NCBI GenBank assembly: GCA_964613395.1 | Contig: CAZTGO010000005.1 | Coordinates: 336 to 64,335, forward strand | Direction of reading: 5' to 3' | Source of the DNA: an uncultured Candidatus Poseidoniales archaeon | Lineage (GTDB): Archaea; Thermoplasmatota; Poseidoniia; Poseidoniales; Poseidoniaceae | DNA: 64,000 nt | Shown: in pieces, positions 1 to 64,000 of the stretch | Position numbering within the stretch: position 1 is the first letter of the stretch | Layout of the letters: the number at the start of each line of letters is the position of its first letter | Made by a program: the position numbers and the translations under genes | The notes under the pieces: model-generated | The model's database searches: none | What the model saw: the letters and a program-made list of their open reading frames with translations, nothing else | What the model was told of the DNA's origin: nothing

Positions 1-1388
1 TGCTGACGAATCGTTGACAAGACCTCTCTTGCTTGATGTTCTTGCCCAAGTGCATGCATGATCACTGCAGAGGAGTTGAGCCCTTGAACATTCGAAGGAT
101 GTTGTTGATTGTGAACATTCACAATACCCAGAGCCTTCTCCGCACGGCCACTAGCGTACAATGCACTTGATAAATTCAACAGAATTTCGCTTTGATGTGG
201 TGCTAATTTTGCCGCTTCACGTAGTGCTAAAATCGAACTATCAAACTGTGAAGAAGCAAGATGTTGACTGCTTGAATTCGATTGGAGTTCCTTTGCACGT
301 TCAAACAGTGCTAATCCATAATTATTGAAAACCGCTGACTGTTGAGGGAATTCAGAAGCAAGTCTTTGAAATGACTGAGCTGCTTCAATCCATTGACCTG
401 TTTGAAATGCCATAAATCCTTGTTGAACGAGATGAGCCAAATCATTGCGTGAACCCAAATCTATTGACATTGCTTGGGAGGGATGTAATTCGAGGATTAT
501 TGGTTGATTTAGTGGAAGTTCAGACACCTGAGAATGTTCCAACGGAGAATGATACACAGCATCTGAACCTTCAAAATTATGATCATAAACCACCACGGTC
601 TCTTCGAGTGAAGCGTATTCCATCTCAACGACTTGAGGGGCATCATTGTAAATTTCTTCATAATCTGGAATCTCAGCATCGATTTTCCAATATTCAGGGA
701 TTGAAGATACTCCTTTTTCTTCAGATAGAATTCGAGCTCCCGTCAAACGAACAACATGGGGTTCGGAAGGTATGGCATCAATCACTTCAAGCGTGTTGAT
801 GTGTGGGGAATTTGATAGTTCTTCATCGTCTTGAATCATCAAATCGTCCACTTGAAATTCAAATGTCTCTGTAGGTTCATTCTCGAGGTTCAAATCAACG
901 AACTCTACGGCAGGAGGTACCTCTTGTTCATCGATGGAAACATGTTCAGATACTGACTCTACTTTTTGCTGTGATTCAACTGATTTAGGCTGCTCGAGAT
1001 CATCAATACTCTGTTGAGGCATAAGATCTTCTCGTTTGATTTGAATGTCGAGGTGTTCATCTTCGTCAATCGAATGTTCAACTTCAAACGGCATACCTGA
1101 AGAATAGCTTCCAATACCAAACGGAAGCCCCGGTTCTACAACATTTGATTGTCCCTGAAAACCGAAAGGTAATGTCGATACTTGCTGAGGTTCTGCTATT
1201 GGTTTTTCTTCTGGAGGTTCTGTACCTTCAAAATCATAGAATGAGTCGACTGCGTCATCTAAGCCCGGTACTTCACCAAACTCCTCGGACACATCTTGTT
1301 CTGCAAGGTCTTTTCGCAAGAGGCTGCCACATGCTGGACAGGAATGCCCTCCGAGAGAAAAAAGACCACAAACTTCGCACTCAAACAT
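1..1388 (-). CDS. Zinc-ribbon / acidic linker / TPR-repeat protein, partial (C-terminal end runs off the window start)
   Basis: Absent from the supplied ORF track because it has no stop inside the window. Hand translation from ATG at 1388-1386 gives MFECEVCGLFSLGGHSCPACGSLLRKDLAEQDVSEEFGEVPGLDDAVDSFYDFEGTEPPEEKP..., a CxxC-x10-CxxC zinc ribbon followed by a D/E/P-rich linker. The frame is still open at 360-480, reading ...SQAMSIDLGSRNDLAHLVQQGFMAFQTGQWIEAAQSFQRL (TPR-like helices). I did not translate 480-1080 by hand. Track ORFs 449..799(+) and 1145..1417(+) are antisense to it. Confidence 0.6.
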   Translation of the reverse strand, partial: MFECEVCGLFSLGGHSCPACGSLLRKDLAEQDVSEEFGEVPGLDDAVDSFYDFEGTEPPEEKPIAEPQQVSTLPFGFQGQSNVVEPGLPFGIGSYSSGMPFEVEHSIDEDEHLDIQIKREDLMPQQSIDDLEQPKSVESQQKVESVSEHVSIDEQEVPPAVEFVDLNLENEPTETFEFQVDDLMIQDDEELSNSPHINTLEVIDAIPSEPHVVRLTGARILSEEKGVSSIPEYWKIDAEIPDYEEIYNDAPQVVEMEYASLEETVVVYDHNFEGSDAVYHSPLEHSQVSELPLNQPIILELHPSQAMSIDLGSRNDLAHLVQQGFMAFQTGQWIEAAQSFQRLASEFPQQSAVFNNYGLALFERAKELQSNSSSQHLASSQFDSSILALREAAKLAPHQSEILLNLSSALYASGRAEKALGIVNVHNQQHPSNVQGLNSSAVIMHALGQEHQAREVLSTIRQ

Positions 1389-1445
1389 GGTCGACCCGAC
1401 TCTTTGAATTCGGCTGAATTCTTGAATTCATCCCTTGGTTGACCA

Positions 1446-3155
1446 TCATTCTTCGCTTTCGTGTTTTGATGTCATCTCTCGAATTTCCTGGACGACATCA
1501 TTCAAAATGTTTCCATCTTGGTCGACGAGTGAATCAGAGAAACTTTTACCTCGTGATTTACCTCTTGAGACCTGCCAGATGATGCCAAAGGTGGTTAGAC
1601 CTACAAGAATAAGTTTCATCTCTGTACCGTGTTCTGCTCCACCAACAACGTAAACAAGAATCATGTAAAAAGAAATGATAAGGGTTGTGAGGATCATGAC
1701 TGGAAATCCAGCTTTGAAAAATTCGTTAAACGAAATAGGATGTCCTGCTTCTTCACTTAATCCGGCCGTCACTACATTAGCTGATGCACCGATAAGTGTT
1801 CCATTGCCGCCTAAACACGCACCAAAGGCAAGGGCCCAAATCAAAGGTTCAAGAGGCATGTCAAGATTCGTAGCAATCTGCAAAACGATTGGAATCATCG
1901 TCGCAGTGTAAGGTATATTGTCAAGGAAGGCTGAAACAACCGCAGATACCCACAAAAGAATGAGTACACCAGCAGTGAGGCGAATCACTTCATCTTCACC
2001 GAAGAACTCGATACCCTGTTCAACATATCCTCCGATGTACGTGATGACACCGAGATACTGAAGTGAATGGACAAGTACAAAGAGACCAGCAAAGAAAAGC
2101 AATGTTGTCCATTCGACGTGGTGGAGAGGCTCCTCAAGTTCGTGTCGACTTGTTGCGAGGAGCATCAAAACAGCACCAGTCAACGCTATCCAAGACACAG
2201 CGATTTGAGTGATTGGGTGTGTGAAAAATCCGATAATGACAAGACCTAGAATTGTTCCGGAAACTGCGAGCATTTTTTTGTCTTTAATCCCATACATACG
2301 CTCGAGTTCTTTCACATCACGGATTCGTTGTCCAGAGAAATCTTCAGCATAGAACCATTTGAGGAACATAAATGTCGGAACGATGGTCATCAGAATACCA
2401 GGGGCCATTTCAATGATGAAGTCATTGAACGTTACACCAGAAGAGGACATCGCTGCAATACTTGGGTCTGCGTTCCCCTTAATTTGAGAAGGCGAAAGTG
2501 CCGAACCAATCATGATATTTGGTGGGTCACCTATCATCGTTGCAGCACCACCGATATTCGAAAACAGGACCTCTGCAATTAATATCGGAATGGGCCGTAA
2601 ATCAAGGACTCGTGCGAGTTGAATTGTTACGGGTGTGAGAAGGAGCATCGTCGTAACGTTGTCTAAAAAGGCCGATAGGACGGCTGTAACGACACAAAGA
2701 ATAACAACAAGGGTCCAAATTGAGCCGTTGCTTTTCTTATATGCATAAATTGCAAAATACTCAAACACACCTGTTTGTGATATGACCCCTACCATAACCA
2801 TCATACCGAGAAGAAGACCGATTGTTTCCCAGTCGATCATTGTGGTGACTGCACGGAGAGTCAACGTATCTTCTACAGTGTAATGATTCAAAGCAAGGAC
2901 AGCAAGCAAACCTCCGAGGGCTGCAGCAAGTGTTCGGTGTACGACCTCGGTCACGATGAGAACATACACTCCAACGAGAATTGCTAAACCGACCCAAACA
3001 GCCTGGGAAGGAATTTGACTTTCGTCGAATTTGAGATAGACATCGTATCCAGAACCTCCTCCGGCAGCAGATGACGATTTGAGGAACATCATGAGGCCAA
3101 GAAAGGCCAACATCAATAATGCAGCAATGGATGAGCGATTTCGGCTGTACAGCAT
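1446..3155 (-). CDS. ArsB/NhaD-superfamily (YbiR/CitMHS-like) ion permease, polytopic membrane protein
   Basis: 569 aa with many hydrophobic helices. It carries the duplicated signature of the ArsB/NhaD permease fold: SNIGGAATMIGDPPNIMIGS in the first half and CLGGNGTLIGASANVV in the second. ATG start at 3155. Confidence 0.75.
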   Translation of the reverse strand: MLYSRNRSSIAALLMLAFLGLMMFLKSSSAAGGGSGYDVYLKFDESQIPSQAVWVGLAILVGVYVLIVTEVVHRTLAAALGGLLAVLALNHYTVEDTLTLRAVTTMIDWETIGLLLGMMVMVGVISQTGVFEYFAIYAYKKSNGSIWTLVVILCVVTAVLSAFLDNVTTMLLLTPVTIQLARVLDLRPIPILIAEVLFSNIGGAATMIGDPPNIMIGSALSPSQIKGNADPSIAAMSSSGVTFNDFIIEMAPGILMTIVPTFMFLKWFYAEDFSGQRIRDVKELERMYGIKDKKMLAVSGTILGLVIIGFFTHPITQIAVSWIALTGAVLMLLATSRHELEEPLHHVEWTTLLFFAGLFVLVHSLQYLGVITYIGGYVEQGIEFFGEDEVIRLTAGVLILLWVSAVVSAFLDNIPYTATMIPIVLQIATNLDMPLEPLIWALAFGACLGGNGTLIGASANVVTAGLSEEAGHPISFNEFFKAGFPVMILTTLIISFYMILVYVVGGAEHGTEMKLILVGLTTFGIIWQVSRGKSRGKSFSDSLVDQDGNILNDVVQEIREMTSKHESEE

Positions 3156-3211
3156 ATCTTATCGTTCCTTTCCACTTTTATTGACTCTTTGAGTATTGTC
3201 ATTGATTTCAT

Positions 3212-3478
3212 TCATTTTTTGTAGAAAACGCATACATTTCCTCGAGACAAAACAACCACTGAATCTGAGGCACCAGCAAGATGTGCCCAAACATCTTTTA
3301 GTTGGCTTTTATCAAAAAGTCCTTTATTCACCTTTACCTTGACAATTTTTTTTGTCATCAATTGATCTTGAAGCTCTTTTTCAACCATCCCTGATAAGCC
3401 TGATTTACCGATTCGAACAGTTGGTTGAAAGTCTCTTGATTTTGCTTGTTGCAAAACCCAGTCAGGTACATTACTCAC
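3212..3478 (-). CDS. YhbY/CRM-domain RNA-binding protein
   Basis: Motifs PTVRIGKSGLSGMVEKELQDQL...KIVKVKV match the CRS1/YhbY fold. The track ORF begins at 3532 and overlaps the upstream gene by 62 nt. I prefer GTG at 3478-3476, which sits 7 nt after a GGAGG (3490..3486) and gives an 88-aa product of typical YhbY size. Confidence 0.7.
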   Translation of the reverse strand: MSNVPDWVLQQAKSRDFQPTVRIGKSGLSGMVEKELQDQLMTKKIVKVKVNKGLFDKSQLKDVWAHLAGASDSVVVLSRGNVCVFYKK

Positions 3479-3806
3479 TCTTTTCCCTCCGATGATACTT
3501 TGGACCTCCGCCCATTTTACGCTGATAGCCACATAATTTGCAAGTACGAATAACTTGTCCTGCCCGAATTCTCACGACAAAACTGGTTGATGAAAAATGA
3601 CTTTGGAGACATTTCTTGCAATAATGTGAGTGGGCTTCTCGAGGCACTCTTAACCGATGACGCCTCGATATCTTAACAAAATGTCGAACGAGGACTTGAT
3701 GTTGTTCATGGATTCTTGAAATGTTCATCTGTGCTAGGAGGTGCCCTTGTGATTGAAGTGCAACATCCCTTCTTTGAGATTTTATAGCACGATTATTGCG
3801 AACCAT
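3471..3806 (-). CDS. rnp4: Ribonuclease P protein component 4 (Rpp21/Rnp4 family)
   Basis: Basic 111-aa protein with the Rpp21 zinc-ribbon layout ...RRHRLRVPREAHSHYCKKCLQSHFSSTSFVVRIRAGQVIRTCKLCGYQRK. It starts 9 nt downstream of adk. Confidence 0.8.
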   Translation of the reverse strand: MVRNNRAIKSQRRDVALQSQGHLLAQMNISRIHEQHQVLVRHFVKISRRHRLRVPREAHSHYCKKCLQSHFSSTSFVVRIRAGQVIRTCKLCGYQRKMGGGPKYHRREKSE

Positions 3807-3815
3807 ATGTTCAAC

Positions 3816-4442
3816 TCAGGACAATACGCGGAGGATATCTTGGGTGATGTCGTCGATGTCCCTGTGCCCATCAATTCTGAAGAATATTCCTTGTTCATCA
3901 TAGAATAAAGCCAATGGCGAAGTTTGTTGATGATACGTTTCTAATCGAGAACGTACGACGTTCTCATTGTCATCACTTCGGCGTTGTTCTTCAAATGAAC
4001 CACAAGAGCATCCGCCCTCAGGGACAGGTTGGAACGAATCATGGTATACTGTTCCACAATGACCACATGTGTACCTCCCACAAATTCGTTCGACAATGGC
4101 ATCATCCGGCACCTCGATGGCAATCACATGCGTGATCGGAGTAATGTTGGCTAATGCCTCTGCTTGAGGAACGGTTCGAGGAAAGCCATCGAACATGACG
4201 CCTTGACGGGCATCATCCTGTTCAAGTCTATCTGCGATCAAGGCAATAATGACATCATCAGGTACAAGAGCACCTTGTTCCATGTATTCTTTCGCTTTGA
4301 GGCCTACCGGCGTTCCCGCTGCTACAGCAGCCCGAAGCATGTCACCTGTTGAAATTTGAGGCAAACCCGTTTGATTTGTAATTCGTTGGGCCTGCGTACC
4401 CTTACCTGCTCCTGGTGGGCCAAATAAAACAATACTGCTCAT
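3816..4442 (-). CDS. adk: Adenylate kinase (long form with Cys4 zinc lid)
   Basis: P-loop MSSIVLFGPPGAGKGTQAQ, AMP-binding ISTGDMLRAAV, and lid CGRYTCGHCGTVYH...CSCGSFEEQRRSDD. Confidence 0.95.
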   Translation of the reverse strand: MSSIVLFGPPGAGKGTQAQRITNQTGLPQISTGDMLRAAVAAGTPVGLKAKEYMEQGALVPDDVIIALIADRLEQDDARQGVMFDGFPRTVPQAEALANITPITHVIAIEVPDDAIVERICGRYTCGHCGTVYHDSFQPVPEGGCSCGSFEEQRRSDDNENVVRSRLETYHQQTSPLALFYDEQGIFFRIDGHRDIDDITQDILRVLS

Positions 4443-4478
4443 GGCTGTGCCATGGCATTCTCCTTTTGAACACTGGTG

Positions 4479-7400
4479 TTACTTTTGTCTCTCGAGCCAT
4501 TGGTCGCCGTAATGTATCCATTGCTCCATCGTCCAACCCGCAGGAAGACCTCCAGGTGGAAGCGGTGGCCCGGCATTTGCTTGCACAGGTTGTTGAGCCT
4601 GTGGAATCTGAGGAACACTCTTTCCCGCCGAAGGAGGCATTACATTCGGTAATGTCGCCGGAGGCATTCCTGCTGGTGGAAGCCCCTTAGGTACCTGAAA
4701 GGCAGGTGGAGGCATCGAACTTGGTAGCGATGCCATGCCTGGCGGGAGATTTTTGGGTACACCCGTTGGTGCAATGGGAACGTCCATCGATTGCAAAATT
4801 GCTTGGGCAATTTCGTCTTTGCTCACTTCTGCACTTGCTGTTTTGTTGATTGCATGATCAATATCAAGTGCCTCTTCCCTTCGAGCGTCGAGATGTTCAG
4901 GGTGGCCGTGCATATCTGGCAACCCAAGAGCAGAATCATCTGAAATTAATTCGCCTGATTTTTTCATTTTACGAGCCAATATCACCACGACACCTAGGAA
5001 AATGGCTGCGATTGGCACGCTCACATACACAGGCAAATCTTGGAAGAATCCGGAATCTCCACCTGCTCCATCCGTTGTCAATTCAAGGATTAACGTCATT
5101 GTTTCACCGGTTTTGGTAGTGAGATTTACGTGCAGAAAACCAATGGCAATAGAGGCCCCTTCTTTAGGCGATACTGTAAGTTCAATTTCTACTTCATCCC
5201 CAATTGCTAAATTTTCAACGGAGGATTCCGAAGACGATATGCTCCAATCGGTCCTCACTTCGTCATCTTTGTCAAGCACTACGAATGAAATATCCCCTGA
5301 TAGAGGGACATTACCATCGTTACGAAGAATGAGTGTTGTACGTTCTGAGTCATCAGCATTCATGAGTTGGAACGGTTTATCTCCAGGTTGTTCTAGTGAT
5401 AAATTTCCATACATCGAACTCAGCACACCAACAGTTGTATTTACCGAACTTATGGTTGTACGGCCCAAACTTGTTCCAGTAACAAAGACCTGTAAATTGA
5501 ATGATTCATCAGCGATACTAGCTCCGGCAGGCGGCAAGATGCCAATTCGAACAACACCGGAATCTCTAGGTTCCAAATAATTGATTGGATTTGAAAACCC
5601 GATTGTCCATCCATCAGGTGCTACATTGTTCGACCATTCCAAATTGAGCGGTGTATTTCCTACATTCGTTACAGTGTACTCGCCAAATGTGTAGCCATCC
5701 GAAATTTTGGTCATGATGTTTCCGCTGGCAGGTCCGAGTAAATCCAATGCTAGTTCGTCTTTAACAACGAGTTTCGTCGAATTGCTTCGATAATTTGACG
5801 AAGATTTCTCGGTGCGTATGGTAAAGGTGTTTTCATCTCCTTCATCAGCAGCCTCTGGTACACCAAAGAGAAGTTGAACCACTTTTGTTTCACCCGCAGC
5901 AATGGTGAGAGATAACTGTCGAGGGTCGTCTCGACCATTTTCGGAGAGTTGAGCAATCCACGATTCAAAGGCTGAGATGACCCTAACAGTGAGGGCAATT
6001 TCCCGGTTACCTAGATTCTCAATTGTCAAATTCATGTAGATAAATTGGCCGGAATCTACTGCAACATCGTCTTCTAAGGTCGAAGGCCCGAGGTATCCAT
6101 CATCATTGCTTAGCCTCACCTTGTAATCATCGAATGGGTCCACTGTGACTTGGACAACCTCGGTGTGATTCATTGAGGAATCTGTAAGCGAGGTGACATA
6201 ACAAGTCACGCTATCGACAAATCCTGCGGTTGGCAAACCATTTGCCACCGGTGGAACGACGATACGAATGGCCATAGGTAGGAACTCATGTAGATCAAGT
6301 GGTTCAAAGTCAAGTCGAGAAGAGTTAGAATTCCCAAGCATGATTTGCCAGCGGTTTTCTGATTCACAAAGAACTGAATACTGGGCTGGTGAATTTCCAA
6401 TATTTTTCACTGAGACGGAAAACATAACGGAATTACCCGGTACTGCCCGAAGGTCATTTGTTCCCGCTGAAGCGATCAGTACATCGTGGAATGTCGGCAC
6501 TTCAAGCGTTACGCGTTGCGTATGTGCTACTGTTGGTTGGAATTCGTAACGAACGGAAATGTCAATCACATATGTTCCTGCACGAATATATCTTGGAGAT
6601 TCCGGGTCTGAAAAATCAGCATCCAAATCAAGTAGTTCGAGGTCGATGAAATAGGAGTCGTTTTCGGTTCCCTGTGCAGACATCAACACATTATCGTCTT
6701 TCGAAAAGGTTCGTTGCCATGCATCGATTGAAGGTTCGAGTAGATCTGGACGTTCAGAATTTGGCATTTGAACCATTGATGCAGATATGTCAACCGATTG
6801 ATTTCCAGTTCCTTCGTGAAGAACGACCAGTGGCAAGGTCACCAAAGGTCCATCAGTAACATCGACGGTGATTTTGGAATTGTTTTCCCGCTCACTTTGA
6901 GTTTGAGGAATAGTCCCATCATCGTTTGCTATGAGGACTCGAACACCGAGTGCCATCACTTCGACATCGATGTCGTAGACGTTGTTGTTTGAACCATTTG
7001 TTTCGTCATTGATTTCATCCACTTGACCCATAACATCAACTGAAAGGCGAAGAGAATGTACACCTGTGGTCGAGAATGAATGGTAAATCGTCATTGAATC
7101 TATCCCACCTGGCGATACAGATGACCTGTTTGCTTGAAGCAACGTCTGACCAGTTGTGAGGTCTTCAAATTTGATCATATGTGAACCAGAAGCAGCTGTG
7201 CCTTGATTACCATACGCAACCGAGATTGAGATGACATCGTTTCGAAGTGGATTTGTTGAAGAAAGCACAACACTTCCGTCATAGGTAACGAGGTCAGCAA
7301 TGGTGATTGGAGACGCAATTGCGCTCATTACAAGGGAGAATTTTTGTGTGACTCCGCCCTTGTGTTCTACACGAAGAACCCAGTTATCTTGTCCTGAAAT

Positions 7401-9452
7401 GACGCCAGGCTTGATTTTAATTCGTTCAACATTGTTGAGTGAATCAGCACTACCTCCTGTTGTCGAAACGCCATTTTGGAACACGTTGCCGAGGTAGACT
7501 TGCCCAGAAGGACCTTCGAGAATTAAGTTGAGGTCGTTCACAAGTCGAGATTGCGTTTGTTCGGCGTTTGCACTTCCAGCCTCGTCTGACCAGGCGAGGG
7601 TGATGTCAACCCCTTCATTCATATCCATAATAAATGGATAGGAGAGGGAAAAGCCGGGACGAATGGTCTGCTTATCGTCATAATATTGGTCAAGAACTGT
7701 TGAGCCAGATGTCGGCATGATGGATTGTTCAAGATTGATTTGGCCCCATCCTTCGTTATCGTTTGGAATATCCTGTGTTCCTAAATCAGTAGCACCATTG
7801 ATGAGAACCGCCTTGACGAGTGACCCTGAAGGAGTGAAGATACTCTGCTGTTCTCGGAGATATTCACGAACCAATGCCCCTACACCAGACGCAACAGCAG
7901 TCGCTTGAGAAGTCCCTGACAATGTCATGTACAATGCTGCCCCGTTTGAGTGGAAACCTGTTCCACAGGAAGTTCCAGAAACAATGCTCGATTCCTCTGG
8001 TCGACCTGAGCAAATATTCACTCCTGGAGCAACGAGGTCTGGTTTGATGCGTCCATCCAATGTTGGTCCTTCACTTGAGAACGAGGCCACATCACCCTCT
8101 GCTGCACTTCCACCTGCTCCTGTTGTTGAGGCTCCAATTGAAATCACATTTTTGGCTGTGCCTGGTGAAGTCACTTGTGATGACCCCTGACCACCTCTAT
8201 CCCCGACTGAAAAGAAGGGAATCATGTCAGGATAATCATTCATGAACAGATCAACGCTACGGGCGTCAGCGGTGTACTGTCCGAAATTACCATTGATACC
8301 CCATGCATTGACCGCCACTCTTGCAGTTGCAGTTTCTGCATCTTTGAGCATGTCATAAATTGAACCTAATCGGCCGAAAACACCTGTTGGGTCGTGCTCT
8401 AAGGCGTACATCACAAGTTGTGCACCAGGTGCAACGCCCTTGACCGATGAATCATTGGTCCCGTCACCAAGTACTGTGAGAGCAATATGAGTGCCATGCC
8501 CTGTGTTTTTATCTGCTGGTGAGGAGTCGAGTCCAAATTGTGTGTAAATCGCAATAACGCGGCCGTCGATGTCTGGATGGTCACGGTCGAGTCCTGTATC
8601 TGTGATGGCAATCGTTTCACCACTCCCATCCAAAGTAAATGTGGCGTTGTTGATCACACCTTGGACGCCTGCAATGCTGACTGCATTTGCATTGTGAACT
8701 TCGAGGTCGAAACCAGTCTCCGTCCATATGATTCGTCCATCGTATGCTATTCTTTTTAGCACTTGGAAATACGATGTTGTGTCGGTTGAAAGCGTACAAA
8801 ATGTTGTTCCACACATGACTGCAGTAGCACCACTCGAAAGAAGATCAACGACGAGTAAATTCATTCCTTCATTAGAAACATCTGGTGCGGGAATAAAATT
8901 GAGCACCTCGACTGTAGATGAGCGAGTATCCAAAACTTCTGGGTGGAGTCGCCATTCCGGTTGCATAGAGCCAACCCACCGAACTCGTTCATCGCTGGAT
9001 AGGTCACTAACGAATGTTGTTGACTCTTGTGGTGCTCGAACGAGCCAAACTTCGTTTGAAATAAATTCAAGCGGTGTAAATTCATATGTATACTTCAACT
9101 GATTGAGAATCTCTCCGTTTCGTTGATTGAGTTGGAGAAGATACAAACCGGTGAATTTTCCGTCGTTTTCTCTTGGAAATGTATTCACCGTTGGCTCACT
9201 TTGAATGACTGGGTCGAACTGAACAGAGGCCAGAGAAACTATACCATTTGGCTCCATGAGAGAAATTTGACTCTCAATCGGTTCTTGTAACATGGTCCAA
9301 GGTTTTGCATCTTCATGAGAAGGTGGTGCAGATTGCACATCGTAATCTTGTGAAATTTCTTCTGGATTTTCCAAAGAAAAAGAAGCGTATGGTTGAAGTA
9401 AAAACAATACCGAGAAGAAGACCACAACACCTCTCAATCGTTGCATGTGCAT
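4479..9452 (-). CDS. Giant membrane-anchored subtilisin-like (S8) serine protease with CARDB-like stalk repeats and a cytoplasmic Pro-rich tail
   Basis: Signal peptide VVVFFSVLFLLQPYASFS. S8 triad motifs AITDTGLDRDHPD (Asp), GHGTHIALTV (His) and LSGTSQATAVASG (Ser). A P-domain-like segment follows (LAWSDEAGS...LNNVERIKI...NWVLRVEH). Repeated beta-sandwich modules carry x-N-x-G-N motifs (VKNIGNSPAQY, IENLGNREIAL, VTNVGNTPLNL, LRNDGNVPLSG). Single TM helix VSVPIAAIFLGVVVILA, then a 164-aa tail (nt 4482..4973). Confidence 0.9.
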   Translation of the reverse strand: MHMQRLRGVVVFFSVLFLLQPYASFSLENPEEISQDYDVQSAPPSHEDAKPWTMLQEPIESQISLMEPNGIVSLASVQFDPVIQSEPTVNTFPRENDGKFTGLYLLQLNQRNGEILNQLKYTYEFTPLEFISNEVWLVRAPQESTTFVSDLSSDERVRWVGSMQPEWRLHPEVLDTRSSTVEVLNFIPAPDVSNEGMNLLVVDLLSSGATAVMCGTTFCTLSTDTTSYFQVLKRIAYDGRIIWTETGFDLEVHNANAVSIAGVQGVINNATFTLDGSGETIAITDTGLDRDHPDIDGRVIAIYTQFGLDSSPADKNTGHGTHIALTVLGDGTNDSSVKGVAPGAQLVMYALEHDPTGVFGRLGSIYDMLKDAETATARVAVNAWGINGNFGQYTADARSVDLFMNDYPDMIPFFSVGDRGGQGSSQVTSPGTAKNVISIGASTTGAGGSAAEGDVASFSSEGPTLDGRIKPDLVAPGVNICSGRPEESSIVSGTSCGTGFHSNGAALYMTLSGTSQATAVASGVGALVREYLREQQSIFTPSGSLVKAVLINGATDLGTQDIPNDNEGWGQINLEQSIMPTSGSTVLDQYYDDKQTIRPGFSLSYPFIMDMNEGVDITLAWSDEAGSANAEQTQSRLVNDLNLILEGPSGQVYLGNVFQNGVSTTGGSADSLNNVERIKIKPGVISGQDNWVLRVEHKGGVTQKFSLVMSAIASPITIADLVTYDGSVVLSSTNPLRNDVISISVAYGNQGTAASGSHMIKFEDLTTGQTLLQANRSSVSPGGIDSMTIYHSFSTTGVHSLRLSVDVMGQVDEINDETNGSNNNVYDIDVEVMALGVRVLIANDDGTIPQTQSERENNSKITVDVTDGPLVTLPLVVLHEGTGNQSVDISASMVQMPNSERPDLLEPSIDAWQRTFSKDDNVLMSAQGTENDSYFIDLELLDLDADFSDPESPRYIRAGTYVIDISVRYEFQPTVAHTQRVTLEVPTFHDVLIASAGTNDLRAVPGNSVMFSVSVKNIGNSPAQYSVLCESENRWQIMLGNSNSSRLDFEPLDLHEFLPMAIRIVVPPVANGLPTAGFVDSVTCYVTSLTDSSMNHTEVVQVTVDPFDDYKVRLSNDDGYLGPSTLEDDVAVDSGQFIYMNLTIENLGNREIALTVRVISAFESWIAQLSENGRDDPRQLSLTIAAGETKVVQLLFGVPEAADEGDENTFTIRTEKSSSNYRSNSTKLVVKDELALDLLGPASGNIMTKISDGYTFGEYTVTNVGNTPLNLEWSNNVAPDGWTIGFSNPINYLEPRDSGVVRIGILPPAGASIADESFNLQVFVTGTSLGRTTISSVNTTVGVLSSMYGNLSLEQPGDKPFQLMNADDSERTTLILRNDGNVPLSGDISFVVLDKDDEVRTDWSISSSESSVENLAIGDEVEIELTVSPKEGASIAIGFLHVNLTTKTGETMTLILELTTDGAGGDSGFFQDLPVYVSVPIAAIFLGVVVILARKMKKSGELISDDSALGLPDMHGHPEHLDARREEALDIDHAINKTASAEVSKDEIAQAILQSMDVPIAPTGVPKNLPPGMASLPSSMPPPAFQVPKGLPPAGMPPATLPNVMPPSAGKSVPQIPQAQQPVQANAGPPLPPGGLPAGWTMEQWIHYGDQWLERQK
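4482..4547 (-). other. C-terminal tail peptide LPAGWTMEQWIHYGDQWLERQK (copy 1 of the shared motif)
   Basis: Hand translation of the reverse complement gives GGT CTT CCT GCG GGT TGG ACG ATG GAG CAA TGG ATA CAT TAC GGC GAC CAA TGG CTC GAG AGA CAA AAG. It aligns without gaps to the terminal peptide at 35094..35159. Confidence 0.8.
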
Positions 9453-9513
9453 CCCGAATGACAGTCGACTTTTGAAAACAACCCTAAGTTGAATCGAAGA
9501 TGATGAAATTTAG

Positions 9514-10554
9514 TCATGAAATTCCATTGTATTTTGAGATTGCAGCATCTGTTTTTTCAACTGATGTTTTCCAATCACTCTCGATACCCATAAGAGCTCG
9601 GATAGCGTCAACGTTTTCTGGAATGACATCCGATTCCTGATGTATGGCCTGGAAATAGTACAACGTGTTTCCTGTCAATTTCACGCCATCCTTCCAAACA
9701 AAGATCTCATGCAAATCACCCCATTTCCTACCAATATCGCGTGCAAATTCCATAACCTCGGCAGTGGATGTGATGCCGGTCTCTGCTCCACTCATGAGAA
9801 TGATTCTTGGTTGAGACGCCCATAAATCGATGACTGATTGTGTTGTTAATCCATGACCTTCGGGTAATGTAACCACAATCGAATGACAGTGCATAATTGT
9901 CGTTGGAACTGCAACTGCCATAGAGTTAATTTCAATTTCTGGACGAACAGTCATCACATCAGGGCCATGATGACTAGGAACCTTGAGCACTGGAGTAATA
10001 GCGTTGATTGGCCCCTTCTTTGAATCACCTGGGTCTGCTGCCCTTCGAATCATTGTGCATTCCACTTTAAGCGAGTTACAGTGATTGTACAATGGAACCA
10101 AGGTTCGAGATAGCCCAGTTGTATTACATGACACAACTCTTGTACCTTCAACATTCAAATTTTCAGCGTGATTTGCAGAGGAGGTGTACGACATTTCGGT
10201 CATCGCATGCTTTTCTCCGCCTTGGAAAATCCATTTTACACCCGCTTGTTGATACACCGCTTTGTTGGCCTCACCAACTTTTCCAGGCGAGCAGTCAATG
10301 ACAATATCCGCAACGGAGAGCAAATCTTGAAGGCCGCCGTGGCAGGTATACCCTGCTTTAGAAAACGCTTCGATTTTCTCTGCATCATCATAAGTGCAGT
10401 ACAAAGGATATCCTTTGCGGACGGCGAGGTCGCAACCAAATGAAGGCCGTGTTTTCGTTACACCGATAATTTCCATATCATCTTGAGCATCAACCGCATC
10501 TGCAACTCTTTTTCCAATTGTACCGTATCCATTGATTGCCACTTTAACGACCAT
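9514..10554 (-). CDS. gap: Glyceraldehyde-3-phosphate dehydrogenase, archaeal type II
   Basis: N-terminal Rossmann motif MVVKVAINGYGTIGKRVADAV and catalytic-Cys motif RVVSCNTTGL. The 346-aa length and overall layout fit phosphorylating archaeal GAPDH. Confidence 0.9.
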   Translation of the reverse strand: MVVKVAINGYGTIGKRVADAVDAQDDMEIIGVTKTRPSFGCDLAVRKGYPLYCTYDDAEKIEAFSKAGYTCHGGLQDLLSVADIVIDCSPGKVGEANKAVYQQAGVKWIFQGGEKHAMTEMSYTSSANHAENLNVEGTRVVSCNTTGLSRTLVPLYNHCNSLKVECTMIRRAADPGDSKKGPINAITPVLKVPSHHGPDVMTVRPEIEINSMAVAVPTTIMHCHSIVVTLPEGHGLTTQSVIDLWASQPRIILMSGAETGITSTAEVMEFARDIGRKWGDLHEIFVWKDGVKLTGNTLYYFQAIHQESDVIPENVDAIRALMGIESDWKTSVEKTDAAISKYNGIS

Positions 10555-10691
10555 CGTTCCTTCCCAATGTGAAGCCCTTGCGTGATGTCAATAAACAATT
10601 CCCTGCCGAATGATTGTATCTTCTCATGAATTTTGGATGATTATTGATAATTTGAAGGAGAGTATTTGACTAAGATGTGCGAGGCATTTGT

Positions 10692-12263
10692 ATGGCGGAT
10701 GTATCAGATGTGGTGCAACGTTCGATGAGCATTAATGAAAAATTGCATCCTCGACTTGCAACTGCTGCCGAGCAGAATGCCATTCTCCGCATAGGTTGGA
10801 CCAACGCTGGCGACCCGGTTCCGAAAAACGGAGAATTGGGTCTCTGCCCAGGTCTACCGGAAGGTGCACGGATTAGGGCACTTGGCAAACTTGGCTCATG
10901 GGTCGCCGCATTTGGTCAAGGTGGAAGTTTCACAGTCCAAGGTAGTACAGAACATTTCCTCGGTGCAGGCAACCGGGGAGTTGCAATCACTTGTGAACAA
11001 TTCGCTGGAAACTTTGCCGGATTTATGATGTACGATGGCGTCATCAAAATTTTGGAAGGTGTCGGTGATGACGCAGGAAGCTCAATGCAAGGTGGCACCT
11101 TATTCATTCGTGGCTCTGCAGGCAAACGCCTCGGAGGAGGGATGAATGACGGACTCATCGTCGTCCACGGCGATGTCGGTGAAGAACCTGGCCTCGGCAT
11201 GACCGGTGGAAAAATCATCATCAATGGAAGATGCCCTCAGCCGCCGGAAGGCGTCATTCTTCGACCACTTACAGATAAAGAAATGAAGGCGATTAACAAG
11301 CAACTTGATGATGATATGGAAATCCCAATCGATGCAGTTTGCTTAACAGTTGAGGAAGATTACCTACAACATTCACATGAAATTTACTCAGCATCAGGAG
11401 ATTTGAGTACAGTTGGACTTGTGCCAGTCAATCATGCACCACTCGAACCGTATACATCTGTTGACACGGTCGCTTTGCTCGGCGACCAAGAAGGCATCGA
11501 AGCAATCGCACTACCTCTGCCAATTTTGCCAATGCTTCAATCCGGTGATACGATGAAACCGAAGGAAGATTTACCAGTTCAATTCAAACACATGCTCAAC
11601 AGTCAACCAGCAGTTGTTTGTGCCAATCCTCGAGCGATTGACCTCGCATATGTGTGTAAAGACACGATAGAGAATTTGGCTGAATTGATGGCCGATGTTT
11701 CAGGATTTGTCATCGACTTTGATTCCTTCCCTAGCCTTAGCGCAGAAGAAATTGACGGCCTTCTCGTTGCACTCAAGGGGCTATCAAAACCAAACATTCC
11801 TGTCGTTTCAATTCAATCATTATCGTTTGTTCAAACTCAACATCAACGCAGTATGAGCCACGATATCCATCTTGCTTTGAGCCGATTGGAAGACGGAAGT
11901 GGCTCTCCATACGTTGCAGCTCTTCCAATGATCGGTAGGTCATCAAAATCCAATTTATCATCTACTAATCTGCCAGGTGCATGCAGTGAACTTGCTCTTC
12001 ACGGCCATGACCTTGCAGTTCTGATTGCAAGTGGTATGCCGATATCATGCTGCACATGTCCGGTTGAGCAAACAGAGGACATCGCAATTTGGCTTCACGA
12101 CATCCAATCCGACCTCTCGAATACTTTGAGACGAATTGGTGTATCAACAATAGATGCTCTTTCTCGAGCACACCTACGTGCCCTAGACTATGAAACAGCA
12201 GCACTCAGTGGATTACGACTCGCAGGTTATGAACGCCCACTTCCGCATTGGTTCTCGAGTTGA
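10692..12263 (+). CDS. Glutamate-synthase-like protein: N-terminal GXGXG beta-helix domain (GltB domain 3 / FwdC type) fused to a degenerate GltB FMN-domain-like C-terminal half
   Basis: Repeated Gly motifs GVGDDAGSSMQGGTLFIRGSAGKRLGGGMNDGLIVVHGDVGEEPGLGMTGGKIIING. The C-terminal part, ...HGHDLAVLIASGMPISCCTCPVEQ...LRRIGVSTIDALSRAHL, resembles the end of the GltB TIM barrel. The track start 10677 is GTG; I prefer ATG 10692 (MADVSD). Confidence 0.6.
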   Translation: MADVSDVVQRSMSINEKLHPRLATAAEQNAILRIGWTNAGDPVPKNGELGLCPGLPEGARIRALGKLGSWVAAFGQGGSFTVQGSTEHFLGAGNRGVAITCEQFAGNFAGFMMYDGVIKILEGVGDDAGSSMQGGTLFIRGSAGKRLGGGMNDGLIVVHGDVGEEPGLGMTGGKIIINGRCPQPPEGVILRPLTDKEMKAINKQLDDDMEIPIDAVCLTVEEDYLQHSHEIYSASGDLSTVGLVPVNHAPLEPYTSVDTVALLGDQEGIEAIALPLPILPMLQSGDTMKPKEDLPVQFKHMLNSQPAVVCANPRAIDLAYVCKDTIENLAELMADVSGFVIDFDSFPSLSAEEIDGLLVALKGLSKPNIPVVSIQSLSFVQTQHQRSMSHDIHLALSRLEDGSGSPYVAALPMIGRSSKSNLSSTNLPGACSELALHGHDLAVLIASGMPISCCTCPVEQTEDIAIWLHDIQSDLSNTLRRIGVSTIDALSRAHLRALDYETAALSGLRLAGYERPLPHWFSS

Positions 12264-12267
12264 TAAC

Positions 12268-13959
12268 ATGCCAACCATTACCATTCAACAGACTTTGCTC
12301 AAGCAGTTTCTTGAAGCACAGGGCATTCATCTCGAGCATCAACAAATTATCGACGAATTACCTCTTTTGGGCACAGACGTTGACCGATGTGATGATGATG
12401 AATTGGTTGTTGAAATATTTCCTGACCGCCCGGATTTGCTCTCTGGCGAAACCCTATCCTATGCTCTCGGCCCGTTTCTTTGTAACAAGGAAGCAAATCC
12501 GTCCCTTGACATAAATGAGTCAGATGTTTCGATGACCGCAGACCCTTCGCTTGAACATGTACGCCCATTAGTTTACGGTGCGGTTGTTCGAAATGTGAAT
12601 GTCGATGAATCGCAGGCTGATGATTTTATCAAACTCTTGATGGATCATCAGGAAAAATTGCATTTTGCCATCGGAAGAGGTCGCCGAAGAGCGTCGATAG
12701 GTGTACATGATTTTGATACTCTGAAGCCACCTTTTCATGTGACAACTGTGAACAGAGATTACAAATTCACACCACTTGGTCACGAACAGGATATGACTAT
12801 TGAACAAATTCTAGAAACTCACCCGAAAGGCATCGAATATGCTCACCTCCTGCAAGAAAACGAAATGGTTCCAATCATTCTCGATGCTGACGAAAGAGTT
12901 CTTTCCTTTCCACCCGTCATCAACGGTAGCCACACAACCGTAACAACTAACACGAAGAATTTCTTTATCGATGTCACTGGTTGGGATGCAAAAGCATGTG
13001 AATGCTCAGTGTTGCTCATAGCGTTACAATTGCAGGCATGGGGCGGCACAATCGAAAGCATTCAATTGACCGATATCAATGGCGAGACGAAGATGTTTCC
13101 AATGGACACTCCTGAACGTCATACAATCAAACGCTCATTGGTTCAATCCTTCCTCGGACGAGACTTCACCGACGAGGAATTATCTTCCGCACTCAATCGA
13201 ATGGGTGGCTCGTACATCGCTTCGGACCATGGCGATTCAATTGTAGTCGATATGCCTCGATGGAGATATGATCTGCTCCATCCAGTCGATATCGTTGAAG
13301 ACATTGCCATTGGCCATGGCTATGAAGACTTAGGGGTTCAGCAACCAACCATCGCGATGACTGGTGAACCGAGAAAAGATGCACATCTTCGAAGAAGAAT
13401 CCGAGATTCAATGCAAGGAATGGGCTTTATGCAAGTGCAATCGTTGACCCTTTCAAATGAAGAGGACCAATTCGTGAAAGTGCGTTGGCAGCAAACTCAC
13501 GACGTCACATCGATTGCAAATCCGATCACCACCGAACACACGATGCTCAGACAATTTATCCTTCCGAGTTTAATGAAACTCTTGGCCTCAAACAAACATC
13601 ACGACTTGCCTCAACAAGTCTATGAACTCGGAACAGTTGTGCGAAACCACAAAAATTCGACGAGACTTTCATTCCTTTCCGCTGAGCGAAGTGGAGGCTT
13701 TGCATCTTTGCGTGGACGAATTCAAGCTTTTTGTCGAGACCTCGGCATTACAGATTGGCACCTTGAACCCCTCGAAGCAGGCGATGGACCGTTTCTTGCA
13801 GGGCGAGGTGCAAAATTGTTGGTTCGAGGAACATGGGTTGGATGTGTGGGTGAACTTGACCCACATGTCTCTATGTCATTTGATTTGCGAGTCCCGATTT
13901 CAGGGGCTGACATCGATATCGATGAACTTGCTCTTCTCATCGATGACCCTGTTGGATGA
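12268..13959 (+). CDS. pheT: Phenylalanine--tRNA ligase beta subunit, archaeal type
   Basis: MPTITIQQTLLKQFL...VEIFPDRPDLLSGETLSYAL is a typical archaeal PheT N-terminus, followed by B3/4- and B5-like regions. ATG 12268 lies 5 nt after the upstream stop (12261-12263). The track start 12190 would overlap that gene by 74 nt. Confidence 0.9.
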   Translation: MPTITIQQTLLKQFLEAQGIHLEHQQIIDELPLLGTDVDRCDDDELVVEIFPDRPDLLSGETLSYALGPFLCNKEANPSLDINESDVSMTADPSLEHVRPLVYGAVVRNVNVDESQADDFIKLLMDHQEKLHFAIGRGRRRASIGVHDFDTLKPPFHVTTVNRDYKFTPLGHEQDMTIEQILETHPKGIEYAHLLQENEMVPIILDADERVLSFPPVINGSHTTVTTNTKNFFIDVTGWDAKACECSVLLIALQLQAWGGTIESIQLTDINGETKMFPMDTPERHTIKRSLVQSFLGRDFTDEELSSALNRMGGSYIASDHGDSIVVDMPRWRYDLLHPVDIVEDIAIGHGYEDLGVQQPTIAMTGEPRKDAHLRRRIRDSMQGMGFMQVQSLTLSNEEDQFVKVRWQQTHDVTSIANPITTEHTMLRQFILPSLMKLLASNKHHDLPQQVYELGTVVRNHKNSTRLSFLSAERSGGFASLRGRIQAFCRDLGITDWHLEPLEAGDGPFLAGRGAKLLVRGTWVGCVGELDPHVSMSFDLRVPISGADIDIDELALLIDDPVG

Positions 13960-13965
13960 TTGAGC

Positions 13966-14637
13966 ATGTGCGGACGTTTTGCACTTGCGAATCAATTAAG
14001 CAGCCTCACAGATATCATCGATAACCAACCGACGACAGAATTCATTTCATCCATTGAGCCCTCTTGGAATGTCGCCCCTACACAAAAAGTTCCAACCGTG
14101 ATGTTTGACTCAACCTTGAACCAAACCACCATAGGTCTTGCTTCGTGGGGCTTTCGTCCTTCATGGTCCAGTCCATCAAAAATTGAGCCGATCAACGCTC
14201 AAATTGAAACTGCATCAACAAAACCAATGTTTCGACAAGCCTGGGCGACAAAACGTTGCATCATCCCATTCGATGGTTGGTATGAATGGAAATCGACGCC
14301 TCTTGGAAAACAACCCTTCTATCTTCATGTCCAATCCGAAGAACCGGTTTACTTTGCTGGTCTTTGGGATACTTGGTACGGAGAAAGGAACAACGATGGG
14401 TTGACATCAACGGTCATTTTGACGACTGAAGCAGTGCCTTCATTACAAGAAATTCATCATCGAATGCCGGTCTTGGTGGGTAAATCACAACTTGGTTCAT
14501 GGCTCAACTTTGGACAAATCGAATTGAATGAATCGATCGCATTCGCATTTCATGCAGTATCGAAGAGAGTGAATTCTGTTCAAAATAATGGACCCGACCT
14601 CGTTGAGAGAGTCTCTGGTTTGGCAGATTACTGGTAA
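13966..14637 (+). CDS. SOS-response-associated peptidase (SRAP/YedK/HMCES family), abasic-site processing protein
   Basis: The family-defining N-terminus MCGRFAL, with the catalytic Cys at position 2, appears only if translation starts at ATG 13966; the track start 13960 is TTG. Later motifs are WNVAPTQ, PFDGWYEWK and HHRMPV. Confidence 0.85.
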   Translation: MCGRFALANQLSSLTDIIDNQPTTEFISSIEPSWNVAPTQKVPTVMFDSTLNQTTIGLASWGFRPSWSSPSKIEPINAQIETASTKPMFRQAWATKRCIIPFDGWYEWKSTPLGKQPFYLHVQSEEPVYFAGLWDTWYGERNNDGLTSTVILTTEAVPSLQEIHHRMPVLVGKSQLGSWLNFGQIELNESIAFAFHAVSKRVNSVQNNGPDLVERVSGLADYW

Positions 14638-15086
14638 GGCTTGTACGAACCATCAGGATTTTTCACATATGGTGTCGATTCGTAGCCACCGCCTTCTTTT
14701 TCTTTGTAGTAGTACCCATCGGTGTGATGCAAATACTTCGCTTCTGGCTGGGGTTCCGGAGTTGGTGCAGGCGTTGGTTCGGGCACAGACTCGACTCCTG
14801 ACGTTGATTCAGGTTCAGCAGGGGTTACTTTTTCCGGTTCAGCTGGTTTTTCCATCGTGTTGACAACGCCCTCGTAATTGTCGCTCTGGTTCTCCGATGC
14901 GACGACATCTGTGTTACCTCCCCCGAAAAGTGCAAGTGCGTCTTTGTAGGCTTGGTCATCAACACGCTGCTGTGAATCTCGTGCGAACGGGTCCTCACCT
15001 TTGCTATACACGACCTTTTGAGGTTGTTCGTCGGGTAATCTATCAACGGTTTCTTTGGATTTCTTAAACGGCCAAATTGGTGCCAT
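14628..15086 (-). CDS. Hypothetical acidic, Pro-rich, probably disordered protein with an aromatic C-terminal peptide
   Basis: A 152-aa ORF exactly fills the gap between the SRAP gene and the divergent 15176 gene. No TM helix or signal peptide. It ends ...PEPTPAPTPEPQPEAKYLHHTDGYYYKEKEGGGYESTPYVKNPDGSYKPYQ. Low-complexity composition makes the coding call less certain. Confidence 0.5.
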   Translation of the reverse strand: MAPIWPFKKSKETVDRLPDEQPQKVVYSKGEDPFARDSQQRVDDQAYKDALALFGGGNTDVVASENQSDNYEGVVNTMEKPAEPEKVTPAEPESTSGVESVPEPTPAPTPEPQPEAKYLHHTDGYYYKEKEGGGYESTPYVKNPDGSYKPYQ

Positions 15087-15175
15087 ACCGCCTTGGAGAA
15101 ATTAGGCCTACATCAATGCTCCCACAAGGCTCAACGATGGGTGGGCTTCAAATTCTTTCGTGACCTGGGAATTAC

Positions 15176-17632
15176 ATGCGGTGGGTAAACGTCATACTCA
15201 TTCTCATTGTTTTAACCCCGCTGCTATCAACATTACACGATATGAATGTCGTTGCTGAATCTCAGGATTTCACAAGTGTAGGTCCAAATTCAATGATTAT
15301 ACATCAAAATGAAGAAAAGTCCAGTTATGTCACTATTCATAACACTCGGGGCGAATACCAAAATTTCACAATTGAGTTGTATTCGATCGATGAACCTCTT
15401 GAAGTCGTCAATTTACCGCTATCAGAGATTCTTGTGAACAACCATCTCAAACAATTTCAAATCGGATACTATGCACCTTCGAACGCTTCATTTGGAACAT
15501 ATAGCGTAATCCTTCAAATTTCGAGCAATATCGAATCTGTTGCACCACAATTTTTCTATCTCAACATCACAGTAGCACCATATTCAAACCTCGATTTTTG
15601 GGTCGGTGAAGAATCCGATTTATTGGTTGATGGCGGCATTCGGACATCTGTGGCTGTGAATATTACAAACAATGCGTCCCTCCAAGATGTTGTAACATTT
15701 GACCTTGGTGCAAATGCAAATTGGCAATGGGGGTGGGTGATGACAACGGTCGAAAACAGCTCAGCAATAATTACAATGGAACCAGGGTCACTGCATTATG
15801 TGTATTTTTGGATTGATGTCCCAATGGTGCAGGACGCGATGCCACTATCGGGAACAGGGCCCAAATTTACGCTAACTGCAACTTCAAGTTTAGATTTTGA
15901 AACCACTACATGGGATTTAAACTTGAAAATGAGCACCTTCAGAAATGTCAGCATCGACCGAAGCGATGAGAACATTATTCTCGCACCTGGACAAGATGGG
16001 CGATTGAAAATTGATGTGAGAAACAATGGGAATATCGCCAACAAGATGAACATTACACTTCAAGCAATCGATGAAGATGGTAACGACATTGTTGACATTC
16101 CAGCCTCGGATAGATTCAATGTTGATGGATGGACGATTGCACTTTTTGGTGGTCTCGAGGATATTGAGATTCAACCGAATGCAACGAGGGTGTTGGAAAT
16201 TGGTTTCCAGTCCCCGTATGAATTCGATGGCGATGTTCATGTTCAATTGCAAATTTTCCCCAGCGGTGCGAAGGAAAGAAAACAAACCATCGATGTAACT
16301 GCGTCGATTGAAAGAACCAAAGATCTTGAAAGTACATATTCCACAAGTGGTTGTTTGAATCTCCTCCCTTCAGAATCATGCACAAACAGTATTTCGATCA
16401 CAAATCTGGGGAATGCAAGAGACACCTATGTTCTTCGACAATCCGAACCAGATGACATCGTCGATGTATCCCTTCCAACTGATTCACTCACCATCGTGAA
16501 TGATTTCAGTGATTCATTCGAAAACATTGTCTTCACTGCAAAAAATGATTCAATTGCTTTTGTTGAGGGCGTTATCGAAATTGAAATTCTTGACGATGCT
16601 TTCGAAATCTCGGATTTGATTCGAATACCTTACAAAATTGGACCAAGAGTGCTATGGAATTTTTCGAACGTGACAGAATCCATCGATGATAAAGGAATGA
16701 TGAGTATCCAAATGAATGTGAGAAATGACGGAAACGCCATCGATGGACTTCTTGTGCAACTTCGTTCTAGTCATAACACTGAAATGGCATTCATTCCTCC
16801 ATTTATCGCTGAAGTTGAAGAAGGTGTTGAAAATCCTCGTTCGTTTGAAGTCAATGAAATTCCTTTGGGTTATAATTTCACCATCGAGGCATGGGTACAA
16901 TTACCTATGGATCAGTCTTCCAATGGTACCGTTTACATCAACACTACAATTCGCTCAAAGTTTGCTCCAGAGATTGAATTTGTCCATATGAGTACAGGTG
17001 ATTACCTTGGCATTCCTTGGCAACCTGAACCAAAGGAGGAAGATAAATTCACACTTCCAGAATTTTTTTCGACATCTGTGTTGTACCTCAAAGCCTGGTC
17101 GGGTTTTATCGTGACAGTATTGTTCTCCGGCCTTATCATCTACAAAGCAGTCCTTGATCGGAATAAGCGATTAGAAGAACAAAAAGCACTAGAGATTCCA
17201 TTCGAAGAAAAAACCACTGAAACGGATGCAGATTGGCTAGCTAAATTTCAACGCAAAGAAGTGCAAGAAGATAATTCTCAAAATACAGAAGTTCCAAAAG
17301 ATGCATTTGAGACGATGTTTCGCATGAGGGCCCAACCCAAAGAGGTGGCACAACCGATAGATAGGGATGTAAAAGAACAATCAACAATGGTGTTGCAGCA
17401 AGGAGAACTTGAACGTAGTAAACATCAAGCAAACCGAATTCTCGATACGATTCAACAACAAGGTGTTGCAATGCCACATCCTAACAACAAGGATTTGAAT
17501 GTTCAAGAATTCAACACAGAACGAACACAACGGCATGATACGCAAAATTTGCTACAGCCGGAAGGAAGTCCACACGAATCTCCGAATGATGCGGTGCAAT
17601 TACCTGAAATGATTGACCTCGACGAATTATGA
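15176..17632 (+). CDS. Large surface protein with CARDB/S-layer-like beta-sandwich repeats, C-terminal TM helix and charged cytoplasmic tail
   Basis: Signal peptide MRWVNVILILIVLTPLLSTLHDMNVVA. Repeat motifs are VAVNITNNASL, IDVRNNGNIANKM, ISITNLGNARDTY and MNVRNDGNAIDGL. TM helix AWSGFIVTVLFSGLIIY, followed by a tail of about 170 aa rich in K/E/Q. Confidence 0.8.
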   Translation: MRWVNVILILIVLTPLLSTLHDMNVVAESQDFTSVGPNSMIIHQNEEKSSYVTIHNTRGEYQNFTIELYSIDEPLEVVNLPLSEILVNNHLKQFQIGYYAPSNASFGTYSVILQISSNIESVAPQFFYLNITVAPYSNLDFWVGEESDLLVDGGIRTSVAVNITNNASLQDVVTFDLGANANWQWGWVMTTVENSSAIITMEPGSLHYVYFWIDVPMVQDAMPLSGTGPKFTLTATSSLDFETTTWDLNLKMSTFRNVSIDRSDENIILAPGQDGRLKIDVRNNGNIANKMNITLQAIDEDGNDIVDIPASDRFNVDGWTIALFGGLEDIEIQPNATRVLEIGFQSPYEFDGDVHVQLQIFPSGAKERKQTIDVTASIERTKDLESTYSTSGCLNLLPSESCTNSISITNLGNARDTYVLRQSEPDDIVDVSLPTDSLTIVNDFSDSFENIVFTAKNDSIAFVEGVIEIEILDDAFEISDLIRIPYKIGPRVLWNFSNVTESIDDKGMMSIQMNVRNDGNAIDGLLVQLRSSHNTEMAFIPPFIAEVEEGVENPRSFEVNEIPLGYNFTIEAWVQLPMDQSSNGTVYINTTIRSKFAPEIEFVHMSTGDYLGIPWQPEPKEEDKFTLPEFFSTSVLYLKAWSGFIVTVLFSGLIIYKAVLDRNKRLEEQKALEIPFEEKTTETDADWLAKFQRKEVQEDNSQNTEVPKDAFETMFRMRAQPKEVAQPIDRDVKEQSTMVLQQGELERSKHQANRILDTIQQQGVAMPHPNNKDLNVQEFNTERTQRHDTQNLLQPEGSPHESPNDAVQLPEMIDLDEL

Positions 17633-17638
17633 AGGTGA
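17633..17638 (+). promoter_or_regulatory. Shine-Dalgarno-like AGGTGA upstream of the rnhB ATG at 17643
   Basis: The sequence reads gaAGGTGAgagcATG with a 4-nt spacer. This supports the downstream start rather than the TTG at 17613. Confidence 0.45.
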
Positions 17639-17642
17639 GAGC

Positions 17643-18362
17643 ATGTGGTTGTGCGGAATCGATGAAGCGGGCAGAGGTCCAGTTCTCGGACCACTTGTCA
17701 TAGCGATGTGTTCAATCCCGGACGGAGATGCTCACATGCTAGAAGAACAGGATGTCGATGATTCAAAGAAATTGTCTTTTGCAAGAAGAAACGAATTGGT
17801 TGAATGGTTCAATCAACAAAAAGAAAAAAGAAAATGGCGAAGTCATGTCATCCTCTGTTCGCCCGAAGAAATTGATTGTGCGGTTTATGACCAAGAACTC
17901 AATCTCCTCGAAGCCAAAAAATTTGCAGAAGCAATTGATGGAGGATTGCTTGAGGAACCTACTGTGATTTTTGCTGATGCATGTGATACAAGCACATCAC
18001 GATTCACCCAGAGAATCATCCAGCATTCTACCTCCTGGAACAAGGAATTGTATGCCTTAACAAGCGAACACAAAGCAGATCAGAACCACAGAATTGTGAG
18101 CATGGCAAGTATTCTCGCAAAGTACCACAGAGATACTGCGATGTTGGAGTTACAACAAGAGATGGATGTCGAAATCGGTTCGGGTTATCCAAGCGACCCA
18201 AAAACAAAAATGGCATTGAAAGGACTGGTAAAGCCACCCCAACCTCATGAATCTCTTCGTTGGTCATGGAAAACAGTTGAAACATATTGGAATGAACACT
18301 ACTCGACACCCTTACCTATGCGCAAATCGTATCACTCAACACAACAAACAACGCTCTTTTGA
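17643..18362 (+). CDS. rnhB: Ribonuclease HII
   Basis: MWLCGIDEAGRGPVLGPLVIA (DEAGRG active-site motif), DSKKL and ADACD. ATG 17643 follows the upstream stop at 17630-17632. Confidence 0.9.
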   Translation: MWLCGIDEAGRGPVLGPLVIAMCSIPDGDAHMLEEQDVDDSKKLSFARRNELVEWFNQQKEKRKWRSHVILCSPEEIDCAVYDQELNLLEAKKFAEAIDGGLLEEPTVIFADACDTSTSRFTQRIIQHSTSWNKELYALTSEHKADQNHRIVSMASILAKYHRDTAMLELQQEMDVEIGSGYPSDPKTKMALKGLVKPPQPHESLRWSWKTVETYWNEHYSTPLPMRKSYHSTQQTTLF

Positions 18363-18410
18363 TTGTTTAGAGGAATGGAACATTGATGAAGAAGAGCATC
18401 TCCGGTAGGG

Positions 18411-20138
18411 ATGCCTATGTCTTGGATACCCGATGAGAAGACCAAAAATGAGTTGCGACATTATGCAATTCAAAATGCGATTGAGTATAACGGTAAAGCC
18501 CATGCTAAATCCGTTATTGGAAGGGTCTTGTCATCAAGAGCAGATTTGAGACCTCACGCAAGGGATATTCAAGAGATCATTCATGCAGAAGTGGAGGCTG
18601 CAAATGAGCATGCTGCTCAACACGGCCTTGAATCACTCATTGAAATCTTGGAGAAAGAAGCCCCACAGTTCTTGGAAACTCGAGAAAAGAAAGAAAAGAA
18701 GACCGGCTTAACAGAATTACAACATGCGGAAAAAGGCAAAGTTGTGCTCCGTTTTGCACCAAATCCAAATGGCCCATTATCCATCGGCCACTCAAGAGGT
18801 TTGGTCATCAATAGTCAATATCGAGACATGTATGATGGAGAACTCATTCTTCGATTTGACGACACTGATACAACGATCAAACCTGCATTGCTCGAGGCTT
18901 ACGAACAGATTGTTGATGAAGCAACGTGGTTGACCGGTAAAGAACCAGATCGCATCGTCATAGCAAGTGATCGAATTGAAACCTATTATCAATATGCAGA
19001 ACAAATGATTCGAGAAAATTTTGGGTATGTTTGCCAATGTTCTGGAGAGGAATTCAAAGTATTTCGAGTAAGCAAGAAAGAGTGTCCTTGTCGCTCAAAT
19101 ACTCCTTCTAAAAATCTTGAACTTTGGGCCATGATGTTGAATGGAGAATTCAAGCCAGGTGATGTTGTTGTGCGTGTAAAAACGGATATGCAACTAAAAA
19201 ATCCGGCACTTCGAGACTGGCCTGCATTACGACTCCAAGATACGACGACAAATCCTCATCCAAGACCGGAGATTGGTTCAAAGTACGTTGTATGGCCACT
19301 CTTAGATTTTCAAAGTGCTGTTGAGGACCATCTTCAAGGGGTTACTCACATTATTCGAGGAAAAGACCTCATGGATTCGACACGAAAACAGACATTACTT
19401 TACGAACATTTTGGTTGGACATATCCTGAAACCATGTATTGGGGAAGGGTAAAAATTCACGAATGGGGTGGATTTTCAACATCATCGATCCGAGAATCTA
19501 TCGAAAATGGAACCTATTCATCATGGGATGATGTGCGATTACCGACCTTATCAGGAATTAAAAATAGAGGAATTACTTCAGAAGCAATTCGTTCGTTTTG
19601 GCTTGAATTAGGGATTTCTCAAAAGGATATTTCGGTCCCCTTATCCACACTCTTTGCACACAACACCAAAGCCGTTGACTTCAATGCACCAAGGTTGGCA
19701 TTTATTCGGAATCCGATGAAATTTCAATTCGATTCAACATTCGAACCCCTTGTTCTACAAAACCATCCAAATAATGCCGATCTCGGATCCAAAACTTGGA
19801 CCTGCGACAGTAAAATAATTTATTTAGAATCAGACGATATTGAAAATACAAAGAAGTTGAGATTGAAAGAATGTGCTGATATCGAATTAGAGGACGACAA
19901 ACTTCGATTCCTCTCTATTGAGCGTGGTCAAGAAAAATTACCGATCGTTCACTGGCTCCCTTCGGATTTGAGTTTAGAAGGTGAATTACAATTCACAAAA
20001 GATGATGAAATTCTGACAATTCAAGGACGGGTTGAACAACATCAATTGCCTCCGGGAACTATAGTTCAATTGGAACGAATTGGCTACGCAAAGGTCGTGG
20101 ATGAAACAACCTTGTTTTTATCCTATGAAAATTCTTGA
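18411..20138 (+). CDS. gltX: Glutamate--tRNA ligase, archaeal/eukaryal-type class I
   Basis: HIGH-region RFAPNPNGPLSIGHSRG, LRFDDTD and VTHIIRGKDL. The 575-aa length is typical of archaeal GluRS. Confidence 0.9.
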   Translation: MPMSWIPDEKTKNELRHYAIQNAIEYNGKAHAKSVIGRVLSSRADLRPHARDIQEIIHAEVEAANEHAAQHGLESLIEILEKEAPQFLETREKKEKKTGLTELQHAEKGKVVLRFAPNPNGPLSIGHSRGLVINSQYRDMYDGELILRFDDTDTTIKPALLEAYEQIVDEATWLTGKEPDRIVIASDRIETYYQYAEQMIRENFGYVCQCSGEEFKVFRVSKKECPCRSNTPSKNLELWAMMLNGEFKPGDVVVRVKTDMQLKNPALRDWPALRLQDTTTNPHPRPEIGSKYVVWPLLDFQSAVEDHLQGVTHIIRGKDLMDSTRKQTLLYEHFGWTYPETMYWGRVKIHEWGGFSTSSIRESIENGTYSSWDDVRLPTLSGIKNRGITSEAIRSFWLELGISQKDISVPLSTLFAHNTKAVDFNAPRLAFIRNPMKFQFDSTFEPLVLQNHPNNADLGSKTWTCDSKIIYLESDDIENTKKLRLKECADIELEDDKLRFLSIERGQEKLPIVHWLPSDLSLEGELQFTKDDEILTIQGRVEQHQLPPGTIVQLERIGYAKVVDETTLFLSYENS

Positions 20139-20175
20139 AATGAAACCTCATTAACAACAGAGAGTTTCGCACATC

Positions 20176-20586
20176 ATGGCAAAGACCGTGGGTGACCTGA
20201 AACTTGATGATGAACATTCAACAATTGGATTGGATGATACCCTCCAAGAAGGAGCTAAACGACTGATTACGGTTCAAAATGGAATCCTTGTGGTTCTTGA
20301 TGATGACCAACAAGTGAAAGGCGTTCTAGGAACAAAGCAGTTTCTAAAGGCATTCGCCGATGGAAAAGATTCCAAAAATGAACTTTGCAAAGACCACATG
20401 GAAATGGACTTTCTATTGGTCCACATCTCTGAAAAACTGGATGCAGTCCTTGAAAAAATAAAAAATCGACAACCACAAGCCGTAGTAGCGGTTGATGATG
20501 ATGATACATTCGTTGGCTACTTCTCTCCAAATGATTACCAAGAAGCTCAAAATTTGGTATCAAATTTGAAAAATTTGAGATTATAA
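20176..20586 (+). CDS. CBS-domain pair protein
   Basis: 136 aa with two CBS-like units: ...GILVVLDDDQQVKGVLGTKQFLKAF... and ...QAVVAVDDDDTFVGYFSPNDYQEA. Confidence 0.65.
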   Translation: MAKTVGDLKLDDEHSTIGLDDTLQEGAKRLITVQNGILVVLDDDQQVKGVLGTKQFLKAFADGKDSKNELCKDHMEMDFLLVHISEKLDAVLEKIKNRQPQAVVAVDDDDTFVGYFSPNDYQEAQNLVSNLKNLRL

Positions 20587-22602
20587 TCATGCAACTAATT
20601 TGATTGTCTTTTGACAACCATCACAGGCAAATCGATGCGGTCGTTCATCAGTTGTGACGGCGTTGAGGGTTTGACATGCTGGGCAGGGTATCTTCGGATA
20701 GGCTGCGGCTGCTTGGATGAGCGATGCGTCTCTAGGGCTGAATATTGCAGTAATCCACCAAATCAAAACAATGAAAGCAACACTCACACCAATAAACAGC
20801 GGAGGATATGCAAAGATGTACACCAAAAGGGCAATCGGCATCAATGCCAATTCCATCATGAGAACACGCTTTTTCCGATAGGCAGAAATTTTCAATGCAA
20901 TGTAGAATGCACCGATGAACGAAACTAAAAGAGCAAGACCGAGGATAAAGGGTGAATACCCAATTGATGATGTTGGGATTGACGACAATGTGAAACTTTC
21001 GTCTTGTTCTATACCCTGACCTTTCAAGATAATCGTGTCATAGAACGGCGTACGAATTGTCTGTAATTCAAAGGCATCCGATTCAGATAGCTTTGTGCTT
21101 GTTAAACCAGTCATCATCGATGTTGTGATTTCAAGTTGTAGGTCAAATGTACTCCATATTTTTGCAGGTTGAACCACGACAAAGTCTCGGATGAAATCAA
21201 ATCGCTCTTGATCTTCGATGTGTTCAACGGTTGTGAAAATTAGCGTGATTGGATGAGGTTTTACCGCTGTTTCTCCATGGAGATCGACCGTTACATCAAT
21301 CGCATCGAAGTCATTGAAATCGCCGACGATTTCTTTCGAATCTAATCCCAAACCTTGTGTGATGTACAATGTTCCTAATTTGACAAGTTGGCGTTCGAAT
21401 TCTCCAATCTCTACAGGTTCGATAAATCTACTCACGCGGTCCTCTTCTGTGACACTACCTGCATTAAACGCCCGAAGTGCTGAGGAATGTGCTGGATTAT
21501 CGTCGCCGATATGATCAAGGCCCCAACGCATCCAAAATGCCATTTCATCTTGAATTGTGAGAACTGTTGATTTTTCCATGACAATGCCGTTGGAGTCCGA
21601 AGAAATATCTGCTTGAATATCAACAGTTAATCGACTTCCTACACCGTTTGTTCGCAGGGGCTCATCTGGAGGGTAATATGTACCCGTCCCACCACCTGTG
21701 TCGGTGGTGGTCACCTCAACCGATGTTGAGCCTTGCATGGCAGGACGTCCTTGTTGAAAGACCAGACGAACTTCGATATTAATGACCTCTGAACCACCCT
21801 TGGCATCGGTCCAAGTCCATGTGACTCGGATGAGGTCGCCACTTCCGGTTTCAATGGGGTCACCTGTGACCAAAACACCGTTGACATACAAATCAAGCGA
21901 TTCAGTTAGGGCAAGCGTCGACATGCCCCATGGTGATTCCAATGAAATAGGGATATAGACATCTTTACCCTCGATTTCAGGCTCAATGAGACGAATGTCG
22001 ACAAGCGGAATCGTCACTTCTAGTGACGAATCGAATTCTTCTGTACCCCATCGAAACTCTAGGGCGGAATCGCTTGTTGGAACTTGGAAGACGATTGCCT
22101 GTGCGGCAAGTTCAATCTCAATCGTGTTTGAAGCTGAAATGATAAAAGAATCGACTGGAATGTCAAAGGTGAGTACACCTTCACCTTGTGACAAGAACGA
22201 GTTGCCTGGCGAGGTCACGCCGCTGAAACTTTTCGAACCGATTCTAACAGTGGCAGTTGCATTAATTTGAGCACCTGCAGCCTCCGACAAATCATAGTGA
22301 ATGGAAAATGACCATGTTGAGTCGGGTACTGTCCCAGCCCAAACTGAACTTAATTCCCAAATACCTATGGACTCTTGAGATGCGATTGTCGAAGAGATTG
22401 GGATTGATTGCACGTCATCCCCTAACTCTTGGAGAAACGGTGTCATTTTTTTGTTGCTTTGGCTCCCTATAAGGTACAAATCGACTTCAGATGCATCACA
22501 ACAAATGAGAACATCTTCTCCACTTTGTGCAGCAACATTGTTTGGCAGGGGAACCAAGACAAGGAGGAATAATGCGAAGATAAAGAGAGCACTTTTCTTC
22601 AT
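20587..22602 (-). CDS. Secreted/membrane protein: large ectodomain, three C-terminal TM helices and a terminal cytoplasmic zinc ribbon
   Basis: Signal peptide MKKSALFIFALFLLVLVPLPNNVAAQ; ATG 22602, whereas the track start 22611 is TTG. TM segments are ILGLALLVSFIGAFYIAL, LALMPIALLVYIFAY and IGVSVAFIVLIWWITAIF. The protein ends ...IPCPACQTLNAVTTDERPHRFACDGCQKTIKLVA. Confidence 0.7.
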   Translation of the reverse strand: MKKSALFIFALFLLVLVPLPNNVAAQSGEDVLICCDASEVDLYLIGSQSNKKMTPFLQELGDDVQSIPISSTIASQESIGIWELSSVWAGTVPDSTWSFSIHYDLSEAAGAQINATATVRIGSKSFSGVTSPGNSFLSQGEGVLTFDIPVDSFIISASNTIEIELAAQAIVFQVPTSDSALEFRWGTEEFDSSLEVTIPLVDIRLIEPEIEGKDVYIPISLESPWGMSTLALTESLDLYVNGVLVTGDPIETGSGDLIRVTWTWTDAKGGSEVINIEVRLVFQQGRPAMQGSTSVEVTTTDTGGGTGTYYPPDEPLRTNGVGSRLTVDIQADISSDSNGIVMEKSTVLTIQDEMAFWMRWGLDHIGDDNPAHSSALRAFNAGSVTEEDRVSRFIEPVEIGEFERQLVKLGTLYITQGLGLDSKEIVGDFNDFDAIDVTVDLHGETAVKPHPITLIFTTVEHIEDQERFDFIRDFVVVQPAKIWSTFDLQLEITTSMMTGLTSTKLSESDAFELQTIRTPFYDTIILKGQGIEQDESFTLSSIPTSSIGYSPFILGLALLVSFIGAFYIALKISAYRKKRVLMMELALMPIALLVYIFAYPPLFIGVSVAFIVLIWWITAIFSPRDASLIQAAAAYPKIPCPACQTLNAVTTDERPHRFACDGCQKTIKLVA

Positions 22603-22669
22603 AATTCCCAAACCACCGATGAAACACTATCACTTAAGGGAAACTGTGCATTGTTTGAGTAAAATGCGA

Positions 22670-23020
22670 TTACAGTGCTTTTTCAAGCAATGCACCGAGT
22701 TCTTTTTCGAACAATGTGACGAGGGCATCACCAACTTCACCTTGAAGTTCGTCAGGCAGCATTCTGAGACCGAGACGAGTTGCTGCTCTCGTGGCTTTCA
22801 ATTCAGCATAAATGCTTCGAGCTTTGGAATGGAAATAATACGCCACAGCCTCTCTAATCTCCGCTTTCAATTCCGGATCGTCATCGATTTTTGACCGAAC
22901 GAGAGCTTTGAGTTCATCTTTAACTAAATCTCGAAATGCTTCGATAACAAGATCTTCAGTCGACAAAAGCTCCTTGAGTTGAGATTGAATACTTCCCGTG
23001 AGTAATCGTTCAATGGCCAT
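22670..23020 (-). CDS. Hypothetical small all-helical acidic protein
   Basis: 116-aa ORF with an ATG start, on the same strand and 37 nt downstream of the DHH-like gene. I recognise no motif. Confidence 0.5.
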   Translation of the reverse strand: MAIERLLTGSIQSQLKELLSTEDLVIEAFRDLVKDELKALVRSKIDDDPELKAEIREAVAYYFHSKARSIYAELKATRAATRLGLRMLPDELQGEVGDALVTLFEKELGALLEKAL

Positions 23021-23057
23021 GTTTGCCCGAGGCGATGGTATGTATCAAACTCACGCC

Positions 23058-23969
23058 TCAAACACTAGGGAGTTTTTGAGTGGTAAGCATGACATCTGTT
23101 GATTTGGAAGCGAACATTGCTGCAGATTTTTCATCATTTGGCCAGGCTTTTTTTAGCATGTAAATACTACTCGCAAAATCCATCTCCTCATCTCCGGAAA
23201 GGACTCTATTCCAAATGAGTTCTTCAAATCGTGCCGTTGAAATCTTTTGATTAGAAACACCTACAAGTGCTAATTCGGACAAGGATTGTGAACGTTGGTC
23301 AAAATCCATTTCTGACCAACGATTTGACAAACGAAGTAGCATACGAGGTGAAATTTCCGGAATCATGTCAATAACGGGTTTTGAAATCTCTGGAAGCGGA
23401 ACAACTCGAATTGTGCCTTCTTCTTGTAGGTGATTACGAATCATCGTATACATTGGGTCGATAGTTTGGTCCATGACACCACGACACCACAAACCCAACC
23501 CTGAATATTGCCTCATCGCCCGTGAAACTTTTCCTTGAGGGGCTAAGATTGATGCGATGATACTCGTCATAAAAACCACATCCAACGAGCCAGTATGTTG
23601 TCTTTCAGATTGTTTGAACTCTAGATTTACTTCAATAGGTTGTAATCGAATACTATGTTCATTCATTTCAACATCTGCGACGGGAATATGTTCAGATTCA
23701 ACATCAAGGAGGATGGTCAATCCTTGGAATTGATTGGAGGTCATGGTTTGTTGGTCTTTGGGGAGGTGAATTTTTGAAGGTGTAAATCGACGACTAAAAA
23801 TTTGCTTGGTATCTAGAAACGAAGACTCTAATTGAATTGTTGCAAGCATGCCTTCAATGGTCGATGGGACGATGATTCGTATATTTTCAGCATGTTGAAT
23901 GAATCGTGAGAGGTCGGTAAACCATGACTCCAAATCCTGAAGTGCTTGGAGTTGAAAGAAAGATTTCAT
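23058..23969 (-). CDS. DHH-fold RecJ/Cdc45 (GAN)-like protein with degenerate catalytic motifs
   Basis: NIRIIVPSTIEGMLATIQL occupies the place of DHH motif I ([VI]xIxxHxDxDGxxSxxIL), with DxD replaced by TIE. LTILLDVESE resembles motif II and GLWCRGVMDQ resembles motif IV. No DHH triplet is seen. The gene lies immediately downstream of rps15. Confidence 0.45.
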   Translation of the reverse strand: MKSFFQLQALQDLESWFTDLSRFIQHAENIRIIVPSTIEGMLATIQLESSFLDTKQIFSRRFTPSKIHLPKDQQTMTSNQFQGLTILLDVESEHIPVADVEMNEHSIRLQPIEVNLEFKQSERQHTGSLDVVFMTSIIASILAPQGKVSRAMRQYSGLGLWCRGVMDQTIDPMYTMIRNHLQEEGTIRVVPLPEISKPVIDMIPEISPRMLLRLSNRWSEMDFDQRSQSLSELALVGVSNQKISTARFEELIWNRVLSGDEEMDFASSIYMLKKAWPNDEKSAAMFASKSTDVMLTTQKLPSV

Positions 23970-24031
23970 GACACTCGTTAAAACCTAAAGACAACTCTAC
24001 ATGAAGTTGACTGTACAACAATAATGGGCCG

Positions 24032-24493
24032 TCACTCGACCATCAATCGTAGTTCGTCTCTCTTGTATCGCCATTCTTCAGGAAGTCGGCCTGATTTCTT
24101 GTAGTAATTTGCGAGACGGCGGATTTTACCTTCCGTGAGTTCAAGAGCACGCTTGTTGTGAAGGTCTTTGTGATTTCGTCCAGTTCCAAGATGGTTGATG
24201 ATGCGGACAGCTTGTCGCATGAGGTTCATCATATCCTCTGGATACGATCCTCGGATTCCGTTGTCTTTTAGAATTTGACCAATTCTTTTACCAGTGACGA
24301 GACGGACACTTGGGACAGCATGTTGGTCACGAAGAATTGTTCCAATCTCAGCCGTGGAATGACCTGCCTTTGCTAAGTCAAGGATGGTTGATTCAATTGA
24401 CGACTTGTCGGTATTGGACCATTTTGGTGCCTCTGAGACATTCGGTCGAGATGAACCACTTTTTCCTTTTCGAGAGGTATACATTCGTGCCAT
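24032..24493 (-). CDS. rps15: 30S ribosomal protein S15 (uS15; archaeal S15P/S13e)
   Basis: MARMYTSRKGKSGSSRP is the typical archaeal S15P N-terminus, and the C-terminal S15 helices are present (LMRQAVRINHL...KDLHNKRALELTEGKIRRLANYY). ATG 24493 gives 153 aa; the track start 24526 adds 11 non-conserved residues. Confidence 0.9.
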   Translation of the reverse strand: MARMYTSRKGKSGSSRPNVSEAPKWSNTDKSSIESTILDLAKAGHSTAEIGTILRDQHAVPSVRLVTGKRIGQILKDNGIRGSYPEDMMNLMRQAVRIINHLGTGRNHKDLHNKRALELTEGKIRRLANYYKKSGRLPEEWRYKRDELRLMVE

Positions 24494-24557
24494 AGTGAGT
24501 CCCCGAGTAATTCTCCGAAAAAACACCCCTTCTTAATCGCTTTGCTACTAAATAGAA

Positions 24558-26324
24558 TCATTTCTTCTGATGTAATTTAGCCAATGCACCTATTCCACTT
24601 TTCCATTCCCATCCAGGTGCGAGAATTCTTGCAAGGCCAATTGGCTTTCCGTTTTGACACACAAGCACATCATCATCTTTCCGAAGGTCGCCACCATATG
24701 CTTTGACCATATGAGGAAAAATATCACCTTTCAATTTTACACCTTCATTCAATTCAATCGACTGTAAGACTTCATGCTCAAATAGATGATCAATTGCGGC
24801 TTTTGAAAACGAAAATGCATTCCTATCGATAGACCAAACCGCAATTTGCTTGCCCTCATGTTCAATTCTCCATCTGGGTGGCTTTCCTCGAATATCGCAA
24901 CCATTCAGCCATGATGAAGTGTTTAGATTCTTTTCAGCAATGGATTCAAATCTCTGCATGTTTGAATTGCTTGACTTCATTCTTCGAATATCATATGTTT
25001 CAACTGCATTCTTGATCGACTCATCTAAATTCCTTAACGATTCAGATGATAAAGCACCCAGACCTTTTCTTGTCTCGACGACATTTTCATGTAATTCGGA
25101 AACATCGATTGTTGAATGATTGATAATTTGCTTAAATTGATGGCGTTCAAGGAACAATCTCAATGTTTCTTGGATTCGTGAAACTTCATCATCCGACCAA
25201 GACCCAGTCACAGGAATATCGTAATGAGATGCAGGCCAAACATCCTCAATATTTCGCGGGACGAGACCAAGGGGTGAAGTGACCATCAATTGCTCGATTC
25301 GATGGTTCCCAATGATATCAAGAAACTTCGAATGCGATTTTGATAGTCGATATGGTTTCCTGTCAGAACATGGCAGTAAAAGGAGAACATCTTGATGTGT
25401 ATCACGACTTCGATATTGATGTTGAATAAATGAAGTCCAATCTTGAATGAGCGGGTCAGAAAACGATTGAAACGAATAACACTGGAACGATTGCTGCGCA
25501 TCAACATTTCGTGTTAGAACACCTTTTTCGTTGGAAACGAGGGTTCTGTGATAACGTAGGTGCTCAACAAGTCGAGGGCTATTCAACGCCTGTTGCTCCG
25601 CATATTCGCGAAGTGTTCCATTCTCAAACGAAGAATGGATCAATTTCTTCGACTCTTCCCAATAACGCAGTTGTTCTTCAAATTGGTATTCCTCACCTGG
25701 TAGACATTGGCGTAGGCCATGTGATGTGATGTAAGCGCCCTCAATTTCTGCTTCTCTACACCTAGTAAGGTCGAAGAGGTCCACGCCCAGCCATGAGAGG
25801 ACTGCAACATTGTCTGGACCGCCAATCGCAGGAGTCCACAACAAAGCTCCGGGGAATGCTTTCTTGATCGAAAGGATTGCTTGAACCAACTTACTCCCTT
25901 GTTGCGCAAGTTGTAAAGCATCGGTAAGAACGATTATTTCAGGTTGAACCTCTAAATCCAACAATTGTGGGTCATGGTGCAATCGCTGCCACGATACTGG
26001 AAGGAGCGATGTGGAAGATGCCTTTTCACCGGCATCGGCGTTATCCAACGAAGGTGGCAAGACATGGCCAATATTTGCCTCAAATGTCGGGCCATTAACG
26101 TCAAAATTCGGTGGTTCAAGAGGGAGCAGGCTTCGGACTTGTACTTCTCTTGGCAGAGTGTTTGTGGTCGAGGAAGAAAAAGGAGCAATTGATGGTGACA
26201 AGTCTTCATGTTCGAATTGAACAAGGCAAGGCGTTGTAACAATCGGGTCTTTACGGTCACCAAGACCAATGCAGCGGGCATAGCGGTCTCGATGAATGAC
26301 GACCTTTCCAATCACGCCAGCCAT
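24558..26324 (-). CDS. arcS: Archaeosine synthase ArcS (TgtA2): TGT-like domain + C1/C2 + PUA
   Basis: The PC-x3-KPY-x2-S-x2-H motif is present as PCSDRKPYRLSKSH (nt 25332..25373). TGT-like segment LLWTPAIGGPDNVAVLSWLGVDLFD. C-terminal PUA-like segment GDIFPHMVKAYGGDLRKDDDVLVCQNGKPIGLARI. Confidence 0.8.
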   Translation of the reverse strand: MAGVIGKVVIHRDRYARCIGLGDRKDPIVTTPCLVQFEHEDLSPSIAPFSSSTTNTLPREVQVRSLLPLEPPNFDVNGPTFEANIGHVLPPSLDNADAGEKASSTSLLPVSWQRLHHDPQLLDLEVQPEIIVLTDALQLAQQGSKLVQAILSIKKAFPGALLWTPAIGGPDNVAVLSWLGVDLFDLTRCREAEIEGAYITSHGLRQCLPGEEYQFEEQLRYWEESKKLIHSSFENGTLREYAEQQALNSPRLVEHLRYHRTLVSNEKGVLTRNVDAQQSFQCYSFQSFSDPLIQDWTSFIQHQYRSRDTHQDVLLLLPCSDRKPYRLSKSHSKFLDIIGNHRIEQLMVTSPLGLVPRNIEDVWPASHYDIPVTGSWSDDEVSRIQETLRLFLERHQFKQIINHSTIDVSELHENVVETRKGLGALSSESLRNLDESIKNAVETYDIRRMKSSNSNMQRFESIAEKNLNTSSWLNGCDIRGKPPRWRIEHEGKQIAVWSIDRNAFSFSKAAIDHLFEHEVLQSIELNEGVKLKGDIFPHMVKAYGGDLRKDDDVLVCQNGKPIGLARILAPGWEWKSGIGALAKLHQKK

Positions 26325-26407
26325 GGCATGTCGTCACAACTCGACTTCTTGAATAATTTGAAGAAAATGAGGGCAGATTTTGAAAACCTAGAACTCAAGG
26401 CAACAAC

Positions 26408-28615
26408 ATGCAAGGGAGAAAGAGGTGGTTTCTCCTTTCTGCGATTATTCTCCTTAGTCTAGTCACTGGCATACAAAACACTGCTGCTCAAACGGTTGAC
26501 AATGTCGAAGGAAATATGATGTTTGAAATCCAAGGGCTCGAACAAACAACATACCAATTCTCGCTTGAGGTCATTGAAGGTTTGACAAACATTGTCGATG
26601 TATCTTGCACTTCATGTACCGTGAGTATACTGCTCAACGACGAGGTTACAAATGGACAGCAACAAATCTTCGAAAGCGATGAAAATACAAGTGCGTTACT
26701 CACCATCGAATCTCATGAACGACAATTGATTCAAGTGAAGATTTTTCTTGACGTAAGTCACCACGGCCTAACCACTCGCCCATCGCCGACCCAAACAGTT
26801 GACATGCAAAATCTACCGCTCTGCGACATTCAATCTGTATGTTTCCAGCATGAGCCACAGTCGTTGAGAAATACTCAATTTTTCAATCAACAAGAAGTTG
26901 AAATTTACGCAGGAAAAATAGCGGATGGACTGGATGATTACCTCGTTTTTCCAGCAGCAAAAGGTGCCACGGTTGAGTTGAACTGGCATCATTTAACTGG
27001 TGACCAAACGACAACAGTATATTTTCAGGAAGATGAAAATGAACTCCAGTTACTCCCACCAACACTTGTTCAGCCCAATCAAATGCTGAAACCTCTTGGC
27101 ATCCTTCACAACACCATGTATCTTCAGATTCCCGATGATGGCAGAATTATTGTTAAAATCCAAGGTGAAAATCCCACGGATTATTATGCTCTTTCGTTGG
27201 TTGCTTACCGAAAAATGACAAACATCACAACTGCATTCGATGTCGAGGAATCGACGAACTATATAGGCCATGGAATTCATCAACTTGCGTTCGATTGGCC
27301 AGAGGCCCATGCAATACATTTCGTTAATGGCCCCCATCAAATTGAATTGAACATCACGTTTTTTGCAGGTGTTGAATTACGAGATGATGGACAAGTGATT
27401 TTACCATACGAACAAGTAAAAATTTACCCTTACCCAAACACAACTGCTGGAAAATTCATTATCATCTCAAATCAAACGTACTCCTTCGATATCGAATTGA
27501 GAAACTATTCTGATGCGTCGAGCGATCGGGATGCACAAGGATACCTACCATCCGGAAACCTCAGTCAAATTTCACAAGATTGGGTTCTCCTTAATGTCAC
27601 AGAGAATTACAATGCTCAACTGACCTTATCAATTTTCGATACAAGTGATACATATCTGTTCTACATCGAGGGGTGGGAAGAATCAATCCATTTCGTTGAA
27701 TTTAAGATCGAAGGGACAATCGATGGGCTTCAAGTCCAACTTTGGGACATGAATCCAAACACACATGAACCAATAAATTCCTACATCGGTTTGAAGTCAT
27801 CAACTGAAATTCGAGTTGGGCAGCAAGTCGGCCAAGGCCACCATATTCTCCAAATTCGACATCAAGACCCCCTCAATGTAACACCAACCGAATTTGGCAT
27901 CGATACGCCCCCTATTCAATACACGATAACCTCAACATACCAACTCATCGATGAAGGTGAAGAACCTTGGTTTCCGCCAGATGATGAAGCAAAAGCCTGG
28001 GGAGAAATTGTTCGTTGGATTCTAGGATTTCTGCTGATTGTTCCTGCAATTTTCTTGTTTATAGCAAAGAAAAGAAATGATCGTTTGACTGCAGAAATTC
28101 TTTCCAAAAGAAATCGTCTTGATTGGTTAAAATCTCAACTTGATTCAGGTAATGTCACGTCGAACGGATCGAGAAAAAATCTTCTTCGAAGTTTAACAGC
28201 CCTACAATCTGTTGCATGGAACGAAGGTACAAGTTCGTGGGGTCCGCCGTCGCTACAACATACAACAGAAGGCCTCGAATTTATGGTTTGGGAACTCGAC
28301 AAGAGATTGTCAACAGATGAAAAAGCCACACCATATCTCATAGGCGTGTACGCAAAAGAAGGCTCTTGGGACCTTGCAGTGTTGAAAATCGAGGCTCCTG
28401 AAGGCTCGCCATTTAACATTGTAAATTGCGCACCAAAATTCCTTTTCCGTGGTGAAGAAGTGTTCATCGACACACTTCTGCATGGCCAATTAACCTACTT
28501 CCAAATTGATGTACTCGGTTCATCGAAGCGTGTTGAATTTGAATTGAATGGAAGATTGGATGGACAGCCATTTGCCGCAAAAATCCCTCACTCACTCTTG
28601 TTTGAGGAAGAATAA
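26408..28615 (+). CDS. Large surface protein with a single TM helix and a 182-aa cytoplasmic C-terminal domain of unknown type
   Basis: Signal peptide WFLLSAIILLSLVTGIQNTAAQ. The ectodomain is beta-rich with many N-x-S/T sequons. TM helix IVRWILGFLLIVPAIFLFIA. The tail (nt 28067..28612) looks non-low-complexity. Confidence 0.75.
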   Translation: MQGRKRWFLLSAIILLSLVTGIQNTAAQTVDNVEGNMMFEIQGLEQTTYQFSLEVIEGLTNIVDVSCTSCTVSILLNDEVTNGQQQIFESDENTSALLTIESHERQLIQVKIFLDVSHHGLTTRPSPTQTVDMQNLPLCDIQSVCFQHEPQSLRNTQFFNQQEVEIYAGKIADGLDDYLVFPAAKGATVELNWHHLTGDQTTTVYFQEDENELQLLPPTLVQPNQMLKPLGILHNTMYLQIPDDGRIIVKIQGENPTDYYALSLVAYRKMTNITTAFDVEESTNYIGHGIHQLAFDWPEAHAIHFVNGPHQIELNITFFAGVELRDDGQVILPYEQVKIYPYPNTTAGKFIIISNQTYSFDIELRNYSDASSDRDAQGYLPSGNLSQISQDWVLLNVTENYNAQLTLSIFDTSDTYLFYIEGWEESIHFVEFKIEGTIDGLQVQLWDMNPNTHEPINSYIGLKSSTEIRVGQQVGQGHHILQIRHQDPLNVTPTEFGIDTPPIQYTITSTYQLIDEGEEPWFPPDDEAKAWGEIVRWILGFLLIVPAIFLFIAKKRNDRLTAEILSKRNRLDWLKSQLDSGNVTSNGSRKNLLRSLTALQSVAWNEGTSSWGPPSLQHTTEGLEFMVWELDKRLSTDEKATPYLIGVYAKEGSWDLAVLKIEAPEGSPFNIVNCAPKFLFRGEEVFIDTLLHGQLTYFQIDVLGSSKRVEFELNGRLDGQPFAAKIPHSLLFEEE

Positions 28616-28618
28616 CGC

Positions 28619-29737
28619 TCAACGACGGCGGTCTTCAGAATCTTCTAGGATTCTTTTCAAGATATCCTTTGGGGCAAGTTCATCACGAAGTGATGCAAGT
28701 GCTTTCTTCGCATCTTTTCCTATTTTTTTGGGCATGTGTAATTTCAGTAAAACAACGACATCACCATTTCGTCCTGATCGTGGGTGTGGTAATCCACGTT
28801 TTCGAATAGTTAAGGTTTCACCAGAATTTGAAAATGGTGGCACCTTGATCTCCAAAGTTGAGCCATCGATGTGCTCGAGTTCAACTGTTGTACCAAGCAG
28901 AAGATCGCTATAACCTAAGGGAAGCGACATAATCAAATCCGAACCACTTCGCTCAAACCAAGGATGAGGATCGACTTCAATCTCTATGAATAAATCACCT
29001 GGTTCACCATTTGCAAAGGTAGATGGCTCTCCTTTTCCTCTCATCCTCAATCGAGTACCATTCTCTGCACCCTTTGGTACTTGAAAACGCAAAGTTGTCG
29101 ATTGCAATGTATTGCCTTGGCCTGAGCAATCATCACACGATTGAATCGGTGTTGAACCAACGCCACCACAATCATTGCATGGACGAACTGTCGATTGTAC
29201 AAAAGGCCCAATTTGTTCACGAACTTGGATTTGTCCTTGTCCGCGACAGGGTTGACAAACCTCCAATTTTGCATCTTTTGCACCAGTACCATCGCACGAC
29301 TCACACGCTTGTGGGAGGTCAAGGGTCACTTCTTCCTGCGTCCCATTGTACACATCTGAGTATTCAACAGTATGTCGCACAAGAATATCTGAACCTCTTC
29401 GTTGCCTAGTGCGACGACGGCCCCCTCCGAATAAATTTGAGAACAAATCTCCACCAAACAAATCTTCGAGATTGATGTTGAATCCACCCTCAAATCCTGA
29501 AAATGGGCTGCCAGATGGCCCAGAATGCCCGAATCGATCGTAATGAGCACGTTTTTGACTATCGGAGAGAACCGCATATGCTTCTTGAATCTCTTTAAAT
29601 TTCGACTCCGCATCTGGTTCGGTGCTTCTATCGGGATGATACTTTCGAGCTAACCTACGGAAGGCGTTTTTGAGGTCTTTCTCACTTGCGTCTTTTTCGA
29701 CTTCGAGAGTTTCATAATAATCCCGTTTGTCAGACAT
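28619..29737 (-). CDS. dnaJ: Molecular chaperone DnaJ (type I Hsp40)
   Basis: J-domain DYYETLEVEKDASEKDLKNAFRRLARKYHPD, a G/F-rich region, and four CxxCxGxG motifs (CESCDGTG, CQPCRGQG, CNDCGGVG, CDDCSGQG). ATG 29737 is preceded by GGAGG; the track start 29743 is GTG. Confidence 0.95.
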   Translation of the reverse strand: MSDKRDYYETLEVEKDASEKDLKNAFRRLARKYHPDRSTEPDAESKFKEIQEAYAVLSDSQKRAHYDRFGHSGPSGSPFSGFEGGFNINLEDLFGGDLFSNLFGGGRRRTRQRRGSDILVRHTVEYSDVYNGTQEEVTLDLPQACESCDGTGAKDAKLEVCQPCRGQGQIQVREQIGPFVQSTVRPCNDCGGVGSTPIQSCDDCSGQGNTLQSTTLRFQVPKGAENGTRLRMRGKGEPSTFANGEPGDLFIEIEVDPHPWFERSGSDLIMSLPLGYSDLLLGTTVELEHIDGSTLEIKVPPFSNSGETLTIRKRGLPHPRSGRNGDVVVLLKLHMPKKIGKDAKKALASLRDELAPKDILKRILEDSEDRRR

Positions 29738-29743
29738 CAGCAC

Positions 29744-29748
29744 CCTCC
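29744..29748 (-). promoter_or_regulatory. Shine-Dalgarno-like GGAGG upstream of the dnaJ ATG at 29737
   Basis: The reverse complement reads ggGGAGGgtgctgATG with a 6-nt spacer. Confidence 0.45.
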
Positions 29749-29798
29749 CCGTAATGAGACGACAAAAACCCCCCTTTGAATATCACGCATCGAATTAT

Positions 29799-30722
29799 CT
29801 ACAAATCAAGGCCGCAAGATTGGCAGAATCGTTCACCCGATTGATTTGTAGCACCACATCCACGACATTGAAGCCCTCCAATCGACACAGTTTGAGGTTG
29901 AGATTGGGATGCTGAACTCATCATAGCCATGGATTCAATACTCTCGCTAGGAGTGATTGGTTGGTTCTTCGATATTGCTTGAGAACTTTCGAGCAATTCC
30001 CCGCTCGAAGACAAACTATCATCGATACCTCCCGAATCACTGAAACTCGTGATGCGAATCGCTTCATCATCTGATTCCTGGAGTAATTTCATCGGGGCAA
30101 CCGGGCGTTGAGCTATTACTGGTTTGGAGGATGCCTGGGCTTGTAGTGTTGCATTTTTCTTTCGCTGTCGTTCATTTCTTGAATCACTCCCAAACCATGA
30201 GCCGACAAGATCGAGAAACCTGTCCATAGGTGAAGGTTGACGCACTGCACCAATCGTACCTGTTTGATGATGAGGAGAGTTTTGAGGATCGGCATACAGG
30301 TCACCGGTTGCTTGTCGGACAGTTCTCGACTCAGTTAACATCGAAACTTCGACCTTTTCCTCGCTGTCCAATTCAATTTCTTCTGGCTCACTTGATATCG
30401 AACCCACTTGACCTGCATACGATGTTGACGGCGATAGTGTATCATTGAGGAATACCTCTTTGTCCCATACACCTTCTTCTTCTGCTTTGTACACGTCTTT
30501 GATTTTTTTCATTGCTTTTGACCGATGATATTCATGATCTTTAACAACATTCAATTTTCGTCGTAGCACAAGAAAGATGGCTAAACATATTGAGTAGTAA
30601 ACGACAACACCTATCCACGAATACTCGATTGTCGCTTTCAGAGGTGGAACACTGAAGTGAAAAGAAATAAAGAAAATAAATGGGGATAAACTTAGGAGAA
30701 GATTTGTCAACCCCTTCGCCAT
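29799..30722 (-). CDS. Membrane protein: two N-terminal TM helices, long disordered S/E/Q-rich region, C-terminal zinc ribbon
   Basis: TM helices LTNLLLSLSPFIFFISFHF and WIGVVVYYSICLAIFLVL. The protein ends ...LQCRGCGATNQSGERFCQSCGLDL. Confidence 0.6.
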   Translation of the reverse strand: MAKGLTNLLLSLSPFIFFISFHFSVPPLKATIEYSWIGVVVYYSICLAIFLVLRRKLNVVKDHEYHRSKAMKKIKDVYKAEEEGVWDKEVFLNDTLSPSTSYAGQVGSISSEPEEIELDSEEKVEVSMLTESRTVRQATGDLYADPQNSPHHQTGTIGAVRQPSPMDRFLDLVGSWFGSDSRNERQRKKNATLQAQASSKPVIAQRPVAPMKLLQESDDEAIRITSFSDSGGIDDSLSSSGELLESSQAISKNQPITPSESIESMAMMSSASQSQPQTVSIGGLQCRGCGATNQSGERFCQSCGLDL

Positions 30723-30781
30723 TTCATCACCCTTATCTCATTAGCCATCCATCATTTTAATTGAAAGTATGCTTTTTTTGT

Positions 30782-31855
30782 TCATCTGCGATCGTGTGCA
30801 AATGACCCTTTTCGAATCAAGCCATCAATAAGACCGATTGTAAAACTCGTGTGAAGGAACACAAGACAAAGTGGACACCCAAGGAGTACAGAAAAAGAGC
30901 GGAACCGTACTGCTTGGGAAAAACCTGCCAAAATTAAAACACCAAAATAGAACAAAATTGGAAGCATTGAAAATCTATGATTTGTCAAAAATAGTGCACT
31001 GGTGAGAAGCAATCCAATGAGCGGTAAAAACTCAACAAACCTAACTCGAGAGGGGTATTTTCGAATCAACTTTGTCCTCCAAAAGCCATACCTATGGCCC
31101 ATTTTCCACCACTGAGAAAGTGTTGACCTTTTTTTCATTTGAATCGTAGCGATAGGAGACCTCGCTAAAATGTAACCTGCATCGAGCATTCGCATTGATA
31201 GTTCACTATCTTGGCTCGTAATGAATTCGGGGTCCCAACCTCCCAATTCTTCGATACATGCCCGCCTATGCAAAACAAACGCCGGGGTTTTTGTCGTCTC
31301 AAGTTTGTCAAATTTCGCAAATTGACCATCGCTATGACCAAGCCATGAACTGATTGCAGATTCAATCCATGCTTCTCTTCGAGTCGATAGAGATGAATCT
31401 GGCAGAACTCTAGCCCCAAGGCCTGCAAGTTTCTCTCCATATTTTTGCTCAGCTTCATTCCAAGCCTTCAGTCTTAATTCGAGATAATCTTCATGCACAA
31501 ATGCATGACCAATATGCTCCAAAACATAACGCACCGAATCTGGCAAAGCACTCATAGCGATGTTCCTTGCATGAGAGACCGACCGTTCTGGATTATCGAG
31601 TAAGATTATTTCCGGCATCTCTTTAGTACGTTGTTCTATGAATGCATGAAGGAGTTCAAGTGTTCGATCATTCGACCCACCATCCACAAGAAGAATCGCG
31701 TATGTTCTTGAGTCAATCGTTTGATTGGATAATGCCTTCAAACATCGTTCGATATGTTCTTCCTCATTGTAAATGGGTACGACCACAGCGAGTTCAGGTT
31801 GTGTTCCATTCACAGTGCGGGTTTTGTTGAAATGCTTTTGATTCTTATGTTTCAT
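30782..31855 (-). CDS. Family 2 glycosyltransferase with C-terminal membrane helices
   Basis: LAVVVPIYNEEEHIERCLKALSNQT...ILLVDGGSNDRT is a GT-A fold with DxD-type motifs. Hydrophobic C-terminal helices are FLPLIGLLLTSALFL and LPILFYFGVLILAGF. Confidence 0.85.
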   Translation of the reverse strand: MKHKNQKHFNKTRTVNGTQPELAVVVPIYNEEEHIERCLKALSNQTIDSRTYAILLVDGGSNDRTLELLHAFIEQRTKEMPEIILLDNPERSVSHARNIAMSALPDSVRYVLEHIGHAFVHEDYLELRLKAWNEAEQKYGEKLAGLGARVLPDSSLSTRREAWIESAISSWLGHSDGQFAKFDKLETTKTPAFVLHRRACIEELGGWDPEFITSQDSELSMRMLDAGYILARSPIATIQMKKRSTLSQWWKMGHRYGFWRTKLIRKYPSRVRFVEFLPLIGLLLTSALFLTNHRFSMLPILFYFGVLILAGFSQAVRFRSFSVLLGCPLCLVFLHTSFTIGLIDGLIRKGSFAHDRR

Positions 31856-31891
31856 CTCTTCTGTCGCAACAGTTTCTTGAGGCGTTTGGGT

Positions 31892-32425
31892 ATGGCTCGA
31901 ATGATGTCAGGACCTAGAATCGCTCTCACCGGCATCAATGAAGGTATACAAGTTCGGGTAAAAACCACAACGAAAGGAGCAGAATCTTCAACGAAAATAC
32001 AAGCCGCAATCCAACATATTTTCCCAGATGCAGAACATCTTGACCTTGGAGAACCCACATTTGGTGAAAACAACAATCACACACTCGAGTGGGAAGGGTT
32101 GTCAATGGAAACATTCCTAAAAAAGATACACGAACAACGAATTCTCGACACCTCATTGGACATGATGGCAAGGAAAATCGATGGCAATTCGTCAACGTTT
32201 GACATCTCTCGTCAATCTGCATCAGTTGGAAAAATTTCGTTTCCGATTCCTAATGAATATCCTTTTGGTGGTGTTATTGAGATCACCCTATCCGGTGAAC
32301 ATCTCATCGACTGGATACAATCTGCGACATGGCATTCAGGAAGAGAACGATTTCCAAGATTTGCAGGTGACGATTTCGAAATGCAAGATGATGGCGAATC
32401 AAAAGTTTGGCATGATTCTCGTTAG
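31892..32425 (+). CDS. UPF0201/COG1931-family predicted RNA-binding protein
   Basis: IQVRVKTTTKGAESSTKIQAAIQHIFP...FLKKIHEQRILDTSLDMMARKIDGNSSTFDISRQSASVGKISFP...GGVIEITLSGEHLIDWI matches my recollection of the UPF0201 pattern (...RILDsaR...K..aAvG.lsF...plG.I...vdWl). ATG 31892 avoids the 102-nt overlap with the GT2 gene that the track start 31754 would create. Confidence 0.6.
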   Translation: MARMMSGPRIALTGINEGIQVRVKTTTKGAESSTKIQAAIQHIFPDAEHLDLGEPTFGENNNHTLEWEGLSMETFLKKIHEQRILDTSLDMMARKIDGNSSTFDISRQSASVGKISFPIPNEYPFGGVIEITLSGEHLIDWIQSATWHSGRERFPRFAGDDFEMQDDGESKVWHDSR

Positions 32426-33370
32426 GTATCTCGCCAAATCCCTATCATGAGGCATCCAATCTGTTTCTAGCAGTTCATCGATAGATATCCATTGATATTC
32501 TGCATGTTCAAACAACTGGATGTTTCCTAATGCTTCATTCGTTGCTGATGCAGATGTCAAAAAAAGCGAGTACCATCTACCTTTAATTTCATAGTCCCAT
32601 CGACCCAATGTTTTCAATGGTGTGATATCAAGATTCAATTCTTCTAAACATTCTCTTTGTAAGGCATCTTGAACAGATTCGCCTGCCTCTAACTTACCTC
32701 CTGGAAATTCCCATCCTGATATAGCATTCTCGACCCTATAAGCTGCGAACATCTCATTTCGTTCTGATGTTAAAGCAAGTGCAGCAACAGGGATTGATTT
32801 CACTTTTAGTGATGCAATGATTGAGGTTAATATTCGAATTGTTTTGTTTGTTAATTCGTCGACTGATATAACTGATTCTGGAGGTAAGTGGATGAAGACG
32901 CAGTTTTTCCGAAAGTTCTTTGCTTCAAGGGACAACAAAGTTTGCCTGTATGTTTCGTTACAAACAAATGAACCAGCGTCAATAGATTCTTCTAGATTCT
33001 TTACTTCTTCAAATAAACGATTGAACGGTAGTTCGGAATACACTGCACCGTAATCATCAATGGGTTGTGAACGTATTTGTCGACCTTCATTATCTGGAAT
33101 ACGCATGTCAATCCAATTTGTTGCACGGGTTTCAACGCGGACGTGGGTACAAGATTCGCACAATCCTAGATGAACAACAAGGTCAAATTGCACACCAGAT
33201 TCAATTTGCTCTTTTGCGTAATTTGCTCCTCGTTTTGATACTGGTAATATTTTGAATTGAAAAATTAACTCAGAAGGGAATACATGTTTCATCAACTTTT
33301 GTACAACGAGCATACTCGCATTGGTTGTTGATTCGCCAAAGGGCTCAAAACCTGTCACAAGTATTCGCAT
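32399..33370 (-). CDS. Fusion protein: pyroglutamyl peptidase I (peptidase C15, Pcp) + MutT-type NUDIX hydrolase
   Basis: N-terminus MRILVTGFEPFGESTTNAS, catalytic-Cys motif DAGSFVCNETY and His motif VFIHLPPE define Pcp. The C-terminal part has the NUDIX box GWEFPGGKLEAGESVQDALQRECLEELNL. ATG 33370; the track start 33514 adds 48 implausible residues and overlaps the divergent gene. Confidence 0.8.
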   Translation of the reverse strand: MRILVTGFEPFGESTTNASMLVVQKLMKHVFPSELIFQFKILPVSKRGANYAKEQIESGVQFDLVVHLGLCESCTHVRVETRATNWIDMRIPDNEGRQIRSQPIDDYGAVYSELPFNRLFEEVKNLEESIDAGSFVCNETYRQTLLSLEAKNFRKNCVFIHLPPESVISVDELTNKTIRILTSIIASLKVKSIPVAALALTSERNEMFAAYRVENAISGWEFPGGKLEAGESVQDALQRECLEELNLDITPLKTLGRWDYEIKGRWYSLFLTSASATNEALGNIQLFEHAEYQWISIDELLETDWMPHDRDLARYLTRIMPNF

Positions 33371-33459
33371 GGGTTCCACGAATAAAGTGATGAAAACAAG
33401 AATTTGATTTCTTCGGTAGAAATTCATCGGCACATTCACAAAGAAGATATGGTGAACGA

Positions 33460-33810
33460 ATGAACATGAGCGACCATGACGATGATCATGAATTGGTTGT
33501 CCAATACCCCACAAATGAAAAAAAATCGATCACCAATAGAATCGTTTCTACGTTAAAAACCATTTTTCATGAAATTACCTTTGGGGTAGGGACATGGGGG
33601 GCAATGCGGCCAATGTTCACGGCTGTTTTGGCCGGAATTCCATTTCTTTTCCTTGGACAACACTTCAACAAGGAGCACGGTAAAGCAAGGGATTGGACCC
33701 TTTTGCAAATTCCACTTGCTCTCACCGTTGTCCTTTGGATTGGACTTTGGCTTTTCTCCATTTTTGATGCATGGAAAACCGCTACAGGAATTGTTGCAAC
33801 TTCAAACTAA
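33460..33810 (+). CDS. Small membrane protein (2 predicted TM helices), function unknown
   Basis: Acidic, His-rich N-terminus MNMSDHDDDHE. TM segments MFTAVLAGIPFLFLG and IPLALTVVLWIGLWLFSIF. Its 3' end overlaps the convergent metalloprotease gene by 4 nt. Confidence 0.5.
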   Translation: MNMSDHDDDHELVVQYPTNEKKSITNRIVSTLKTIFHEITFGVGTWGAMRPMFTAVLAGIPFLFLGQHFNKEHGKARDWTLLQIPLALTVVLWIGLWLFSIFDAWKTATGIVATSN

Positions 33811-34595
33811 GGCTTCCATAATTGGTCTGTTGGTTGTATCTTTTCATTTTTCATATCACTTAGGTCTGCAAGGTCATCGGAGTCAAACTCATTTGGTAAA
33901 TCACCGGTGATGAAATTCATCAGTGATGTCGACTCAATGGCCCAATACATGACAGAATCTTCGTTGTTCGAATGACCAGGATGATCCGAATCTTCATGCG
34001 GTCTTGGAGATTCATACACAAGGTTAACCAAGCCTAAGAGATGGCCGACCTCATGAACAACAACGCTATTTTCTACATCTTCTGCTGAAGGCCTCCCAAA
34101 GAAGCCTTCTGCCTCCTCAATACTATCTTTGAAGATGGCGATTGTTGATCCATCTACAGCTACGCCTAGAACAGAATCATCGACATATGTTCCAGACGGA
34201 AAAATGAGTTGCCAATACAACGTTGAAGTGCTATGAGGGTGCCCTTCTTTTAGTTTCCAGCCCTGGTCCCTTACATCATCTGCACTCCAAGAATCGATTG
34301 AAAATGTGGCTTCAATATAATTGAATTTCACACCTGATGGCTTATCACATACATCCAAAATTCTTTCTTCAAGCATGGTTAAACTCGAAGATTCTGGGCG
34401 ATAACCCGATTCAAAAACAATCTCAAATTCGAGACTTTTATGTTGATCAGAACGTAAGCAAGCCATCGTCAATGAACCCGGAATCCCATGGTTTTCCAAG
34501 TCAAGTACTTCTTTGATTGAATCAGTCAGACAACCTGAAAGACTCGTAGAGATGATGAAGAAAGACATCAAAAAAGCAGTCGATAGCCTCTTCAT
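33807..34595 (-). CDS. Metzincin-like zinc metalloprotease, probable lipoprotein
   Basis: Signal peptide with a lipobox-like end, FFIISTSLSGC. Zinc motif VVVHEVGHLLGL, a downstream HPGHS, and a possible Met-turn DSVMYW. Confidence 0.65.
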   Translation of the reverse strand: MKRLSTAFLMSFFIISTSLSGCLTDSIKEVLDLENHGIPGSLTMACLRSDQHKSLEFEIVFESGYRPESSSLTMLEERILDVCDKPSGVKFNYIEATFSIDSWSADDVRDQGWKLKEGHPHSTSTLYWQLIFPSGTYVDDSVLGVAVDGSTIAIFKDSIEEAEGFFGRPSAEDVENSVVVHEVGHLLGLVNLVYESPRPHEDSDHPGHSNNEDSVMYWAIESTSLMNFITGDLPNEFDSDDLADLSDMKNEKIQPTDQLWKP

Positions 34596-34631
34596 AGATT
34601 GTGCTGCATACTGGTCTTAGAAAAATCTTCG

Positions 34632-35078
34632 TCACCAATCATCGGGAATCTCTAGAGGCGAAAACAACTGACCAGGACTTTGAACATTCGACAACTGTGT
34701 GCGAATAACTTGTTCCCATTGACGTAGCATCAATAGAGCACGGTCAAGTTCAATGTTGATTTCAATGAGCGTAACACGAATGAGCGTATCGAGGATATCC
34801 ATTCGTTGAGCATCGGACCGTTCCAATAGTTTGTCTAGGGAAAATTGCTGAGCATTGTTCGTCGAAACCTCCCTAATTTCCCAAGGCTCTGTCAATTCGT
34901 TAGGTAGTTGTTGATTGGAAGTCAAAGCATACTCTTGAAGTGAAGAAAGCAATTGTTTAATGTGCTTTTGAAAAACAAGAGAAACCTCAAACAAAGGCAT
35001 TTTGAGTTGTTGAAGTAAGTTCACAACTCGCTCTTGAAAGACCACCATTCCATCAATAGTGGGCGTATCTTTGGTCAA
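34632..35078 (-). CDS. Hypothetical helical cytosolic protein
   Basis: 148-aa ORF with a TTG start at 35078; the alternative ATG at 35048 gives MVVFQER. It begins 12 nt downstream of the giant gene 35091..40451 on the same strand. No TM helix and no motif I recognise. Confidence 0.45.
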   Translation of the reverse strand: MTKDTPTIDGMVVFQERVVNLLQQLKMPLFEVSLVFQKHIKQLLSSLQEYALTSNQQLPNELTEPWEIREVSTNNAQQFSLDKLLERSDAQRMDILDTLIRVTLIEINIELDRALLMLRQWEQVIRTQLSNVQSPGQLFSPLEIPDDW

Positions 35079-35090
35079 AGGATGACCTCA

Positions 35091-38000
35091 CTACTTCTTC
35101 GAATTAATGTACTGCCAACCATATGCATTCCATTGCTCCATTGTCCAGCCCTCTGGAAGACCAGTTGGTGGAACAGGTGGTGCAGCAGGCATTGGCGCAG
35201 GTGCCGCAGGAGCGGCTTGTGGAGGAGGAATCGTTGGATTTGGTGGTGATTTGATTTCTGGGACAATTTTGTCACCATCATCCATTGACTCAACGACATC
35301 TGCTGTTTGGTCAGATTCATCTTCAAATGATTCCGCAATGAGCCTTCGACGCATGACCATCGACCATACACCAAAGGAAATTGATCCCAATGCAATGATG
35401 AAGAGTACGATGCTAAAGATCCCTTCTGACGCTTGTTGTGAAAGTGCTTCACCATCGCGTATCGTTTGTTCTTTAACAATGAGTGGGTCAACTGTCATCC
35501 TGTCCATCTCAACACCATCAACGAGTACGAGAACTCGATATTCGATGCTTTCACCTGCAACAACATCAGCTGTATCAGATAGCGTTGCGATGAATTCTTG
35601 ATTGGATGTCACGTCAAGGGTAATGACATCAGTTTCAGACCAAAAACCACCTTCAATCAGTCGTTGTAACGATAATTGAACTTGGCCCGTGCCTCCAACA
35701 TTGACTCCTTTGACAATCATACTTGACATCTGGCCTTGGGTAGGACTCGGGTTCGACCATTGCAGCGATGAACTTTCAGCCTGCAGGTCAACCATCGGAC
35801 CAATAAGTGCCAGTGGCCAAGATGCAAATGGTTCAATCATCGAATTACCATTGGTATCAAATGGATTACCTGCTTCATCTGAACCTGAAATCCAAACATC
35901 AACTGTATATGATTGGAGTAATGTCGTAGCACCTGCGTCCGTCAAATCAAGAGAACCTGTCCAAAAGAATTGGTCTCCGAATGGTGTAATCTCAGGTAGC
36001 AAAACGCTGCCTCTCGAAATTTCTGCCTCTCCTGCCTTCACTCTGTAGTGAAGCACTGCAGGTTTATCGAAATCGAAACCATTTTCATCTCTCGTCTCAA
36101 GTTGTACAAGCAAATCATCGGCATTCCCAATCGAGAGAGGCATATTGGGTTCAACACCGCCAAGAGAAATACCGGCTATTGTAGGTTGGTCACTATCGAC
36201 TGCTAGGCGCACTCTTGGAACAAATGGTGATTGATCTTCTGCTAAGCCTGGCAGGTCATCTAGCTTTAGTCGCAAATCAAGATGACCTGAACGTACAGAT
36301 GGAACAAGCAAATCAAGAGAAAATTCTCCATCTAACCTTGTCGAAGTTTCCCATAGGAATTCAAAGTCCCCGAATGTAACATCAAACGCACCGGCTGGAG
36401 CTGGGGTTTCATCCTCTGAGAATAAGACTCTACCTGTAACTCGTAGTGCCTGTCCTGCACCGATGATGGTCTCATAGTTTTCGTCATTGTAGTGATTCAC
36501 ACCATTTCGAAGTTCAACTGCCCGGATGTGACCGCTCTCGGTATCGAATCTGAAGTCATTATCTAAACTCCACCAATCTTCGCCTAAACCGTATTCAAGT
36601 TCGTGACACGGTGTAATTTCACCTACATTGCAAGGACGGTCGGTAATGAGTATTTTTGGAATGAAATGCGACTCTCCGTTTGTGTCAAAAATTTCAGGGA
36701 AGGTCCATGTTAATTGAAATCTTGCTTGAATCAAAATTTTGCTCTCATTTAATGGGTCAATTTCGACTGTTGAGTAAATGTTTGATACTGCAATGTTGGT
36801 TGAACCAGACGCCATCACCGCACGAGGTAGACCGTTGTCATCTTCTTCCATACTGATGAATATTGATGATTCGTCATCTTCGAAATCACCGCTGAGTGTG
36901 AGTTGAATGTATTGGATATCTTTCCAAGTATTCCGATCGCTAACAACGAGTTGTGCAGTGTAAAGAATACCTGGGTGAAGAGGCTGGTAATCATCGTGTC
37001 CGACAATTGTTGAATTGCCGATATCGACGCTGGGTTGGAATTCTTGACGAATCACATAAGTTACGAGATCTGCATCCCAGTCAGGAACTGTCTCTCCAGG
37101 CCTGTATCCACATGATACGCTACTTTGTGGACAAACTGGACCTCCACCCATTGCGACCTGATTGTTTTGACCATCTTTTCCAGAGACATAGAACGATACT
37201 TTTTGTCCGTGCAATAACATTGAATCATCGATCACCCCTTCAAAGATATTCAAGCCACCAACTTGAGTATCAGGTGAACCAATACTCATGAGTTCATATT
37301 CGTCTGCATTTGGCAACCCATCAAAATTGTAGTCAGTGCATCCGATTGCATCGCTTGCCCTACAGCCTATCCAATAGTGGAGTGAGATAGAATTTGGTGG
37401 ATCAACGGAATCTTGTATCGTGATTGATATAGGTTGTCCACCACCGGTCGCAGCGTGTTGTTCTGACCCATCAATTGGCGTCGCTTGAATGACAAGTGGA
37501 GAATTACCATCGAGAACAAGGCGAATGGAATTGTACGAAGGATTCGCAAACACCGAACCGTTCACCAGGTCAACAGCTTGTACGTAGAACACCATTCCTC
37601 CGGGGTGAGATTCTGTCGGTGAAGTGAATGTAAAGTTGTATTCACCGAAGGCAGGATTTACCTCTTCGAAGAGGACCATAGGCTCTCCAATCGGGTCACC
37701 ATCATACGTCACATTTTGACCAATGATACGGATTGAGAAAGACCCTGCTTCTGGCATAAGTTGAGAACTTTCAAAATGAATACCTCCAGTAAATGTCAAA
37801 TTATATCCGCCACGTACCCAGTCAAAAGAATACAACTCTCGCCCAGTTTCTTCAAAGACTCGCAACCCATCAAGTTGAATGTCATTTTCAATGACGAGAT
37901 CCATGTCTGAAGTTATCCATCCGTTTACTGCTACACCAAGACTATCTTCAACCGTAACAACTGCTTCAGCATCGGACTCATCATTCCAACTCCAGTTAAC

Positions 38001-40451
38001 TATCGTTGGTATACGAATCACCAATTCTCCTTTCGAATTGATGGAAGAAGAACAATTTGTGGTATCAAATTGAATAATACCTGCAGCATCTGATATTGTG
38101 CTGCACGAATCACCCAACTGCCACATAAATGACGGTGTTGGTCCATGAGAATTAAGAATTCCAATTGTTGCTTTGGTCACCCTGTCAACATCATCTCCAT
38201 GAGCCACCGTAGCGATTAAATTTCGATAGATTCCATCGGGTGCTGTTAGACCTCCTTCAAATTCGACGCCCACTGCACGGGTTTGCATCTTGTAGGAAAT
38301 ATCGATATTCGAAATCTTAACTCGACCTGATGTGGCAGCCTTGATCGCTATTGGAACATTGACGGTCCCCTCTCCATTTTCAGGTATGAAATCATTGAAT
38401 GCATCGATGAGGGATGGTGCATCTCGCACCACCGAGCCGACAGCTGATTCATCGGTTGCGACGATTGACGATTCATTGAGGAACAACAATGAACGCCAGT
38501 CCCATGTTCCATCGTTACCAATATCAATTTCTGGTCTATCCGGATATCCTTCTTCAAAATTCAATGTGAATTTGTCAATCTTTGGAGTTATTGTAGCATC
38601 ATTGGTGGTAAGGAAAATCGCATACTTGAGTGTGTTTCCAGCGTCCTCTGTTGAGAAACTTGTCTCTTGATTGTTCGGAGCCTCCTTCCAATTGGTGCCG
38701 TTATCATTTGAAACCATTACTGAAATTGAAGTGCCCACCGGTTCATCCGCAACCCATACAGGTCGAACTTTACCGACCTTTGTACCGGTATTGAAATGTG
38801 GACTTGTCCATTCTCCCGAAGGTTGATATTCAGTTGCATATTCAATGTTAACCCACCAGGAAACTGCAGTTGAACCAATAAGTTGTGCTTTCCAAACAAG
38901 TTCGTTACCCGGGTAAGCAAAGTGGATTGTTTCATTGCTCACAACAGGTTCCCAATGCGTCCCATTGTCTGCGGATATCCAATAATCGACACGGTCACCG
39001 ATAGATGATGCTGACCAGTACGCCTTCATGTTGGCTGAAAGAATCTCATCGCCGCTATTCACGACAGGACCATACCATGTGGTTGTTCCGGGAGCAGGTG
39101 TCGTTTTGTAGGTCCAGCCTGTCCCAAATTCTCTGTAGTATAACGTGGAGCCGGACCAGGTGGAATAACCTGAATCAACGGTGATGAATCGCTTTCCATC
39201 ATATTGCAGGCCGTAACCGAGAGGGGAAATTTGGCGAACGCCTTGTTGCGGTACAAGGGAAGATGATTGGCCTGAAATGGACCATGCTTCCAATTGATCT
39301 CTGTCGTTGTAGTACTGATCTTTTTGGCATCGCATAAAGAACGTCGATTCGTTTACTTCGAGACCACGAACAAGTTGGCCTGTTCTTCCACAATCCCAAC
39401 TAGAACCCGATGAGGAGGAGAATGTGTACATGCTGTCACCACGCTGATATTGACCTGTACCATCGCTGCTAAAGGTGTACGGAACGATGGATCGAGCGGA
39501 GTTGTGGACAATCCATACGACATCTCTTGAGTGGTCGTAAGCTATGGCAACATAGTCTTGCAATTGTGGTGAAACATCGTAGGAGTCTATGCATGTCCAC
39601 ACATCGTCTCTTGAAACATCCATCTCGACGACGCGATGGTACATGACTGGGGCTGTTGAACCATAGGGATATTTGTAGCCGGATAAGATGCCAAACAATC
39701 GTTCGTCATCGGTGAGCGTCCAATCTCTAAAACCATACATTCCATAATAACTGCTCGAATGCTTTTGTGGAAGAGTACACTGCGCTTTGTCAAGTGTGAT
39801 TGTTGATTCGATGGTTGCGTTGTTTGGATATAATCTCTTGACGACGTTATGGAATGAAGATGAGGACCATGTTGACAAAAATAACCAATCATGATGCTTG
39901 AGGATTGCTCCTTGTCCTTGAGCCATAAATGTCGTAGCTGTCTTACTAACTTGTTGGGAGAATCTTGATTCAGTTGCGTTTGATGTGTGAGGTTGCCTTA
40001 AGGAAAAGGAACCGTTGTCTAACCATGCATTTGAGTTTGGGTCTTCTATTGCATCGTTTCCGTGAGGATCAAACAATACCGTTGTATTACCCATTGCAAG
40101 TGTTAGGTCATCGCTTCTATCATCAACGAGTGTATCGAGTCCTTTCACCCAATCTTTTCGTTCATCCGTTACCAATTGCGACCATCCTGTTGCTGATGCT
40201 CCCGACAATGTCAAACTGACATCTGTAACCAGAGCACCCTTTGGAATTTGGATTTCAGCTCCTGTATCAGGGTTCCCTCCCTGATAGAGTGCAATATACT
40301 CCGACGAGCCATCCTTGAAATCGTAGATGTGTCGGGCAACGCCAGCAGCTTGTGCATCATCAACAACATTCGTGAAAACAGGCGACCATGGTGTAAACAT
40401 CATAATGAATATGATGAAAATTGCCGCTCGGCTCGACCGAATTGAATTCAT
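35091..40451 (-). CDS. Giant (1786 aa) surface protein with Asp-box-containing beta modules, C-terminal TM helix and Pro-rich cytoplasmic tail
   Basis: Signal peptide AAIFIIFIMMFTPWSPVFTNVVDDAQA. Two Asp-box (S-x-D-x-G-x-T-W) motifs: SADNGTHW at nt 38952..38975 and SNDNGTNW at nt 38688..38711. TM helix IFSIVLFIIALGSISFGVWSMV. 86-aa tail (nt 35094..35351). Confidence 0.85.
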   Translation of the reverse strand: MNSIRSSRAAIFIIFIMMFTPWSPVFTNVVDDAQAAGVARHIYDFKDGSSEYIALYQGGNPDTGAEIQIPKGALVTDVSLTLSGASATGWSQLVTDERKDWVKGLDTLVDDRSDDLTLAMGNTTVLFDPHGNDAIEDPNSNAWLDNGSFSLRQPHTSNATESRFSQQVSKTATTFMAQGQGAILKHHDWLFLSTWSSSSFHNVVKRLYPNNATIESTITLDKAQCTLPQKHSSSYYGMYGFRDWTLTDDERLFGILSGYKYPYGSTAPVMYHRVVEMDVSRDDVWTCIDSYDVSPQLQDYVAIAYDHSRDVVWIVHNSARSIVPYTFSSDGTGQYQRGDSMYTFSSSSGSSWDCGRTGQLVRGLEVNESTFFMRCQKDQYYNDRDQLEAWSISGQSSSLVPQQGVRQISPLGYGLQYDGKRFITVDSGYSTWSGSTLYYREFGTGWTYKTTPAPGTTTWYGPVVNSGDEILSANMKAYWSASSIGDRVDYWISADNGTHWEPVVSNETIHFAYPGNELVWKAQLIGSTAVSWWVNIEYATEYQPSGEWTSPHFNTGTKVGKVRPVWVADEPVGTSISVMVSNDNGTNWKEAPNNQETSFSTEDAGNTLKYAIFLTTNDATITPKIDKFTLNFEEGYPDRPEIDIGNDGTWDWRSLLFLNESSIVATDESAVGSVVRDAPSLIDAFNDFIPENGEGTVNVPIAIKAATSGRVKISNIDISYKMQTRAVGVEFEGGLTAPDGIYRNLIATVAHGDDVDRVTKATIGILNSHGPTPSFMWQLGDSCSTISDAAGIIQFDTTNCSSSINSKGELVIRIPTIVNWSWNDESDAEAVVTVEDSLGVAVNGWITSDMDLVIENDIQLDGLRVFEETGRELYSFDWVRGGYNLTFTGGIHFESSQLMPEAGSFSIRIIGQNVTYDGDPIGEPMVLFEEVNPAFGEYNFTFTSPTESHPGGMVFYVQAVDLVNGSVFANPSYNSIRLVLDGNSPLVIQATPIDGSEQHAATGGGQPISITIQDSVDPPNSISLHYWIGCRASDAIGCTDYNFDGLPNADEYELMSIGSPDTQVGGLNIFEGVIDDSMLLHGQKVSFYVSGKDGQNNQVAMGGGPVCPQSSVSCGYRPGETVPDWDADLVTYVIRQEFQPSVDIGNSTIVGHDDYQPLHPGILYTAQLVVSDRNTWKDIQYIQLTLSGDFEDDESSIFISMEEDDNGLPRAVMASGSTNIAVSNIYSTVEIDPLNESKILIQARFQLTWTFPEIFDTNGESHFIPKILITDRPCNVGEITPCHELEYGLGEDWWSLDNDFRFDTESGHIRAVELRNGVNHYNDENYETIIGAGQALRVTGRVLFSEDETPAPAGAFDVTFGDFEFLWETSTRLDGEFSLDLLVPSVRSGHLDLRLKLDDLPGLAEDQSPFVPRVRLAVDSDQPTIAGISLGGVEPNMPLSIGNADDLLVQLETRDENGFDFDKPAVLHYRVKAGEAEISRGSVLLPEITPFGDQFFWTGSLDLTDAGATTLLQSYTVDVWISGSDEAGNPFDTNGNSMIEPFASWPLALIGPMVDLQAESSSLQWSNPSPTQGQMSSMIVKGVNVGGTGQVQLSLQRLIEGGFWSETDVITLDVTSNQEFIATLSDTADVVAGESIEYRVLVLVDGVEMDRMTVDPLIVKEQTIRDGEALSQQASEGIFSIVLFIIALGSISFGVWSMVMRRRLIAESFEDESDQTADVVESMDDGDKIVPEIKSPPNPTIPPPQAAPAAPAPMPAAPPVPPTGLPEGWTMEQWNAYGWQYINSKK
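35094..35159 (-). other. C-terminal tail peptide LPEGWTMEQWNAYGWQYINSKK (copy 2 of the shared motif)
   Basis: Hand translation gives GGT CTT CCA GAG GGC TGG ACA ATG GAG CAA TGG AAT GCA TAT GGT TGG CAG TAC ATT AAT TCG AAG AAG. The first 33 nt match the copy at 4482..4547 at 29 of 33 positions. Confidence 0.8.
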
Positions 40452-40529
40452 AGCACCGCCCCTCTTGCTAACGCATTAAACTCATAGCCTTTGAAGAATA
40501 CGGTTTCTTGTCATAAGCCATGTATCAAC

Positions 40530-43500
40530 TCAAGTTTCTCGCGAGTCATACCGAATTGGTGAGGATTGGCCACGTACACCATCTTCTTCATCGTCACGTA
40601 CTTCAAACCAATCAACGAGCCAATCGCCATCCGTGTCCCAGTTCATTGGACTGCTACCCTCAGCGAGATGGTCATCATCGAAATCTAGCAGGTACCATCC
40701 AAATTCGTGTTCGCCAACATTTCGATCGGGAGCTGTATGTGGTGAAAATTCATAATAAATCTCCCATGCATCTGTCTTATTCCCTGCAAGAATTATTTCG
40801 TCATCAGAAGCATTGAGTTCAAAGAAACTCACATCATTATCGTTGACGATATACCCGTATTGGTAATCTTGTCCAGCAAATTTATCCATTTTGAGATAGT
40901 TCAAAACAAGTTCATTAGACTGACCGATACCAAGCACTGCTTTCCTCAATTGCCACCACTCCGTAACTAAATTCCCATCAACAGTTAAACCAGATAATCT
41001 CACTGCATTTGGTGACGAGTATTCTTGAAGTGTAAAGGCGTAAAATTCTTGGAAATTTGTATATGGCTCGTATGTACAACCAACTCCGGTGCAGTCCCAG
41101 TTTCCGTCTTGGTCTGGGTCTTGATTCGCATCATTTGGGTCCGCTGGGTCGAGGGTGAACCACGTGTATTCCAAATCAGGTCGTTGAAGTTGCCCAGTAT
41201 CTGAATTGAGCGACAACGGTAAGCAAGATGATGTGGATGTAGTACAGGGACCTCCAGTTCCCGGGTCAATCCATTGAACTTGAATTTTTAAGAAAGAACT
41301 GAAATTATCGTTGGATTCATTCCATCCTAACTTGTATTCATACCAATCTGGCAACATATCTCCATCAGAATCATTATCGCTTGGATTGCTTCCATACTTG
41401 AACACTTCACGACCATCAGAATAATTGTAATCTTGAACATGCGAAAGAACAACGCCATTTTCCACAGTCGTGATGAATGTAACGCTATCACCATCGGAAT
41501 CATTGAGGTCAGGCCTCGTGTTGTTCATCCATTCCATCTGATTGGTGAAAGGTAGATCACCAATACCGGGTTGAATTTGTTGCGAAGAAGGCGTAAACAC
41601 ACGATTGTCCCAAACACCTTGAGTTGCCGGTTGGTCAAAGGTCGTTCGCCCATACCACCCATCATGGTCACCATCATAATTTATGTCAAATGGATTGAGT
41701 GGATTTGAAGACCAGTGGTTGATTGTCGTTGTGTCGTTCATTCCAAAGATTGCGTAACAATATTCCCAACCATCAGGAATACCATCACTGTCTGAATCCG
41801 GGTGTGTTGGGTCAGCGACTCCTCTTAATGACCGATTGAAATTTCCAGAATCGAGTGAATTGATTTTTTCCATTCGATCAAGCGAATCCGGGCCTTTCGC
41901 AATAAAGTCTTGATACAAAGCAAGTTGTGATTGCAAAATCGAGTAACCCAATTCTTCTTGATAAGCGAGCATGGCATCTTCCCCGAAATCGATGATGCCA
42001 AGTTCAAGTGGCACCGTCGCCCTCATGTCGAATTTACCCCACGTTCTCGACTCCCATTCACGTAAATTGGAAAACAGTTCATCTTGTGAGATGTCTCCAT
42101 CTCCATTGCAATCATAACTATCATCGTCTGAGTCAAGGTACACATCTCCATCGATGAGAGGATTCATACTCCATCTATTTTCATCCAAATCCCATGATGT
42201 AAACCAATATTCAAATCCGTCGTACATTCCGTCGCCATCTGTATCGCTTGACGTTGGGTCAGTCATCCCTTGTAGAACAGAAATGAATGCATTCGGAGGC
42301 TCGCCGGATTGCCAAGCATTGAAATCATCAAGGAGGCGTTTTCCACGTGTGTTCTTTGAGATGAGCATGTTGAAAATTCGTTGTGCTTTTTCGGTCGGCT
42401 GTTGAAGATCGCCATCAATATGGAGGAGAGGTGCATCACTCGGATGTTCGATTCCGTTATCGGGCTGCATTGTTGCGAGGGCAAACTCTTGTTTATCGAT
42501 AAGGCCGTCTTCGTCACCATCGAAATTTCCATCGTCTGGCACGAGTGGATTGAGCGTCCACACTTCAGCGGAAGAGTTCCACGCCGTGAAGAGCAACTCC
42601 AATCCGTCGAGCATCCCATCACCATCTGTATCGATGTTGTTTGGGTCTGTCGTCATACCAGATATATTTCGAACTCCTTCATCGATGAAACTACCGAATG
42701 AGGATGATGTTGGAATGCCCGGCCATTGTTGTAATGCGTAGGCTGTGCCAACAGTTGTCACGAACCATTGTGGAGAACTCCTGTTGCTCTGGATCTCAGA
42801 GAAGATTGGATCAATCGAATTGTACTCCTCCCAATTCGTCATACCATCATCATCTGCATCTTCCCAGCGGTCTTTCGAATCGAGGGGATTTAATGTCCAG
42901 CCATCATCGAGTAGATTCCATCGGGCAAACCAAATCTCCCATCCGTCTGGCATACCATCTGTATCCGAGTCAGAATCCCAAGGATTTGCAGCACCGATAC
43001 TGTATGTGGTTTGGCTGTTGTATAGTTCACTAAATGCCCTGTCAGAAAACGTGTCTTCTGGTTCGCCGTAGTCGTAGATGTGGTCGAACAAATTTGTTTC
43101 AAATGCCATGGGGAATTCTTCGCCGTCAAACGTACCATTGCTCACAAACAAGTCACTTCGGAGATGATATTCGAGGTAGTTGACAAATTGCTCGTTCAAT
43201 GTCAATACGCCATCATGGTTGATGTCGTATCCATCACCATCAGGGTTGCCGAGAACATCGGTTGAATTGAGTGGATTGACACCATTGTATTCGGGCGACC
43301 ATGTACAACGTCCGTTTGATTCCCAGCCATCAGGGAGCGAATCTCCGTCTGAATCGATAGAATTTGGATCTGCAACACTCCAATTTGCTACAGCTTCAGG
43401 AACTTCTCCGAAATTTTCAATCAACTCACCCTCCAAGCCTGCAAGCCTCACGAGTGACCATTGATACTCACAAAGGTTGGCAAGCCCATCGCTATCTGCA

Positions 43501-46271
43501 TCCCAATCAGCGTCTTCTGGACGGTGAGGGTCAAGGGTCCAATTATTTCCGCCAGTGAACGTTGTTCCGATCCAACGACGATGTTCAATCTCCCAACCAT
43601 CTGGCATTCCATCCCCATCCGAATCTACATTGGTTGGGTCGGTTCCAAAATCGATGTTCATCTGATTGAGGTATGTCGCGTTGGCTTGCTGACCAACTTG
43701 ACTGTCGCATTGATACACCATTTGAATGGTGTAATAGCACCAAAGCGTGCTTTCCTTGTAGTAAAAGCCGTAGTATTCTGCACCGTCTGACAAACCATCG
43801 CCATCCGTGTCGCCTTCTTGTGGATTCGTTGAATTAAATCCACCTAATGTTCGTTCAACATACCTGTATTCGTCGAGATTGACCCACAATCGTTCTAGAA
43901 CACCATCACCAGATGCATCGAGGTCAATGCCATCGCCGTCAAAATCAAATTGAGCATCCCAAGGATCGGTTGGGTCAAGACCATGCTCATATTCCCAACC
44001 ATCTGGCATACCATCCGCGTCCGAATCATTTGAGAGTGGATTGATGAGCTTTAGATTTGAGAATTGACCTGGTGCTGCTGCAGCAAAGACTGTTGAAACC
44101 CCATCTTGATTCACTGAAATCACCGAAGAGATTTCACCTGGAATTCGGGTTTGGTCTTGCAGCCCATACACTGCAGCATAATCACCAGCAATGGCCCATA
44201 CTCCCCATTCAGAACCAACTAGTATTTCATCACCAGTTGGATATATCGAATGAATGCTATTCGTTTCACGTATTGTCTTTCCTTCAACTCCTGGATGAGC
44301 AAAGAGGCCACTGTGCGTGATTTGTCCTGAATTTGTGTCCATTCGATGAACACCCCCAGGTGTACCAAACCACAAAACCTGGCTATTTGATGCAGAAGGG
44401 CCATCAAAAACAACCGTTCGAATTTCTGCAGGATTCCCTTGTGAACCGATGACCATAGGGCGAACAGCATCGACTTGTGGGCCAAAATTTGATTGCTCGG
44501 GGTCGTAGTACGCCACCCATTCCCCTACAGCTTCATCACGACCAGTCGCTGTTTCAAATATGACCAAACCAACATTCGTTCCAACAGCAAGCAATGATTC
44601 ACCGTTGGAATTTATGCCATGGGCAACTGCGTTGACACTTGCGTTACGTTCGAACAGTGAAGTTACAATCCCGGAGCCAAGTTCATGTGTTGATTCGATG
44701 TCAAAGGCCGAAGATAATTCAACGATGAGCCCCGTTCCCTTTGGACCAAGACCGAGTACTGTTGGCAATCCATCTTGAAATGTCAACATTGTGATTGCGT
44801 TGATTTCGCTTGTTGGTATATGAGTCCATAAATCAAGTGAAGCAAACGAACCATCGGCTAGGAGTGGTACGATGGTCATGCCCTTCGTGGTCGCTAAAGC
44901 GATTGCAAAAATTTCTCCATCCCCAGAGACATACACTGCATCATTAGCTTTCATGCCTTGTGGAAACCATTGGTGATTGGATTGGTTTGTTTCAAGATTA
45001 ACCGAGGTCAAGCCATAAGTTGTAACCACATGAAGCGTTTGTTCAAATGAAAGTAATGAGTTAATATCGTGGTGTATCGATTCGATTCCACCTTGTTGCT
45101 CAAGCATCAATGGATGTCTCACAACCGTTGAATCATTGAGAAGTAACGATGACTTGAGGCCTGGGTAAATCGTATTGCCGTCATCGAAATGAATGTTATA
45201 TTCTTGAATATTTGAAAGGGCTTCGCCAACCTCTAATGCCGTAAGTGTTCTCGATAAATCCTCAGTGATAACACCATCACGGTTGCGATCCCAACCATCG
45301 TTATCTGCATCGACGAGAGAATTGGTTTTATTTAATGGGTCGAGACCAAAATGTACTTCCCAACCATCGGTCATACCATCCCCGAAAGAAGGGAACAGTG
45401 GTCGGATTCTACCCACCCATTCATATCGGTCAGAGTCATCAAGAAGAGGGTCTGTACCCAACCACATATCGTCACCAATCATTCCTGTCGTATTCGTTGT
45501 ACAGGCTTGAAGAATGTTGATGAATGAAGCATTTGAATTCGTTCCGATGTATGGCCAAGAATTTCTGACTGCTCCGTCGGGCAGGCTTGCTTTGCACCAC
45601 AAACCATCGAGTTCGGTAACAAATGATGAATTTGCTCCGTAAATGTATTCTTCTGAAGATGTAAACCGTTCGGGTATAGATAAATCGCCATCGCGATTGA
45701 TGTCAAAACCATCTTGGTCAGGATCGTCGGTCAAATCACTTGCGTTGAGGGGGTCAAAACGCAAACAATTGTATCGCATTTGGATGACATTGTATCCGCC
45801 AATTCGATCGCACATGTATGCCTCAAACCCATCAGGAAGCCCATCACCATCTGTATCTGCAGTTCTCGGGTCAAGGTACATTCTATTCCCGAGTTCATCT
45901 GTTTTTCCAGTCAAACCTCGAGGGAACCCCGGAGCCGTACAATTCGCAGGATATGGCCAACAAAATTCCTCAGTGCTGTTTAATCCATCATGATCAAAGT
46001 CCAATGCTGCATCAGTCGCATCGTTTTTGTCCAAACCTTTGATTGAAATCTCTCTTCCATCAACATTCGTCCAGTTCATCCACTCTTCAAAGAGAGATTC
46101 GTGAACATCGGGAATGAGGTCACCATCGGAGTCCGTGTTTTTTGGTGGCTCTTGTGTCGTGTCATCAGGATGCACGTTTGCCACTGGCGAAACAGCAGGA
46201 AATTGCGACATGAACAACAGGCTGGAGATGACTGCAAGTGTCGTCAAAATCGTTGTCTGACTTCGCCTCAT
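40530..46271 (-). CDS. Giant (1913 aa) secreted protein with about 25 thrombospondin type 3-like calcium-binding repeats and a central propeller-like region; no TM anchor
   Basis: Signal peptide ILTTLAVISSLLFMSQFPAVSPVA. Recurrent D-x-D-x-D-G-x-x-D-x-x-E units include DTDGDGLPDGFE, DSDADGMPDGWEYE, DSDGDGMPDGWEIE, DSDTDGMPDGWEIW, DSDSDGIPDGWEYC and DTDGDWLVDWFE. Residues about 390-760 are G/S/T/V-rich without such repeats. The acidic C-terminus ...RDDEEDGVRGQSSPIRYDSRET has no hydrophobic helix. Confidence 0.9.
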   Translation of the reverse strand: MRRSQTTILTTLAVISSLLFMSQFPAVSPVANVHPDDTTQEPPKNTDSDGDLIPDVHESLFEEWMNWTNVDGREISIKGLDKNDATDAALDFDHDGLNSTEEFCWPYPANCTAPGFPRGLTGKTDELGNRMYLDPRTADTDGDGLPDGFEAYMCDRIGGYNVIQMRYNCLRFDPLNASDLTDDPDQDGFDINRDGDLSIPERFTSSEEYIYGANSSFVTELDGLWCKASLPDGAVRNSWPYIGTNSNASFINILQACTTNTTGMIGDDMWLGTDPLLDDSDRYEWVGRIRPLFPSFGDGMTDGWEVHFGLDPLNKTNSLVDADNDGWDRNRDGVITEDLSRTLTALEVGEALSNIQEYNIHFDDGNTIYPGLKSSLLLNDSTVVRHPLMLEQQGGIESIHHDINSLLSFEQTLHVVTTYGLTSVNLETNQSNHQWFPQGMKANDAVYVSGDGEIFAIALATTKGMTIVPLLADGSFASLDLWTHIPTSEINAITMLTFQDGLPTVLGLGPKGTGLIVELSSAFDIESTHELGSGIVTSLFERNASVNAVAHGINSNGESLLAVGTNVGLVIFETATGRDEAVGEWVAYYDPEQSNFGPQVDAVRPMVIGSQGNPAEIRTVVFDGPSASNSQVLWFGTPGGVHRMDTNSGQITHSGLFAHPGVEGKTIRETNSIHSIYPTGDEILVGSEWGVWAIAGDYAAVYGLQDQTRIPGEISSVISVNQDGVSTVFAAAAPGQFSNLKLINPLSNDSDADGMPDGWEYEHGLDPTDPWDAQFDFDGDGIDLDASGDGVLERLWVNLDEYRYVERTLGGFNSTNPQEGDTDGDGLSDGAEYYGFYYKESTLWCYYTIQMVYQCDSQVGQQANATYLNQMNIDFGTDPTNVDSDGDGMPDGWEIEHRRWIGTTFTGGNNWTLDPHRPEDADWDADSDGLANLCEYQWSLVRLAGLEGELIENFGEVPEAVANWSVADPNSIDSDGDSLPDGWESNGRCTWSPEYNGVNPLNSTDVLGNPDGDGYDINHDGVLTLNEQFVNYLEYHLRSDLFVSNGTFDGEEFPMAFETNLFDHIYDYGEPEDTFSDRAFSELYNSQTTYSIGAANPWDSDSDTDGMPDGWEIWFARWNLLDDGWTLNPLDSKDRWEDADDDGMTNWEEYNSIDPIFSEIQSNRSSPQWFVTTVGTAYALQQWPGIPTSSSFGSFIDEGVRNISGMTTDPNNIDTDGDGMLDGLELLFTAWNSSAEVWTLNPLVPDDGNFDGDEDGLIDKQEFALATMQPDNGIEHPSDAPLLHIDGDLQQPTEKAQRIFNMLISKNTRGKRLLDDFNAWQSGEPPNAFISVLQGMTDPTSSDTDGDGMYDGFEYWFTSWDLDENRWSMNPLIDGDVYLDSDDDSYDCNGDGDISQDELFSNLREWESRTWGKFDMRATVPLELGIIDFGEDAMLAYQEELGYSILQSQLALYQDFIAKGPDSLDRMEKINSLDSGNFNRSLRGVADPTHPDSDSDGIPDGWEYCYAIFGMNDTTTINHWSSNPLNPFDINYDGDHDGWYGRTTFDQPATQGVWDNRVFTPSSQQIQPGIGDLPFTNQMEWMNNTRPDLNDSDGDSVTFITTVENGVVLSHVQDYNYSDGREVFKYGSNPSDNDSDGDMLPDWYEYKLGWNESNDNFSSFLKIQVQWIDPGTGGPCTTSTSSCLPLSLNSDTGQLQRPDLEYTWFTLDPADPNDANQDPDQDGNWDCTGVGCTYEPYTNFQEFYAFTLQEYSSPNAVRLSGLTVDGNLVTEWWQLRKAVLGIGQSNELVLNYLKMDKFAGQDYQYGYIVNDNDVSFFELNASDDEIILAGNKTDAWEIYYEFSPHTAPDRNVGEHEFGWYLLDFDDDHLAEGSSPMNWDTDGDWLVDWFEVRDDEEDGVRGQSSPIRYDSRET
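40601..46133 (-). repeat. Dispersed intragenic repeats encoding TSP3-like Ca-binding loops
   Basis: On the + strand, 43992..44027 (ttcccaaccatctggcataccatccgcgtccgaatc), 43590..43625 (ctcccaaccatctggcattccatccccatccgaatc) and 42936..42971 (ctcccatccgtctggcataccatctgtatccgagtc) are near-copies. Many more diverged copies occur through the gene. Confidence 0.8.
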
Positions 46272-46451
46272 AGTCTCACCTGCGACATGGTGCTAACTGC
46301 CGCTGTCTAAAACTCCACGCGTTTACCTTATGAGGGTGATGGAACATTGTTCCGACAGAACATCATTAAAATCATCATCGACATTTCCAAAAACTTGCGA
46401 AATAGCACAATTTGGAGGGTCAATAGCGGTGTATTCAAAGTCCGTACGCGA

Positions 46452-47294
46452 ATGGCTACGAATATTGGCATGACGTTGAGTATCACCCACCTTGGAACTG
46501 GAAGCAGTGGCAACTCCACATTGCTTGCAACCGAAGATACAAAATTGCTCATCGATCAAGGATTTAGTGGCAGAAAACTTACTCAACGACTTGCCCAAAT
46601 TGGATTGGAACCAACTGATATTGACGCTATTCTCATCACTCATCACCATGGTGACCACGGAGGTGGTGCGAAATTATGTCAAACACGTTGGGGCATTCAA
46701 ATCTATGCGAATGAACGGACAGCATTGGAATTGGACCTTTTACCCCACCACACCACCTATTTTGAAAATCTAGAGTTGCTGGAATTTGGTTCAGGCATCC
46801 GAATTCTACCAGTACCGGTCCCACATGACGGGGCAGATAATGTTGCATTCATTGTTAGTTTCCAACAAGAACGTGCTGCAATCATAACTGATTTGGGCTC
46901 ATGGACTGATGAATTGGTACAGCATGTCCAGGGATGCGAACACATCGCAGTTGAAGCGAATTACGATTCAAAGCGACTTCTGGGCGGCCCATATCATAGG
47001 AAATTGAAAGACCGAATAACAGGTCGAGGCGGGCACTTATCAAATGAGCAAACGGGTTCGTTCTTAGCGCAGGTTTGCACTGAATCAACTCGAAGTATCA
47101 CACTCCTTCACCTAAGCAGTGAAAACAATCGGCCGCATTTGGCAGAATCAACAGTTCTCTACCACATCGACGAAATTTTTTCCGGAGATTTAAGAATATC
47201 AACCCAAGATGGACCGGAATTTTCGACATACATTGGTCAGCAATCTGAAGAAGGGCAACAAAGCAAAATCCATCGATTCAAGGTGAATGCATAA
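46452..47294 (+). CDS. Metallo-beta-lactamase-fold hydrolase (YycJ/PhnP-like)
   Basis: LSITHLGTGSSGNSTLL, the metal motif ILITHHHGDHGGG, VPHDGADNVAF and GRGGHLSNEQ. The start is ATG 46452 or ATG 46470; the track start 46347 is TTG and lies in the divergent promoter gap. Confidence 0.8.
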   Translation: MATNIGMTLSITHLGTGSSGNSTLLATEDTKLLIDQGFSGRKLTQRLAQIGLEPTDIDAILITHHHGDHGGGAKLCQTRWGIQIYANERTALELDLLPHHTTYFENLELLEFGSGIRILPVPVPHDGADNVAFIVSFQQERAAIITDLGSWTDELVQHVQGCEHIAVEANYDSKRLLGGPYHRKLKDRITGRGGHLSNEQTGSFLAQVCTESTRSITLLHLSSENNRPHLAESTVLYHIDEIFSGDLRISTQDGPEFSTYIGQQSEEGQQSKIHRFKVNA

Positions 47295-47318
47295 ATCCAA
47301 CGAAGGACTGGCGTGAGT

Positions 47319-48380
47319 ATGGAAGCCAAGAGAGGTGAAACATTCTCGGCTTCTTCATCCAGGGATGAGCGTGGTGTTAGCGAAGTTCTGGGCGTTGTGA
47401 TGCTTTTAGCAATGGTCATCACCATCATGGGAGGGGTTTGGATTTTCCTCAACCCATACATGAGTGATTTTGAAGACAACACAAATTGGAAATCTGCCAC
47501 TGGTATTACAGAACGAATTGATGATCGAATCAGCGTTGCTGGAAATTCACCAAATGGAACTGGTTTCAAAAACTCGATGTCGCTGGTTTCCACATCCATA
47601 CAAACTATGAAGGGTATAGAATATTGGACTGTGGCTGCTGATTTGACCACTCGAGATGTCATCAAAATCAAACACATGAATGATTCGGCAATTGAAGTGA
47701 CATCGATAAATGAGCGAATTGTAACCATTGAAATTCAAAATCATCTCGAAACCTTAGCCCTCGATGTCGATGACGGTGAAAGCCGATATATTATCAGCCA
47801 CAATCTTTCTCGTCAGAAATGGTTCATGGTCACAGCGTATGATGCAGAGGGCACATCACTCCATAGGCATGTTGATGTCATTCTCTCGGGATTAAAAGTC
47901 ACAACCAGTCTCGGGATGGGTGACCACCAGATCGCTCTCATCAACAACGCCGTCATCGAGAAATTTCCAAATGACCCCTGGACCATTGCTTCTATGCCCA
48001 CCTTGTCGTTCACTCACCTCGCTAATGGTGATGTGAGGTTAGCTATCCTTCTCACTGATGCTCATTCTATTCGTTCATTCGGCGGTGCCGGTAAAACGAG
48101 CATCGAATTTCTCTCTCTCGGACCAATGAACTTATTTTCAGGACCTGCATACAACATCCACTTCTCTGCACACAGTGAACTACATCCAGTCGTTAGTCCA
48201 CAGTATCATGAAACTTGGTTGCAAGACTATTATCTCCATCGCTCATCTGCAACATTGACGACATATGATGGTATAGCTCCCTTTGAACGAGCGAGTGGTG
48301 CTGATGGTTTCACTGTCATGACCACAAGCCCTGTTGTGCATTTCGAAGTTGACCTTCAACGAGTCGAGGTGAACACATGA
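47319..48380 (+). CDS. Pilin-like surface protein with an archaeal class III (type IV pilin) signal peptide, 353 aa
   Basis: The N-terminus ...SSSRDERGVSEVLGVVMLLAMVITIMGGVWIFL (nt 47370..47450) matches the archaeal type IV pilin N-terminal pattern D-x-R-G-V-S-x-V-i-G followed by a hydrophobic helix. ATG 47319; the stop overlaps the next start (ATGA). Confidence 0.7.
   Translation: MEAKRGETFSASSSRDERGVSEVLGVVMLLAMVITIMGGVWIFLNPYMSDFEDNTNWKSATGITERIDDRISVAGNSPNGTGFKNSMSLVSTSIQTMKGIEYWTVAADLTTRDVIKIKHMNDSAIEVTSINERIVTIEIQNHLETLALDVDDGESRYIISHNLSRQKWFMVTAYDAEGTSLHRHVDVILSGLKVTTSLGMGDHQIALINNAVIEKFPNDPWTIASMPTLSFTHLANGDVRLAILLTDAHSIRSFGGAGKTSIEFLSLGPMNLFSGPAYNIHFSAHSELHPVVSPQYHETWLQDYYLHRSSATLTTYDGIAPFERASGADGFTVMTTSPVVHFEVDLQRVEVNT
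48366..48371 (+). promoter_or_regulatory. Shine-Dalgarno-like GAGGTG inside the 3' end of gene 1, upstream of ATG 48377
   Basis: The sequence reads tcGAGGTGaacacATGa with a 5-nt spacer. The start and stop overlap in ATGA, implying translational coupling. Confidence 0.5.
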
Positions 48381-50626
48381 AGACATCCAGCACACTTTGC
48401 AGGGACGAAGATTCTGTTTCAGCAGCTGTAGCAACCGTTCTCCTTTTTGGTGGCGTTCTTTCGATCATCGGCATGATGATGGTATCGATGGTCCCAGTCA
48501 TTGAGGAACTTGAAGGATCTGTCGAACGGCACGACATGTCGGCACAAATGGCACTTCTTGCTCACAAAACCTCATTGCTCAGCGAGACTGGAATGCCAGG
48601 GGATTCCACATCAGCAGAATTGATCCCCGTCGATGGCAATCTCGTTTGGGACCGACTTCGTGGTGGCATGTGGTACTCAGCTACTTGGGGAGAGGACATG
48701 AGTTTACGTGCAAAAAATGTTGTTGACTTTGATGACGAATTCGAAATTCGTCACCCAGAAACCGAAACTGCAGTGGTGTGCACAACGGATTTACGGCTTG
48801 GCATCAATCGCCCTTATTACTATGACATACCCGATTACACAGAGAAACTTCTCATCACAGCAAAACCGGGCCTCGCCTTACCCCTAGGCCCCATTGATAT
48901 CTCGATGTTCGGCGATGATGGTTACGAATATTCCAGTGAACTCCTTGTTGACGAGGTGTTCTCATCTAGTTTCATTTTTCCAGTCGGTAACCTCACAATA
49001 AAATCCACGCATGAACTCAACATATTGGCTCTTGCTGGCGACGAAGGTGCAACCTATATTCCTCCAAATCAGCCCGATGCTGCAAATAAACTCGGGCGTT
49101 CTTGGTCAATCCCGCTACCATCTGGACTCTCGACCGTCTATGTGACGAGCAAAGATGCAAATGAAGTCTCTTTGATTTTAGGTGATGAATCTGCAACATA
49201 CTTCGGAATTCCCGATGAAATTGCAAGAACAGGAACAGGAGTAGAATTACAGTTCAATCAATCGTCTGAAGCGGTTGCTCATATTTTTACCAGTTCAAAT
49301 TCTCAAATTATTTACAGGTATGGTGAATCATCTGGTGAAGGCCTCACATATATTCCCTCAACGACCGGCTCTTACTACGGACAAGAGTTCATCCCTCCCT
49401 ACACAAATAGTACTCTTCGATTATCGAACCCAGGTGAAACAGCATTGACCGTAACTTGGCGTGGAGGAGGAATTACGGTGGCTGCAAATGATGTTGAAGA
49501 TGTTTCATGGCCACCATCAACAACATACACAACCCCACTTGTTCTTGAATCGGACTCGCCATTCTCTGTGCTGTGGTCATCATTTGATCAAAATCAACCC
49601 GTCGACCTTCGAGATGGCATGGTTCATCTCATTGCAAAGGACACTGGATTTTGGACTGGCCATCACTTCAATTACACTTCAAGTCAAGACATAGGCCAAG
49701 AAATCGAAGCATCACTCCGTGGCTATCGCACTGAGATTCTTTGGGAGCAAGGAGGATTGAATGGAACGAATATTTTCATTCAAGACGGTACAACTTCGAA
49801 ATTGTATTCCTTGGCTTCAGAATCATTGAATATTGAAGTGAACAACACACACCCAATCTCGCTCCTACGAGCGGCAGGTGATAGCGGAGCACTCTACATA
49901 CCGCATTCAGGCACCGAGCGTTGTGAATCGGTGGGTACATTAGCGAGTGGCTGGATACCATTGCAACTTGCTTGGCAATCCATGGGTGGCCGCAGCGATT
50001 CAGATGTAGAAAATGCATGGATCGATGGGCGACATCCCTCAAGCGTTCAAATCGATGTGTTTGGTACGATTGATCAAGATTTCAACGCAAACATAGGAAC
50101 CATTTGGGCCTTCCATCTCTCACGCCTATCGTATCAATTCAAAACCTCCGTTGAAGGCATGGAGGTAGCTTACTCTGGAGGTGCAGTCATGACCAATCAC
50201 CCAGAGTTCAATCCATATATCGTGGTTCCACCTTCTGACCGAGGAGGCCCAGGGCCACGATTTGCAGCAACTATTCCCGCATTACATCCATCTTCTGATA
50301 GTGTCATTGGAGGAGGTAAACTTTCGATTGATATTGAGCTAAATTTGCGAACATCTCTCGCATCGACAGATGCCTATGAAATTAGGAGGGGTTGGAACGA
50401 ACCATACGGAGCAGCAATCGCCGAACATGCTGGTGAGGGGCTCGGAGGAAGTGAAGACTGGACAGTGTACCCTGGAAGGCTCGACCTCCTCACCGACTAT
50501 GTTGGTTGGGTCCCAGATCCAAGTTTCGGAACGAGTGAAACCGTATGGCACACCAATGGAGAGGTCATCAAATTCAGCCTTCAACTCAGCGCTCTTGAAG
50601 TCACACTAAGGGAGGCTAACCGATGA
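48377..50626 (+). CDS. Large (749 aa) pilin-like surface protein with class III-type N-terminus
   Basis: N-terminus MKTSSTLCRDEDSVSAAVATVLLFGGVLSIIGMMMVSMVPVI (nt 48401..48502). The rest is beta-rich and hydrophilic with many N-x-S/T sequons. Both junctions are ATGA overlaps. Confidence 0.65.
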   Translation: MKTSSTLCRDEDSVSAAVATVLLFGGVLSIIGMMMVSMVPVIEELEGSVERHDMSAQMALLAHKTSLLSETGMPGDSTSAELIPVDGNLVWDRLRGGMWYSATWGEDMSLRAKNVVDFDDEFEIRHPETETAVVCTTDLRLGINRPYYYDIPDYTEKLLITAKPGLALPLGPIDISMFGDDGYEYSSELLVDEVFSSSFIFPVGNLTIKSTHELNILALAGDEGATYIPPNQPDAANKLGRSWSIPLPSGLSTVYVTSKDANEVSLILGDESATYFGIPDEIARTGTGVELQFNQSSEAVAHIFTSSNSQIIYRYGESSGEGLTYIPSTTGSYYGQEFIPPYTNSTLRLSNPGETALTVTWRGGGITVAANDVEDVSWPPSTTYTTPLVLESDSPFSVLWSSFDQNQPVDLRDGMVHLIAKDTGFWTGHHFNYTSSQDIGQEIEASLRGYRTEILWEQGGLNGTNIFIQDGTTSKLYSLASESLNIEVNNTHPISLLRAAGDSGALYIPHSGTERCESVGTLASGWIPLQLAWQSMGGRSDSDVENAWIDGRHPSSVQIDVFGTIDQDFNANIGTIWAFHLSRLSYQFKTSVEGMEVAYSGGAVMTNHPEFNPYIVVPPSDRGGPGPRFAATIPALHPSSDSVIGGGKLSIDIELNLRTSLASTDAYEIRRGWNEPYGAAIAEHAGEGLGGSEDWTVYPGRLDLLTDYVGWVPDPSFGTSETVWHTNGEVIKFSLQLSALEVTLREANR
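50611..50615 (+). promoter_or_regulatory. Shine-Dalgarno GGAGG upstream of ATG 50623
   Basis: The sequence reads aagGGAGGctaaccgATGa with a 7-nt spacer and an ATGA start/stop overlap with the preceding gene. Confidence 0.5.
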
Positions 50627-51099
50627 CCTTAGATTCAAAATTCACACGTGATGAATCAGGTGCTGCTACTGAACTCGGGTATATCTTCACATTTCTTCTC
50701 GGTGTGCTCCTCATGACAATGTTCAGCATTTGGGCATGGGGAATCGAAACATCCACTCGAGAGCGTTGGAATGATGAAGCAATTATTGCCAACATGGACG
50801 ATATCGTTGAAGCTGTTGAGCGTGCAAATGAAGCAAGTCGAATTGATAATTCAACATATGCCGAATGGGTCTCATGGAGACCAACGGAAGCTGACGAATC
50901 ATTGATGACACTCAAGTTGGAAACAAATACGATTGAACTCGTTGATGAGTCAGAAAGGGAAGGATACACTGTTCAACATTCGGGAACCGGGAATGCAGAG
51001 AACAATGGTACACTCGCCCTGGCAGGTATCACAACAATTTGGGTTGTGCTTGAAGATGGTCAAATCTACCTTTCAGCGGACAGACCGTATTTTTCTTAG
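50623..51099 (+). CDS. Small (158 aa) pilin-like protein with class III-type N-terminus
   Basis: N-terminus MTLDSKFTRDESGAATELGYIFTFLLGVLLMTMFSIWAWGI (nt 50647..50745). Of the three genes, this size is closest to a structural pilin. Confidence 0.6.
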   Translation: MTLDSKFTRDESGAATELGYIFTFLLGVLLMTMFSIWAWGIETSTRERWNDEAIIANMDDIVEAVERANEASRIDNSTYAEWVSWRPTEADESLMTLKLETNTIELVDESEREGYTVQHSGTGNAENNGTLALAGITTIWVVLEDGQIYLSADRPYFS

Positions 51100-53615
51100 C
51101 GACCCATGACCGCTCTGTGAACGAGAGTTTGAACCTCTTTCATCTTGGAACTTGCTCCGAGTTCACGATATACTGCTAAAGCTCGTTGCAAATACTCCAT
51201 CCGTCGCTGACGGTCAGGTGTAACGCCTCCTAAACGCGTCAACAATTCACCAATTTGCATTCGTAAATCGTTGGCTTCTGCAACAACGAGTGCTTCTCTA
51301 TACTGCTCCATCGCCTCTTCTTTTCGCCCAGCATCCTGCAAAACTTCCCCAAGGAGAATGGTAATATCGACCAATGTGACAACATCACCAGTTGTGTGCA
51401 TCGTTTCTAGCGATGACGTATAATGATGAAGTGCCAGTTTAGAATCACCTATCTTAGCATAATATCGACCGAGAACAGACTGAGCTCGTGCATGTAATTT
51501 TTCATCTTCAATCTCTTGTGTGCGTTCATAACAATTCAATGCATGATCTCTTGCGCGTTCAATTTCTTCGAGGTCAATCAAAGCACGAGTCAAGGTAAGA
51601 CGATGTGACAGAAGTGATTCATCATCTGAATCAGAAACAATTTTTTCGACTTCAGCGTATGCTTCAAGTGCTGTGTTTCGGTCATTTTTTCTTCGATATA
51701 AATATCCGAGATTATTGTATGTTCGAGCAGCTAGCCTGTTGTTCTTCAATTTGATATAATGTTCCAATGCTTCAGTGTGGCGTTCCATAGCGAGGTCCAA
51801 ATCGCCTTGTTTTCTTGCAACATCTGCTAGGGAAGACAGGATATTCGCTTGAGACTCGATGCTCTTCGAATCACACAAAGAAATTGCATAATCAAACGCA
51901 GCCTCCGCTTCATCGAGGCGGCCGAGGAGTGAAAACAAGTCTCCTTGGAGTTGCAGAATTTGAATTCGAGATGCAACATCAATACTGTCAAATTCAATTT
52001 TGTTGATATGAGTATGAAGTTCCATATACCCTTGAGATATGAGATCTTTTCCATGATCGATTATATATTGAGATGCATCTTCATGTTGGTTGGAATTAAT
52101 GGCATGATAAATTGTTTCAATGACGTTATGCAATTCATTCGATTGTGATCTGTACCATTCGAGACACTTGAGATGATACTCAGTTTTGAGTGGAGTAGGC
52201 ATACTTTGAAGGAGAAATTCACGGATAAGATCGTGAACATCGTACAATTCCTTGTCAACTCTTCGAGCCAGACCAGAATCAACCAATGAATCGAGTTCAT
52301 CCGTATCAAGGCCTTGTTGGGCTAGTTGACTTAGTGTTGCAGGGTTTCGATAAATTGCAATCGCTGAAAGAACTCTTTTTTGCTCTGCACTGAGTTTCGA
52401 AAAAATTTCAACAGTGACATAATTTTCTAACGTTTCATGGAATGTTCCAGGTGATGCACCACGATTGATAAGTTCTAGAACGAGTGGATGACCTCGTGAT
52501 AAGCCGTGAATGTACAACCATTGTTCATCTTCCATACCGTCATAACTACTCAACAATTTACGTCCAGCATCCGAGTCAAGACCTTCGAGAGGCAGGAACA
52601 AACTTGCAATACGCCCTTCAGCATCCTTCGCTGGCACAACTGGTTTAAACGAGCGTGAGAACAATACAAGTCCTATCTTTTCTTCGGATTCGAGCAGTGC
52701 AAGCGTGATTGCTTGCAACGTTTGATGAAGCAACATATCGGAAACCTTGTGCAAATCGTCGATGACGATGAGTGATTGTGCTCCTTCGATGCCATCAATA
52801 ATCATTCGAGCAGCATCTGCCGGTGATGGATGTGGATTTGCCATGAGGAAATCTGCAAAAGACGAATCGCCAATCGAGGAGAGCCAATCGGCGACCGATT
52901 CAAAAAATGGTCTCGAACCCTCCCATTCTTGGCATCTATGATACAACAAATTTCTTCTGTGCATGAAACGTTCAATTAATTTTGCAGCTACTGAGGTTTT
53001 GCCGATACCTGCAATACCAGGCACAAGAAGAGTCGTTGCACGTGCGTCGAGTAGACTTTCCATATTATCCAATTCTCGATTCCGACCAAAGAAATGTCGA
53101 ACTCGTGGAAGGTCTGTTAGTGAAGTGACAAGTTGTTTTTCGACATGTTTTGAAAGGTCACGTTCAATCAAATCTGCTGAAAGTGTACGTGTGTCTAGAA
53201 TCCCATTATCATCCAAATATCGGATGACATCGACTGGTCGCATTTCAAATGGAAGGGAGGATTTTATTGTACCTAACGTTGTAGATACTGACGTCCCGTC
53301 ATTCAATATGCAGCGAAGAGGATAGGTTTGCAATCTCGTCCAGGTCTCTCCTGCTAATTTAATTCCAATGTCAGTGAGAAAATACGCTTTACGCTTTCTT
53401 GAAACACCCTTGACGTGAGCTTGTCGTTCAATGAGGAGGCCGTCGTCTTTCAAACCTGCAATTGCCCGCGGGACGTTCGACCTAGCGATAGCAACAGCAT
53501 TTGCAATTCCCATCTGGGATAAAGCAAAGGGTACTTCGATACTCGATTTGAAATCCGCATAGTCAAACAAATGAAGCAAAATCCTCTCTTGAACGCTAGG
53601 CTTTGCAATACTCAT
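51096..53615 (-). CDS. STAND-class P-loop NTPase with N-terminal winged-HTH and C-terminal TPR array (MalT/AfsR-like signal-transducing regulator)
   Basis: wHTH-like segment FALSQMGIANAVAIARSNVPRAIAGLKDDGLLIERQ. FFGRNRELDNMESLL precedes Walker A LLVPGIAGIGKTSVAAK; Walker B is SLIVIDDLHKV; the GxP motif is LSRGHPLVLELI. A C-terminal region of about 330 aa has repeated TPR-like A/L/Y helices (ARTYNNLGYLYRRKNDRNTALEAY, AQSVLGRYYAKIGDSKLALHHY). Confidence 0.8.
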   Translation of the reverse strand: MSIAKPSVQERILLHLFDYADFKSSIEVPFALSQMGIANAVAIARSNVPRAIAGLKDDGLLIERQAHVKGVSRKRKAYFLTDIGIKLAGETWTRLQTYPLRCILNDGTSVSTTLGTIKSSLPFEMRPVDVIRYLDDNGILDTRTLSADLIERDLSKHVEKQLVTSLTDLPRVRHFFGRNRELDNMESLLDARATTLLVPGIAGIGKTSVAAKLIERFMHRRNLLYHRCQEWEGSRPFFESVADWLSSIGDSSFADFLMANPHPSPADAARMIIDGIEGAQSLIVIDDLHKVSDMLLHQTLQAITLALLESEEKIGLVLFSRSFKPVVPAKDAEGRIASLFLPLEGLDSDAGRKLLSSYDGMEDEQWLYIHGLSRGHPLVLELINRGASPGTFHETLENYVTVEIFSKLSAEQKRVLSAIAIYRNPATLSQLAQQGLDTDELDSLVDSGLARRVDKELYDVHDLIREFLLQSMPTPLKTEYHLKCLEWYRSQSNELHNVIETIYHAINSNQHEDASQYIIDHGKDLISQGYMELHTHINKIEFDSIDVASRIQILQLQGDLFSLLGRLDEAEAAFDYAISLCDSKSIESQANILSSLADVARKQGDLDLAMERHTEALEHYIKLKNNRLAARTYNNLGYLYRRKNDRNTALEAYAEVEKIVSDSDDESLLSHRLTLTRALIDLEEIERARDHALNCYERTQEIEDEKLHARAQSVLGRYYAKIGDSKLALHHYTSSLETMHTTGDVVTLVDITILLGEVLQDAGRKEEAMEQYREALVVAEANDLRMQIGELLTRLGGVTPDRQRRMEYLQRALAVYRELGASSKMKEVQTLVHRAVMGR

Positions 53616-53636
53616 TCAAGTCACCATGGTTGAGAA

Positions 53637-56600
53637 TTACTGCTGTGGTTGTTGGTAATTTGGGTCTGGCACCCATTGATTGTTTGCAGCATCCCAAAGC
53701 CATCCAGGATGTTGAGAGACTTGCTGAGGCTGTGCTTCCTGTTGGTTCTGAGCTTCTTGTGTAGGTTCTCCTGCAGCAGGAATTTCAACAGCATCGTATT
53801 GTTTCTTTTTGGCCCAAGCATACGGATCTTCTCCGGTTTCTTCAGCTCCATCTTGTAGGACAGCTTCATCAAATTCTTCTTCAAATTCGATGAAGAAATA
53901 TGCACCGATACCCAGAAGAATGATGACACCGATAATGATCATAATAATCATCATCACAGATGAACCAGCGTCAGCTCCTGTTGATACACTTAGACCAAAA
54001 TCAGCTGCTTGAGATTCACCTTCAAATGTGAATTCTTGATCACCCATTTCAAAGAAAATTTCTTTCTTTCCATCAACACCAAGCTGTTGGCTCGAAATTT
54101 CCATTCTCCAAGTTCCGTCTGGTCCAACAACAGTTGCATTCACTCGGACATTACCGTCAGTAAATCTTGCAACAACGGTACTTCCGGGGAGACCTTCCCC
54201 AATGAACACTGCGTTATCGTCCTCAGTTACCAATCCAGAATCTTCGCGCTCAACCTTGAATGAGATAGCACGTACGAGGAAATCAACTCGGTTCGAGTAG
54301 ACCTTCGCCTCTTGCTTGTCTTCAGCAACAAAGATGACCGAATCAAGTGACCATTCCGATATCTCAGATGTGGTGGATGCAATAGAAGATGCTGGATTGT
54401 AGGTTGCGTATCCGTTGGCATCTATGATGACATAGGCGTAGTATAGATCATCCTCTGAAGTTGATGCATCATCGTACACATCGAATTCAAGGGCATCAAC
54501 AGAAGTTCCAATACCATCTGGGTCGCTAAAGAATTGGGCAAGATTGATTCTTGCACCTCCACCACATCGATCAAAACTCTTTGATTTTTCATCGCAGAAG
54601 ATGGTAATTGTGTTCTTCCAACCTGTTTCATTAAACACTGGGTCTATGTTATCCGCATCAGCAGGGTTATTGATAATGATTCGAATTCGTTCCTCTTTAG
54701 AGTATTTGTCGCTATCATATGCCTTGACAACAACCTCATACTGTTGGTCATGGATTAATCGGGAGGTATCCCAAACAGCTGACCAGGCCCCATTTGGTGC
54801 AAATGTAGTGACTGGCAAGGGTCCGTCATTCATAGGGAAAGCACTACCACTTGCAAGGTCGTACACTTCGATGTCAACTCGGGATACTGCTCCATCATTG
54901 TCAACTGCAACCCCTTGAATGACAGTGTCTTGACTTGCTCGAACAACACCCATGTTGAGACCGCCAGTTGACATATCTTGGGCTCCAATCCAGGTTACTT
55001 GTACAAACGGTGCCTGATTTTCGTTGATGATATTGAGTGTTCGCGTCTCAGGCACACACGGATCTGGGTCGTCGATACAGAAATCAGAATCTGCAGCCCA
55101 GACTTTGAAATTGTATGAACCACTTGGTAGTTCATTGAAATCCCAGTCATATTCCCAACTTGGTCCACCTTCCGCATAAAAGTGGCTTTGGTAGTCGTTT
55201 GGACCAGTGATGTCAAACCAAATCTGTTGAATATCGTTTCCTTGAACGCCGGAATATGGATCAAAAGATGTTCCGGTAAAGGTAACAACACCTTTGTCGT
55301 GAGTTGAACCATCGTTCGGTGTTTCAACGAGGATTGTTGGGGGAACGAGATTTAATTTGAAATCTCGTACCTGTACAGGTGAATATTCTAAGCCATCGAA
55401 TGAACGAATCCTAAATGTAACATCTTCTTCACCTTCGGGGTGGGCAGATAAATCCCAATCAAATGACCATGTTTTGAACGGATGGTTTTCTTGCGTGATT
55501 TCAGTGACACCTGAAGTATCAAATGCAGAGTACCAATCTGTTGAATCAGGTGGTTGGATTTCGATGTCATGGATAAGTCCAAACTGCTTCTCATAAGCAG
55601 TGTTGTCATTCGCATATGGCCATTTTACTCCATCCCATGACTCCCCAGTTATTGTGACAATTGTTGCAAATGAAGTTCCATCTGCTTGGTCAACCGATAC
55701 ACCTGGACGGAGATTGTCAAGGTTGATGACATCATCGACAGGTCCTGAAAGGATGTAATCGAAGCTTTTTCGTCCTTTTTCAAATTTAAATGCCTCAACA
55801 GAGTAAAATGGCTTTTCTCTGCCGTTGAGACAATCCGGATCGTCTTCGTCGACAACTGTATCTCCATCGTTATCGATACCATCCGCACATGAGTTCTCAG
55901 CGTCACCTGTTTGAGGTGGGCTCGTTCCTGGAATGACATAATTTATATCACCTACAACGTGATTCCAATTTCTGTCAAGAAGGAAATCTGATGGCAATGA
56001 GACTTGAGGAGTAAATCCGAACACGTCTGTTTGCATGTTAAAGATTGGAAGGCCAGTTGCATCTTTGATGATCACGGTTGCACCGTATACGTTACTGTTT
56101 TTCGCCTTCACTTGATATCGAACCAATTCACCTTTCTGAATTTGAGTACCCCATTCAGTATTTTGGTTTTGAACGTGAATCATAGTTTCATCAAAATTCT
56201 GGACATTGGCAAATGCAAATACAGATGCGTTGTTGAGGAGTTCGAGTGCCAGTGGCATATGCCTCGGTGGCATGTTAGCAGTCATTGGTACGTTCAAACA
56301 TTCGGTCTGGACATAAGGGCACTCTGCACCAAGCCATTGGACCATGACTGGATACTGTGCACCAAATCCTGGCGAAGGCATTTGTTCTGATTGAACTGTG
56401 ACTCGGGATTCTGTAACGTTGTAAACTTGTGAGACATTGGACCAAGAATTGCCTGAAAAGTATGCAATAGAACCATACTTCATGCCGTTGTTGTTGTCAT
56501 AATGTGAAATGTTTCCAGCGTAGCCTCCACTTGATACACCAGTGTTGTCCTGGACATTGACAATGCCACCTCTTGAGCGTATAATGTCACCGTTGCTGTT

Positions 56601-58022
56601 CGAAATTGTGTTACCCATCACTGTTGCGGATGACATGAAAACGTGAACGGCAGGACATGCGAAATCTCCACCGTATTCAACTGAGTTACAAGTTCCAGTG
56701 TTGTTCGAGATGATGTTATTTGCAAGGTACAAACGTGCTTCCGTGGGACGCGGCACGCTCCATCCTTGGTCGTTAAAGTGGTATTCTCCAATCAATACTG
56801 GCTCTTTTGCAGTGTCTTGTATGGTATTATTCTCCGCAACCACGTCAGATTCACCATAAATCCAAATTCCGTTCCAACCACCAATTGGACCGATTGTGTT
56901 GCGGTGGAGTGTAACAATCGAAGAGCGGATCCCAACTCCAGAACCTTGCTCAGCACCAGATATTGTGTTACCAATCGCTAAGACATTTGCTCCATCGTAT
57001 GCTGTTAATCCAGCCCCCTCTGTTGTGGTGATCGTGTTGTCGTACAAACCAAGTTGGTGTCGAATTTCTCCAGTGGTTTTCACATCATTGGTGTCAATGG
57101 CGTTACACTTTGTTACAATTGACGAATTACCCAACAAGCCAGACGTTCTCTTGAGGAAAATACCATATGTGTTGGAACCAAGGTCGAGATTATCCATCGA
57201 AACATATGAGTCTTCGATAAAGATGAGTGATCGACCACCACCTTGTGTTCCACAATCCTTCGTATCATCGCCTGAGAATTGTGAATTGATAATATTGATT
57301 GTGTTTTGAATGCCTATGCCCGCAGAGTATGCTCGTACTGCAGCAGCATCATATCCTCTCCCATCAATTCCTAAGGTGAACTCTGAATTATCAAGGGTTG
57401 GTGCAGCACCATTGACAGCGAGAACGTTGGAGGTGTTCACATCGGTAAACGACAAACCGGAAGCTGTAACTCGCGAGCCATCAAACACCAAAACACCGTA
57501 TTGAATTGATTGCAAGGATTGAATGTAAATCGGGTAGCCGTATGCCTTCTCAAAGTGTGCATTATTGATAGAGGTAATCGCTTCGTCGATTGTGCTACGA
57601 ATAATCATTCCTGAACCACATGCTGTATCTCCGTTGTTGAGTGGGCTTCCTGTTTGATTGGAATAACATCGGCCAAGTTTAGTGTAATCTGTTGGTTGCT
57701 GCCAAATAAATCGAGCCTTGCTGGTTCCAGCCGATGCACCACAATTGCTATCTCCGATACATATAGCCCCACGTACATCAATAAATTTGCCATAAGGTAT
57801 GTTGATTGTCGTACCGGAGTTGATGATGAGTTTCGAACCCTCGGCAACTTCGACATCACCAACAAGGTTCATGGTACCTGTCCATGTTTCAGTTCCGGTT
57901 ACTGTTCCGGATGTGGTTTCATTAACTGCCATTGCTGTTGGTATATTGACAATACCAATCATTGTCGACATGACCATGAGAAACACGAGCATTAGACTTT
58001 TTGTTGTTGTTTTTGTGCGCAT
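53637..58022 (-). CDS. Giant (1461 aa) surface protein: right-handed parallel beta-helix region, Ig-like modules, C-terminal TM helix and acidic/Gln-rich tail
   Basis: Signal peptide MRTKTTTKSLMLVFLMVMSTMIGIVNIPTAMA (ATG 58022). PbH1-like turns ...NTISGAEQGSGVGIRSSIVTLHRNTIGPIGGWNGIWIYGESDVVAENNTI. Acidic Cys-flanked loop CADGIDNDGDTVVDEDDPDC. TM helix VMMIIMIIIGVIILLGIGAYFFI. 84-aa tail (nt 53640..53891). Confidence 0.85.
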   Translation of the reverse strand: MRTKTTTKSLMLVFLMVMSTMIGIVNIPTAMAVNETTSGTVTGTETWTGTMNLVGDVEVAEGSKLIINSGTTINIPYGKFIDVRGAICIGDSNCGASAGTSKARFIWQQPTDYTKLGRCYSNQTGSPLNNGDTACGSGMIIRSTIDEAITSINNAHFEKAYGYPIYIQSLQSIQYGVLVFDGSRVTASGLSFTDVNTSNVLAVNGAAPTLDNSEFTLGIDGRGYDAAAVRAYSAGIGIQNTINIINSQFSGDDTKDCGTQGGGRSLIFIEDSYVSMDNLDLGSNTYGIFLKRTSGLLGNSSIVTKCNAIDTNDVKTTGEIRHQLGLYDNTITTTEGAGLTAYDGANVLAIGNTISGAEQGSGVGIRSSIVTLHRNTIGPIGGWNGIWIYGESDVVAENNTIQDTAKEPVLIGEYHFNDQGWSVPRPTEARLYLANNIISNNTGTCNSVEYGGDFACPAVHVFMSSATVMGNTISNSNGDIIRSRGGIVNVQDNTGVSSGGYAGNISHYDNNNGMKYGSIAYFSGNSWSNVSQVYNVTESRVTVQSEQMPSPGFGAQYPVMVQWLGAECPYVQTECLNVPMTANMPPRHMPLALELLNNASVFAFANVQNFDETMIHVQNQNTEWGTQIQKGELVRYQVKAKNSNVYGATVIIKDATGLPIFNMQTDVFGFTPQVSLPSDFLLDRNWNHVVGDINYVIPGTSPPQTGDAENSCADGIDNDGDTVVDEDDPDCLNGREKPFYSVEAFKFEKGRKSFDYILSGPVDDVINLDNLRPGVSVDQADGTSFATIVTITGESWDGVKWPYANDNTAYEKQFGLIHDIEIQPPDSTDWYSAFDTSGVTEITQENHPFKTWSFDWDLSAHPEGEEDVTFRIRSFDGLEYSPVQVRDFKLNLVPPTILVETPNDGSTHDKGVVTFTGTSFDPYSGVQGNDIQQIWFDITGPNDYQSHFYAEGGPSWEYDWDFNELPSGSYNFKVWAADSDFCIDDPDPCVPETRTLNIINENQAPFVQVTWIGAQDMSTGGLNMGVVRASQDTVIQGVAVDNDGAVSRVDIEVYDLASGSAFPMNDGPLPVTTFAPNGAWSAVWDTSRLIHDQQYEVVVKAYDSDKYSKEERIRIIINNPADADNIDPVFNETGWKNTITIFCDEKSKSFDRCGGGARINLAQFFSDPDGIGTSVDALEFDVYDDASTSEDDLYYAYVIIDANGYATYNPASSIASTTSEISEWSLDSVIFVAEDKQEAKVYSNRVDFLVRAISFKVEREDSGLVTEDDNAVFIGEGLPGSTVVARFTDGNVRVNATVVGPDGTWRMEISSQQLGVDGKKEIFFEMGDQEFTFEGESQAADFGLSVSTGADAGSSVMMIIMIIIGVIILLGIGAYFFIEFEEEFDEAVLQDGAEETGEDPYAWAKKKQYDAVEIPAAGEPTQEAQNQQEAQPQQVSQHPGWLWDAANNQWVPDPNYQQPQQ
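53640..53711 (-). other. Trp-rich C-terminal tail peptide HPGWLWDAANNQWVPDPNYQQPQQ (looser variant of the tail motif)
   Basis: It occupies the same position as the GWTMEQW peptides: the extreme C-terminus after a TM helix, an acidic stretch and a P/Q-rich spacer. It shares the PGW core and spaced Trp residues, but the alignment is weak. Confidence 0.45.
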
Positions 58023-58186
58023 ACTTACACCTATCTCTGCCATCTCAACAGAGAATATAATACTGTGCCTCATTTGTCAATTTAAGAATATCAAAAATGT
58101 GTGAAAGTATCAAATTTTATGCAAGAAATCGGCGATATCTTTCCACATAACTTCAATAAATAATGAAATAGAGGTGGTAATTCGAT

Positions 58187-59404
58187 TCAACATTCACCGA
58201 TTTTACCTACTTCTTGATACCACTTTTCAGCATTCAGCACTCCATATCCTTCCTTCGAATCATGATTTGGGGGCGTATTTTGAGCTGTTGTCGAATCCAT
58301 GAGTGCCTCTTTCACCGCATCAATACACGAGCCATTCGAACTGCTCGTGGGTTTAAATTGTGGATATTCTTGTAGGATTAAAGCAAGTGCACCCGCAACA
58401 AAAACAGTGGAATCCGATGTTCCACTACTGGAATACCAAGCATTTTGTTCACCCGCACTGATGATTTGTACGCCAGGGGCTAGAATTTCAGGTTTCATGT
58501 TGGGATGCTGTCTTGATTCATCCAGATTGAGTGAAGCATTGCCAATAGAAGAATTGCTCCAAACCTCACCGAATCGATCGTGGGAACCCACTGTGATGAC
58601 TCTCGGAACATTACCTGGTGATGACACGTCGCCATCATCATCTGGCCCACCATCGTTTCCTGCTGCAGCAACGACAAAAATACCATTATCAGTAACCTGT
58701 CTCGTAGCAGACACTGATTTACTTTCAGTATCACCTTCCTTCGGTGCCATTCCACCAAGCGATAGTGAGATGATGTCAGCTTTGAAAACTTGGTCACACC
58801 ATCGAATTGCGTCGGCTACAAGAGATTCATCTCCCGTATTCATACCGTTTTCATCTTCTTGAAGTGTTGCAACCATTGCAAATGTCACATTTGGGGCCAC
58901 ACCGATTTGATGATCTTGGGACAAAAGAATACCTGCCATAAGTGTCCCATGAGCAATTGCTCCATATTCTACTGGGGATGTACTTCCTCCAACATAGTCC
59001 TTGAACATAATTGTCCGCCCATTGAATGCAGAATGGGACAAATCTATGCCCGTATCAACCATACAAACATGCACACCTGTACCATCAAGGCCAATGTCCT
59101 GTAAGTCTCGAATTCCTGAATCTTCAAAGGCCCATTCCGAATCAGGAAGTGGTAATTCGATAATCAGCCACTCGAACCTCCAAACAAGCAGGATGATGGC
59201 CCCTAAGATAGCGAGGGCAATACTTCGAGAGACGAGGAAATATGGCCGAGAAACCCGTTTAATTGGTTGAACTATGGCTGGAAACCAGCCAGTCACTTCA
59301 GAGCGCCATGTATCTTCAAATCCAGAAACTGATGGATCAACTGCCGAAACAACACGAGGCTCATTTGGCTCTGGTAAATACTCAACATTTCGAAGTTCAT
59401 CCAT
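58187..59404 (-). CDS. Membrane-anchored subtilisin-like (S8) serine protease (N-terminal cytoplasmic segment + single TM helix, no obvious propeptide)
   Basis: TM helix IALAILGAIILLVWRF. Triad motifs are HVCMVDTGIDLSHSAF (Asp), AIAHGTLMAGILL (His) and SSSGTSDSTVFVAGALALI (Ser). It starts 21 nt downstream of the giant gene 59426.. on the same strand. Confidence 0.85.
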   Translation of the reverse strand: MDELRNVEYLPEPNEPRVVSAVDPSVSGFEDTWRSEVTGWFPAIVQPIKRVSRPYFLVSRSIALAILGAIILLVWRFEWLIIELPLPDSEWAFEDSGIRDLQDIGLDGTGVHVCMVDTGIDLSHSAFNGRTIMFKDYVGGSTSPVEYGAIAHGTLMAGILLSQDHQIGVAPNVTFAMVATLQEDENGMNTGDESLVADAIRWCDQVFKADIISLSLGGMAPKEGDTESKSVSATRQVTDNGIFVVAAAGNDGGPDDDGDVSSPGNVPRVITVGSHDRFGEVWSNSSIGNASLNLDESRQHPNMKPEILAPGVQIISAGEQNAWYSSSGTSDSTVFVAGALALILQEYPQFKPTSSSNGSCIDAVKEALMDSTTAQNTPPNHDSKEGYGVLNAEKWYQEVGKIGEC

Positions 59405-59425
59405 GAACTTCGACCCCGTAATCTA

Positions 59426-62400
59426 TCAGAATCGAGAACTTGAACGTCCACTTCGCACTGCCTTGAATCCAGCATAGATGACAAGACACATGAGTAAGAA
59501 GATGACAAGAGTGACCCAAATCGAATTACCTTCTCCAGTACTACCGGCATAGAAATCGACTGAGAAATCAAAGTCTTCAACTTCAACATCGACATACTCT
59601 GCGTCATCTCCGATCACATCAACACGCACATCGTAGCGGTGGTTGCCTGCCGATGTTGCATTCAGTGTGAAGTCAGCGAACACAATTTCCTGAGCAGGTA
59701 CTGAAATCGTTGTTTGTAGTTCCTCATTTTCATCTGTCGTAAGATAAACAATCACACTGCTCGCATCAAGCATTCCATAGTTTTCGACTGGGATACTTAG
59801 AACAGTTTCGACATCTGCATCTGCAGATTTTGAAATCAAACTTTGGTCAACCTTTAGTTTGATTCGTGCTGCTTGAACTGTAACATCAACTGTTTTCGTA
59901 CTGACGCTATCGCCTTCGCTTGAAACAATGACAGAGAGTTCTTTTGTTCCCTCAGTGAAATTATCACCTGCAAGGATTGTAAAGGACATTTGTCGTGAAT
60001 CATCTTTTGAAATGGTCACACTTGTAAGCATTGGAGTAACGGACCAACCTTCAGGAATATTATCTACAACTTCGAGCGTAAATGTATCATCACCATTACC
60101 CAAATTTTCGATTGTGAATGACATTTGTCGTGAAATCGAAGGTGATAAGCCCACCACCTCAGTTTCATCAACGATTTCGAACTCATGGACTTGAGGAACA
60201 AATACATTCAGCGATATTTCACTGGTCTCAGCAAGTTGAGTTCTCATGTTGAGAAGTATTCGATGTCCTTCGTCGAGATGCCATGTTGTGTTTTGTGGCG
60301 GAAGGGTGATCCTCACAGACACATTTGTGGATTGTGTTACACTTGTGTCACTTGCGTTTTCACCTATACCAAGCTGAACTTGGAGTTCATCAACATATTC
60401 AGTTCCGTTGAAGAATTCAACAATCCAATCAGTCGAATCAGGTGCGGCAACAACTGAACCCGTGAGGGTAAAGAGGTCGTTCACTTCAGTACCATTGTAA
60501 TCAAGGTCGATATCAAATGTAATTTGTTCGTATTCAGTTCCAGATGGAATGGCATCCATTCGTTGTGAATCATTGACATCATAGCCTGCACCTTCAACGG
60601 ATGCATTCACAATTGTCATTGTTGTGTCTGAATTGATTCGACGGTTGTACTCAAGGGTAAGCGGTTGGGAACCGCTTGTTGGCACCGTTCCTGCTGCACC
60701 ACCGTTGTACTCCATTTCAAGTTCAAAATCATGTTGAATGGTGATAAACTCAGAATCCATGGAGACTGAACCCGCTGGTGCGAGGAAGAAGATGGTTCCA
60801 TTTGCGGGAGTTGTTTGAATAAATTCAATTCCGTCGCCGAAACTAAATTCAATTTCAACTTCCTCTGCAATAAGGCTGTAACCAGCGTCATCGCTTCCTA
60901 CGTGGTGGGCTACACCTTGGATATCAGTCCAAGATGTACTGAGGATAAGATATCCACCATTTCTCATTTCAAGGTCGACTGACCCTCCGTTCGAAACTGA
61001 TGCATCGAGCAAACCAATAGCGACACCCCCACCGTTTTCGTCGAGGTTTTGCGAAGTGACATACACGACCCATTCCCCTGGTTGTACTTCGGCTTCCCAT
61101 TCAAGGACTGTTCCGTTCATTGAACCAACGACTTCAATTGGGTCTCGATCGTATGCTGAAGTGGGGTAGAGCAGAATTGTAGCATCAACATTATCGGCAC
61201 CAACCAAATCAACAACGGTACCGCTAACTTGAACGGTGATTGCCTCAACTTCAATATCGTGAGATTCTGAGGCATTTTCAACAACATAGCCAATGCTTTC
61301 GTTGGTTGTTTCGTAGTACACCGTTCCGTATCCATCTTTTGCCACTGTGACATTGTAGGTGTCTTGTATTGGAACAAAGAGACGCCATACTCCGAATTCG
61401 TCTGTTTCAATGGTTTGGTTGACGGTTAATTCGTCGGAACTCAAAACCGAAACTTCCATTCCCTCGATGCCTTTTTGCGTGTCGGAACTTATCTGCCAGT
61501 ATACTTTTCCTCCAATCTGAACTTCCAAGTCAGCTTCCAGAGTCCCGAGGTCGAGATTAAACTCACCATCATGGTCATCTGTGTTAAATGGGTCATTGGA
61601 AGTGTTTAGCATCCAGTGTTTTGTCGATGTTGAATAATTCAATTCAAGACTCCATTGTCCAGGCATGAGGAGTTCAGTCGTGTAACCTGTTTCATTGGTC
61701 TTTTCAAATGTGATTTGACCATAGCCATCTTGACTGATTGCCTTAACTCGCTGTTCTGAGAGATTGTTCTGTGTCAATCCCTCTTGTAGTTGAAAACTCA
61801 CATTTACACCTTGAACAGTCTGTAAGTCCAGAGATGTCCGTAATTCAGCGTCTTCGCTAACACTCACAGGGCTTCTTAGAACTTCGGTAATATCACCTGA
61901 TGAATATGGAGCAACAATAAACAGCCAATCACCTGATGGAACATATTCTGCAAATGTACCATTTTCGTCTGATGCAATGTTGAAGTAATCGTCTTCGTCT
62001 TCATTATACATCAAGAAACTGTTCTGAATTCCATCTCCTGTAGAGTTGGTAAGCGTTCCGTTTACTCTGTAAGTTTCCTTAAACACAAGGTCGATCGCAT
62101 CTTCAGGACCGCTCAATCCAATATCTATAAGGTCGAAGAATGAAAAAGCAACTAGGTCATAATCCGTTGCATTTTCATCTCCAGCAGAAGTTCTGTTGAG
62201 GACAACTTGATAGCTTCCAGGAGTTAACGTAACCACAAGTTCACCAACATCATTGTAATCGTCTTCGGTAATGTTGACTTGAGTTCCAACACCCATTGGT
62301 TGAAGGTTAAAACTTGGTGAAATCTTCGTTCCATTGGTTGAATCAATATCGGCATTTGATGCCATGTACACATTAAGTGTAACTTCGATTTCATCTGGGT

Positions 62401-64000
62401 ATACATAGAATTCAAGGAATGAATTCTGCAGTGTTGTCGAGGTATTCACAATAACGCCTTCGATTGTGGTAGCATTGAGTAATTCATTTTCAAATTCGAA
62501 GTCATAGACGCCGTCAGGGAGCTGAGTGAAAAATCGCCCCTCGCTTGAGACAGTTGTGTTCCATGTTAGTCCATCTTCATTGGTTGCAAATAGATTCTCA
62601 GATTCCCAACCTGGAATAGTTGAATCCCAAAATGTGCCGTTATCGTAAAGATAAAGGAAGCCCTCAATGGTCGAAGTTGGTTCAAGGTAGATTGTTCCAA
62701 GGTCTATATCTTCAACTCCACTGACCTCAAGCAATTCACCATATGCCATCGCTCTGGTCAGTGAGAATATCGTGAAGTTGTAATCATGGCCACTAGGGAC
62801 TCGAATTGAGAAATTTCCTGAATCCGATGACGTCGTTGTGCTAAATTCAAGGTCACCTGAAACCATAGTGATAGGCGTATCTTTCACTGTTTCAGTATTG
62901 ATTAAGAGGAGATCAGGGTTATCTTCTGTTTCTGAATACCATTGGTGATAGTCATTGAGAGCACCGTTGTATGAACGAACAGACCCATTGAGGACTACAG
63001 ATGTTGAATATACGAATTCTTCATTGAGTTCATCATTTGGTTCCACACTAATTTTCTCGTACAGAACCATCGATTCATCGAGATTATCGATAATCGTGTA
63101 CTCTCCTGCAAGCAATTCCACGAAGATAATACCATCTTCGTCTGATGTTGCTTCAATAGGTTCAGCAAATCCGAGACCATCGTCGAAAGTGATCGTCCTG
63201 TTGGCTACATCGATGAGTGGTTCATTAGTGTCCACATCGAGTGGGGAAACCAATTGAATCGTTATGTCACCTGTTGGTGGTACATTGAACCCAAGTGTGA
63301 GGTTCTGCGACTCATCTGTAACGAAGAGTGTTTGATTCATATCGTACCAACCGTCACCATCTGCGTCAACCCTGTAATAATATTCACCAAAGGTGATTGG
63401 ACCGTGAGCAAACGAACCATTTTCATCCGTGACTATTTCAATCATCGAATCTTCTCCAAGAACAACATCAATGAATTCTATTGTCGTGTTTGCAAGAGGA
63501 TTGTTGTCGATATCAATGAGTGTATCACTAAAGTGTGATGCTGGAATTGACATATCAAGGTCGTAGCTAGGTGTAATTCCAACAACGACTGGGTCAGGAA
63601 GGAGTACTTCCTTTCCATTTTCCATCTGTGCAATCATATTGTACGTACCTGGAAGCAAGCCAGTTTTGTAGAATGACCCAGGTTCGACCATTGGTCCGGA
63701 GAATGTCCCGTTTCCAATAAATAGACCTGTTCCGTTGAAAATTCCAGTTCCATAGAAACTTCCTATGCCCTCAAAACTAACTCCGTCATCAAATTCCTGA
63801 ACGAATGTTGTGACACCATCAGAAGTGAGCATACCCTTTCCAACAAATTCTCCGTCGAAGAGATACTCTTGACTACCTTCACCTAGTTGGCAGATGGTTT
63901 GGTTGGCCGGCATGGCAAATTCAGTTGAATTCTCTACTGGCTCACATTGGCTCATATTTGTCGTGTTTTCAAGCCATGTTGCCTTGAAAGTACCTTGTCC
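59426..64000 (-). CDS. Giant (over 1520 aa) surface protein with CarboxypepD_reg-like and CARDB-like beta-sandwich repeats and a C-terminal TM anchor; N-terminus lies beyond the window end
   Basis: Hand check shows the frame is still open from 63955 to 64000 (GQGTFKATWLENTTN-MSQCEP...), so the gene is 5'-truncated by the window. Repeats follow the pattern G-x-V/L-x-D/N-x(n)-T-D-E-N-G-x-F, for example IEFIDVVLGEDSMIEIVTDENGSFAHGPITFGEYYYRV and FLMYNEDEDDYFNIASDENGTFAEYVPSGDWLFIV. CARDB-like motifs are FTIENLGNGDDTF and IPVENYGMLDASS. TM helix IWVTLVIFLLMCLVIYAGF with a short basic tail RSGRSSSRF. Confidence 0.85.
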   Translation of the reverse strand, partial: GQGTFKATWLENTTNMSQCEPVENSTEFAMPANQTICQLGEGSQEYLFDGEFVGKGMLTSDGVTTFVQEFDDGVSFEGIGSFYGTGIFNGTGLFIGNGTFSGPMVEPGSFYKTGLLPGTYNMIAQMENGKEVLLPDPVVVGITPSYDLDMSIPASHFSDTLIDIDNNPLANTTIEFIDVVLGEDSMIEIVTDENGSFAHGPITFGEYYYRVDADGDGWYDMNQTLFVTDESQNLTLGFNVPPTGDITIQLVSPLDVDTNEPLIDVANRTITFDDGLGFAEPIEATSDEDGIIFVELLAGEYTIIDNLDESMVLYEKISVEPNDELNEEFVYSTSVVLNGSVRSYNGALNDYHQWYSETEDNPDLLLINTETVKDTPITMVSGDLEFSTTTSSDSGNFSIRVPSGHDYNFTIFSLTRAMAYGELLEVSGVEDIDLGTIYLEPTSTIEGFLYLYDNGTFWDSTIPGWESENLFATNEDGLTWNTTVSSEGRFFTQLPDGVYDFEFENELLNATTIEGVIVNTSTTLQNSFLEFYVYPDEIEVTLNVYMASNADIDSTNGTKISPSFNLQPMGVGTQVNITEDDYNDVGELVVTLTPGSYQVVLNRTSAGDENATDYDLVAFSFFDLIDIGLSGPEDAIDLVFKETYRVNGTLTNSTGDGIQNSFLMYNEDEDDYFNIASDENGTFAEYVPSGDWLFIVAPYSSGDITEVLRSPVSVSEDAELRTSLDLQTVQGVNVSFQLQEGLTQNNLSEQRVKAISQDGYGQITFEKTNETGYTTELLMPGQWSLELNYSTSTKHWMLNTSNDPFNTDDHDGEFNLDLGTLEADLEVQIGGKVYWQISSDTQKGIEGMEVSVLSSDELTVNQTIETDEFGVWRLFVPIQDTYNVTVAKDGYGTVYYETTNESIGYVVENASESHDIEVEAITVQVSGTVVDLVGADNVDATILLYPTSAYDRDPIEVVGSMNGTVLEWEAEVQPGEWVVYVTSQNLDENGGGVAIGLLDASVSNGGSVDLEMRNGGYLILSTSWTDIQGVAHHVGSDDAGYSLIAEEVEIEFSFGDGIEFIQTTPANGTIFFLAPAGSVSMDSEFITIQHDFELEMEYNGGAAGTVPTSGSQPLTLEYNRRINSDTTMTIVNASVEGAGYDVNDSQRMDAIPSGTEYEQITFDIDLDYNGTEVNDLFTLTGSVVAAPDSTDWIVEFFNGTEYVDELQVQLGIGENASDTSVTQSTNVSVRITLPPQNTTWHLDEGHRILLNMRTQLAETSEISLNVFVPQVHEFEIVDETEVVGLSPSISRQMSFTIENLGNGDDTFTLEVVDNIPEGWSVTPMLTSVTISKDDSRQMSFTILAGDNFTEGTKELSVIVSSEGDSVSTKTVDVTVQAARIKLKVDQSLISKSADADVETVLSIPVENYGMLDASSVIVYLTTDENEELQTTISVPAQEIVFADFTLNATSAGNHRYDVRVDVIGDDAEYVDVEVEDFDFSVDFYAGSTGEGNSIWVTLVIFLLMCLVIYAGFKAVRSGRSSSRF

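What the first reader, a model, noticed from the sequence alone, without database searches (positions are those of the whole stretch)
4482..4973. Portable cytoplasmic tail (acidic stretch, poly-Pro spacer, terminal GLPxGWTMEQWxxYGxQ peptide) on a giant S8 protease
Seen: the protease ends ...PPLPPGGLPAGWTMEQWIHYGDQWLERQK and the unrelated 1786-aa protein at 35091..40451 ends ...PPVPPTGLPEGWTMEQWNAYGWQYINSKK. The last ~23 residues align without gaps. In both proteins the peptide is the extreme C-terminus and follows the same order: single TM helix, acidic segment, proline-rich spacer (PPPAFQVPKGLPPAGMPPATLPNVMPP versus PPNPTIPPPQAAPAAPAPMPAAPPVPP). The ectodomains share no obvious similarity. 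Inference: with an N-terminal signal peptide and one C-terminal TM helix, the tail should be cytoplasmic. It would then be a modular sorting, docking or anchoring signal, for example for a sub-membrane scaffold or a dedicated export/processing machine. That would differ in kind from PGF-CTERM/archaeosortase or LPXTG signals, where the recognised motif lies on the extracytoplasmic side of the C-terminal TM helix. I do not recognise it as a named domain; the LPxGW start is WW-like but the peptide is too short for a WW fold.
Basis: partly seen in the sequence, partly recalled or inferred. Interest (0 to 1): 0.75.

Follow-up and report, generated by a model that had tools for sequence, protein, structure and literature searches.

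The report
Shared cytoplasmic end-tag on archaeal surface proteins
Many unrelated giant surface proteins of the abundant, uncultured ocean archaea called Marine Group II end inside the cell with the same undescribed ~26-residue tryptophan-rich peptide, which probably plugs them all into one still-unknown internal partner.

Summary
The S8 protease (4479..9452, -) and the unrelated 1786-aa protein (35091..40451, -) both end in PPLPxxGLPxGWTMEQWxxYGxQ(W/Y)L. A profile of this motif finds 633 cluster representatives among 1.84 billion proteins. A strict DNA pattern finds at least 119 loci in about 100 species-level genomes. All real hits are Poseidoniales (Marine Group II), from both of its families.

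The motif nearly always lies 16-24 residues from the C-terminus. It follows a fixed order: signal peptide, large ectodomain, one TM helix, a basic cluster, an acidic stretch, a Pro-rich stretch, then the motif. It sits on at least 9 ectodomain families, including S8 subtilases, PKD/CARDB, arylsulfotransferase-like and RCC1 proteins, and several with no Pfam match.

The positive-inside rule places the tail in the cytoplasm. Pfam, NCBIfam, PDB, Foldseek and the literature hold no match. The WW resemblance covers only 11 columns. AlphaFold2 predicts a confident terminal module (pLDDT 80-88: a Pro-rich strand plus a 15-residue helix) after a low-confidence linker.

The most likely function is docking to a shared cytoplasmic partner. 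This is inferred, not shown, and no partner was identified. I rate it a new variant of prokaryotic C-terminal surface-protein signals.

The parts
4479..9452 (-). Host 1: a 1657-aa type-I surface S8 subtilase. It belongs to a Poseidoniales ortholog family of 20 members that all carry the same tail.
   Evidence: ORF and translation. Peptidase_S8 E=1.5e-45 plus CARDB. Ectodomain cluster 2. Synteny with adk / Rpr2 / YhbY / CitMHS is conserved across loci.
9372..9452 (-). N-terminal signal-peptide-like segment of the protease (MHMQRLRGVVVFFSVLFLLQPYASFSL).
   Evidence: Hydropathy 1.91 over residues 9-27, preceded by Arg residues. The cleavage site was not predicted with a dedicated tool.
7743..8627 (-). 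S8 catalytic domain (residues 276-570) with D285, H319 and S515.
   Evidence: Pfam PF00082 matches residues 276-570. Motif positions.
4974..5030 (-). Single C-terminal TM anchor of the protease (VYVSVPIAAIFLGVVVILA, residues 1475-1493).
   Evidence: Kyte-Doolittle 2.65. There are 0 K/R in the 15 aa before it and 4 in the 15 aa after it.
4572..4973 (-). Cytoplasmic linker of the protease: basic stop-transfer cluster RKMKK, a mildly acidic stretch (residues 1501-1533), then a Pro-rich spacer (residues 1568-1607).
   Evidence: The general rule across 117 hosts is: first half of the linker 18% D+E and 6% P, second half 9% D+E and 21% P.
4482..4571 (-). Terminal module of the protease: GPPLPPGGLPAGWTMEQWIHYGDQWLERQK (last 30 residues).
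   Evidence: Profile hits. AF2 gives pLDDT 79-87 with a helix from M26 to Q40 of the 41-mer.
35091..40451 (-). Host 2: a 1786-aa type-I surface protein with no Pfam domain above threshold. Orthologs in L077 and L099 carry the same tail.
35367..35423 (-). Single C-terminal TM anchor of host 2 (GIFSIVLFIIALGSISFGV, residues 1677-1695), followed by WSMVMRRR.
35184..35366 (-). Cytoplasmic linker of host 2: RRR, an acidic stretch ESFEDESDQTADVVESMDDGD, then a Pro-rich spacer PPNPTIPPPQAAPAAPAPMPAA.
   Evidence: AF2 pLDDT is about 53-61 over residues 1-50 of the 102-aa construct.
35094..35183 (-). Terminal module of host 2: APPVPPTGLPEGWTMEQWNAYGWQYINSKK (last 30 residues).
   Evidence: AF2 gives pLDDT 82-88 with a helix at residues 87-101 of the 102-aa construct.

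Best explanation
What it is (shown). This is a lineage-specific C-terminal module restricted to Poseidoniales in every sample scanned. Its consensus is (A/G)-G-P-P-L-P-x-x-G-L-P-x-G-W-T-M-E-Q-W-x-(H/Y)-Y-G-x-x-(Y/W)-L-(D/E), followed by 3-8 variable residues and the stop codon. It closes the tail of single-pass surface proteins that have an N-terminal signal-like segment. The order of elements is fixed: large ectodomain, one TM helix, a K/R cluster, an acidic stretch, a Pro-rich stretch (32-145 aa in all between TM and motif, median 75), then the module. At least 9 unrelated ectodomain families carry it. Each family sits in its own conserved chromosomal context, so the association with each family is old rather than a recent shuffle.

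How it most likely works (inferred). After Sec export of the ectodomain, the TM helix and the basic cluster stop transfer and leave the tail in the cytoplasm. The acidic/Pro-rich stretch acts as a flexible, extended leash. The terminal module is a small ordered unit. A Pro-rich strand (PPLPxxGLP) and a Gly-Trp turn lead into a Thr-capped amphipathic helix (TMEQWxxYGxxYL), whose Trp/Tyr/Leu face and invariant Gly form a defined surface. This unit docks onto one shared, highly conserved cytoplasmic or inner-leaflet partner. In that way the cell's ecto-enzymes and adhesins would be tethered, positioned, retained or sorted by a common internal machine or scaffold. The partner is unknown.

The confidence of 0.55 refers to the docking mechanism. 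That it is a real, portable, cytoplasmic, lineage-specific module I hold at about 0.9.
For: Distribution:
- The profile of the 33-aa motif finds 633 cluster representatives at E<=1e-3 and 206 at E<=1e-10 among 1.84e9 proteins. The match is at the C-terminal end in nearly all of them.
- The strict DNA pattern finds at least 119 loci in about 100 species genomes. All are Poseidoniales, from both Poseidoniaceae and Thalassarchaeaceae. The two apparent exceptions are one chance hit (L040) and one mis-binned contig (L119).

Portability:
- There are 9 ectodomain BLAST clusters with different Pfam content: S8+CARDB, PKD/CARDB, TSP3/NHL, arylsulfotransferase-like, RCC1+ephrin-receptor-like, Ig_VWA7/NPCBM_assoc, and several with none.
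- Up to 3 host families carry it within one genome.

Topology: positive-inside statistics and signal-like N-termini.

Selection rather than duplication:
- The two window tails differ at synonymous sites.
- Variable positions are more alike within a host family (0.36) than between families (0.25).
- They are not more alike within a genome (0.28 vs 0.27, p~0.38). So there is no gene conversion. About 12 near-invariant positions are held fixed in every family and lineage, as expected for one common, specific binding surface or fold.

Order versus disorder: AF2 gives pLDDT 80-88 for the module in two independent constructs, with the same helix in both, against about 55 for the linker.

No existing model or structure explains it.
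Against: - No partner was identified. No neighbouring gene family is shared between host families.
- The AF2 models have only moderate overall confidence (mean pLDDT 76 and 69, pTM 0.45 and 0.34). I could not inspect coordinates, so the packing of the Pro-rich strand on the helix is my inference.
- Topology was not checked with a trained predictor.
- There is no expression or proteomic evidence that the tail survives in the mature protein.
- In one host family the module is internal, followed by a further 30-90 residues, so a free C-terminus is not required.
- The conservation statistics are partly circular at the positions fixed by my search pattern (PxGWTMEQW). They are not circular at PPLP, GL, YG and (Y/W)L in the DNA-pattern set, nor anywhere in the profile-derived set.
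Confidence: 0.55

Rival explanations
1. Interfacial membrane-binding helix. The Trp/Tyr-rich terminal helix folds back onto the inner leaflet of the membrane, for example to sense curvature or lipid domains or to cluster the proteins. No protein partner is involved.
For: The helix carries W, W, Y, (Y/W) and L on one side and is tethered near the membrane by a flexible leash. Aromatic residues favour membrane interfaces (general knowledge).
Against: The Eisenberg hydrophobic moment is 0.39 at mean hydrophobicity -0.10, which is below the surface-seeking boundary. Membrane-binding amphipathic helices usually conserve composition, not sequence. Here G, L, P, G, W, T, M, E, Q, W, Y and G are almost invariant, including polar E/Q and a Gly inside the helix. 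The conserved PPLPxxGLP strand has no role in this model.
Confidence: 0.13
2. Self-association module. The end-peptides bind each other as dimers or oligomers and so cluster different surface proteins into patches, with no separate partner.
For: It would explain why identical surfaces are kept on many different hosts. Small Pro-strand/helix mini-proteins such as the pancreatic-polypeptide fold are known to dimerise through their aromatic face (general knowledge, not tested here).
Against: Foldseek and PDB sequence searches found no related mini-protein.
Confidence: 0.15
3. Turnover or quality-control tag. The module is a degron or adaptor site read by a membrane-associated cytoplasmic protease or unfoldase (LonB, PAN/proteasome, Cdc48) to remove or regulate surface proteins.
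For: It has a C-terminal, exposed, cytoplasmic location. The largest host family lies directly next to lonB in at least 21 loci.
Against: The lonB synteny belongs to one host family only, and the other families have different neighbours. The extreme C-terminus is the variable part, and in one family the module is internal. A 26-residue near-invariant block is much larger than typical degrons (general knowledge).
Confidence: 0.08
4. Cleaved sorting or processing signal. The module is recognised once, by a dedicated export, processing or lipid-attachment machine, and is then removed. This would be analogous in role to PGF-CTERM/archaeosortase.
For: Its distribution looks like a sorting signal: many unrelated exported proteins, one lineage, a C-terminal position.
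Against: The recognised motif is on the cytoplasmic side, 32-145 residues after the TM helix. This is the opposite of all known sortase-type signals. No NCBIfam CTERM model matches. No candidate processing enzyme was seen next to the hosts.
Confidence: 0.07
5. Degenerate remnant of a WW domain, or a simple local tail duplication with no function of its own.
For: The LPxGW start resembles WW strand 1. The best PDB sequence match is the Salvador WW domain, but at E=0.24. hhalign gives probability 63% over 11 columns.
Against: None of 68 tails matches any WW model in Pfam. The protein ends 15-18 residues after the first Trp, so strand 3 and the second Trp-x-x-Pro cannot exist. AF2 predicts a helix where WW has strand 2. 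Order-wide conservation on at least 9 families, together with synonymous divergence, excludes a neutral duplication.
Confidence: 0.02

Closest known systems
C-terminal protein-sorting domains of prokaryotic surface proteins (PGF-CTERM/archaeosortase A, PEP-CTERM/exosortase, LPXTG/sortase, GlyGly-CTERM/rhombosortase)
   Same: A short conserved C-terminal signature, restricted to one lineage, shared by many unrelated exported proteins and combined with a single TM helix and a basic cluster.
   Different: In those systems the signature lies immediately before the TM helix, on the outer side. The basic cluster ends the protein, and the whole region is cleaved off. Here the signature lies 32-145 residues after the TM helix and basic cluster, on the cytoplasmic side. 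No NCBIfam or Pfam sorting-domain model matches, and no sortase-like gene is associated.
WW domain (PF00397)
   Same: The GLPxGW segment resembles the first strand of WW domains. The spacing GW-x8-G-x2-Y-[LV]-D echoes the Salvador WW2 domain.
   Different: Only 11 columns align and there is no Pfam hit. The second Trp and the terminal Pro are absent because the protein ends. The segment is predicted helical, not a beta-sheet.
Disordered linker plus conserved C-terminal docking peptide, as in bacterial FtsZ (C-terminal linker and C-terminal peptide that binds FtsA/ZipA/SepF). From general knowledge.
   Same: Architecture and logic: a compositionally biased, length-variable, poorly conserved leash ends in a short, highly conserved peptide that serves as the docking site for partners.
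   Different: FtsZ is a soluble cytoskeletal protein with one peptide on one protein family. Here the peptide is on the inner end of at least 9 families of membrane-anchored ecto-proteins. There is no sequence similarity.
Cytoplasmic tails of eukaryotic type-I receptors and adhesins (e.g. integrin beta tails binding talin/kindlin, PDZ-ligand C-termini), and the Pro-rich cytoplasmic tails of Mycoplasma cytadhesins that link to the terminal-organelle cytoskeleton. From general knowledge, not verified here (one search found no usable source).
   Same: A large ectodomain, one TM helix, and a short cytoplasmic tail whose conserved motif couples the surface protein to an internal scaffold. The Mycoplasma case is also a wall-less cell. 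Whether Poseidoniales have a cell wall or S-layer was not examined here.
   Different: No homology, an archaeal host and an unknown partner. The module is longer and far more strictly conserved than typical eukaryotic tail motifs.
Pro-strand/helix mini-proteins (pancreatic-polypeptide fold, Trp-cage). From general knowledge.
   Same: A Pro-rich segment, a tight turn, and an amphipathic helix with aromatic residues at i, i+3/4 and i+7. The size is about 30 residues.
   Different: There is no sequence or Foldseek match. Packing in the AF2 model could not be inspected, so this is an architectural analogy only.

Membership tests
WW domain (PF00397) | Matches the family profile | tested here: not met
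   No WW hit for the full proteins or the tails, nor for any of 68 tails at E<=10. The PDB profile search gives a WW domain only at E=0.24.
WW domain (PF00397) | Two conserved Trp 20-22 residues apart, a C-terminal Pro, and a three-stranded sheet of about 35 residues | tested here: not met
   The protein ends 15-18 residues after the first Trp. hhalign aligns 11 columns only. AF2 predicts a helix after GW.
Sortase-type CTERM sorting signals (PGF-CTERM, PEP-CTERM, LPXTG and others) | The signature motif lies directly N-terminal to the TM helix, and a basic cluster ends the protein | tested here: not met
   The motif lies 32-145 aa C-terminal to the TM helix and basic cluster in 117 hosts.
Sortase-type CTERM sorting signals (PGF-CTERM, PEP-CTERM, LPXTG and others) | Recognised by an NCBIfam/TIGRFAM sorting-domain model | tested here: not met
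   No NCBIfam model at E<=0.1 covers the motif in either tail.
Sortase-type CTERM sorting signals (PGF-CTERM, PEP-CTERM, LPXTG and others) | Co-occurrence with a dedicated sortase, archaeosortase or exosortase gene | not testable with these tools
   Whole genomes could not be read. No such gene was seen in the 8-kb loci.
Tail-anchored membrane proteins (Get3/TRC40 clients) | No N-terminal signal, and a single TM helix within about 30 residues of the C-terminus | tested here: not met
   A signal-like N-terminus is present in 54 of 60 complete hosts. At least 60 residues follow the TM helix.
Pancreatic-hormone (PP) fold | Sequence or structure match to PP-fold peptides | tested here: not met
   No Pfam, PDB-sequence or Foldseek match. 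Foldseek is weak at 41 residues, so only membership is rejected, not the analogy.
Peptidase S8 (host protein of the finding) | Profile match and an Asp/His/Ser triad | tested here: met
   PF00082 E=1.5e-45 over residues 276-570. DTGLD at 285, HGTH at 319, GTSQA at 513-517.
Type-I (N-out, C-in) single-pass membrane protein | N-terminal signal, one TM helix near the C-terminus, and positive charges on the C-terminal side | tested here: met
   Hydropathy and K/R statistics. A trained predictor (DeepTMHMM/SignalP) was not available.
Linker-plus-terminal-peptide docking module (FtsZ-CTP-like logic) | A compositionally biased, length-variable, low-confidence linker followed by a strongly conserved terminal peptide | tested here: met
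   Linker length 32-145 aa with an acidic-then-Pro bias. pLDDT is about 55 for the linker and 80-88 for the module. Conservation profile.
Linker-plus-terminal-peptide docking module (FtsZ-CTP-like logic) | A defined binding partner | not testable with these tools
   No multimer prediction or whole-proteome access was available. The neighbourhood analysis was negative.

The most novel reading that the evidence does not exclude
The module is the handle of a previously unknown archaeal system that couples the surface proteome to the cell interior. That system could be a sub-membrane scaffold or cytoskeleton, or a dedicated positioning, retention or sorting machine, in archaea of a phylum known for wall-less members. 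The module would be one word of a small 'code' of alternative cytoplasmic end-peptides. Other candidate words seen here are the acidic ...LLDDLDL-COOH end and the GWxWD....QWVPDP end on other giant surface proteins of the same window. No comparable cytoplasmic tail-peptide system shared across many surface-protein families is known to me in bacteria or archaea.
Probability: 0.3. Interest if true: 0.85.

Novelty: new variant of a known kind. Interest (0 to 1): 0.68.

Why it matters
Poseidoniales (Marine Group II) are among the most abundant archaea of the surface ocean. They have never been cultured. They are thought to live by degrading high-molecular-weight protein and polysaccharide with surface enzymes (PMC6336850, PMC9258230).

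This work shows that their giant ecto-proteases and adhesin-like proteins share one strictly conserved cytoplasmic end-piece. That gives three things:
1. A sequence tag that picks out the anchored surface proteome of these organisms in any metagenome.
2. The first hint that these cells organise, retain or regulate their ecto-enzymes from the inside through a common partner.
3. A concrete bait, a 30-residue peptide, for finding that partner without a culture.

For the study of protein-sorting signals, it adds a layout not seen in the sortase, exosortase or archaeosortase systems, with the recognised motif on the cytoplasmic side, after the TM helix and a leash. It also deserves its own entry in the domain databases.

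Tried and rejected
- Word-index protein search with the tail. It returned only 38-83-aa fragments. The one checked in its genomic context (P0005 in L001) is a frameshift-split gene call in a long-read assembly. The search was of no use for finding full-length hosts, and I replaced it with the exhaustive representative HMM search and a DNA-pattern scan.
- An exact look-up of the window protease in the assembly index found nothing.
- Pfam and NCBIfam on the tails gave nothing.
- A PDB sequence search and Foldseek on the AF2 model gave nothing significant.
- WW-domain homology was rejected.
- The viral-contig scan gave 0 hits, so there is no sign of use by viruses in that collection.
- The search for a partner by conserved gene neighbourhood was negative. 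Every recurrent neighbour is tied to a single host family.
- The test for within-genome homogenisation of tails (gene conversion, or lineage-specific co-variation with a partner) showed no signal: 0.28 vs 0.27, p~0.38.
- The membrane-seeking-helix idea was tested with the hydrophobic moment and is not supported.
- Literature searches for the motif and for Poseidoniales tail motifs found nothing relevant. A search for a citable Mycoplasma analogue failed.
- The hits labelled Gammaproteobacteria (L040) and Yoonia (L119) were examined. L040 is a chance internal match without the PPLP/YG context. L119 is a mis-binned Poseidoniales contig that shares lonB/MFS synteny.
Full report
OBSERVATION

The minus-strand ORF 4479..9452 encodes a 1657-aa protein. 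It has a Peptidase_S8 domain (E=1.5e-45, residues 276-570) and a CARDB domain. The subtilase triad motifs are visible at D285, H319 and S515. The finding's coordinates, 4482..4973, are exactly the 164 residues that follow its only C-terminal TM helix (residues 1475-1493). They end in GPPLPPGGLPAGWTMEQWIHYGDQWLERQK.

The 1786-aa ORF 35091..40451 (-) has no Pfam domain above threshold. It ends in APPVPPTGLPEGWTMEQWNAYGWQYINSKK after a TM helix at residues 1677-1695. The last 32 residues of the two proteins align without internal gaps, with 19 identities.

Both proteins have a signal-like N-terminus. After the TM helix, both have a basic cluster, an acidic stretch, a Pro-rich stretch and then the terminal peptide. 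A six-frame scan finds only these two copies in the window. The two DNA segments differ at many synonymous sites, for example CCG/CCT, GGT/GGC, ACG/ACA, TAC/TAT and CAA/CAG. The similarity is therefore maintained at the protein level and is not a recent duplication.

HOW WIDESPREAD IT IS

I searched a 33-column profile of the motif (alignment A3) exhaustively against 1.84 billion cluster representatives. It found 633 proteins at E<=1e-3 and 206 at E<=1e-10. In 131 of the 158 sequences I could inspect, the Gly of GW lies 16-24 residues from the protein's end.

I then scanned one genome per GTDB species for the strict back-translated pattern for PxGWTMEQW. By my estimate, assuming equal base frequencies, this pattern should occur about once by chance in 596 Gb.

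All hits come from Poseidoniales MAGs and single-cell genomes. Both families of the order are represented (Poseidoniaceae and Thalassarchaeaceae), and so is the original MG-II genome CM001443.1. There are two apparent exceptions:
- A 'Gammaproteobacteria' hit (L040) is internal to an ORF and lacks the flanking PPLP and YG signature, so it is a chance match.
- A 'Yoonia' contig (L119) shares lonB and MFS-transporter synteny with the Poseidoniales loci, so it is mis-binned.

No hit was found in the viral contig collection.

ANATOMY ACROSS THE FAMILY

In 108 of 121 genuine locus hits the stop codon comes 9-21 residues after EQW.

In 117 of 123 host ORFs a strongly hydrophobic 19-mer lies 32-145 residues (median 75) upstream of the motif. 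The six exceptions are short, truncated or frameshift-split ORFs.

The 12 residues after this TM helix hold on average 2.6 Lys+Arg, against 0.27 in the 12 residues before it. The count is higher after the helix in 107 of 117 hosts. Of the 117 hosts, 111 have no other strongly hydrophobic segment. Of 60 complete hosts, 54 have a hydrophobic h-region within the first 70 residues. By the positive-inside rule this is a type-I topology: ectodomain outside, tail in the cytoplasm.

Its first half has 18% Asp+Glu and 6% Pro. Its second half has 9% Asp+Glu and 21% Pro.

The conservation profile over 232 distinct tails gives this consensus: (A/G)-G-P-P-L-P-x-x-G-L-P-x-G-W-T-M-E-Q-W-x-(H/Y)-Y-G-x-x-(Y/W)-L-(D/E), followed by a variable end. 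Part of this is forced by my search patterns. The PPLP, GL, YG and (Y/W)L positions were not constrained in the DNA-pattern set. Nothing was constrained in the profile-derived set.

PORTABILITY

I cut the ectodomains of 106 hosts off at the TM helix and compared them all-against-all. They fall into 9 clusters. Pfam content of the clusters, where one was scanned:

- Cluster 2, which includes the window protease, 20 members: S8 subtilase + CARDB.
- Cluster 3: PKD/CARDB.
- Part of cluster 0: TSP3/NHL.
- Cluster 5: arylsulfotransferase-like propeller.
- Cluster 8: RCC1 repeats + ephrin-receptor-like repeats.
- Cluster 4: Ig_VWA7/NPCBM_assoc.
- Cluster 7: a 359-aa protein with no Pfam match.
- Cluster 6, which includes the window's 1786-aa protein: no match above threshold.
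- Clusters 0 and 1, the two largest: representatives mostly without any Pfam match.

Each host family sits in its own conserved gene neighbourhood. The S8 family lies next to adenylate kinase, Rpr2, YhbY and a CitMHS transporter, exactly as in the window. The largest family lies next to lonB. Another lies next to a 536-aa protein whose C-terminal sequence looks like a thermosome. So these are old, vertically inherited core genes.

Two further results fit this picture. At the 15 variable positions, tails are more alike within a host family (0.36) than between families (0.25). They are not more alike within a genome (0.28 vs 0.27, permutation p~0.38). There is no gene conversion. The invariant core is held by a constraint common to all families and lineages.

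COMPARISON WITH KNOWN FAMILIES

- No Pfam or NCBIfam model hits the tails. None of 68 tails scanned one by one hits any relevant Pfam family, even at E<=10.
- The best PDB sequence match is the second WW domain of Salvador at a non-significant E=0.24.
- A profile-profile comparison against a WW alignment that I built from remembered sequences aligns only the 11 columns around GLPxGW, with probability 63%.
- The proteins end before a WW strand 3 or second Trp could occur. WW membership is therefore rejected.
- Sortase-type CTERM signals place their motif before the TM helix and end with the basic cluster. Here the order is reversed and a long leash intervenes. That membership is rejected too.
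- Full-text searches for the motif string and for Poseidoniales tail motifs found nothing. A survey of lineage-specific archaeal families reports about 199 Poseidoniales-specific families, including peptidases, but no such motif (PMC9258230).

STRUCTURE PREDICTION

AlphaFold2 on the last 41 residues of the protease, with a 68-sequence alignment, gives a mean pLDDT of 76. The value is 55 for the first ten residues and 79-87 for residues 11-40. There is a helix from M26 to Q40. The preceding PPLPPGGLPAGW segment is non-helical but still confident.

A second run covered the 102 residues from the TM helix to the end of the 1786-aa protein. It gives pLDDT 53-61 for the first half and 82-88 for the last 30 residues, with the same helix.

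The Thr before the helix and the Glu three residues later form a classic capping-box pattern (read directly from the sequence).

I infer, but could not verify because no coordinates are returned, that the Pro-rich strand packs on the aromatic face of the helix, with the invariant helix Gly as the contact point. This is the logic of PP-fold and Trp-cage mini-proteins. Foldseek found no match, which says little at this length.

MECHANISM

The best-supported reading is a docking module on a flexible leash. The TM helix and basic cluster fix the tail in the cytoplasm. The acidic/Pro-rich segment is an extended spacer of variable length. The terminal 26-residue unit presents one invariant surface to a shared partner.

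The argument for a specific protein partner (or a specific fold plus partner) is the strict conservation of about a dozen positions, polar ones included. This holds across an entire order and across at least 9 host families, while everything around those positions drifts.

Rivals:
- An interfacial membrane helix is less likely. The hydrophobic moment is 0.39 at H=-0.10, which is not surface-seeking, and this model gives no role to the polar invariant residues or the PPLP strand.
- A degron for membrane LonB is suggested only by synteny with one host family.
- Self-association remains open.
- A cleaved sorting signal cannot be excluded without proteomics.

I found no partner gene. No neighbouring family is shared between host families.

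NOVELTY AND VERDICT

The function is still inferred.

I class it as a new variant of a known kind: lineage-specific C-terminal signatures shared by many surface proteins. The unprecedented part is the layout, with the motif on the cytoplasmic side after a leash. It has no homology to any described family.

It matters because it tags the anchored ecto-proteome of one of the ocean's most abundant uncultured archaeal groups, and because it offers a peptide bait for discovering how these cells handle that proteome from within.

Other giant surface proteins of the same window end in different conserved-looking cytoplasmic peptides. One host family adds a second, acidic end-motif after the module. 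This hints at a wider repertoire of such tails.

Noticed in passing
window 53637..58073 (-): A third giant surface protein (1478 aa, Beta_helix/Big_7, TM near residue 1363) has a cytoplasmic tail ending ...SQHPGWLWDAANNQWVPDPNYQQPQQ. This is a different Trp-rich end-peptide (GWxWD....QWVPDP) and may be a second kind of tail module.
   Followed up: no
window 15176..17632 (+); loci L029, L039, L042, L046, L058, L072, L079, L081, L110, L111, L116, L117: In the PKD/CARDB host family the GWTMEQW module is followed by a further 30-90-residue Q/P/T-rich linker and an acidic-hydrophobic end, ...LLDDLDL/F-COOH. The window's 818-aa signal peptide + TM protein ends ...EMIDLDEL-COOH without the GWTMEQW module. 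This looks like a second portable end-motif.
   Followed up: partly
L020, L042, L046, L079, L081, L110, L116, L117: The PKD/CARDB hosts occur as tandem paralogue pairs. Where both tail ends could be read, one copy has the plain tail and the other the extended ...LLDDLDL tail.
   Followed up: partly
window 33807..35078 (-); L077, L099: Two ORFs lie directly downstream of the 1786-aa protein. One is a 148-aa helical protein with no Pfam match. The other is a 262-aa protein with a lipoprotein-like N-terminus and an HEVGH zincin motif. Both are conserved in the same position next to its orthologs (46-56% identity), which suggests an operon.
   Followed up: partly
window 40530..46271 (-): A 1913-aa protein lies immediately upstream of the 1786-aa host. 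It is full of DxDGDGxPDGWE calcium-binding-type (TSP3-like) repeats, has a signal-like N-terminus, and has no C-terminal TM helix or tail. It might be a secreted partner held by its anchored neighbour.
   Followed up: no
L001 6720..10207 (+) and about 21 other loci: The largest host family (no Pfam domain) is always followed directly by the membrane protease gene lonB. In L001 the host gene is split into three gene calls (1017, 77 and 68 aa) by apparent frameshifts in a polished long-read assembly. This is why public protein sets hold many 40-80-aa 'proteins' that consist only of the tail.
   Followed up: partly
L119 (CAXRJJ010000022.1, labelled Yoonia sp.): This contig carries a genuine tail-bearing gene plus lonB and an MFS gene in Poseidoniales synteny. 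It appears to be an archaeal contig mis-binned into an alphaproteobacterial MAG.
   Followed up: yes
window 47313..51099 (+): Three consecutive genes (355, 749 and 158 aa) each start with a short charged segment followed by one hydrophobic helix. The first matches DUF7289. By my reading this is the look of archaeal pilin-like (class III signal peptide) proteins.
   Followed up: no
window 51096..53615 (-): An 839-aa protein with an N-terminal HTH, an AAA_16 ATPase domain and TPR repeats (a STAND/MalT-like regulator) sits between the pilin-like genes and the giant surface-protein genes.
   Followed up: no
L004 6633..7709 (+), L041 5024..6130 (+): The smallest full-length hosts (359-369 aa, no Pfam match) begin with a signal peptide followed by ...RDCAGSCH. 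This is a Cys-x3-Cys-His string that could be a metal or haem site.
   Followed up: no

What the first reader, a model, noticed from the sequence alone, without database searches (positions are those of the whole stretch)
35094..35351. Second copy of the GWTMEQW tail, conserved at DNA level between two otherwise unrelated giant genes 30 kb apart
Seen: over GGTCTTCC.G.GGG.TGGAC.ATGGAGCAATGGA, the coding DNA of this tail and of the tail at 4482..4547 is identical at 29 of 33 positions. Three of the four differences are synonymous third-position changes and one changes Ala to Glu. The flanking Pro-rich spacers differ in length (about 60 versus about 30 residues) and in sequence. Inference: purifying selection acts on the terminal peptide itself, or the tail module was recently exchanged between genes. 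A 148-aa helical cytosolic protein (34632..35078) begins 12 nt after this gene's stop on the same strand and is a candidate partner.
Basis: partly seen in the sequence, partly recalled or inferred. Interest (0 to 1): 0.7.

Follow-up and report, generated by a model that had tools for sequence, protein, structure and literature searches.

The report
Shared cytoplasmic tail of Poseidoniales surface proteins
Two unrelated giant surface proteins in this window end in the same ~27-residue peptide, which turns out to be an undescribed, strongly conserved cytoplasmic tail module carried by many families of membrane-anchored surface proteins in the abundant marine archaea Poseidoniales (Marine Group II).

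Summary
In detail: 29 of 33 bases match and 14 of the last 23 residues are identical. The tail is the only significant similarity between the two proteins. The DNA identity follows from amino-acid constraint, because synonymous sites are saturated, so there is no recent exchange or gene conversion.

The tail is a lineage-wide module, PP[LIV]PxxGLPxGW[TS]M[ED]QWxx[YF]Gxx[WY]L[DE], followed by 3-8 residues and the stop. A profile search found 629 protein clusters.

Carriers fall into at least 8 unrelated families, including S8 subtilase, PKD/CARDB/Ig, beta-propeller and TSP3 proteins. Their layout is signal peptide, ectodomain, one TM helix, basic stop-transfer, a 33-144-aa acidic/Pro-rich disordered linker, then the tail. 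The tail is therefore cytoplasmic.

AlphaFold2 gives a confident extended Pro-rich segment plus a 15-residue helix. There is no match in Pfam, NCBIfam, PDB or the searchable literature.

The 148-aa ORF is a syntenic neighbour of one carrier family only (8 of 8 loci, against 0 of 103), so it is not a general partner.

Best reading, by inference: a common cytoplasmic docking or clustering handle for surface proteins. Its function has not been tested.

The parts
35094..35180 (-). Tail module of gene B: PPVPPTGLPEGWTMEQWNAYGWQYINSKK, the last 29 residues before the TAG stop at 35091..35093
   Evidence: Translation. It matches the family consensus. AlphaFold2 gives pLDDT about 86-92 with a helix over MEQWNAYGWQYINSK.
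35181..35366 (-). Cytoplasmic linker of gene B: basic stop-transfer (RRR), an acidic stretch with the family-specific motif DQT..V..M..K.VPEI (35253..35312), then a Pro/Ala-rich spacer
   Evidence: In orthologues the spacer is rich in indels, while DQT...VPEI and the tail are conserved.
35367..35423 (-). Single C-terminal transmembrane helix of gene B (GIFSIVLFIIALGSISFGV)
   Evidence: Hydropathy scan. Positive-inside statistics across the family.
35091..40451 (-). Gene B: 1786-aa type I surface protein with a signal peptide and a large ectodomain that has no Pfam family
   Evidence: Orthologues at 60-70% identity occur in 8 Poseidoniales loci.
4482..4568 (-). Tail module of gene A: PPLPPGGLPAGWTMEQWIHYGDQWLERQK
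4569..4973 (-). Cytoplasmic linker of gene A: RKMKK stop-transfer, an acidic region conserved within the family, then a long Pro-rich spacer
4974..5030 (-). C-terminal transmembrane helix of gene A
4479..9452 (-). Gene A: 1657-aa membrane-anchored S8 subtilase with CARDB/Ig-like domains. It is followed by adenylate kinase, as in 17 orthologous loci.
   Evidence: Pfam PF00082 at E = 1.5e-45. Synteny.
34632..35078 (-). 148-aa helical cytoplasmic protein (ORF148). It belongs to the operon of the gene B family and is not part of the tail system in general.
33807..34595 (-). 262-aa lipoprotein-type zincin (HEVGH). It is the third conserved member of the cluster gene B, ORF148, ORF262.

Best explanation
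Shown: the GWTMEQW tail is a translated, strongly constrained module of about 27 residues, PP[LIV]PxxGLPxGW[TS]M[ED]QWxx[YF]Gxx[WY]L[DE]. It ends the cytoplasmic tails of at least 8 unrelated families of single-pass surface proteins in Poseidoniales (MGIIa and MGIIb). Each family inherits it vertically. It sits at the end of a disordered acidic/Pro-rich tether of 33-144 residues, after the TM helix. Predicted: it folds on its own into a mini-domain, an extended Pro-rich segment packed against a short aromatic-faced helix. Inferred: it is a common cytoplasmic handle. All these surface proteins present the same small folded knob on a flexible leash under the membrane. There it docks to one shared cytoplasmic or membrane-proximal factor, or to copies of itself, to position, cluster, retain or turn over the surface proteins. 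The partner is not encoded next to the carriers.
For: All 121 motif instances in 119 genome loci are in frame, and 113 of them end 19-26 residues after the LP. Positions that the search pattern did not fix are nearly invariant: P-7 109/121, P-6 110/121, L/I/V-5 119/121, P-4 121/121, G-1 121/121, E/D+7 119/121 and W/Y+16 119/121. A profile search found 629 clusters at E <= 1e-3 and 128 at E <= 1e-10, nearly all with the match at the C-terminus. In 114 of 121 cases a TM helix lies 33-144 aa upstream. K+R averages 2.8 in the 12 residues after the TM against 0.33 before it, and 105 of 113 sequences have more after. Two type II proteins (L058, which has a SAP domain, and P0130) carry the motif N-terminal of the TM, again on the cytoplasmic side. 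Carriers are diverse: S8 subtilase, PKD, CARDB, Ig-like, beta-propeller and TSP3. Purifying selection is shown, and vertical inheritance. AlphaFold2 on 105 sequences gave mean pLDDT 82.9, with a helix at residues 26-40 and a confident non-helical Pro-rich part. No ORF cluster in the 119 loci is shared across carrier families; non-tail clusters reach at most 22 loci.
Against: No partner has been identified and no experiment exists. The fold is a prediction on a 41-residue peptide, and I could not inspect its coordinates. Foldseek returned nothing. Conservation of almost every core residue could also reflect a linear motif read by an enzyme, or by the ribosome tunnel, instead of a fold.
Confidence: 0.55

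Rival explanations
1. Recent exchange or gene conversion copied the tail module between the two genes, which would explain the DNA identity.
For: 29 of 33 bases are identical between genes 30 kb apart.
Against: Same-codon use at identical residues is 5 of 11 against 4.8 expected (P = 0.57). The flanks are unrelated. Tails of one genome are no more alike than background (0.28 against 0.29), whereas orthologous tails are (0.45). Tail subtypes are specific to each family.
Confidence: 0.03
2. The tail is an interfacial amphipathic helix. Its Trp/Tyr face re-inserts into the cytoplasmic leaflet and acts as a second membrane anchor or curvature sensor.
For: There is a predicted 15-residue helix with an aromatic face, and its hydrophobic moment is about 0.37. 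Trp and Tyr favour membrane interfaces (general knowledge).
Against: The core carries a net charge of about -2.7 and has no conserved basic residues. The invariant PPxP..GLP.G segment and the Gly within the helix are not explained. AlphaFold2 is also confident for the Pro-rich part, which suggests intramolecular packing.
Confidence: 0.15
3. ORF148, the 148-aa helical protein, is the binding partner of the tail.
For: It starts 12 nt after the stop of gene B behind an SD-like GAGGT. It is present in 8 of 8 B-family loci. The family is strongly conserved, with 422 homologues.
Against: It is absent from all 103 other tail-bearing loci with at least 500 nt of downstream sequence. Gene A in this same window is followed by adenylate kinase instead. 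Its fold has no informative neighbour. A role specific to the B family, whose tail subtype is YGW..[IV][DE], cannot be excluded.
Confidence: 0.08
4. The tail is a degenerate WW-type domain, a beta-hairpin that binds proline-rich ligands.
For: The best PDB profile match is the atypical SAV1 WW2 domain (2dwv), aligned without gaps over 30 residues. The LPxGW start and the G..Y spacing are shared.
Against: That match has E = 0.13 and is not significant. None of 105 tails hits Pfam WW. AlphaFold2 predicts a helix and no strands. There is neither room nor conservation for the third strand or the second Trp...Pro.
Confidence: 0.05
5. The tail acts as a nascent-chain element. It pauses the ribosome near termination so that the upstream TM helix can insert co-translationally.
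For: It is rich in Pro and Trp. Its position just before the stop, 19-26 residues from LP, would place it in the exit tunnel at termination. The analogy is to SecM and TnaC (general knowledge).
Against: The distance to the stop varies. Variants carry 30-50 extra residues, and in two proteins the motif lies 60-90 residues before the TM. The last residues are not conserved. A confident fold is predicted.
Confidence: 0.05
6. The tail is a C-terminal degradation or quality-control tag, read by a cytoplasmic or membrane protease to control surface-protein turnover.
For: It has a near-universal C-terminal position on a disordered leash.
Against: The extreme C-terminal residues are variable. Internal and N-terminal placements exist. 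There is no evidence for a cognate protease.
Confidence: 0.09

Closest known systems
Lineage-specific C-terminal sorting tags of surface proteins (PGF-CTERM/archaeosortase, PEP-CTERM/exosortase, LPXTG/sortase, GlyGly-CTERM/rhombosortase)
   Same: One short conserved C-terminal element is shared by many unrelated surface proteins of one lineage, and several paralogous carriers occur per genome.
   Different: Those tags are tripartite: motif, then TM helix, then a basic cluster at the very end. The motif lies outside the membrane and is cleaved. Here the TM comes first, a 33-144-aa cytoplasmic linker follows, and the motif is cytoplasmic with no hydrophobic stretch after it. No NCBIfam model matches.
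PP-fold miniproteins (avian pancreatic polypeptide, NPY, PYY)
   Same: About 30 residues, with an N-terminal proline-rich extended segment, a turn, and an amphipathic helix with an aromatic face (PP-fold anatomy from general knowledge).
   Different: There is no detectable homology (hhalign probability 0.5%). Those are secreted vertebrate hormones, whereas this is a cytoplasmic tail domain of archaeal membrane proteins. Packing of the Pro segment on the helix is inferred, not seen.
WW domains, especially the atypical SAV1 WW2 domain (PDB 2dwv)
   Same: The LPxGW start, an aromatic-rich segment of about 25 residues, and association with proline-rich sequence.
   Different: The match is not significant. 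The predicted structure is helical. The third strand and the second Trp are missing.
Cytoplasmic tails of adhesins in wall-less bacteria (Mycoplasma P1/P30, with Pro-rich tails and aromatic/Gly-rich EAGR boxes in terminal-organelle proteins) and of eukaryotic adhesion receptors
   Same: Type I surface proteins whose Pro-rich cytoplasmic tails couple them to an internal scaffold. The analogy comes from general knowledge.
   Different: No sequence relationship was tested or expected. No scaffold is known in Poseidoniales. This is a functional analogy only.

Membership tests
WW domain (Pfam PF00397) | Significant match to the WW profile | tested here: not met
   0 of 105 tails match WW at E <= 10. 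The best PDB profile hit is SAV1 WW2 at E = 0.13.
WW domain (Pfam PF00397) | Three-stranded antiparallel sheet with two Trp 20-22 residues apart and a C-terminal Pro | tested here: not met
   AlphaFold2 gives a helix at residues 26-40 and no strands. Only 3-8 unconserved residues follow the [WY]L[DE].
Archaeosortase/exosortase/sortase-type C-terminal sorting signals | Tripartite order: signature motif, then hydrophobic TM, then a basic cluster at the extreme C-terminus | tested here: not met
   The TM lies 33-144 aa upstream of the motif. The basic cluster directly follows the TM. No hydrophobic segment follows the motif.
Archaeosortase/exosortase/sortase-type C-terminal sorting signals | Match to a curated NCBIfam/TIGRFAM C-terminal sorting-domain model | tested here: not met
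   NCBIfam has no hit on the tails of genes A and B at E <= 0.1.
PP-fold (pancreatic hormone family) | Sequence homology to PP, NPY and PYY | tested here: not met
   hhalign probability is 0.5% over 6 columns.
PP-fold (pancreatic hormone family) | A polyproline-II segment packed against an alpha-helix | tested here: inconclusive
   The secondary structure and pLDDT are compatible. Coordinates could not be inspected and Foldseek found nothing.
Subtilase S8 (carrier gene A only) | Full-length match to Peptidase_S8 | tested here: met
   PF00082 at E = 1.5e-45, covering profile positions 1-288 of 288.
Ribosome arrest peptides (SecM/TnaC type) | Fixed spacing between the motif and the stalling or stop codon, with conserved residues at the peptidyl-transferase centre | tested here: not met
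   The distance from LP to the stop is 19-26 residues, and 49-74 in variants. Internal copies exist, and the last residues are variable.

The most novel reading that the evidence does not exclude
Poseidoniales, one of the most abundant groups of planktonic archaea, tether most of their large surface enzymes and adhesin-like proteins to a so far unknown submembrane scaffold, or to each other. They do so through one universal cytoplasmic mini-domain of about 27 residues, a Pro-rich segment packed on a helix, carried on a disordered leash. This would be a prokaryotic counterpart of receptor-to-cortex coupling. It would also be one of the smallest autonomously folding natural domains.
Probability: 0.25. 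Interest if true: 0.8.

Novelty: new variant of a known kind. Interest (0 to 1): 0.58.

Why it matters
Marine Group II archaea are uncultured, and almost nothing is known about their cell envelope. This work defines a single recognisable tag that marks a whole set of their surface proteins: extracellular S8 proteases, PKD/Ig-like proteins and beta-propeller proteins. That gives three things. First, a simple sequence rule to inventory the anchored surface proteome in MAGs. Second, a synthetic-peptide-sized bait to fish for the cytoplasmic partner. Third, a candidate new mini-fold. It also corrects annotation: 'extracellular' subtilisins of MGII (PMC6864105) are membrane-anchored type I proteins with a conserved cytoplasmic tail. 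A Pfam or NCBIfam model could be built directly from alignment A2.

Tried and rejected
- The first tail search with the search for homologous proteins was rejected as too short. The 44-aa query found only 5 fragments because of the word index.
- Pfam and NCBIfam gave nothing on the tail.
- The PDB sequence-profile search gave only a non-significant WW hit.
- Foldseek of the 41-residue model against PDB gave no match, probably because the model is too short.
- Foldseek of ORF148 gave no match below E = 1.9.
- hhalign against PP-fold hormones showed no homology.
- The IMG/VR viral scan with the DNA pattern found 0 matches.
- Literature string searches for the motif, and for MGII surface-protein tails, found nothing relevant.
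- A search for a neighbour gene shared by different carrier families found none.
- A regex search for a second copy of gene D's alternative Trp-rich tail in the 119 loci found none.
- Considered and rejected: gene conversion, a sortase-type signal, a WW domain, and ORF148 as a general partner.

Full report
**1. The observation**

On the minus strand, gene B (35091..40451, 1786 aa) ends in ...PPVPPTGLPEGWTMEQWNAYGWQYINSKK*. Gene A (4479..9452, 1657 aa) ends in ...PPLPPGGLPAGWTMEQWIHYGDQWLERQK*. The 33-nt stretches 35130..35162 and 4518..4550 are identical at 29 of 33 positions. BLASTP of the two whole proteins finds nothing significant except this 23-residue tail (E = 2e-5). Gene A is an S8 subtilase with CARDB/Ig-like domains, and gene B has no Pfam family. 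No third copy of the motif exists in any frame of the window.

**2. The DNA identity is not an independent signal**

Among the 11 residues that are identical in both tails and have degenerate codons, 5 use the same codon. Codon usage in the window predicts 4.8 (P = 0.57). The flanks are unrelated. Across genomes, I compared tails at their variable positions.

| Pair type | Identity at variable positions |
|---|---|
| Same carrier family, different genome | 0.45 |
| Same genome, different family | 0.28 |
| Background | 0.29 |

Tails therefore evolve vertically with their carriers. There is no concerted evolution and no recent exchange.

**3. What the tail is**

- 115 loci are labelled Poseidoniales, Poseidoniaceae, Thalassarchaeaceae, or generic Euryarchaeota, Methanobacteriota or Thermoplasmatota MAGs.
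- 4 loci lie in MAGs labelled as bacteria. At least two of them (L006, L051) carry near-identical copies of the archaeal genes, and the other two (L064, L080) group with archaeal carrier families. These look like mis-binned contigs.
- The same pattern has 0 matches in 2.9 million viral contigs.
- All 121 instances are in frame. In 113 of them the stop follows 19-26 residues after the LP.

Positions that the pattern did not fix are almost invariant.

| Position relative to LP | Residue | Count |
|---|---|---|
| -7 | P | 109/121 |
| -6 | P | 110/121 |
| -5 | L/I/V | 119/121 |
| -4 | P | 121/121 |
| -1 | G | 121/121 |
| +6 | M | 95/121 |
| +7 | E/D | 119/121 |
| +16 | W/Y | 119/121 |
| +17 | L | 98/121 |

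The 12 positions upstream of the core carry only compositional information of about 1 bit. The core is therefore PP[LIV]PxxGLPxGW[TS]M[ED]QWxx[YF]Gxx[WY]L[DE].

A profile of seven tails, searched with HMMER against 1.84 billion representative proteins, found 629 clusters at E <= 1e-3 and 128 at E <= 1e-10. Nearly all carry the match at the very C-terminus. Pfam, NCBIfam and the searchable literature hold nothing for it.

**4. Where it sits**

In 114 of 121 cases a hydrophobic TM helix lies 33-144 residues upstream. Five of the other seven are cut by the locus edge; L017 has only a short ORF and L058 carries the motif internally. The 12 residues after that helix hold on average 2.8 Lys+Arg, against 0.33 before it, and 105 of 113 sequences have more after. 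The carriers have N-terminal signal peptides. The layout is therefore signal peptide, ectodomain, TM, basic stop-transfer, acidic/Pro-rich linker, tail, and the tail is cytoplasmic.

Two proteins have the opposite orientation. L058 starts with a SAP domain and has no signal peptide, and P0130 is similar. Both carry the motif N-terminal of their TM, again on the cytoplasmic side. What is conserved is the compartment, not the C-terminal position as such.

The carriers form at least 8 families by ectodomain similarity. They include S8 subtilases, PKD/CARDB/Ig-like proteins, a beta-propeller protein and a TSP3-repeat protein. Single MAGs hold at least three carrier families, which is a lower bound because the scan was truncated. 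Orellana et al. (PMC6864105) report one to four 'extracellular' S8 subtilisins in all MGII MAGs, and gene A belongs to that class. The linkers carry further motifs specific to each family, such as DQT..V..M..K.VPEI, ANSMYGG..E.FQQP, ESIESIAG and ATYGAVAAAP.

**5. Selection**

The table compares the 26-residue tail core with the 30 residues upstream of it in orthologues.

| Orthologue set | Tail core identity | Conserved non-Met/Trp residues on a different codon | Upstream 30-residue identity |
|---|---|---|---|
| Gene B (9 sequences) | 0.68 | 0.68 | 0.20 |
| Gene A (18 sequences) | 0.71 | 0.67 | 0.16 |

The upstream spacer is also rich in indels.

**6. Structure**

AlphaFold2 on the last 41 residues of gene B, with 105 aligned tails, gave mean pLDDT 82.9. 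Residues 11-40 averaged about 86-92. The model has a helix over MEQWNAYGWQYINSK and a confident non-helical Pro-rich segment before it.

On a helix, the conserved W, Y/G and W/Y fall on one face. The invariant Gly in the middle of that face, together with the invariant PPxP..GLP.G segment, suggests that the Pro-rich segment packs onto the aromatic face. That anatomy resembles a PP-fold or Trp-cage. This last step is inference, because I could not inspect coordinates and Foldseek returned nothing for so short a model.

- There is no homology to PP-fold hormones (hhalign probability 0.5%).
- The best PDB sequence match is the atypical WW2 domain of SAV1, but at E = 0.13. Pfam WW does not match, and the predicted structure is helical. 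A WW relationship is not supported.
- The core has a net charge of about -2.7. This argues against a helix that binds an anionic membrane.

**7. The 148-aa ORF**

ORF148 (34632..35078) starts at a TTG 12 nt after the stop of gene B, 6 nt behind a GAGGT. It has 422 homologues of 146-151 aa, all hypothetical proteins without a Pfam family. Those that carry a source name are labelled Poseidoniales, Poseidonia or generic archaeal MAGs. They share an invariant C-terminus, GPGQLFSPLxIPEDW. AlphaFold2 gives a confident helical bundle (pLDDT 86, pTM 0.82) with no PDB neighbour.

tblastn finds ORF148 in all 8 loci that hold orthologues of gene B. In 7 of these the zincin lipoprotein ORF262 follows it; the eighth locus ends inside ORF148. 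It is found in none of the 113 other tail-bearing genes' loci, 103 of which have at least 500 nt of downstream sequence. Orthologues of gene A are followed by adenylate kinase, as in the window. More generally, no ORF cluster in the 119 loci is shared across carrier families. ORF148 is therefore an operon partner of the gene B family and not the general partner of the tail. A B-specific interaction remains possible.

**8. Mechanism**

Shown:
- The module is cytoplasmic and strongly constrained.
- It is lineage-wide and specific to membrane-protein tails.
- It sits at the end of a disordered leash.
- It is inherited vertically.

Predicted:
- It folds on its own as a Pro-rich segment plus a helix.

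Inferred:
- It serves as a common handle by which many different surface proteins dock to one shared factor under the membrane, or to each other. The purpose would be positioning, clustering, retention or turnover.

I put about 0.55 on this package as a whole. The descriptive part is close to certain, and the docking function is about one in three. The rivals are an interfacial amphipathic helix, a degron, a translational pause element, a WW-like hairpin, a sortase-type signal and gene conversion. They are listed with their tests in the report sections; the last three are contradicted by results here.

**9. Comparison and novelty**

The closest concept is the lineage-specific C-terminal tag shared by surface proteins, such as PGF-CTERM, PEP-CTERM and LPXTG. 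The defining tripartite order of those tags is not met: here the TM comes first and the motif is cytoplasmic. The closest structural analogy is the PP-fold miniprotein, without homology. The closest functional analogy is the Pro-rich cytoplasmic tail of adhesins in wall-less bacteria or of eukaryotic receptors, and that is analogy only.

I file the tail as a new variant of the kind 'shared terminal tag of surface proteins'. No curated family or paper covers it in the resources available here. It is a solid and easily testable new domain in an ecologically dominant uncultured archaeal order. Its function is unknown, so interest is moderate to high and not exceptional.

Noticed in passing
window 53637..58073 (-), last ~25 codons (about 53640..53714): A third giant type I protein (beta-helix and Ig domains, TM at aa 1373-1391) ends in a different Trp-rich cytoplasmic tail, ...HPGWLWDAANNQWVPDPNYQQPQQ*, after a Gln-rich spacer. 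It may be a second class of tail. No similar end was found in the 119 fetched loci.
   Followed up: partly
window 34632..35078 (-): ORF148 belongs to an orphan, strongly conserved Poseidoniales family (422 homologues, invariant C-terminus GPGQLFSPLxIPEDW). Its predicted helical bundle is confident (pTM 0.82) but has no PDB structural neighbour.
   Followed up: yes
window 33807..34595 (-): A 262-aa protein with a lipobox-like signal (LSGC) and a zincin HEVGH motif follows ORF148 in 7 of the 8 gene B family loci (the eighth, L089, ends inside ORF148). Together they form a conserved three-gene cluster.
   Followed up: partly
L042, L082, L090, L075, L102, L109 (tail ends); proteins P0025, P0038, P0146, P0147: One carrier family has the tail followed by about 30 extra residues ending in an acidic-hydrophobic terminus, LLDDLDL/F*. 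This may be a second short linear motif. These genes often sit in tandem with a paralogue that has the plain tail.
   Followed up: no
L058 1069..3468 (+); P0130: These are type II proteins with the tail motif N-terminal of the TM. L058 starts with a SAP (DNA-binding-type) domain, then has the motif at aa 145, a TM at aa 238-256 and a 540-aa outer part.
   Followed up: partly
cytoplasmic linkers in L001-L119 (listing): Short conserved motifs specific to each family lie between the TM and the tail: ANSMYGG..E.FQQP, ESIESIAG, ATYGAVAAAP, DQT..V..M..K.VPEI and ELIP.GSAL. This suggests a modular, SLiM-rich cytoplasmic tail.
   Followed up: no
L006, L051, L064, L080: Contigs in MAGs labelled Salipiger, Verrucomicrobiales and Yoonia carry tail-bearing genes; L006 and L051 are nearly identical to Poseidoniales genes (for example L006 with L035, and L051 with L054) and L064 and L080 group with archaeal carrier families. 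They are most likely mis-binned archaeal contigs.
   Followed up: partly
window 40530..46271 (-): This is a 1913-aa secreted giant without a TM or the tail. It carries repeated DSDGDGMPDGWE-type (TSP3-like) motifs and lies directly upstream of gene B. The same neighbour is seen in L089 at 72% identity.
   Followed up: no

Follow-up and report, generated by a model that had tools for sequence, protein, structure and literature searches.

The gene described here lies on the minus strand of the window (the whole 64,000-nucleotide stretch of DNA that was analyzed), at positions 40530..46271, and comprises 1913 codons plus a stop in the list of open reading frames (ORFs). Its product has a mass of 212.7 kDa, a pI of 4.05, and a net charge of −247. 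Read from the N-terminus, with all parts on the minus strand, it consists of an N-terminal segment made up of MRRSQ, a 16-residue hydrophobic helix, and SQ (residues 1–23; 46203..46271); a Pro-rich linker, FPAVSPVANVHPDDTTQEPPKNT, of low model confidence (residues 24–44; 46140..46202); a first set of putative calcium-loop modules, M1–M3, delineated by alignment and hhalign and modeled with a pLDDT of ~90 (residues 45–370; 45162..46139); a seven-bladed beta-propeller predicted by AF2 and Foldseek (residues 371–741; 44049..45161); a second set of modules, M4–M13, delineated by alignment, hhalign, and AF2 (residues 742–1896; 40584..44048); and an acidic/basic C-terminal tail that ends in DGVRGQSSPIRYDSRET and is conserved across the order (residues 1897–1913; 40533..40583). 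Two further genes follow on the same strand. The first, at 35091..40451, is separated from the stop codon by 78 nt and encodes an optional partner, a 1786-aa protein with a C-terminal transmembrane (TM) helix and a GWTMEQW cytoplasmic tail; both the extent of the 1913-aa reading frame and this spacing are as given in the initial annotation. The second, which starts 12 nt past the stop of the 1786-aa gene (34632..35078), closes the conserved unit and encodes an unannotated 148-aa protein that lacks a signal peptide.

Asp-rich loops recur along the 1913-aa protein far more often than in shuffled sequences. The strict pattern D-x-D-x-D-G-x-x-D-x-x-E is found in 9 copies (mean 0.00 and maximum 1 in 2000 shuffles), the looser D-x-D-x-D-x-x-x-D-x-x-E in 13 (shuffle mean 0.02), and DxDxDG in 18 (shuffle mean 0.28). 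An alignment of 116 orthologue sequences resolves 29 separate loops that hold D or N at positions 1, 3, and 5 in 98–100% of sequences, 15 of which also hold D9 and E12, and the ligand positions are invariant down to 42% identity. As 29 loops are kept across the alignment, the earlier count of about 25 was a fair one. The string DSDGDGMPDGWE, which had been described as recurring very often, was overstated as a unit, since its exact form is found once; five near variants of it end in PDGWE (loops at residues 749, 883, 973, 1101, and 1492), and 13 loops of the protein have a D-[GVW]-x-E ending. The recurrence and conservation of these loops support their assignment as TSP3/EF-hand-type calcium-binding motifs, and the motif itself suggests that they bind Ca2+.

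The loops do recur as the initial annotation had it, but they are organized as 12–13 two-loop modules rather than as ~25 equal repeats: when the protein is compared with itself using hhalign, the repeating unit is the two-loop module, with 40–100 aligned columns. Each module spans 50–100 aa and begins with a TSP3-type loop ending in D-G-W-E, which is followed by a short helix and a Trp hairpin, and then by an EF-hand-like loop and a helix. Modules M1–M12 are mutually homologous, with hhalign probabilities of mostly 94–100% and E-values down to 5e-23. Loops of M1–M3 are located at residues 47, 91, 139, 183/190, 298, and 321/328, and this part of the protein contains three conserved Cys pairs. 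In M4–M13, A-type loops are found at residues 749, 821, 883, 973, 1101, 1214, 1343, 1492, 1634, and 1879, with a spacing of 62–145 residues between them, and B-type loops at residues 776, 924, 1009/1016, 1138, 1251, 1380/1387, 1533, and 1718. Helical inserts are present in this C-terminal part at ~1283–1335 and ~1402–1482.

Profile searches agree in part with the earlier description of the loops as TSP3-like. The Pfam profile TSP3_bac (PF18884) scores 20.4 bits against the whole protein, for a cut-off of 25; when the protein is divided into six pieces, the cut-off is reached by residues 1–377 (25.4 bits) and by residues 741–990 (30.5 bits, in three matched stretches), and the remaining pieces score 8.8 bits or show no match. 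The contiguous tandem array of ~22-residue units that forms the PF18884 layout is absent from the protein. EF-hand_6 (19.6 bits for a cut-off of 25) and EF-hand_1 (15.2 for 25.4) both stay below their gathering scores, and Pfam TSP_3 has no match to the whole protein or to the pieces even at E-values up to 10. The TSP3-like description is supported by the recurring motif and in part by TSP3_bac, on two pieces, but not by the TSP_3 profile.

Between residues 338 and 749 there is no loop, which confirms the loop-free core reported earlier, and the suggestion that residues 390–760 might form a propeller is borne out by AF2 and Foldseek, which predict a seven-bladed beta-propeller with high confidence. 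The AF2 model of residues 1–760 (pLDDT 88.2, pTM 0.80) has 27 strands from residue 371 to 732, and its seven blades have pLDDT values above 90. Foldseek matches the propeller to WD40 and BT4663/BT4673 propellers (E 7e-11 to 1e-9), with E-values of 1.5e-9 to 2.8e-9 for PDB entries 3ott, 4a2l, and 3va6 and a target-normalized TM-score of 0.55–0.67 for seven-bladed WD40 domains. No Pfam family, Reg_prop (PF07494) included, matches residues 378–760 at E-values up to 10. A phmmer search of 1.84 billion representatives returned, apart from orthologues, only Reg_prop and Y_Y_Y sensor proteins (E 3e-4 to 9e-4), leaving bacterial Reg_prop sensor propellers as the only outside relatives of the propeller by sequence. 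Together, the fold similarity of the model and the sequence matches (E ~3e-4) suggest that the predicted propeller is kin to Reg_prop. The propeller is also the least conserved and fastest-evolving region of the protein, with a mean identity to the query of 26–48%. As it is the sole fast-evolving part, we propose that it is probably the surface that binds a ligand, be it a glycan, a polymer, another cell, or a particle.

The C-terminal 1173 residues (741–1913) were modeled with a pLDDT of 87.8 and a pTM of 0.67. A Foldseek search of this model against the PDB, which is hard for the program when folds are rich in coil, returns no significant match (best E 2.9), and neither phmmer nor a family-profile hmmsearch of the PDB finds a match outside the propeller; thrombospondin and COMP chains do not appear in either search at E-values up to 1. 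A calcium domain of anthrax protective antigen that appears in the Foldseek list (E ~3–9) was rejected, as it merely repeats the loop motif. The confidence values of the two models point to a single compact body rather than beads on a string. The protein thus contains a confidently predicted calcium-loop architecture of ~1170 residues without a solved counterpart.

Of 151 Poseidoniales genomes, 150 carry the gene as one full-length copy without internal stops, as do all 58 of the high-quality ones, and orthologues that range in identity from 95% to 42% keep a length of ~1890–1930 aa. Identity between families is 42–47%, and the gene is present even in the most streamlined genera (genomes of 1.3–2 Mb). 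It was not found in viral contigs with search patterns whose reach is close relatives. Across the order, 115–116 orthologue sequences align nearly gap-free, with every loop positionally conserved, and the 13 complete members listed in the 90%-identity cluster are all exactly 1913 aa long. Near-copies of the loop-coding segment do exist at the DNA level, at the places where they had been reported: the three best lie at 42923–42971, 43577–43625, and 43979–44027, within a span (42923..44027, no strand assigned) identified by DNA repeat comparison, and are dispersed and 69–84% identical over 49 nt. These near-copies are what would commend a contingency adhesin, in which intragenic repeats recombine to change the length of the protein. 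However, all near-copies taken together are only 38–49 nt long and 60–84% identical, a tandem-repeat search of the DNA found no tandem array in the gene, and the orthologues are of fixed length with their loops in register. The earlier suggestion that the repeats drive length variation is thus not borne out; a comparison of gene length and repeat number reveals no variation, either in the 13 cluster members or in the 150 of 151 genomes, and a repeat-variable adhesin is refuted as far as assemblies can show, leaving it a negligible probability.

The termini bear on how the protein is exported and held. AF2 places a helix at residues 2–22, followed by a linker with pLDDT values below 50 at residues 24–35 and 40–43. 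Residues 1–23 share 53% identity with 35 MGIIb orthologues, compared with 43% for the whole protein, and in nearly every genome the orthologue match begins with residue 1; for the signal peptide of the neighboring protein, matches begin anywhere from residue 2 to residue 31. No conserved AxA-type cleavage site is found in residues 24–44 in the orthologue alignments. The N-terminal segment could be a signal peptide or could stay uncleaved as a signal anchor. The latter is suggested by a degree of conservation in the helix equal to that of the mature protein and by the lack of a conserved signal-peptidase site, so the earlier description of the protein as having no membrane anchor may not hold. 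At 16 residues, the hydrophobic stretch would make a short TM anchor. In a Kyte–Doolittle scan, the 19-residue mean exceeds 1.45 only at the N-terminus and in one propeller strand near residue 454, in agreement with the initial annotation that a C-terminal TM helix is absent. There is no lipobox, the first Cys being residue 104, and no recognized sorting tag. The C-terminal tail is 75–78% identical across the order, which places it in the 92nd percentile among 17-residue windows. When the genome was searched for an N-terminal MRRxQT or a C-terminal SPIRYD elsewhere, only spurious short ORFs were returned.

Several sequence features suggest that the protein resides outside the cytoplasm. Its 16 Cys form eight pairs with matching conservation frequencies, and it has 31 N-x-S/T sequons (17.6 ± 3.7 expected), ten of which are kept in at least 80% of orthologues. 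These co-conserved pairs and the sequon enrichment are in line with the extracellular character that had been proposed, and the protein looks extracellular, with probable glycosylation, disulfides, and a surface location. One way to read the termini is that removal of the signal peptide releases the protein into seawater or onto particles as a soluble, Ca2+-dependent polymer or particle binder; this would fit the missing C-terminal TM helix, lipobox, and sorting tag and a hydrophobic stretch of only ~16 residues. We regard such a released exoprotein as quite unlikely: making and losing a 213-kDa protein would be costly for planktonic cells whose genomes measure 1.3–2 Mb, yet the most streamlined genera keep the gene, and conservation of both the N-terminal helix and the C-terminal tail suggests that they make specific contacts.

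An orthologue of the 1786-aa gene is adjacent to the 1913-aa gene in 94 of 151 genomes, where the gene for the anchored giant starts ~80–230 nt past that for the unanchored one, and is absent from the other 57. Where present, it always adjoins on the same strand, and the adjacent pairs compared come from Poseidoniaceae, a second family, and six genera of Thalassarchaeaceae; seven genera of Thalassarchaeaceae lack it, as does a subclade of one Poseidoniaceae genus, and in these lineages the 148-aa gene directly follows the 1913-aa gene. Such strict adjacency could be expected of an obligatory complex, in which the anchorless 1913-aa protein is held by its membrane-anchored neighbor, and the initial annotation had suggested that retention of this kind was possible and had proposed co-conservation as a check. 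However, besides the 57 genomes that do without the downstream gene, the 1913-aa protein has a within-group identity of 0.698 in lineages that lack the partner and 0.640 in those that have it, and a comparison of the two sets of lineages shows no region to be relaxed, the largest difference in any 40-residue window being 0.19 (~2.6 SD). Because the 1786-aa gene is missing from 57 genomes and the 1913-aa protein is no less conserved there, the downstream protein is not a general tether; retention by it does not hold as a general mechanism, co-conservation is limited to adjacency where the gene is present, and an obligatory complex appears quite improbable.

The 148-aa gene is found in 145 of 151 genomes, always immediately downstream, and its product shares 39% identity with that of the ORF that comes next after the MGIIb orthologue. 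The 148-aa protein has no Pfam match and no PDB match; the best 120 of its 422 relatives are ~146–171 aa long (one is partial), and every named one among these 120 is called hypothetical. We take the protein to be a cytoplasmic orphan. A giant gene containing STT3/AglB and a subtilase gene are found in the same syntenic block.

We favor, at about even odds (roughly 0.5), a reading in which the 1913-aa protein is a core Poseidoniales extracellular protein, namely a surface scaffold, stiffened by calcium, glycosylated, and cross-linked by disulfides, on which a variable propeller is displayed for binding. The protein would be exported via its N-terminal hydrophobic segment, then N-glycosylated and locked by ~eight disulfides. 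Seawater contains ~10 mM Ca2+, and the ~29 Asp-rich loops would bind Ca2+ from this supply and tie the 12–13 modules into one rigid, acidic body, which would carry the Reg_prop-like seven-bladed propeller as its probable binding surface. The protein may be retained by its N-terminal helix, which would then serve as a signal anchor that stays uncleaved, or by non-covalent contacts of the C-terminal tail.

The order-wide fixed architecture fits a structural lattice role as well as a binding role. The 1913-aa protein might be the main canopy or lattice subunit of an S-layer-like scaffold in which Ca2+ bridges the acidic subunits and the 1786-aa partner, where present, acts as a stalk, by analogy with SlaA/SlaB of the Sulfolobales. 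In favor of this, the gene is found throughout the order as one copy of constant length; its product is very acidic, sequon-rich, and probably disulfide-bonded; an unanchored giant is followed by an anchored one within ~80–230 nt in 94 of 151 genomes; and the conserved block includes the STT3/AglB-containing gene and the subtilase. In the literature searched, no S-layer protein was found described for Poseidoniales, nor any metaproteome, transcription, or microscopy data specific to the gene. Nevertheless, outside its propeller the protein shows no similarity to solved structures, S-layer proteins included: neither Pfam nor NCBIfam returns an S-layer family, and the PDB yields no S-layer match by sequence, profile, or fold. 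In the 57 genomes that lack the partner, the constraint on the 1913-aa protein is unchanged. S-layer proteins are usually less conserved than the 42–47% identity seen here between families, and the genome encodes 107 ORFs of at least 900 aa, which means that there are many other S-layer candidates. We therefore consider this reading rather doubtful. A fuller version, in which the protein is the principal MGII envelope scaffold and forms a Ca2+-bridged glycosylated coat of two-loop calcium modules that lack a solved structural counterpart, with the N-terminal helix as a tether, the order-specific 148-aa protein as a helper in making or positioning it, and the 1786-aa protein as an accessory stalk lost in streamlined lineages, is an unlikely one.

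Poseidoniales (Marine Group II) are among the most abundant archaea of the surface ocean and are uncultured, and to our knowledge their cell surface has never been described. With a fixed length in essentially every genome, even those of 1.3 Mb, the 213-kDa protein is a strong candidate for a core component of the envelope or of attachment. The earlier literature offers only a hint of adhesion, in the form of widespread 'thrombospondin' genes listed as putative adhesion genes in Poseidoniales (Rinke et al. 2018, PMC6461757). To this our analysis adds a testable domain map and a conserved three-gene unit. If the protein is merely a generic adhesin, the result is an ordinary one; if it is an envelope scaffold, a new kind of archaeal surface layer would be defined.

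The proposed scaffold resembles several known systems in part. In the Sulfolobales, the gene for SlaA, a large unanchored glycoprotein, is followed by that for the C-terminally membrane-anchored SlaB, and the gene order here, with an unanchored giant preceding a C-terminally anchored protein, matches; however, neither sequence nor fold shows any similarity, and the partner here is equally large, with 57 of 151 genomes doing without it. Each module resembles EF-hand and dockerin proteins in its second loop, D-x-[DN]-x-DG-x-[ILV]-x-x-x-E followed by a helix (for example DINRDGDLSIPE, DINHDGVLTLNE, and DCNGDGDISQDE), although EF-hand profiles score 12–20 bits for cut-offs of 25–30, with no dockerin match and no cohesin-like partner found. 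The logic of a 12-residue, Asp-rich loop is shared with the type 3 repeats ('calcium wire') of thrombospondin and COMP, and thrombospondins have an extracellular, glycosylated, and disulfide-bonded context; in contrast, the 1913-aa protein has no TSP_3 match, no signature-domain fold match in Foldseek, and no recognized C-terminal lectin-like domain. The propeller is similar to the extracytoplasmic seven-bladed propellers of BT4663 (PDB 4a2l) and BT4673 (3ott, 3va6), periplasmic sensors of Bacteroides hybrid two-component systems, and has in common with Reg_prop/Y_Y_Y sensors the blade motif hydrophobic-x-G-T-x-x-G-L. Identity to these sensors is only 14–15%, however, and the 1913-aa protein has a single propeller, with neither a Y_Y_Y domain nor a kinase. 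Among prokaryotic TSP3-repeat proteins (PF18884), CglD of Myxococcus xanthus (NF033765) and MtsD (NF047639) are likewise surface proteins with many DxDxDG(xxDxxE) loops. CglD, a lipoprotein of the cell surface, contains twelve DxDxDG motifs and functions in Ca2+-dependent adhesion (bioRxiv 10.1101/2023.10.19.562135), and its NCBIfam model gives a partial match to the calcium-loop region only (39.6 bits for a cut-off of 400, E 1.5e-10); unlike CglD, the 1913-aa protein is without VWA (none in Pfam), EGF-like, or lipobox elements. Compared with prokaryotic TSP3 proteins in general, its loops are not in tandem but are set in 12–13 larger two-loop modules with structured inserts, and it is distinguished by the propeller at its center, by an architecture that does not change within the order, and by its occurrence in archaea.

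The gene that the initial annotation placed at 40530..46271 is borne out as real; it lies on the minus strand and encodes a protein of 1913 residues in which Asp-rich loops recur, as had been claimed, and do so far more often than expected by chance. Against 2000 shuffles, D-x-D-x-D-G-x-x-D-x-x-E is observed 9 times (mean 0.00), D-x-D-x-D-x-x-x-D-x-x-E 13 times (mean 0.02), and DxDxDG 18 times (mean 0.28). When the protein is aligned with 115 full-length orthologues, D or N is kept at positions 1, 3, and 5 in 98–100% of sequences for 29 separate loops, with D9 and E12 likewise kept in 15 of these. The stretch between residues 338 and 749 is free of loops. While the loops are real, the repeating unit is not the single TSP3-like loop first described, but a module containing a TSP3-type A loop and an EF-hand-like B loop. 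This is illustrated by a profile-profile comparison (hhalign) of 13 segments, M1–M13, built on the ortholog alignment, in which M1–M12 are mutually homologous (probabilities mostly 94–100%, E down to 5e-23, 40–100 columns aligned). Each of the 13 A loops closes with D-[GVW]-x-E, in most cases PDGWE, and is followed in the structural model by a short helix and then a Trp-flanked hairpin with a W-[TS]-[LM]-N-P-L turn; the module continues with a B loop of the EF-hand type, D-x-[DN]-x-DG-x-[ILV]-x-x-x-E, and a further helix. The B loop is doubled in four modules (183/190, 321/328, 1009/1016, and 1380/1387), which cluster together in the hhalign comparison, and is single in some others. Three modules precede the loop-free core and ten follow it. 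A Shine-Dalgarno-like GGTGAG sits 4 nt upstream of the ATG (46272-46285, minus strand).

Structures of residues 1–760 (mean pLDDT 88.2, pTM 0.80) and 741–1913 (mean pLDDT 87.8, pTM 0.67) were both modelled from a 93-row alignment. The suggestion that the central region might be a beta-propeller is supported by the first model, in which residues 371–732 fold into seven four-stranded blades, 27 strands in all. Foldseek matches this domain to seven-bladed WD40 domains (E 7e-11, target-normalised TM-score 0.55–0.67) and to the periplasmic sensor propellers BT4663 and BT4673 of Bacteroides (E 1.5e-9, identity 14–15%). A Pfam search of the propeller returns no family, even at E up to 10, and a phmmer search over 1.84 billion representatives returns only 55 matches, nearly all of them orthologues or fragments of orthologues. 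Among the weakest matches, four (E 3e-4 to 9e-4) are to 821–1203-aa proteins with Reg_prop and Y_Y_Y domains, most of which also have kinase or GGDEF domains. The propeller is the least conserved part of the protein, with a mean identity to the query of 26–48% across the order and a between-group identity of 23–34% within Thalassarchaeaceae. The C-terminal 1173 residues are modelled mostly as loops with short helices and hairpins and find no counterpart among solved structures (lowest Foldseek E 2.9), which is not proof of a new fold because Foldseek is weak on coil-rich folds. Family profiles give a mixed picture of the TSP3 assignment: two pieces of the protein reach 25.4 and 30.5 bits against Pfam TSP3_bac, but the whole reaches only 20.4 bits, under the 25-bit cut-off. 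EF-hand profiles are sub-threshold on other pieces, and NCBIfam CglD matches only the loop region (39.6 bits against a cut-off of 400).

The source names of homologues place the gene in Candidatus Poseidoniales, or Marine Group II. In a six-frame search of the order, 150 of 151 genomes have a single copy, full-length and free of stops; these include 58/58 high-quality genomes and 22/22 genera. Over an identity range of 95% to 42%, orthologue length stays at about 1890–1930 aa, and the alignment has almost no gaps. In the protein's own 90%-identity cluster, each of the 13 complete members listed has a length of exactly 1913 aa, and the members of a neighbouring cluster are 1914 or 1894 aa, the 20-residue difference probably reflecting an alternative start call. 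DNA near-copies of the loops are present where they had been reported (42923-42971, 43577-43625, and 43979-44027); however, they are only 69–84% identical over 49 nt and dispersed, and a tandem-repeat search finds no tandem array alongside them. The proposal that intragenic repeats could drive length variation is thus unsupported, and a repeat-variable adhesin is, as far as assemblies show, scarcely tenable. Outside the order, a survey of 300 genomes of the phylum yields short matches only, all to a single module (query residues about 742–836). Those in the sister order, which belongs to the same class, lie in ORFs of about 974–999 aa (e.g. G344:C43:13810-16185), which match residues 742–836 at about 50% identity and contain about ten tandem copies of the two-loop module, a simple tandem array of this building block. 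The block itself is thus widespread, while the full architecture is specific to the order. In the source organism's 1.88-Mb genome, 107 ORFs are at least 900 aa long (about 24% of the genome) and 21 ORFs each contain eight or more DxDxDG loops, indicating that calcium loops are a general building element of its surface proteome.

The 212.7-kDa product is strongly acidic (pI 4.05, net charge -247), with a net charge per residue at the 3.5th percentile among the genome's ORFs. It contains 31 N-x-S/T sequons against 17.6 ± 3.7 expected, ten of which are kept in at least 80% of orthologues, and all 16 of its Cys residues are conserved as eight neighbouring pairs with matching frequencies. From these features we infer a surface location, glycosylation, and disulfide bonding; Ca2+ binding by the loops is likewise inferred, from their motif. 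As for attachment, the initial annotation saw no membrane anchor, and indeed the protein lacks a TM segment at its C-terminus, a lipobox (its first Cys being residue 104), and any known sorting tag. Both ends are all the same conserved. The last 17 residues (...DGVRGxSSPIRYDSRxT) are 75–78% identical across the order. For the first 23 residues (MRR[SK]QT, 16 hydrophobic residues, SQ), identity to MGIIb orthologues is 53%, compared with 43% for the whole protein, and genome matches begin at residue 1 nearly everywhere, whereas those to the signal peptide of the 1786-aa neighbour begin anywhere from residue 2 to 31. Signal-peptidase sites are judged by the -3/-1 rule, and a conserved S/A-P-V after the N-terminal helix means that each small-residue site has Pro at +1 or -3, so no conserved site is present. 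This makes an uncleaved signal anchor a real alternative. We consider it improbable that the protein is a shed exoprotein.

It had been proposed that the protein may be retained by this 1786-aa neighbour, which is encoded on the same strand at 35091..40451, starting 78 nt past the stop codon, and ends in a TM helix and a cytoplasmic tail. Just upstream of its ATG is GGGGCGGTG, with a possible TATA-like element, TTTAAT, ahead of it. Co-conservation of the two genes is partial: the 1786-aa orthologue is directly downstream and on the same strand in every pair compared, but it is found in only 94 of 151 genomes (70/75 Poseidoniaceae, 2/2 of a second family, and 22/74 Thalassarchaeaceae). Matches are weak and partial, or missing, in seven Thalassarchaeaceae genera (genomes of 1.2–1.7 Mb) and a subclade of one Poseidoniaceae genus. 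Genome streamlining seems to have cost these lineages a 5.4-kb surface gene, whose flanking genes remain in place. An MGIIb locus without it otherwise keeps the surrounding synteny, in the order STT3-containing giant, subtilase, beta-helix giant, STAND NTPase, MBL-fold hydrolase, 1913-aa orthologue, Pcp-NUDIX fusion, and DnaJ. Among Thalassarchaeaceae, within-group identity of the 1913-aa protein is 0.640 in 15 genomes with the neighbour and 0.698 in 20 without, and, once normalised, the two groups differ by at most 0.19 in any 40-residue window. The protein thus does not depend on its neighbour, and an obligatory complex of the two, refuted as a general rule, is improbable. The block from the STT3 giant to the MBL hydrolase is syntenic between the two families; in the window, an ORF running off the end (59426-64000, minus strand) belongs to a giant protein exceeding 3100 aa, whose MGIIb counterpart (L001:1-803) carries the STT3 (oligosaccharyltransferase) domain. 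Three pilin-like genes between the MBL hydrolase and STAND NTPase (47313-51099, plus strand) are missing from the corresponding MGIIb locus (L001:6476-9822).

A 148-aa ORF (34632-35078, minus strand), without signal peptide or annotation, is always linked to the 1913-aa gene or, where present, to the 1786-aa gene. Its product is 39% identical to the ORF immediately 3' of the MGIIb 1913-aa orthologue. It is detected in 145/151 genomes, is undetected in 5/6 genomes of one genus (g19), and lies 61–120 nt after the 1913-aa gene in 34/34 genomes checked that lack the neighbour; elsewhere it lies just after the 1786-aa gene. The protein, with a conserved C-terminus (SPGxLFSPLE[IL]P), has no match in Pfam or the PDB. 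Of its 422 relatives, the best 120 are all about 146–171 aa (one partial) and come mostly from Poseidoniales or unclassified marine archaea; those that have a name are all 'hypothetical'.

Of the readings considered, the one with most support, at roughly even odds (about 0.5), is a core surface protein in which Ca2+ ions would tie 12–13 modules into one rigid acidic body, and this body would present the variable, Reg_prop-like propeller as a binding element. A subunit of an S-layer-like lattice is possible, though unlikely. Membership of the eukaryotic thrombospondin/COMP family fails every test run (sequence, profile, and fold), and PDB searches by sequence and by family profile hit no chain, not even one of thrombospondin or COMP. 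Rinke et al. (PMC6461757) had already recorded 'thrombospondin' genes as widespread in the order. Through its loops the protein is related to TSP3-repeat surface proteins of prokaryotes, among them CglD, for which there is experimental support for Ca2+-dependent adhesion (bioRxiv 10.1101/2023.10.19.562135). Unlike tandem TSP3 arrays, however, it is built from a two-loop module, has an architecture fixed across the order and a central propeller, and is linked to a small cytoplasmic orphan gene.
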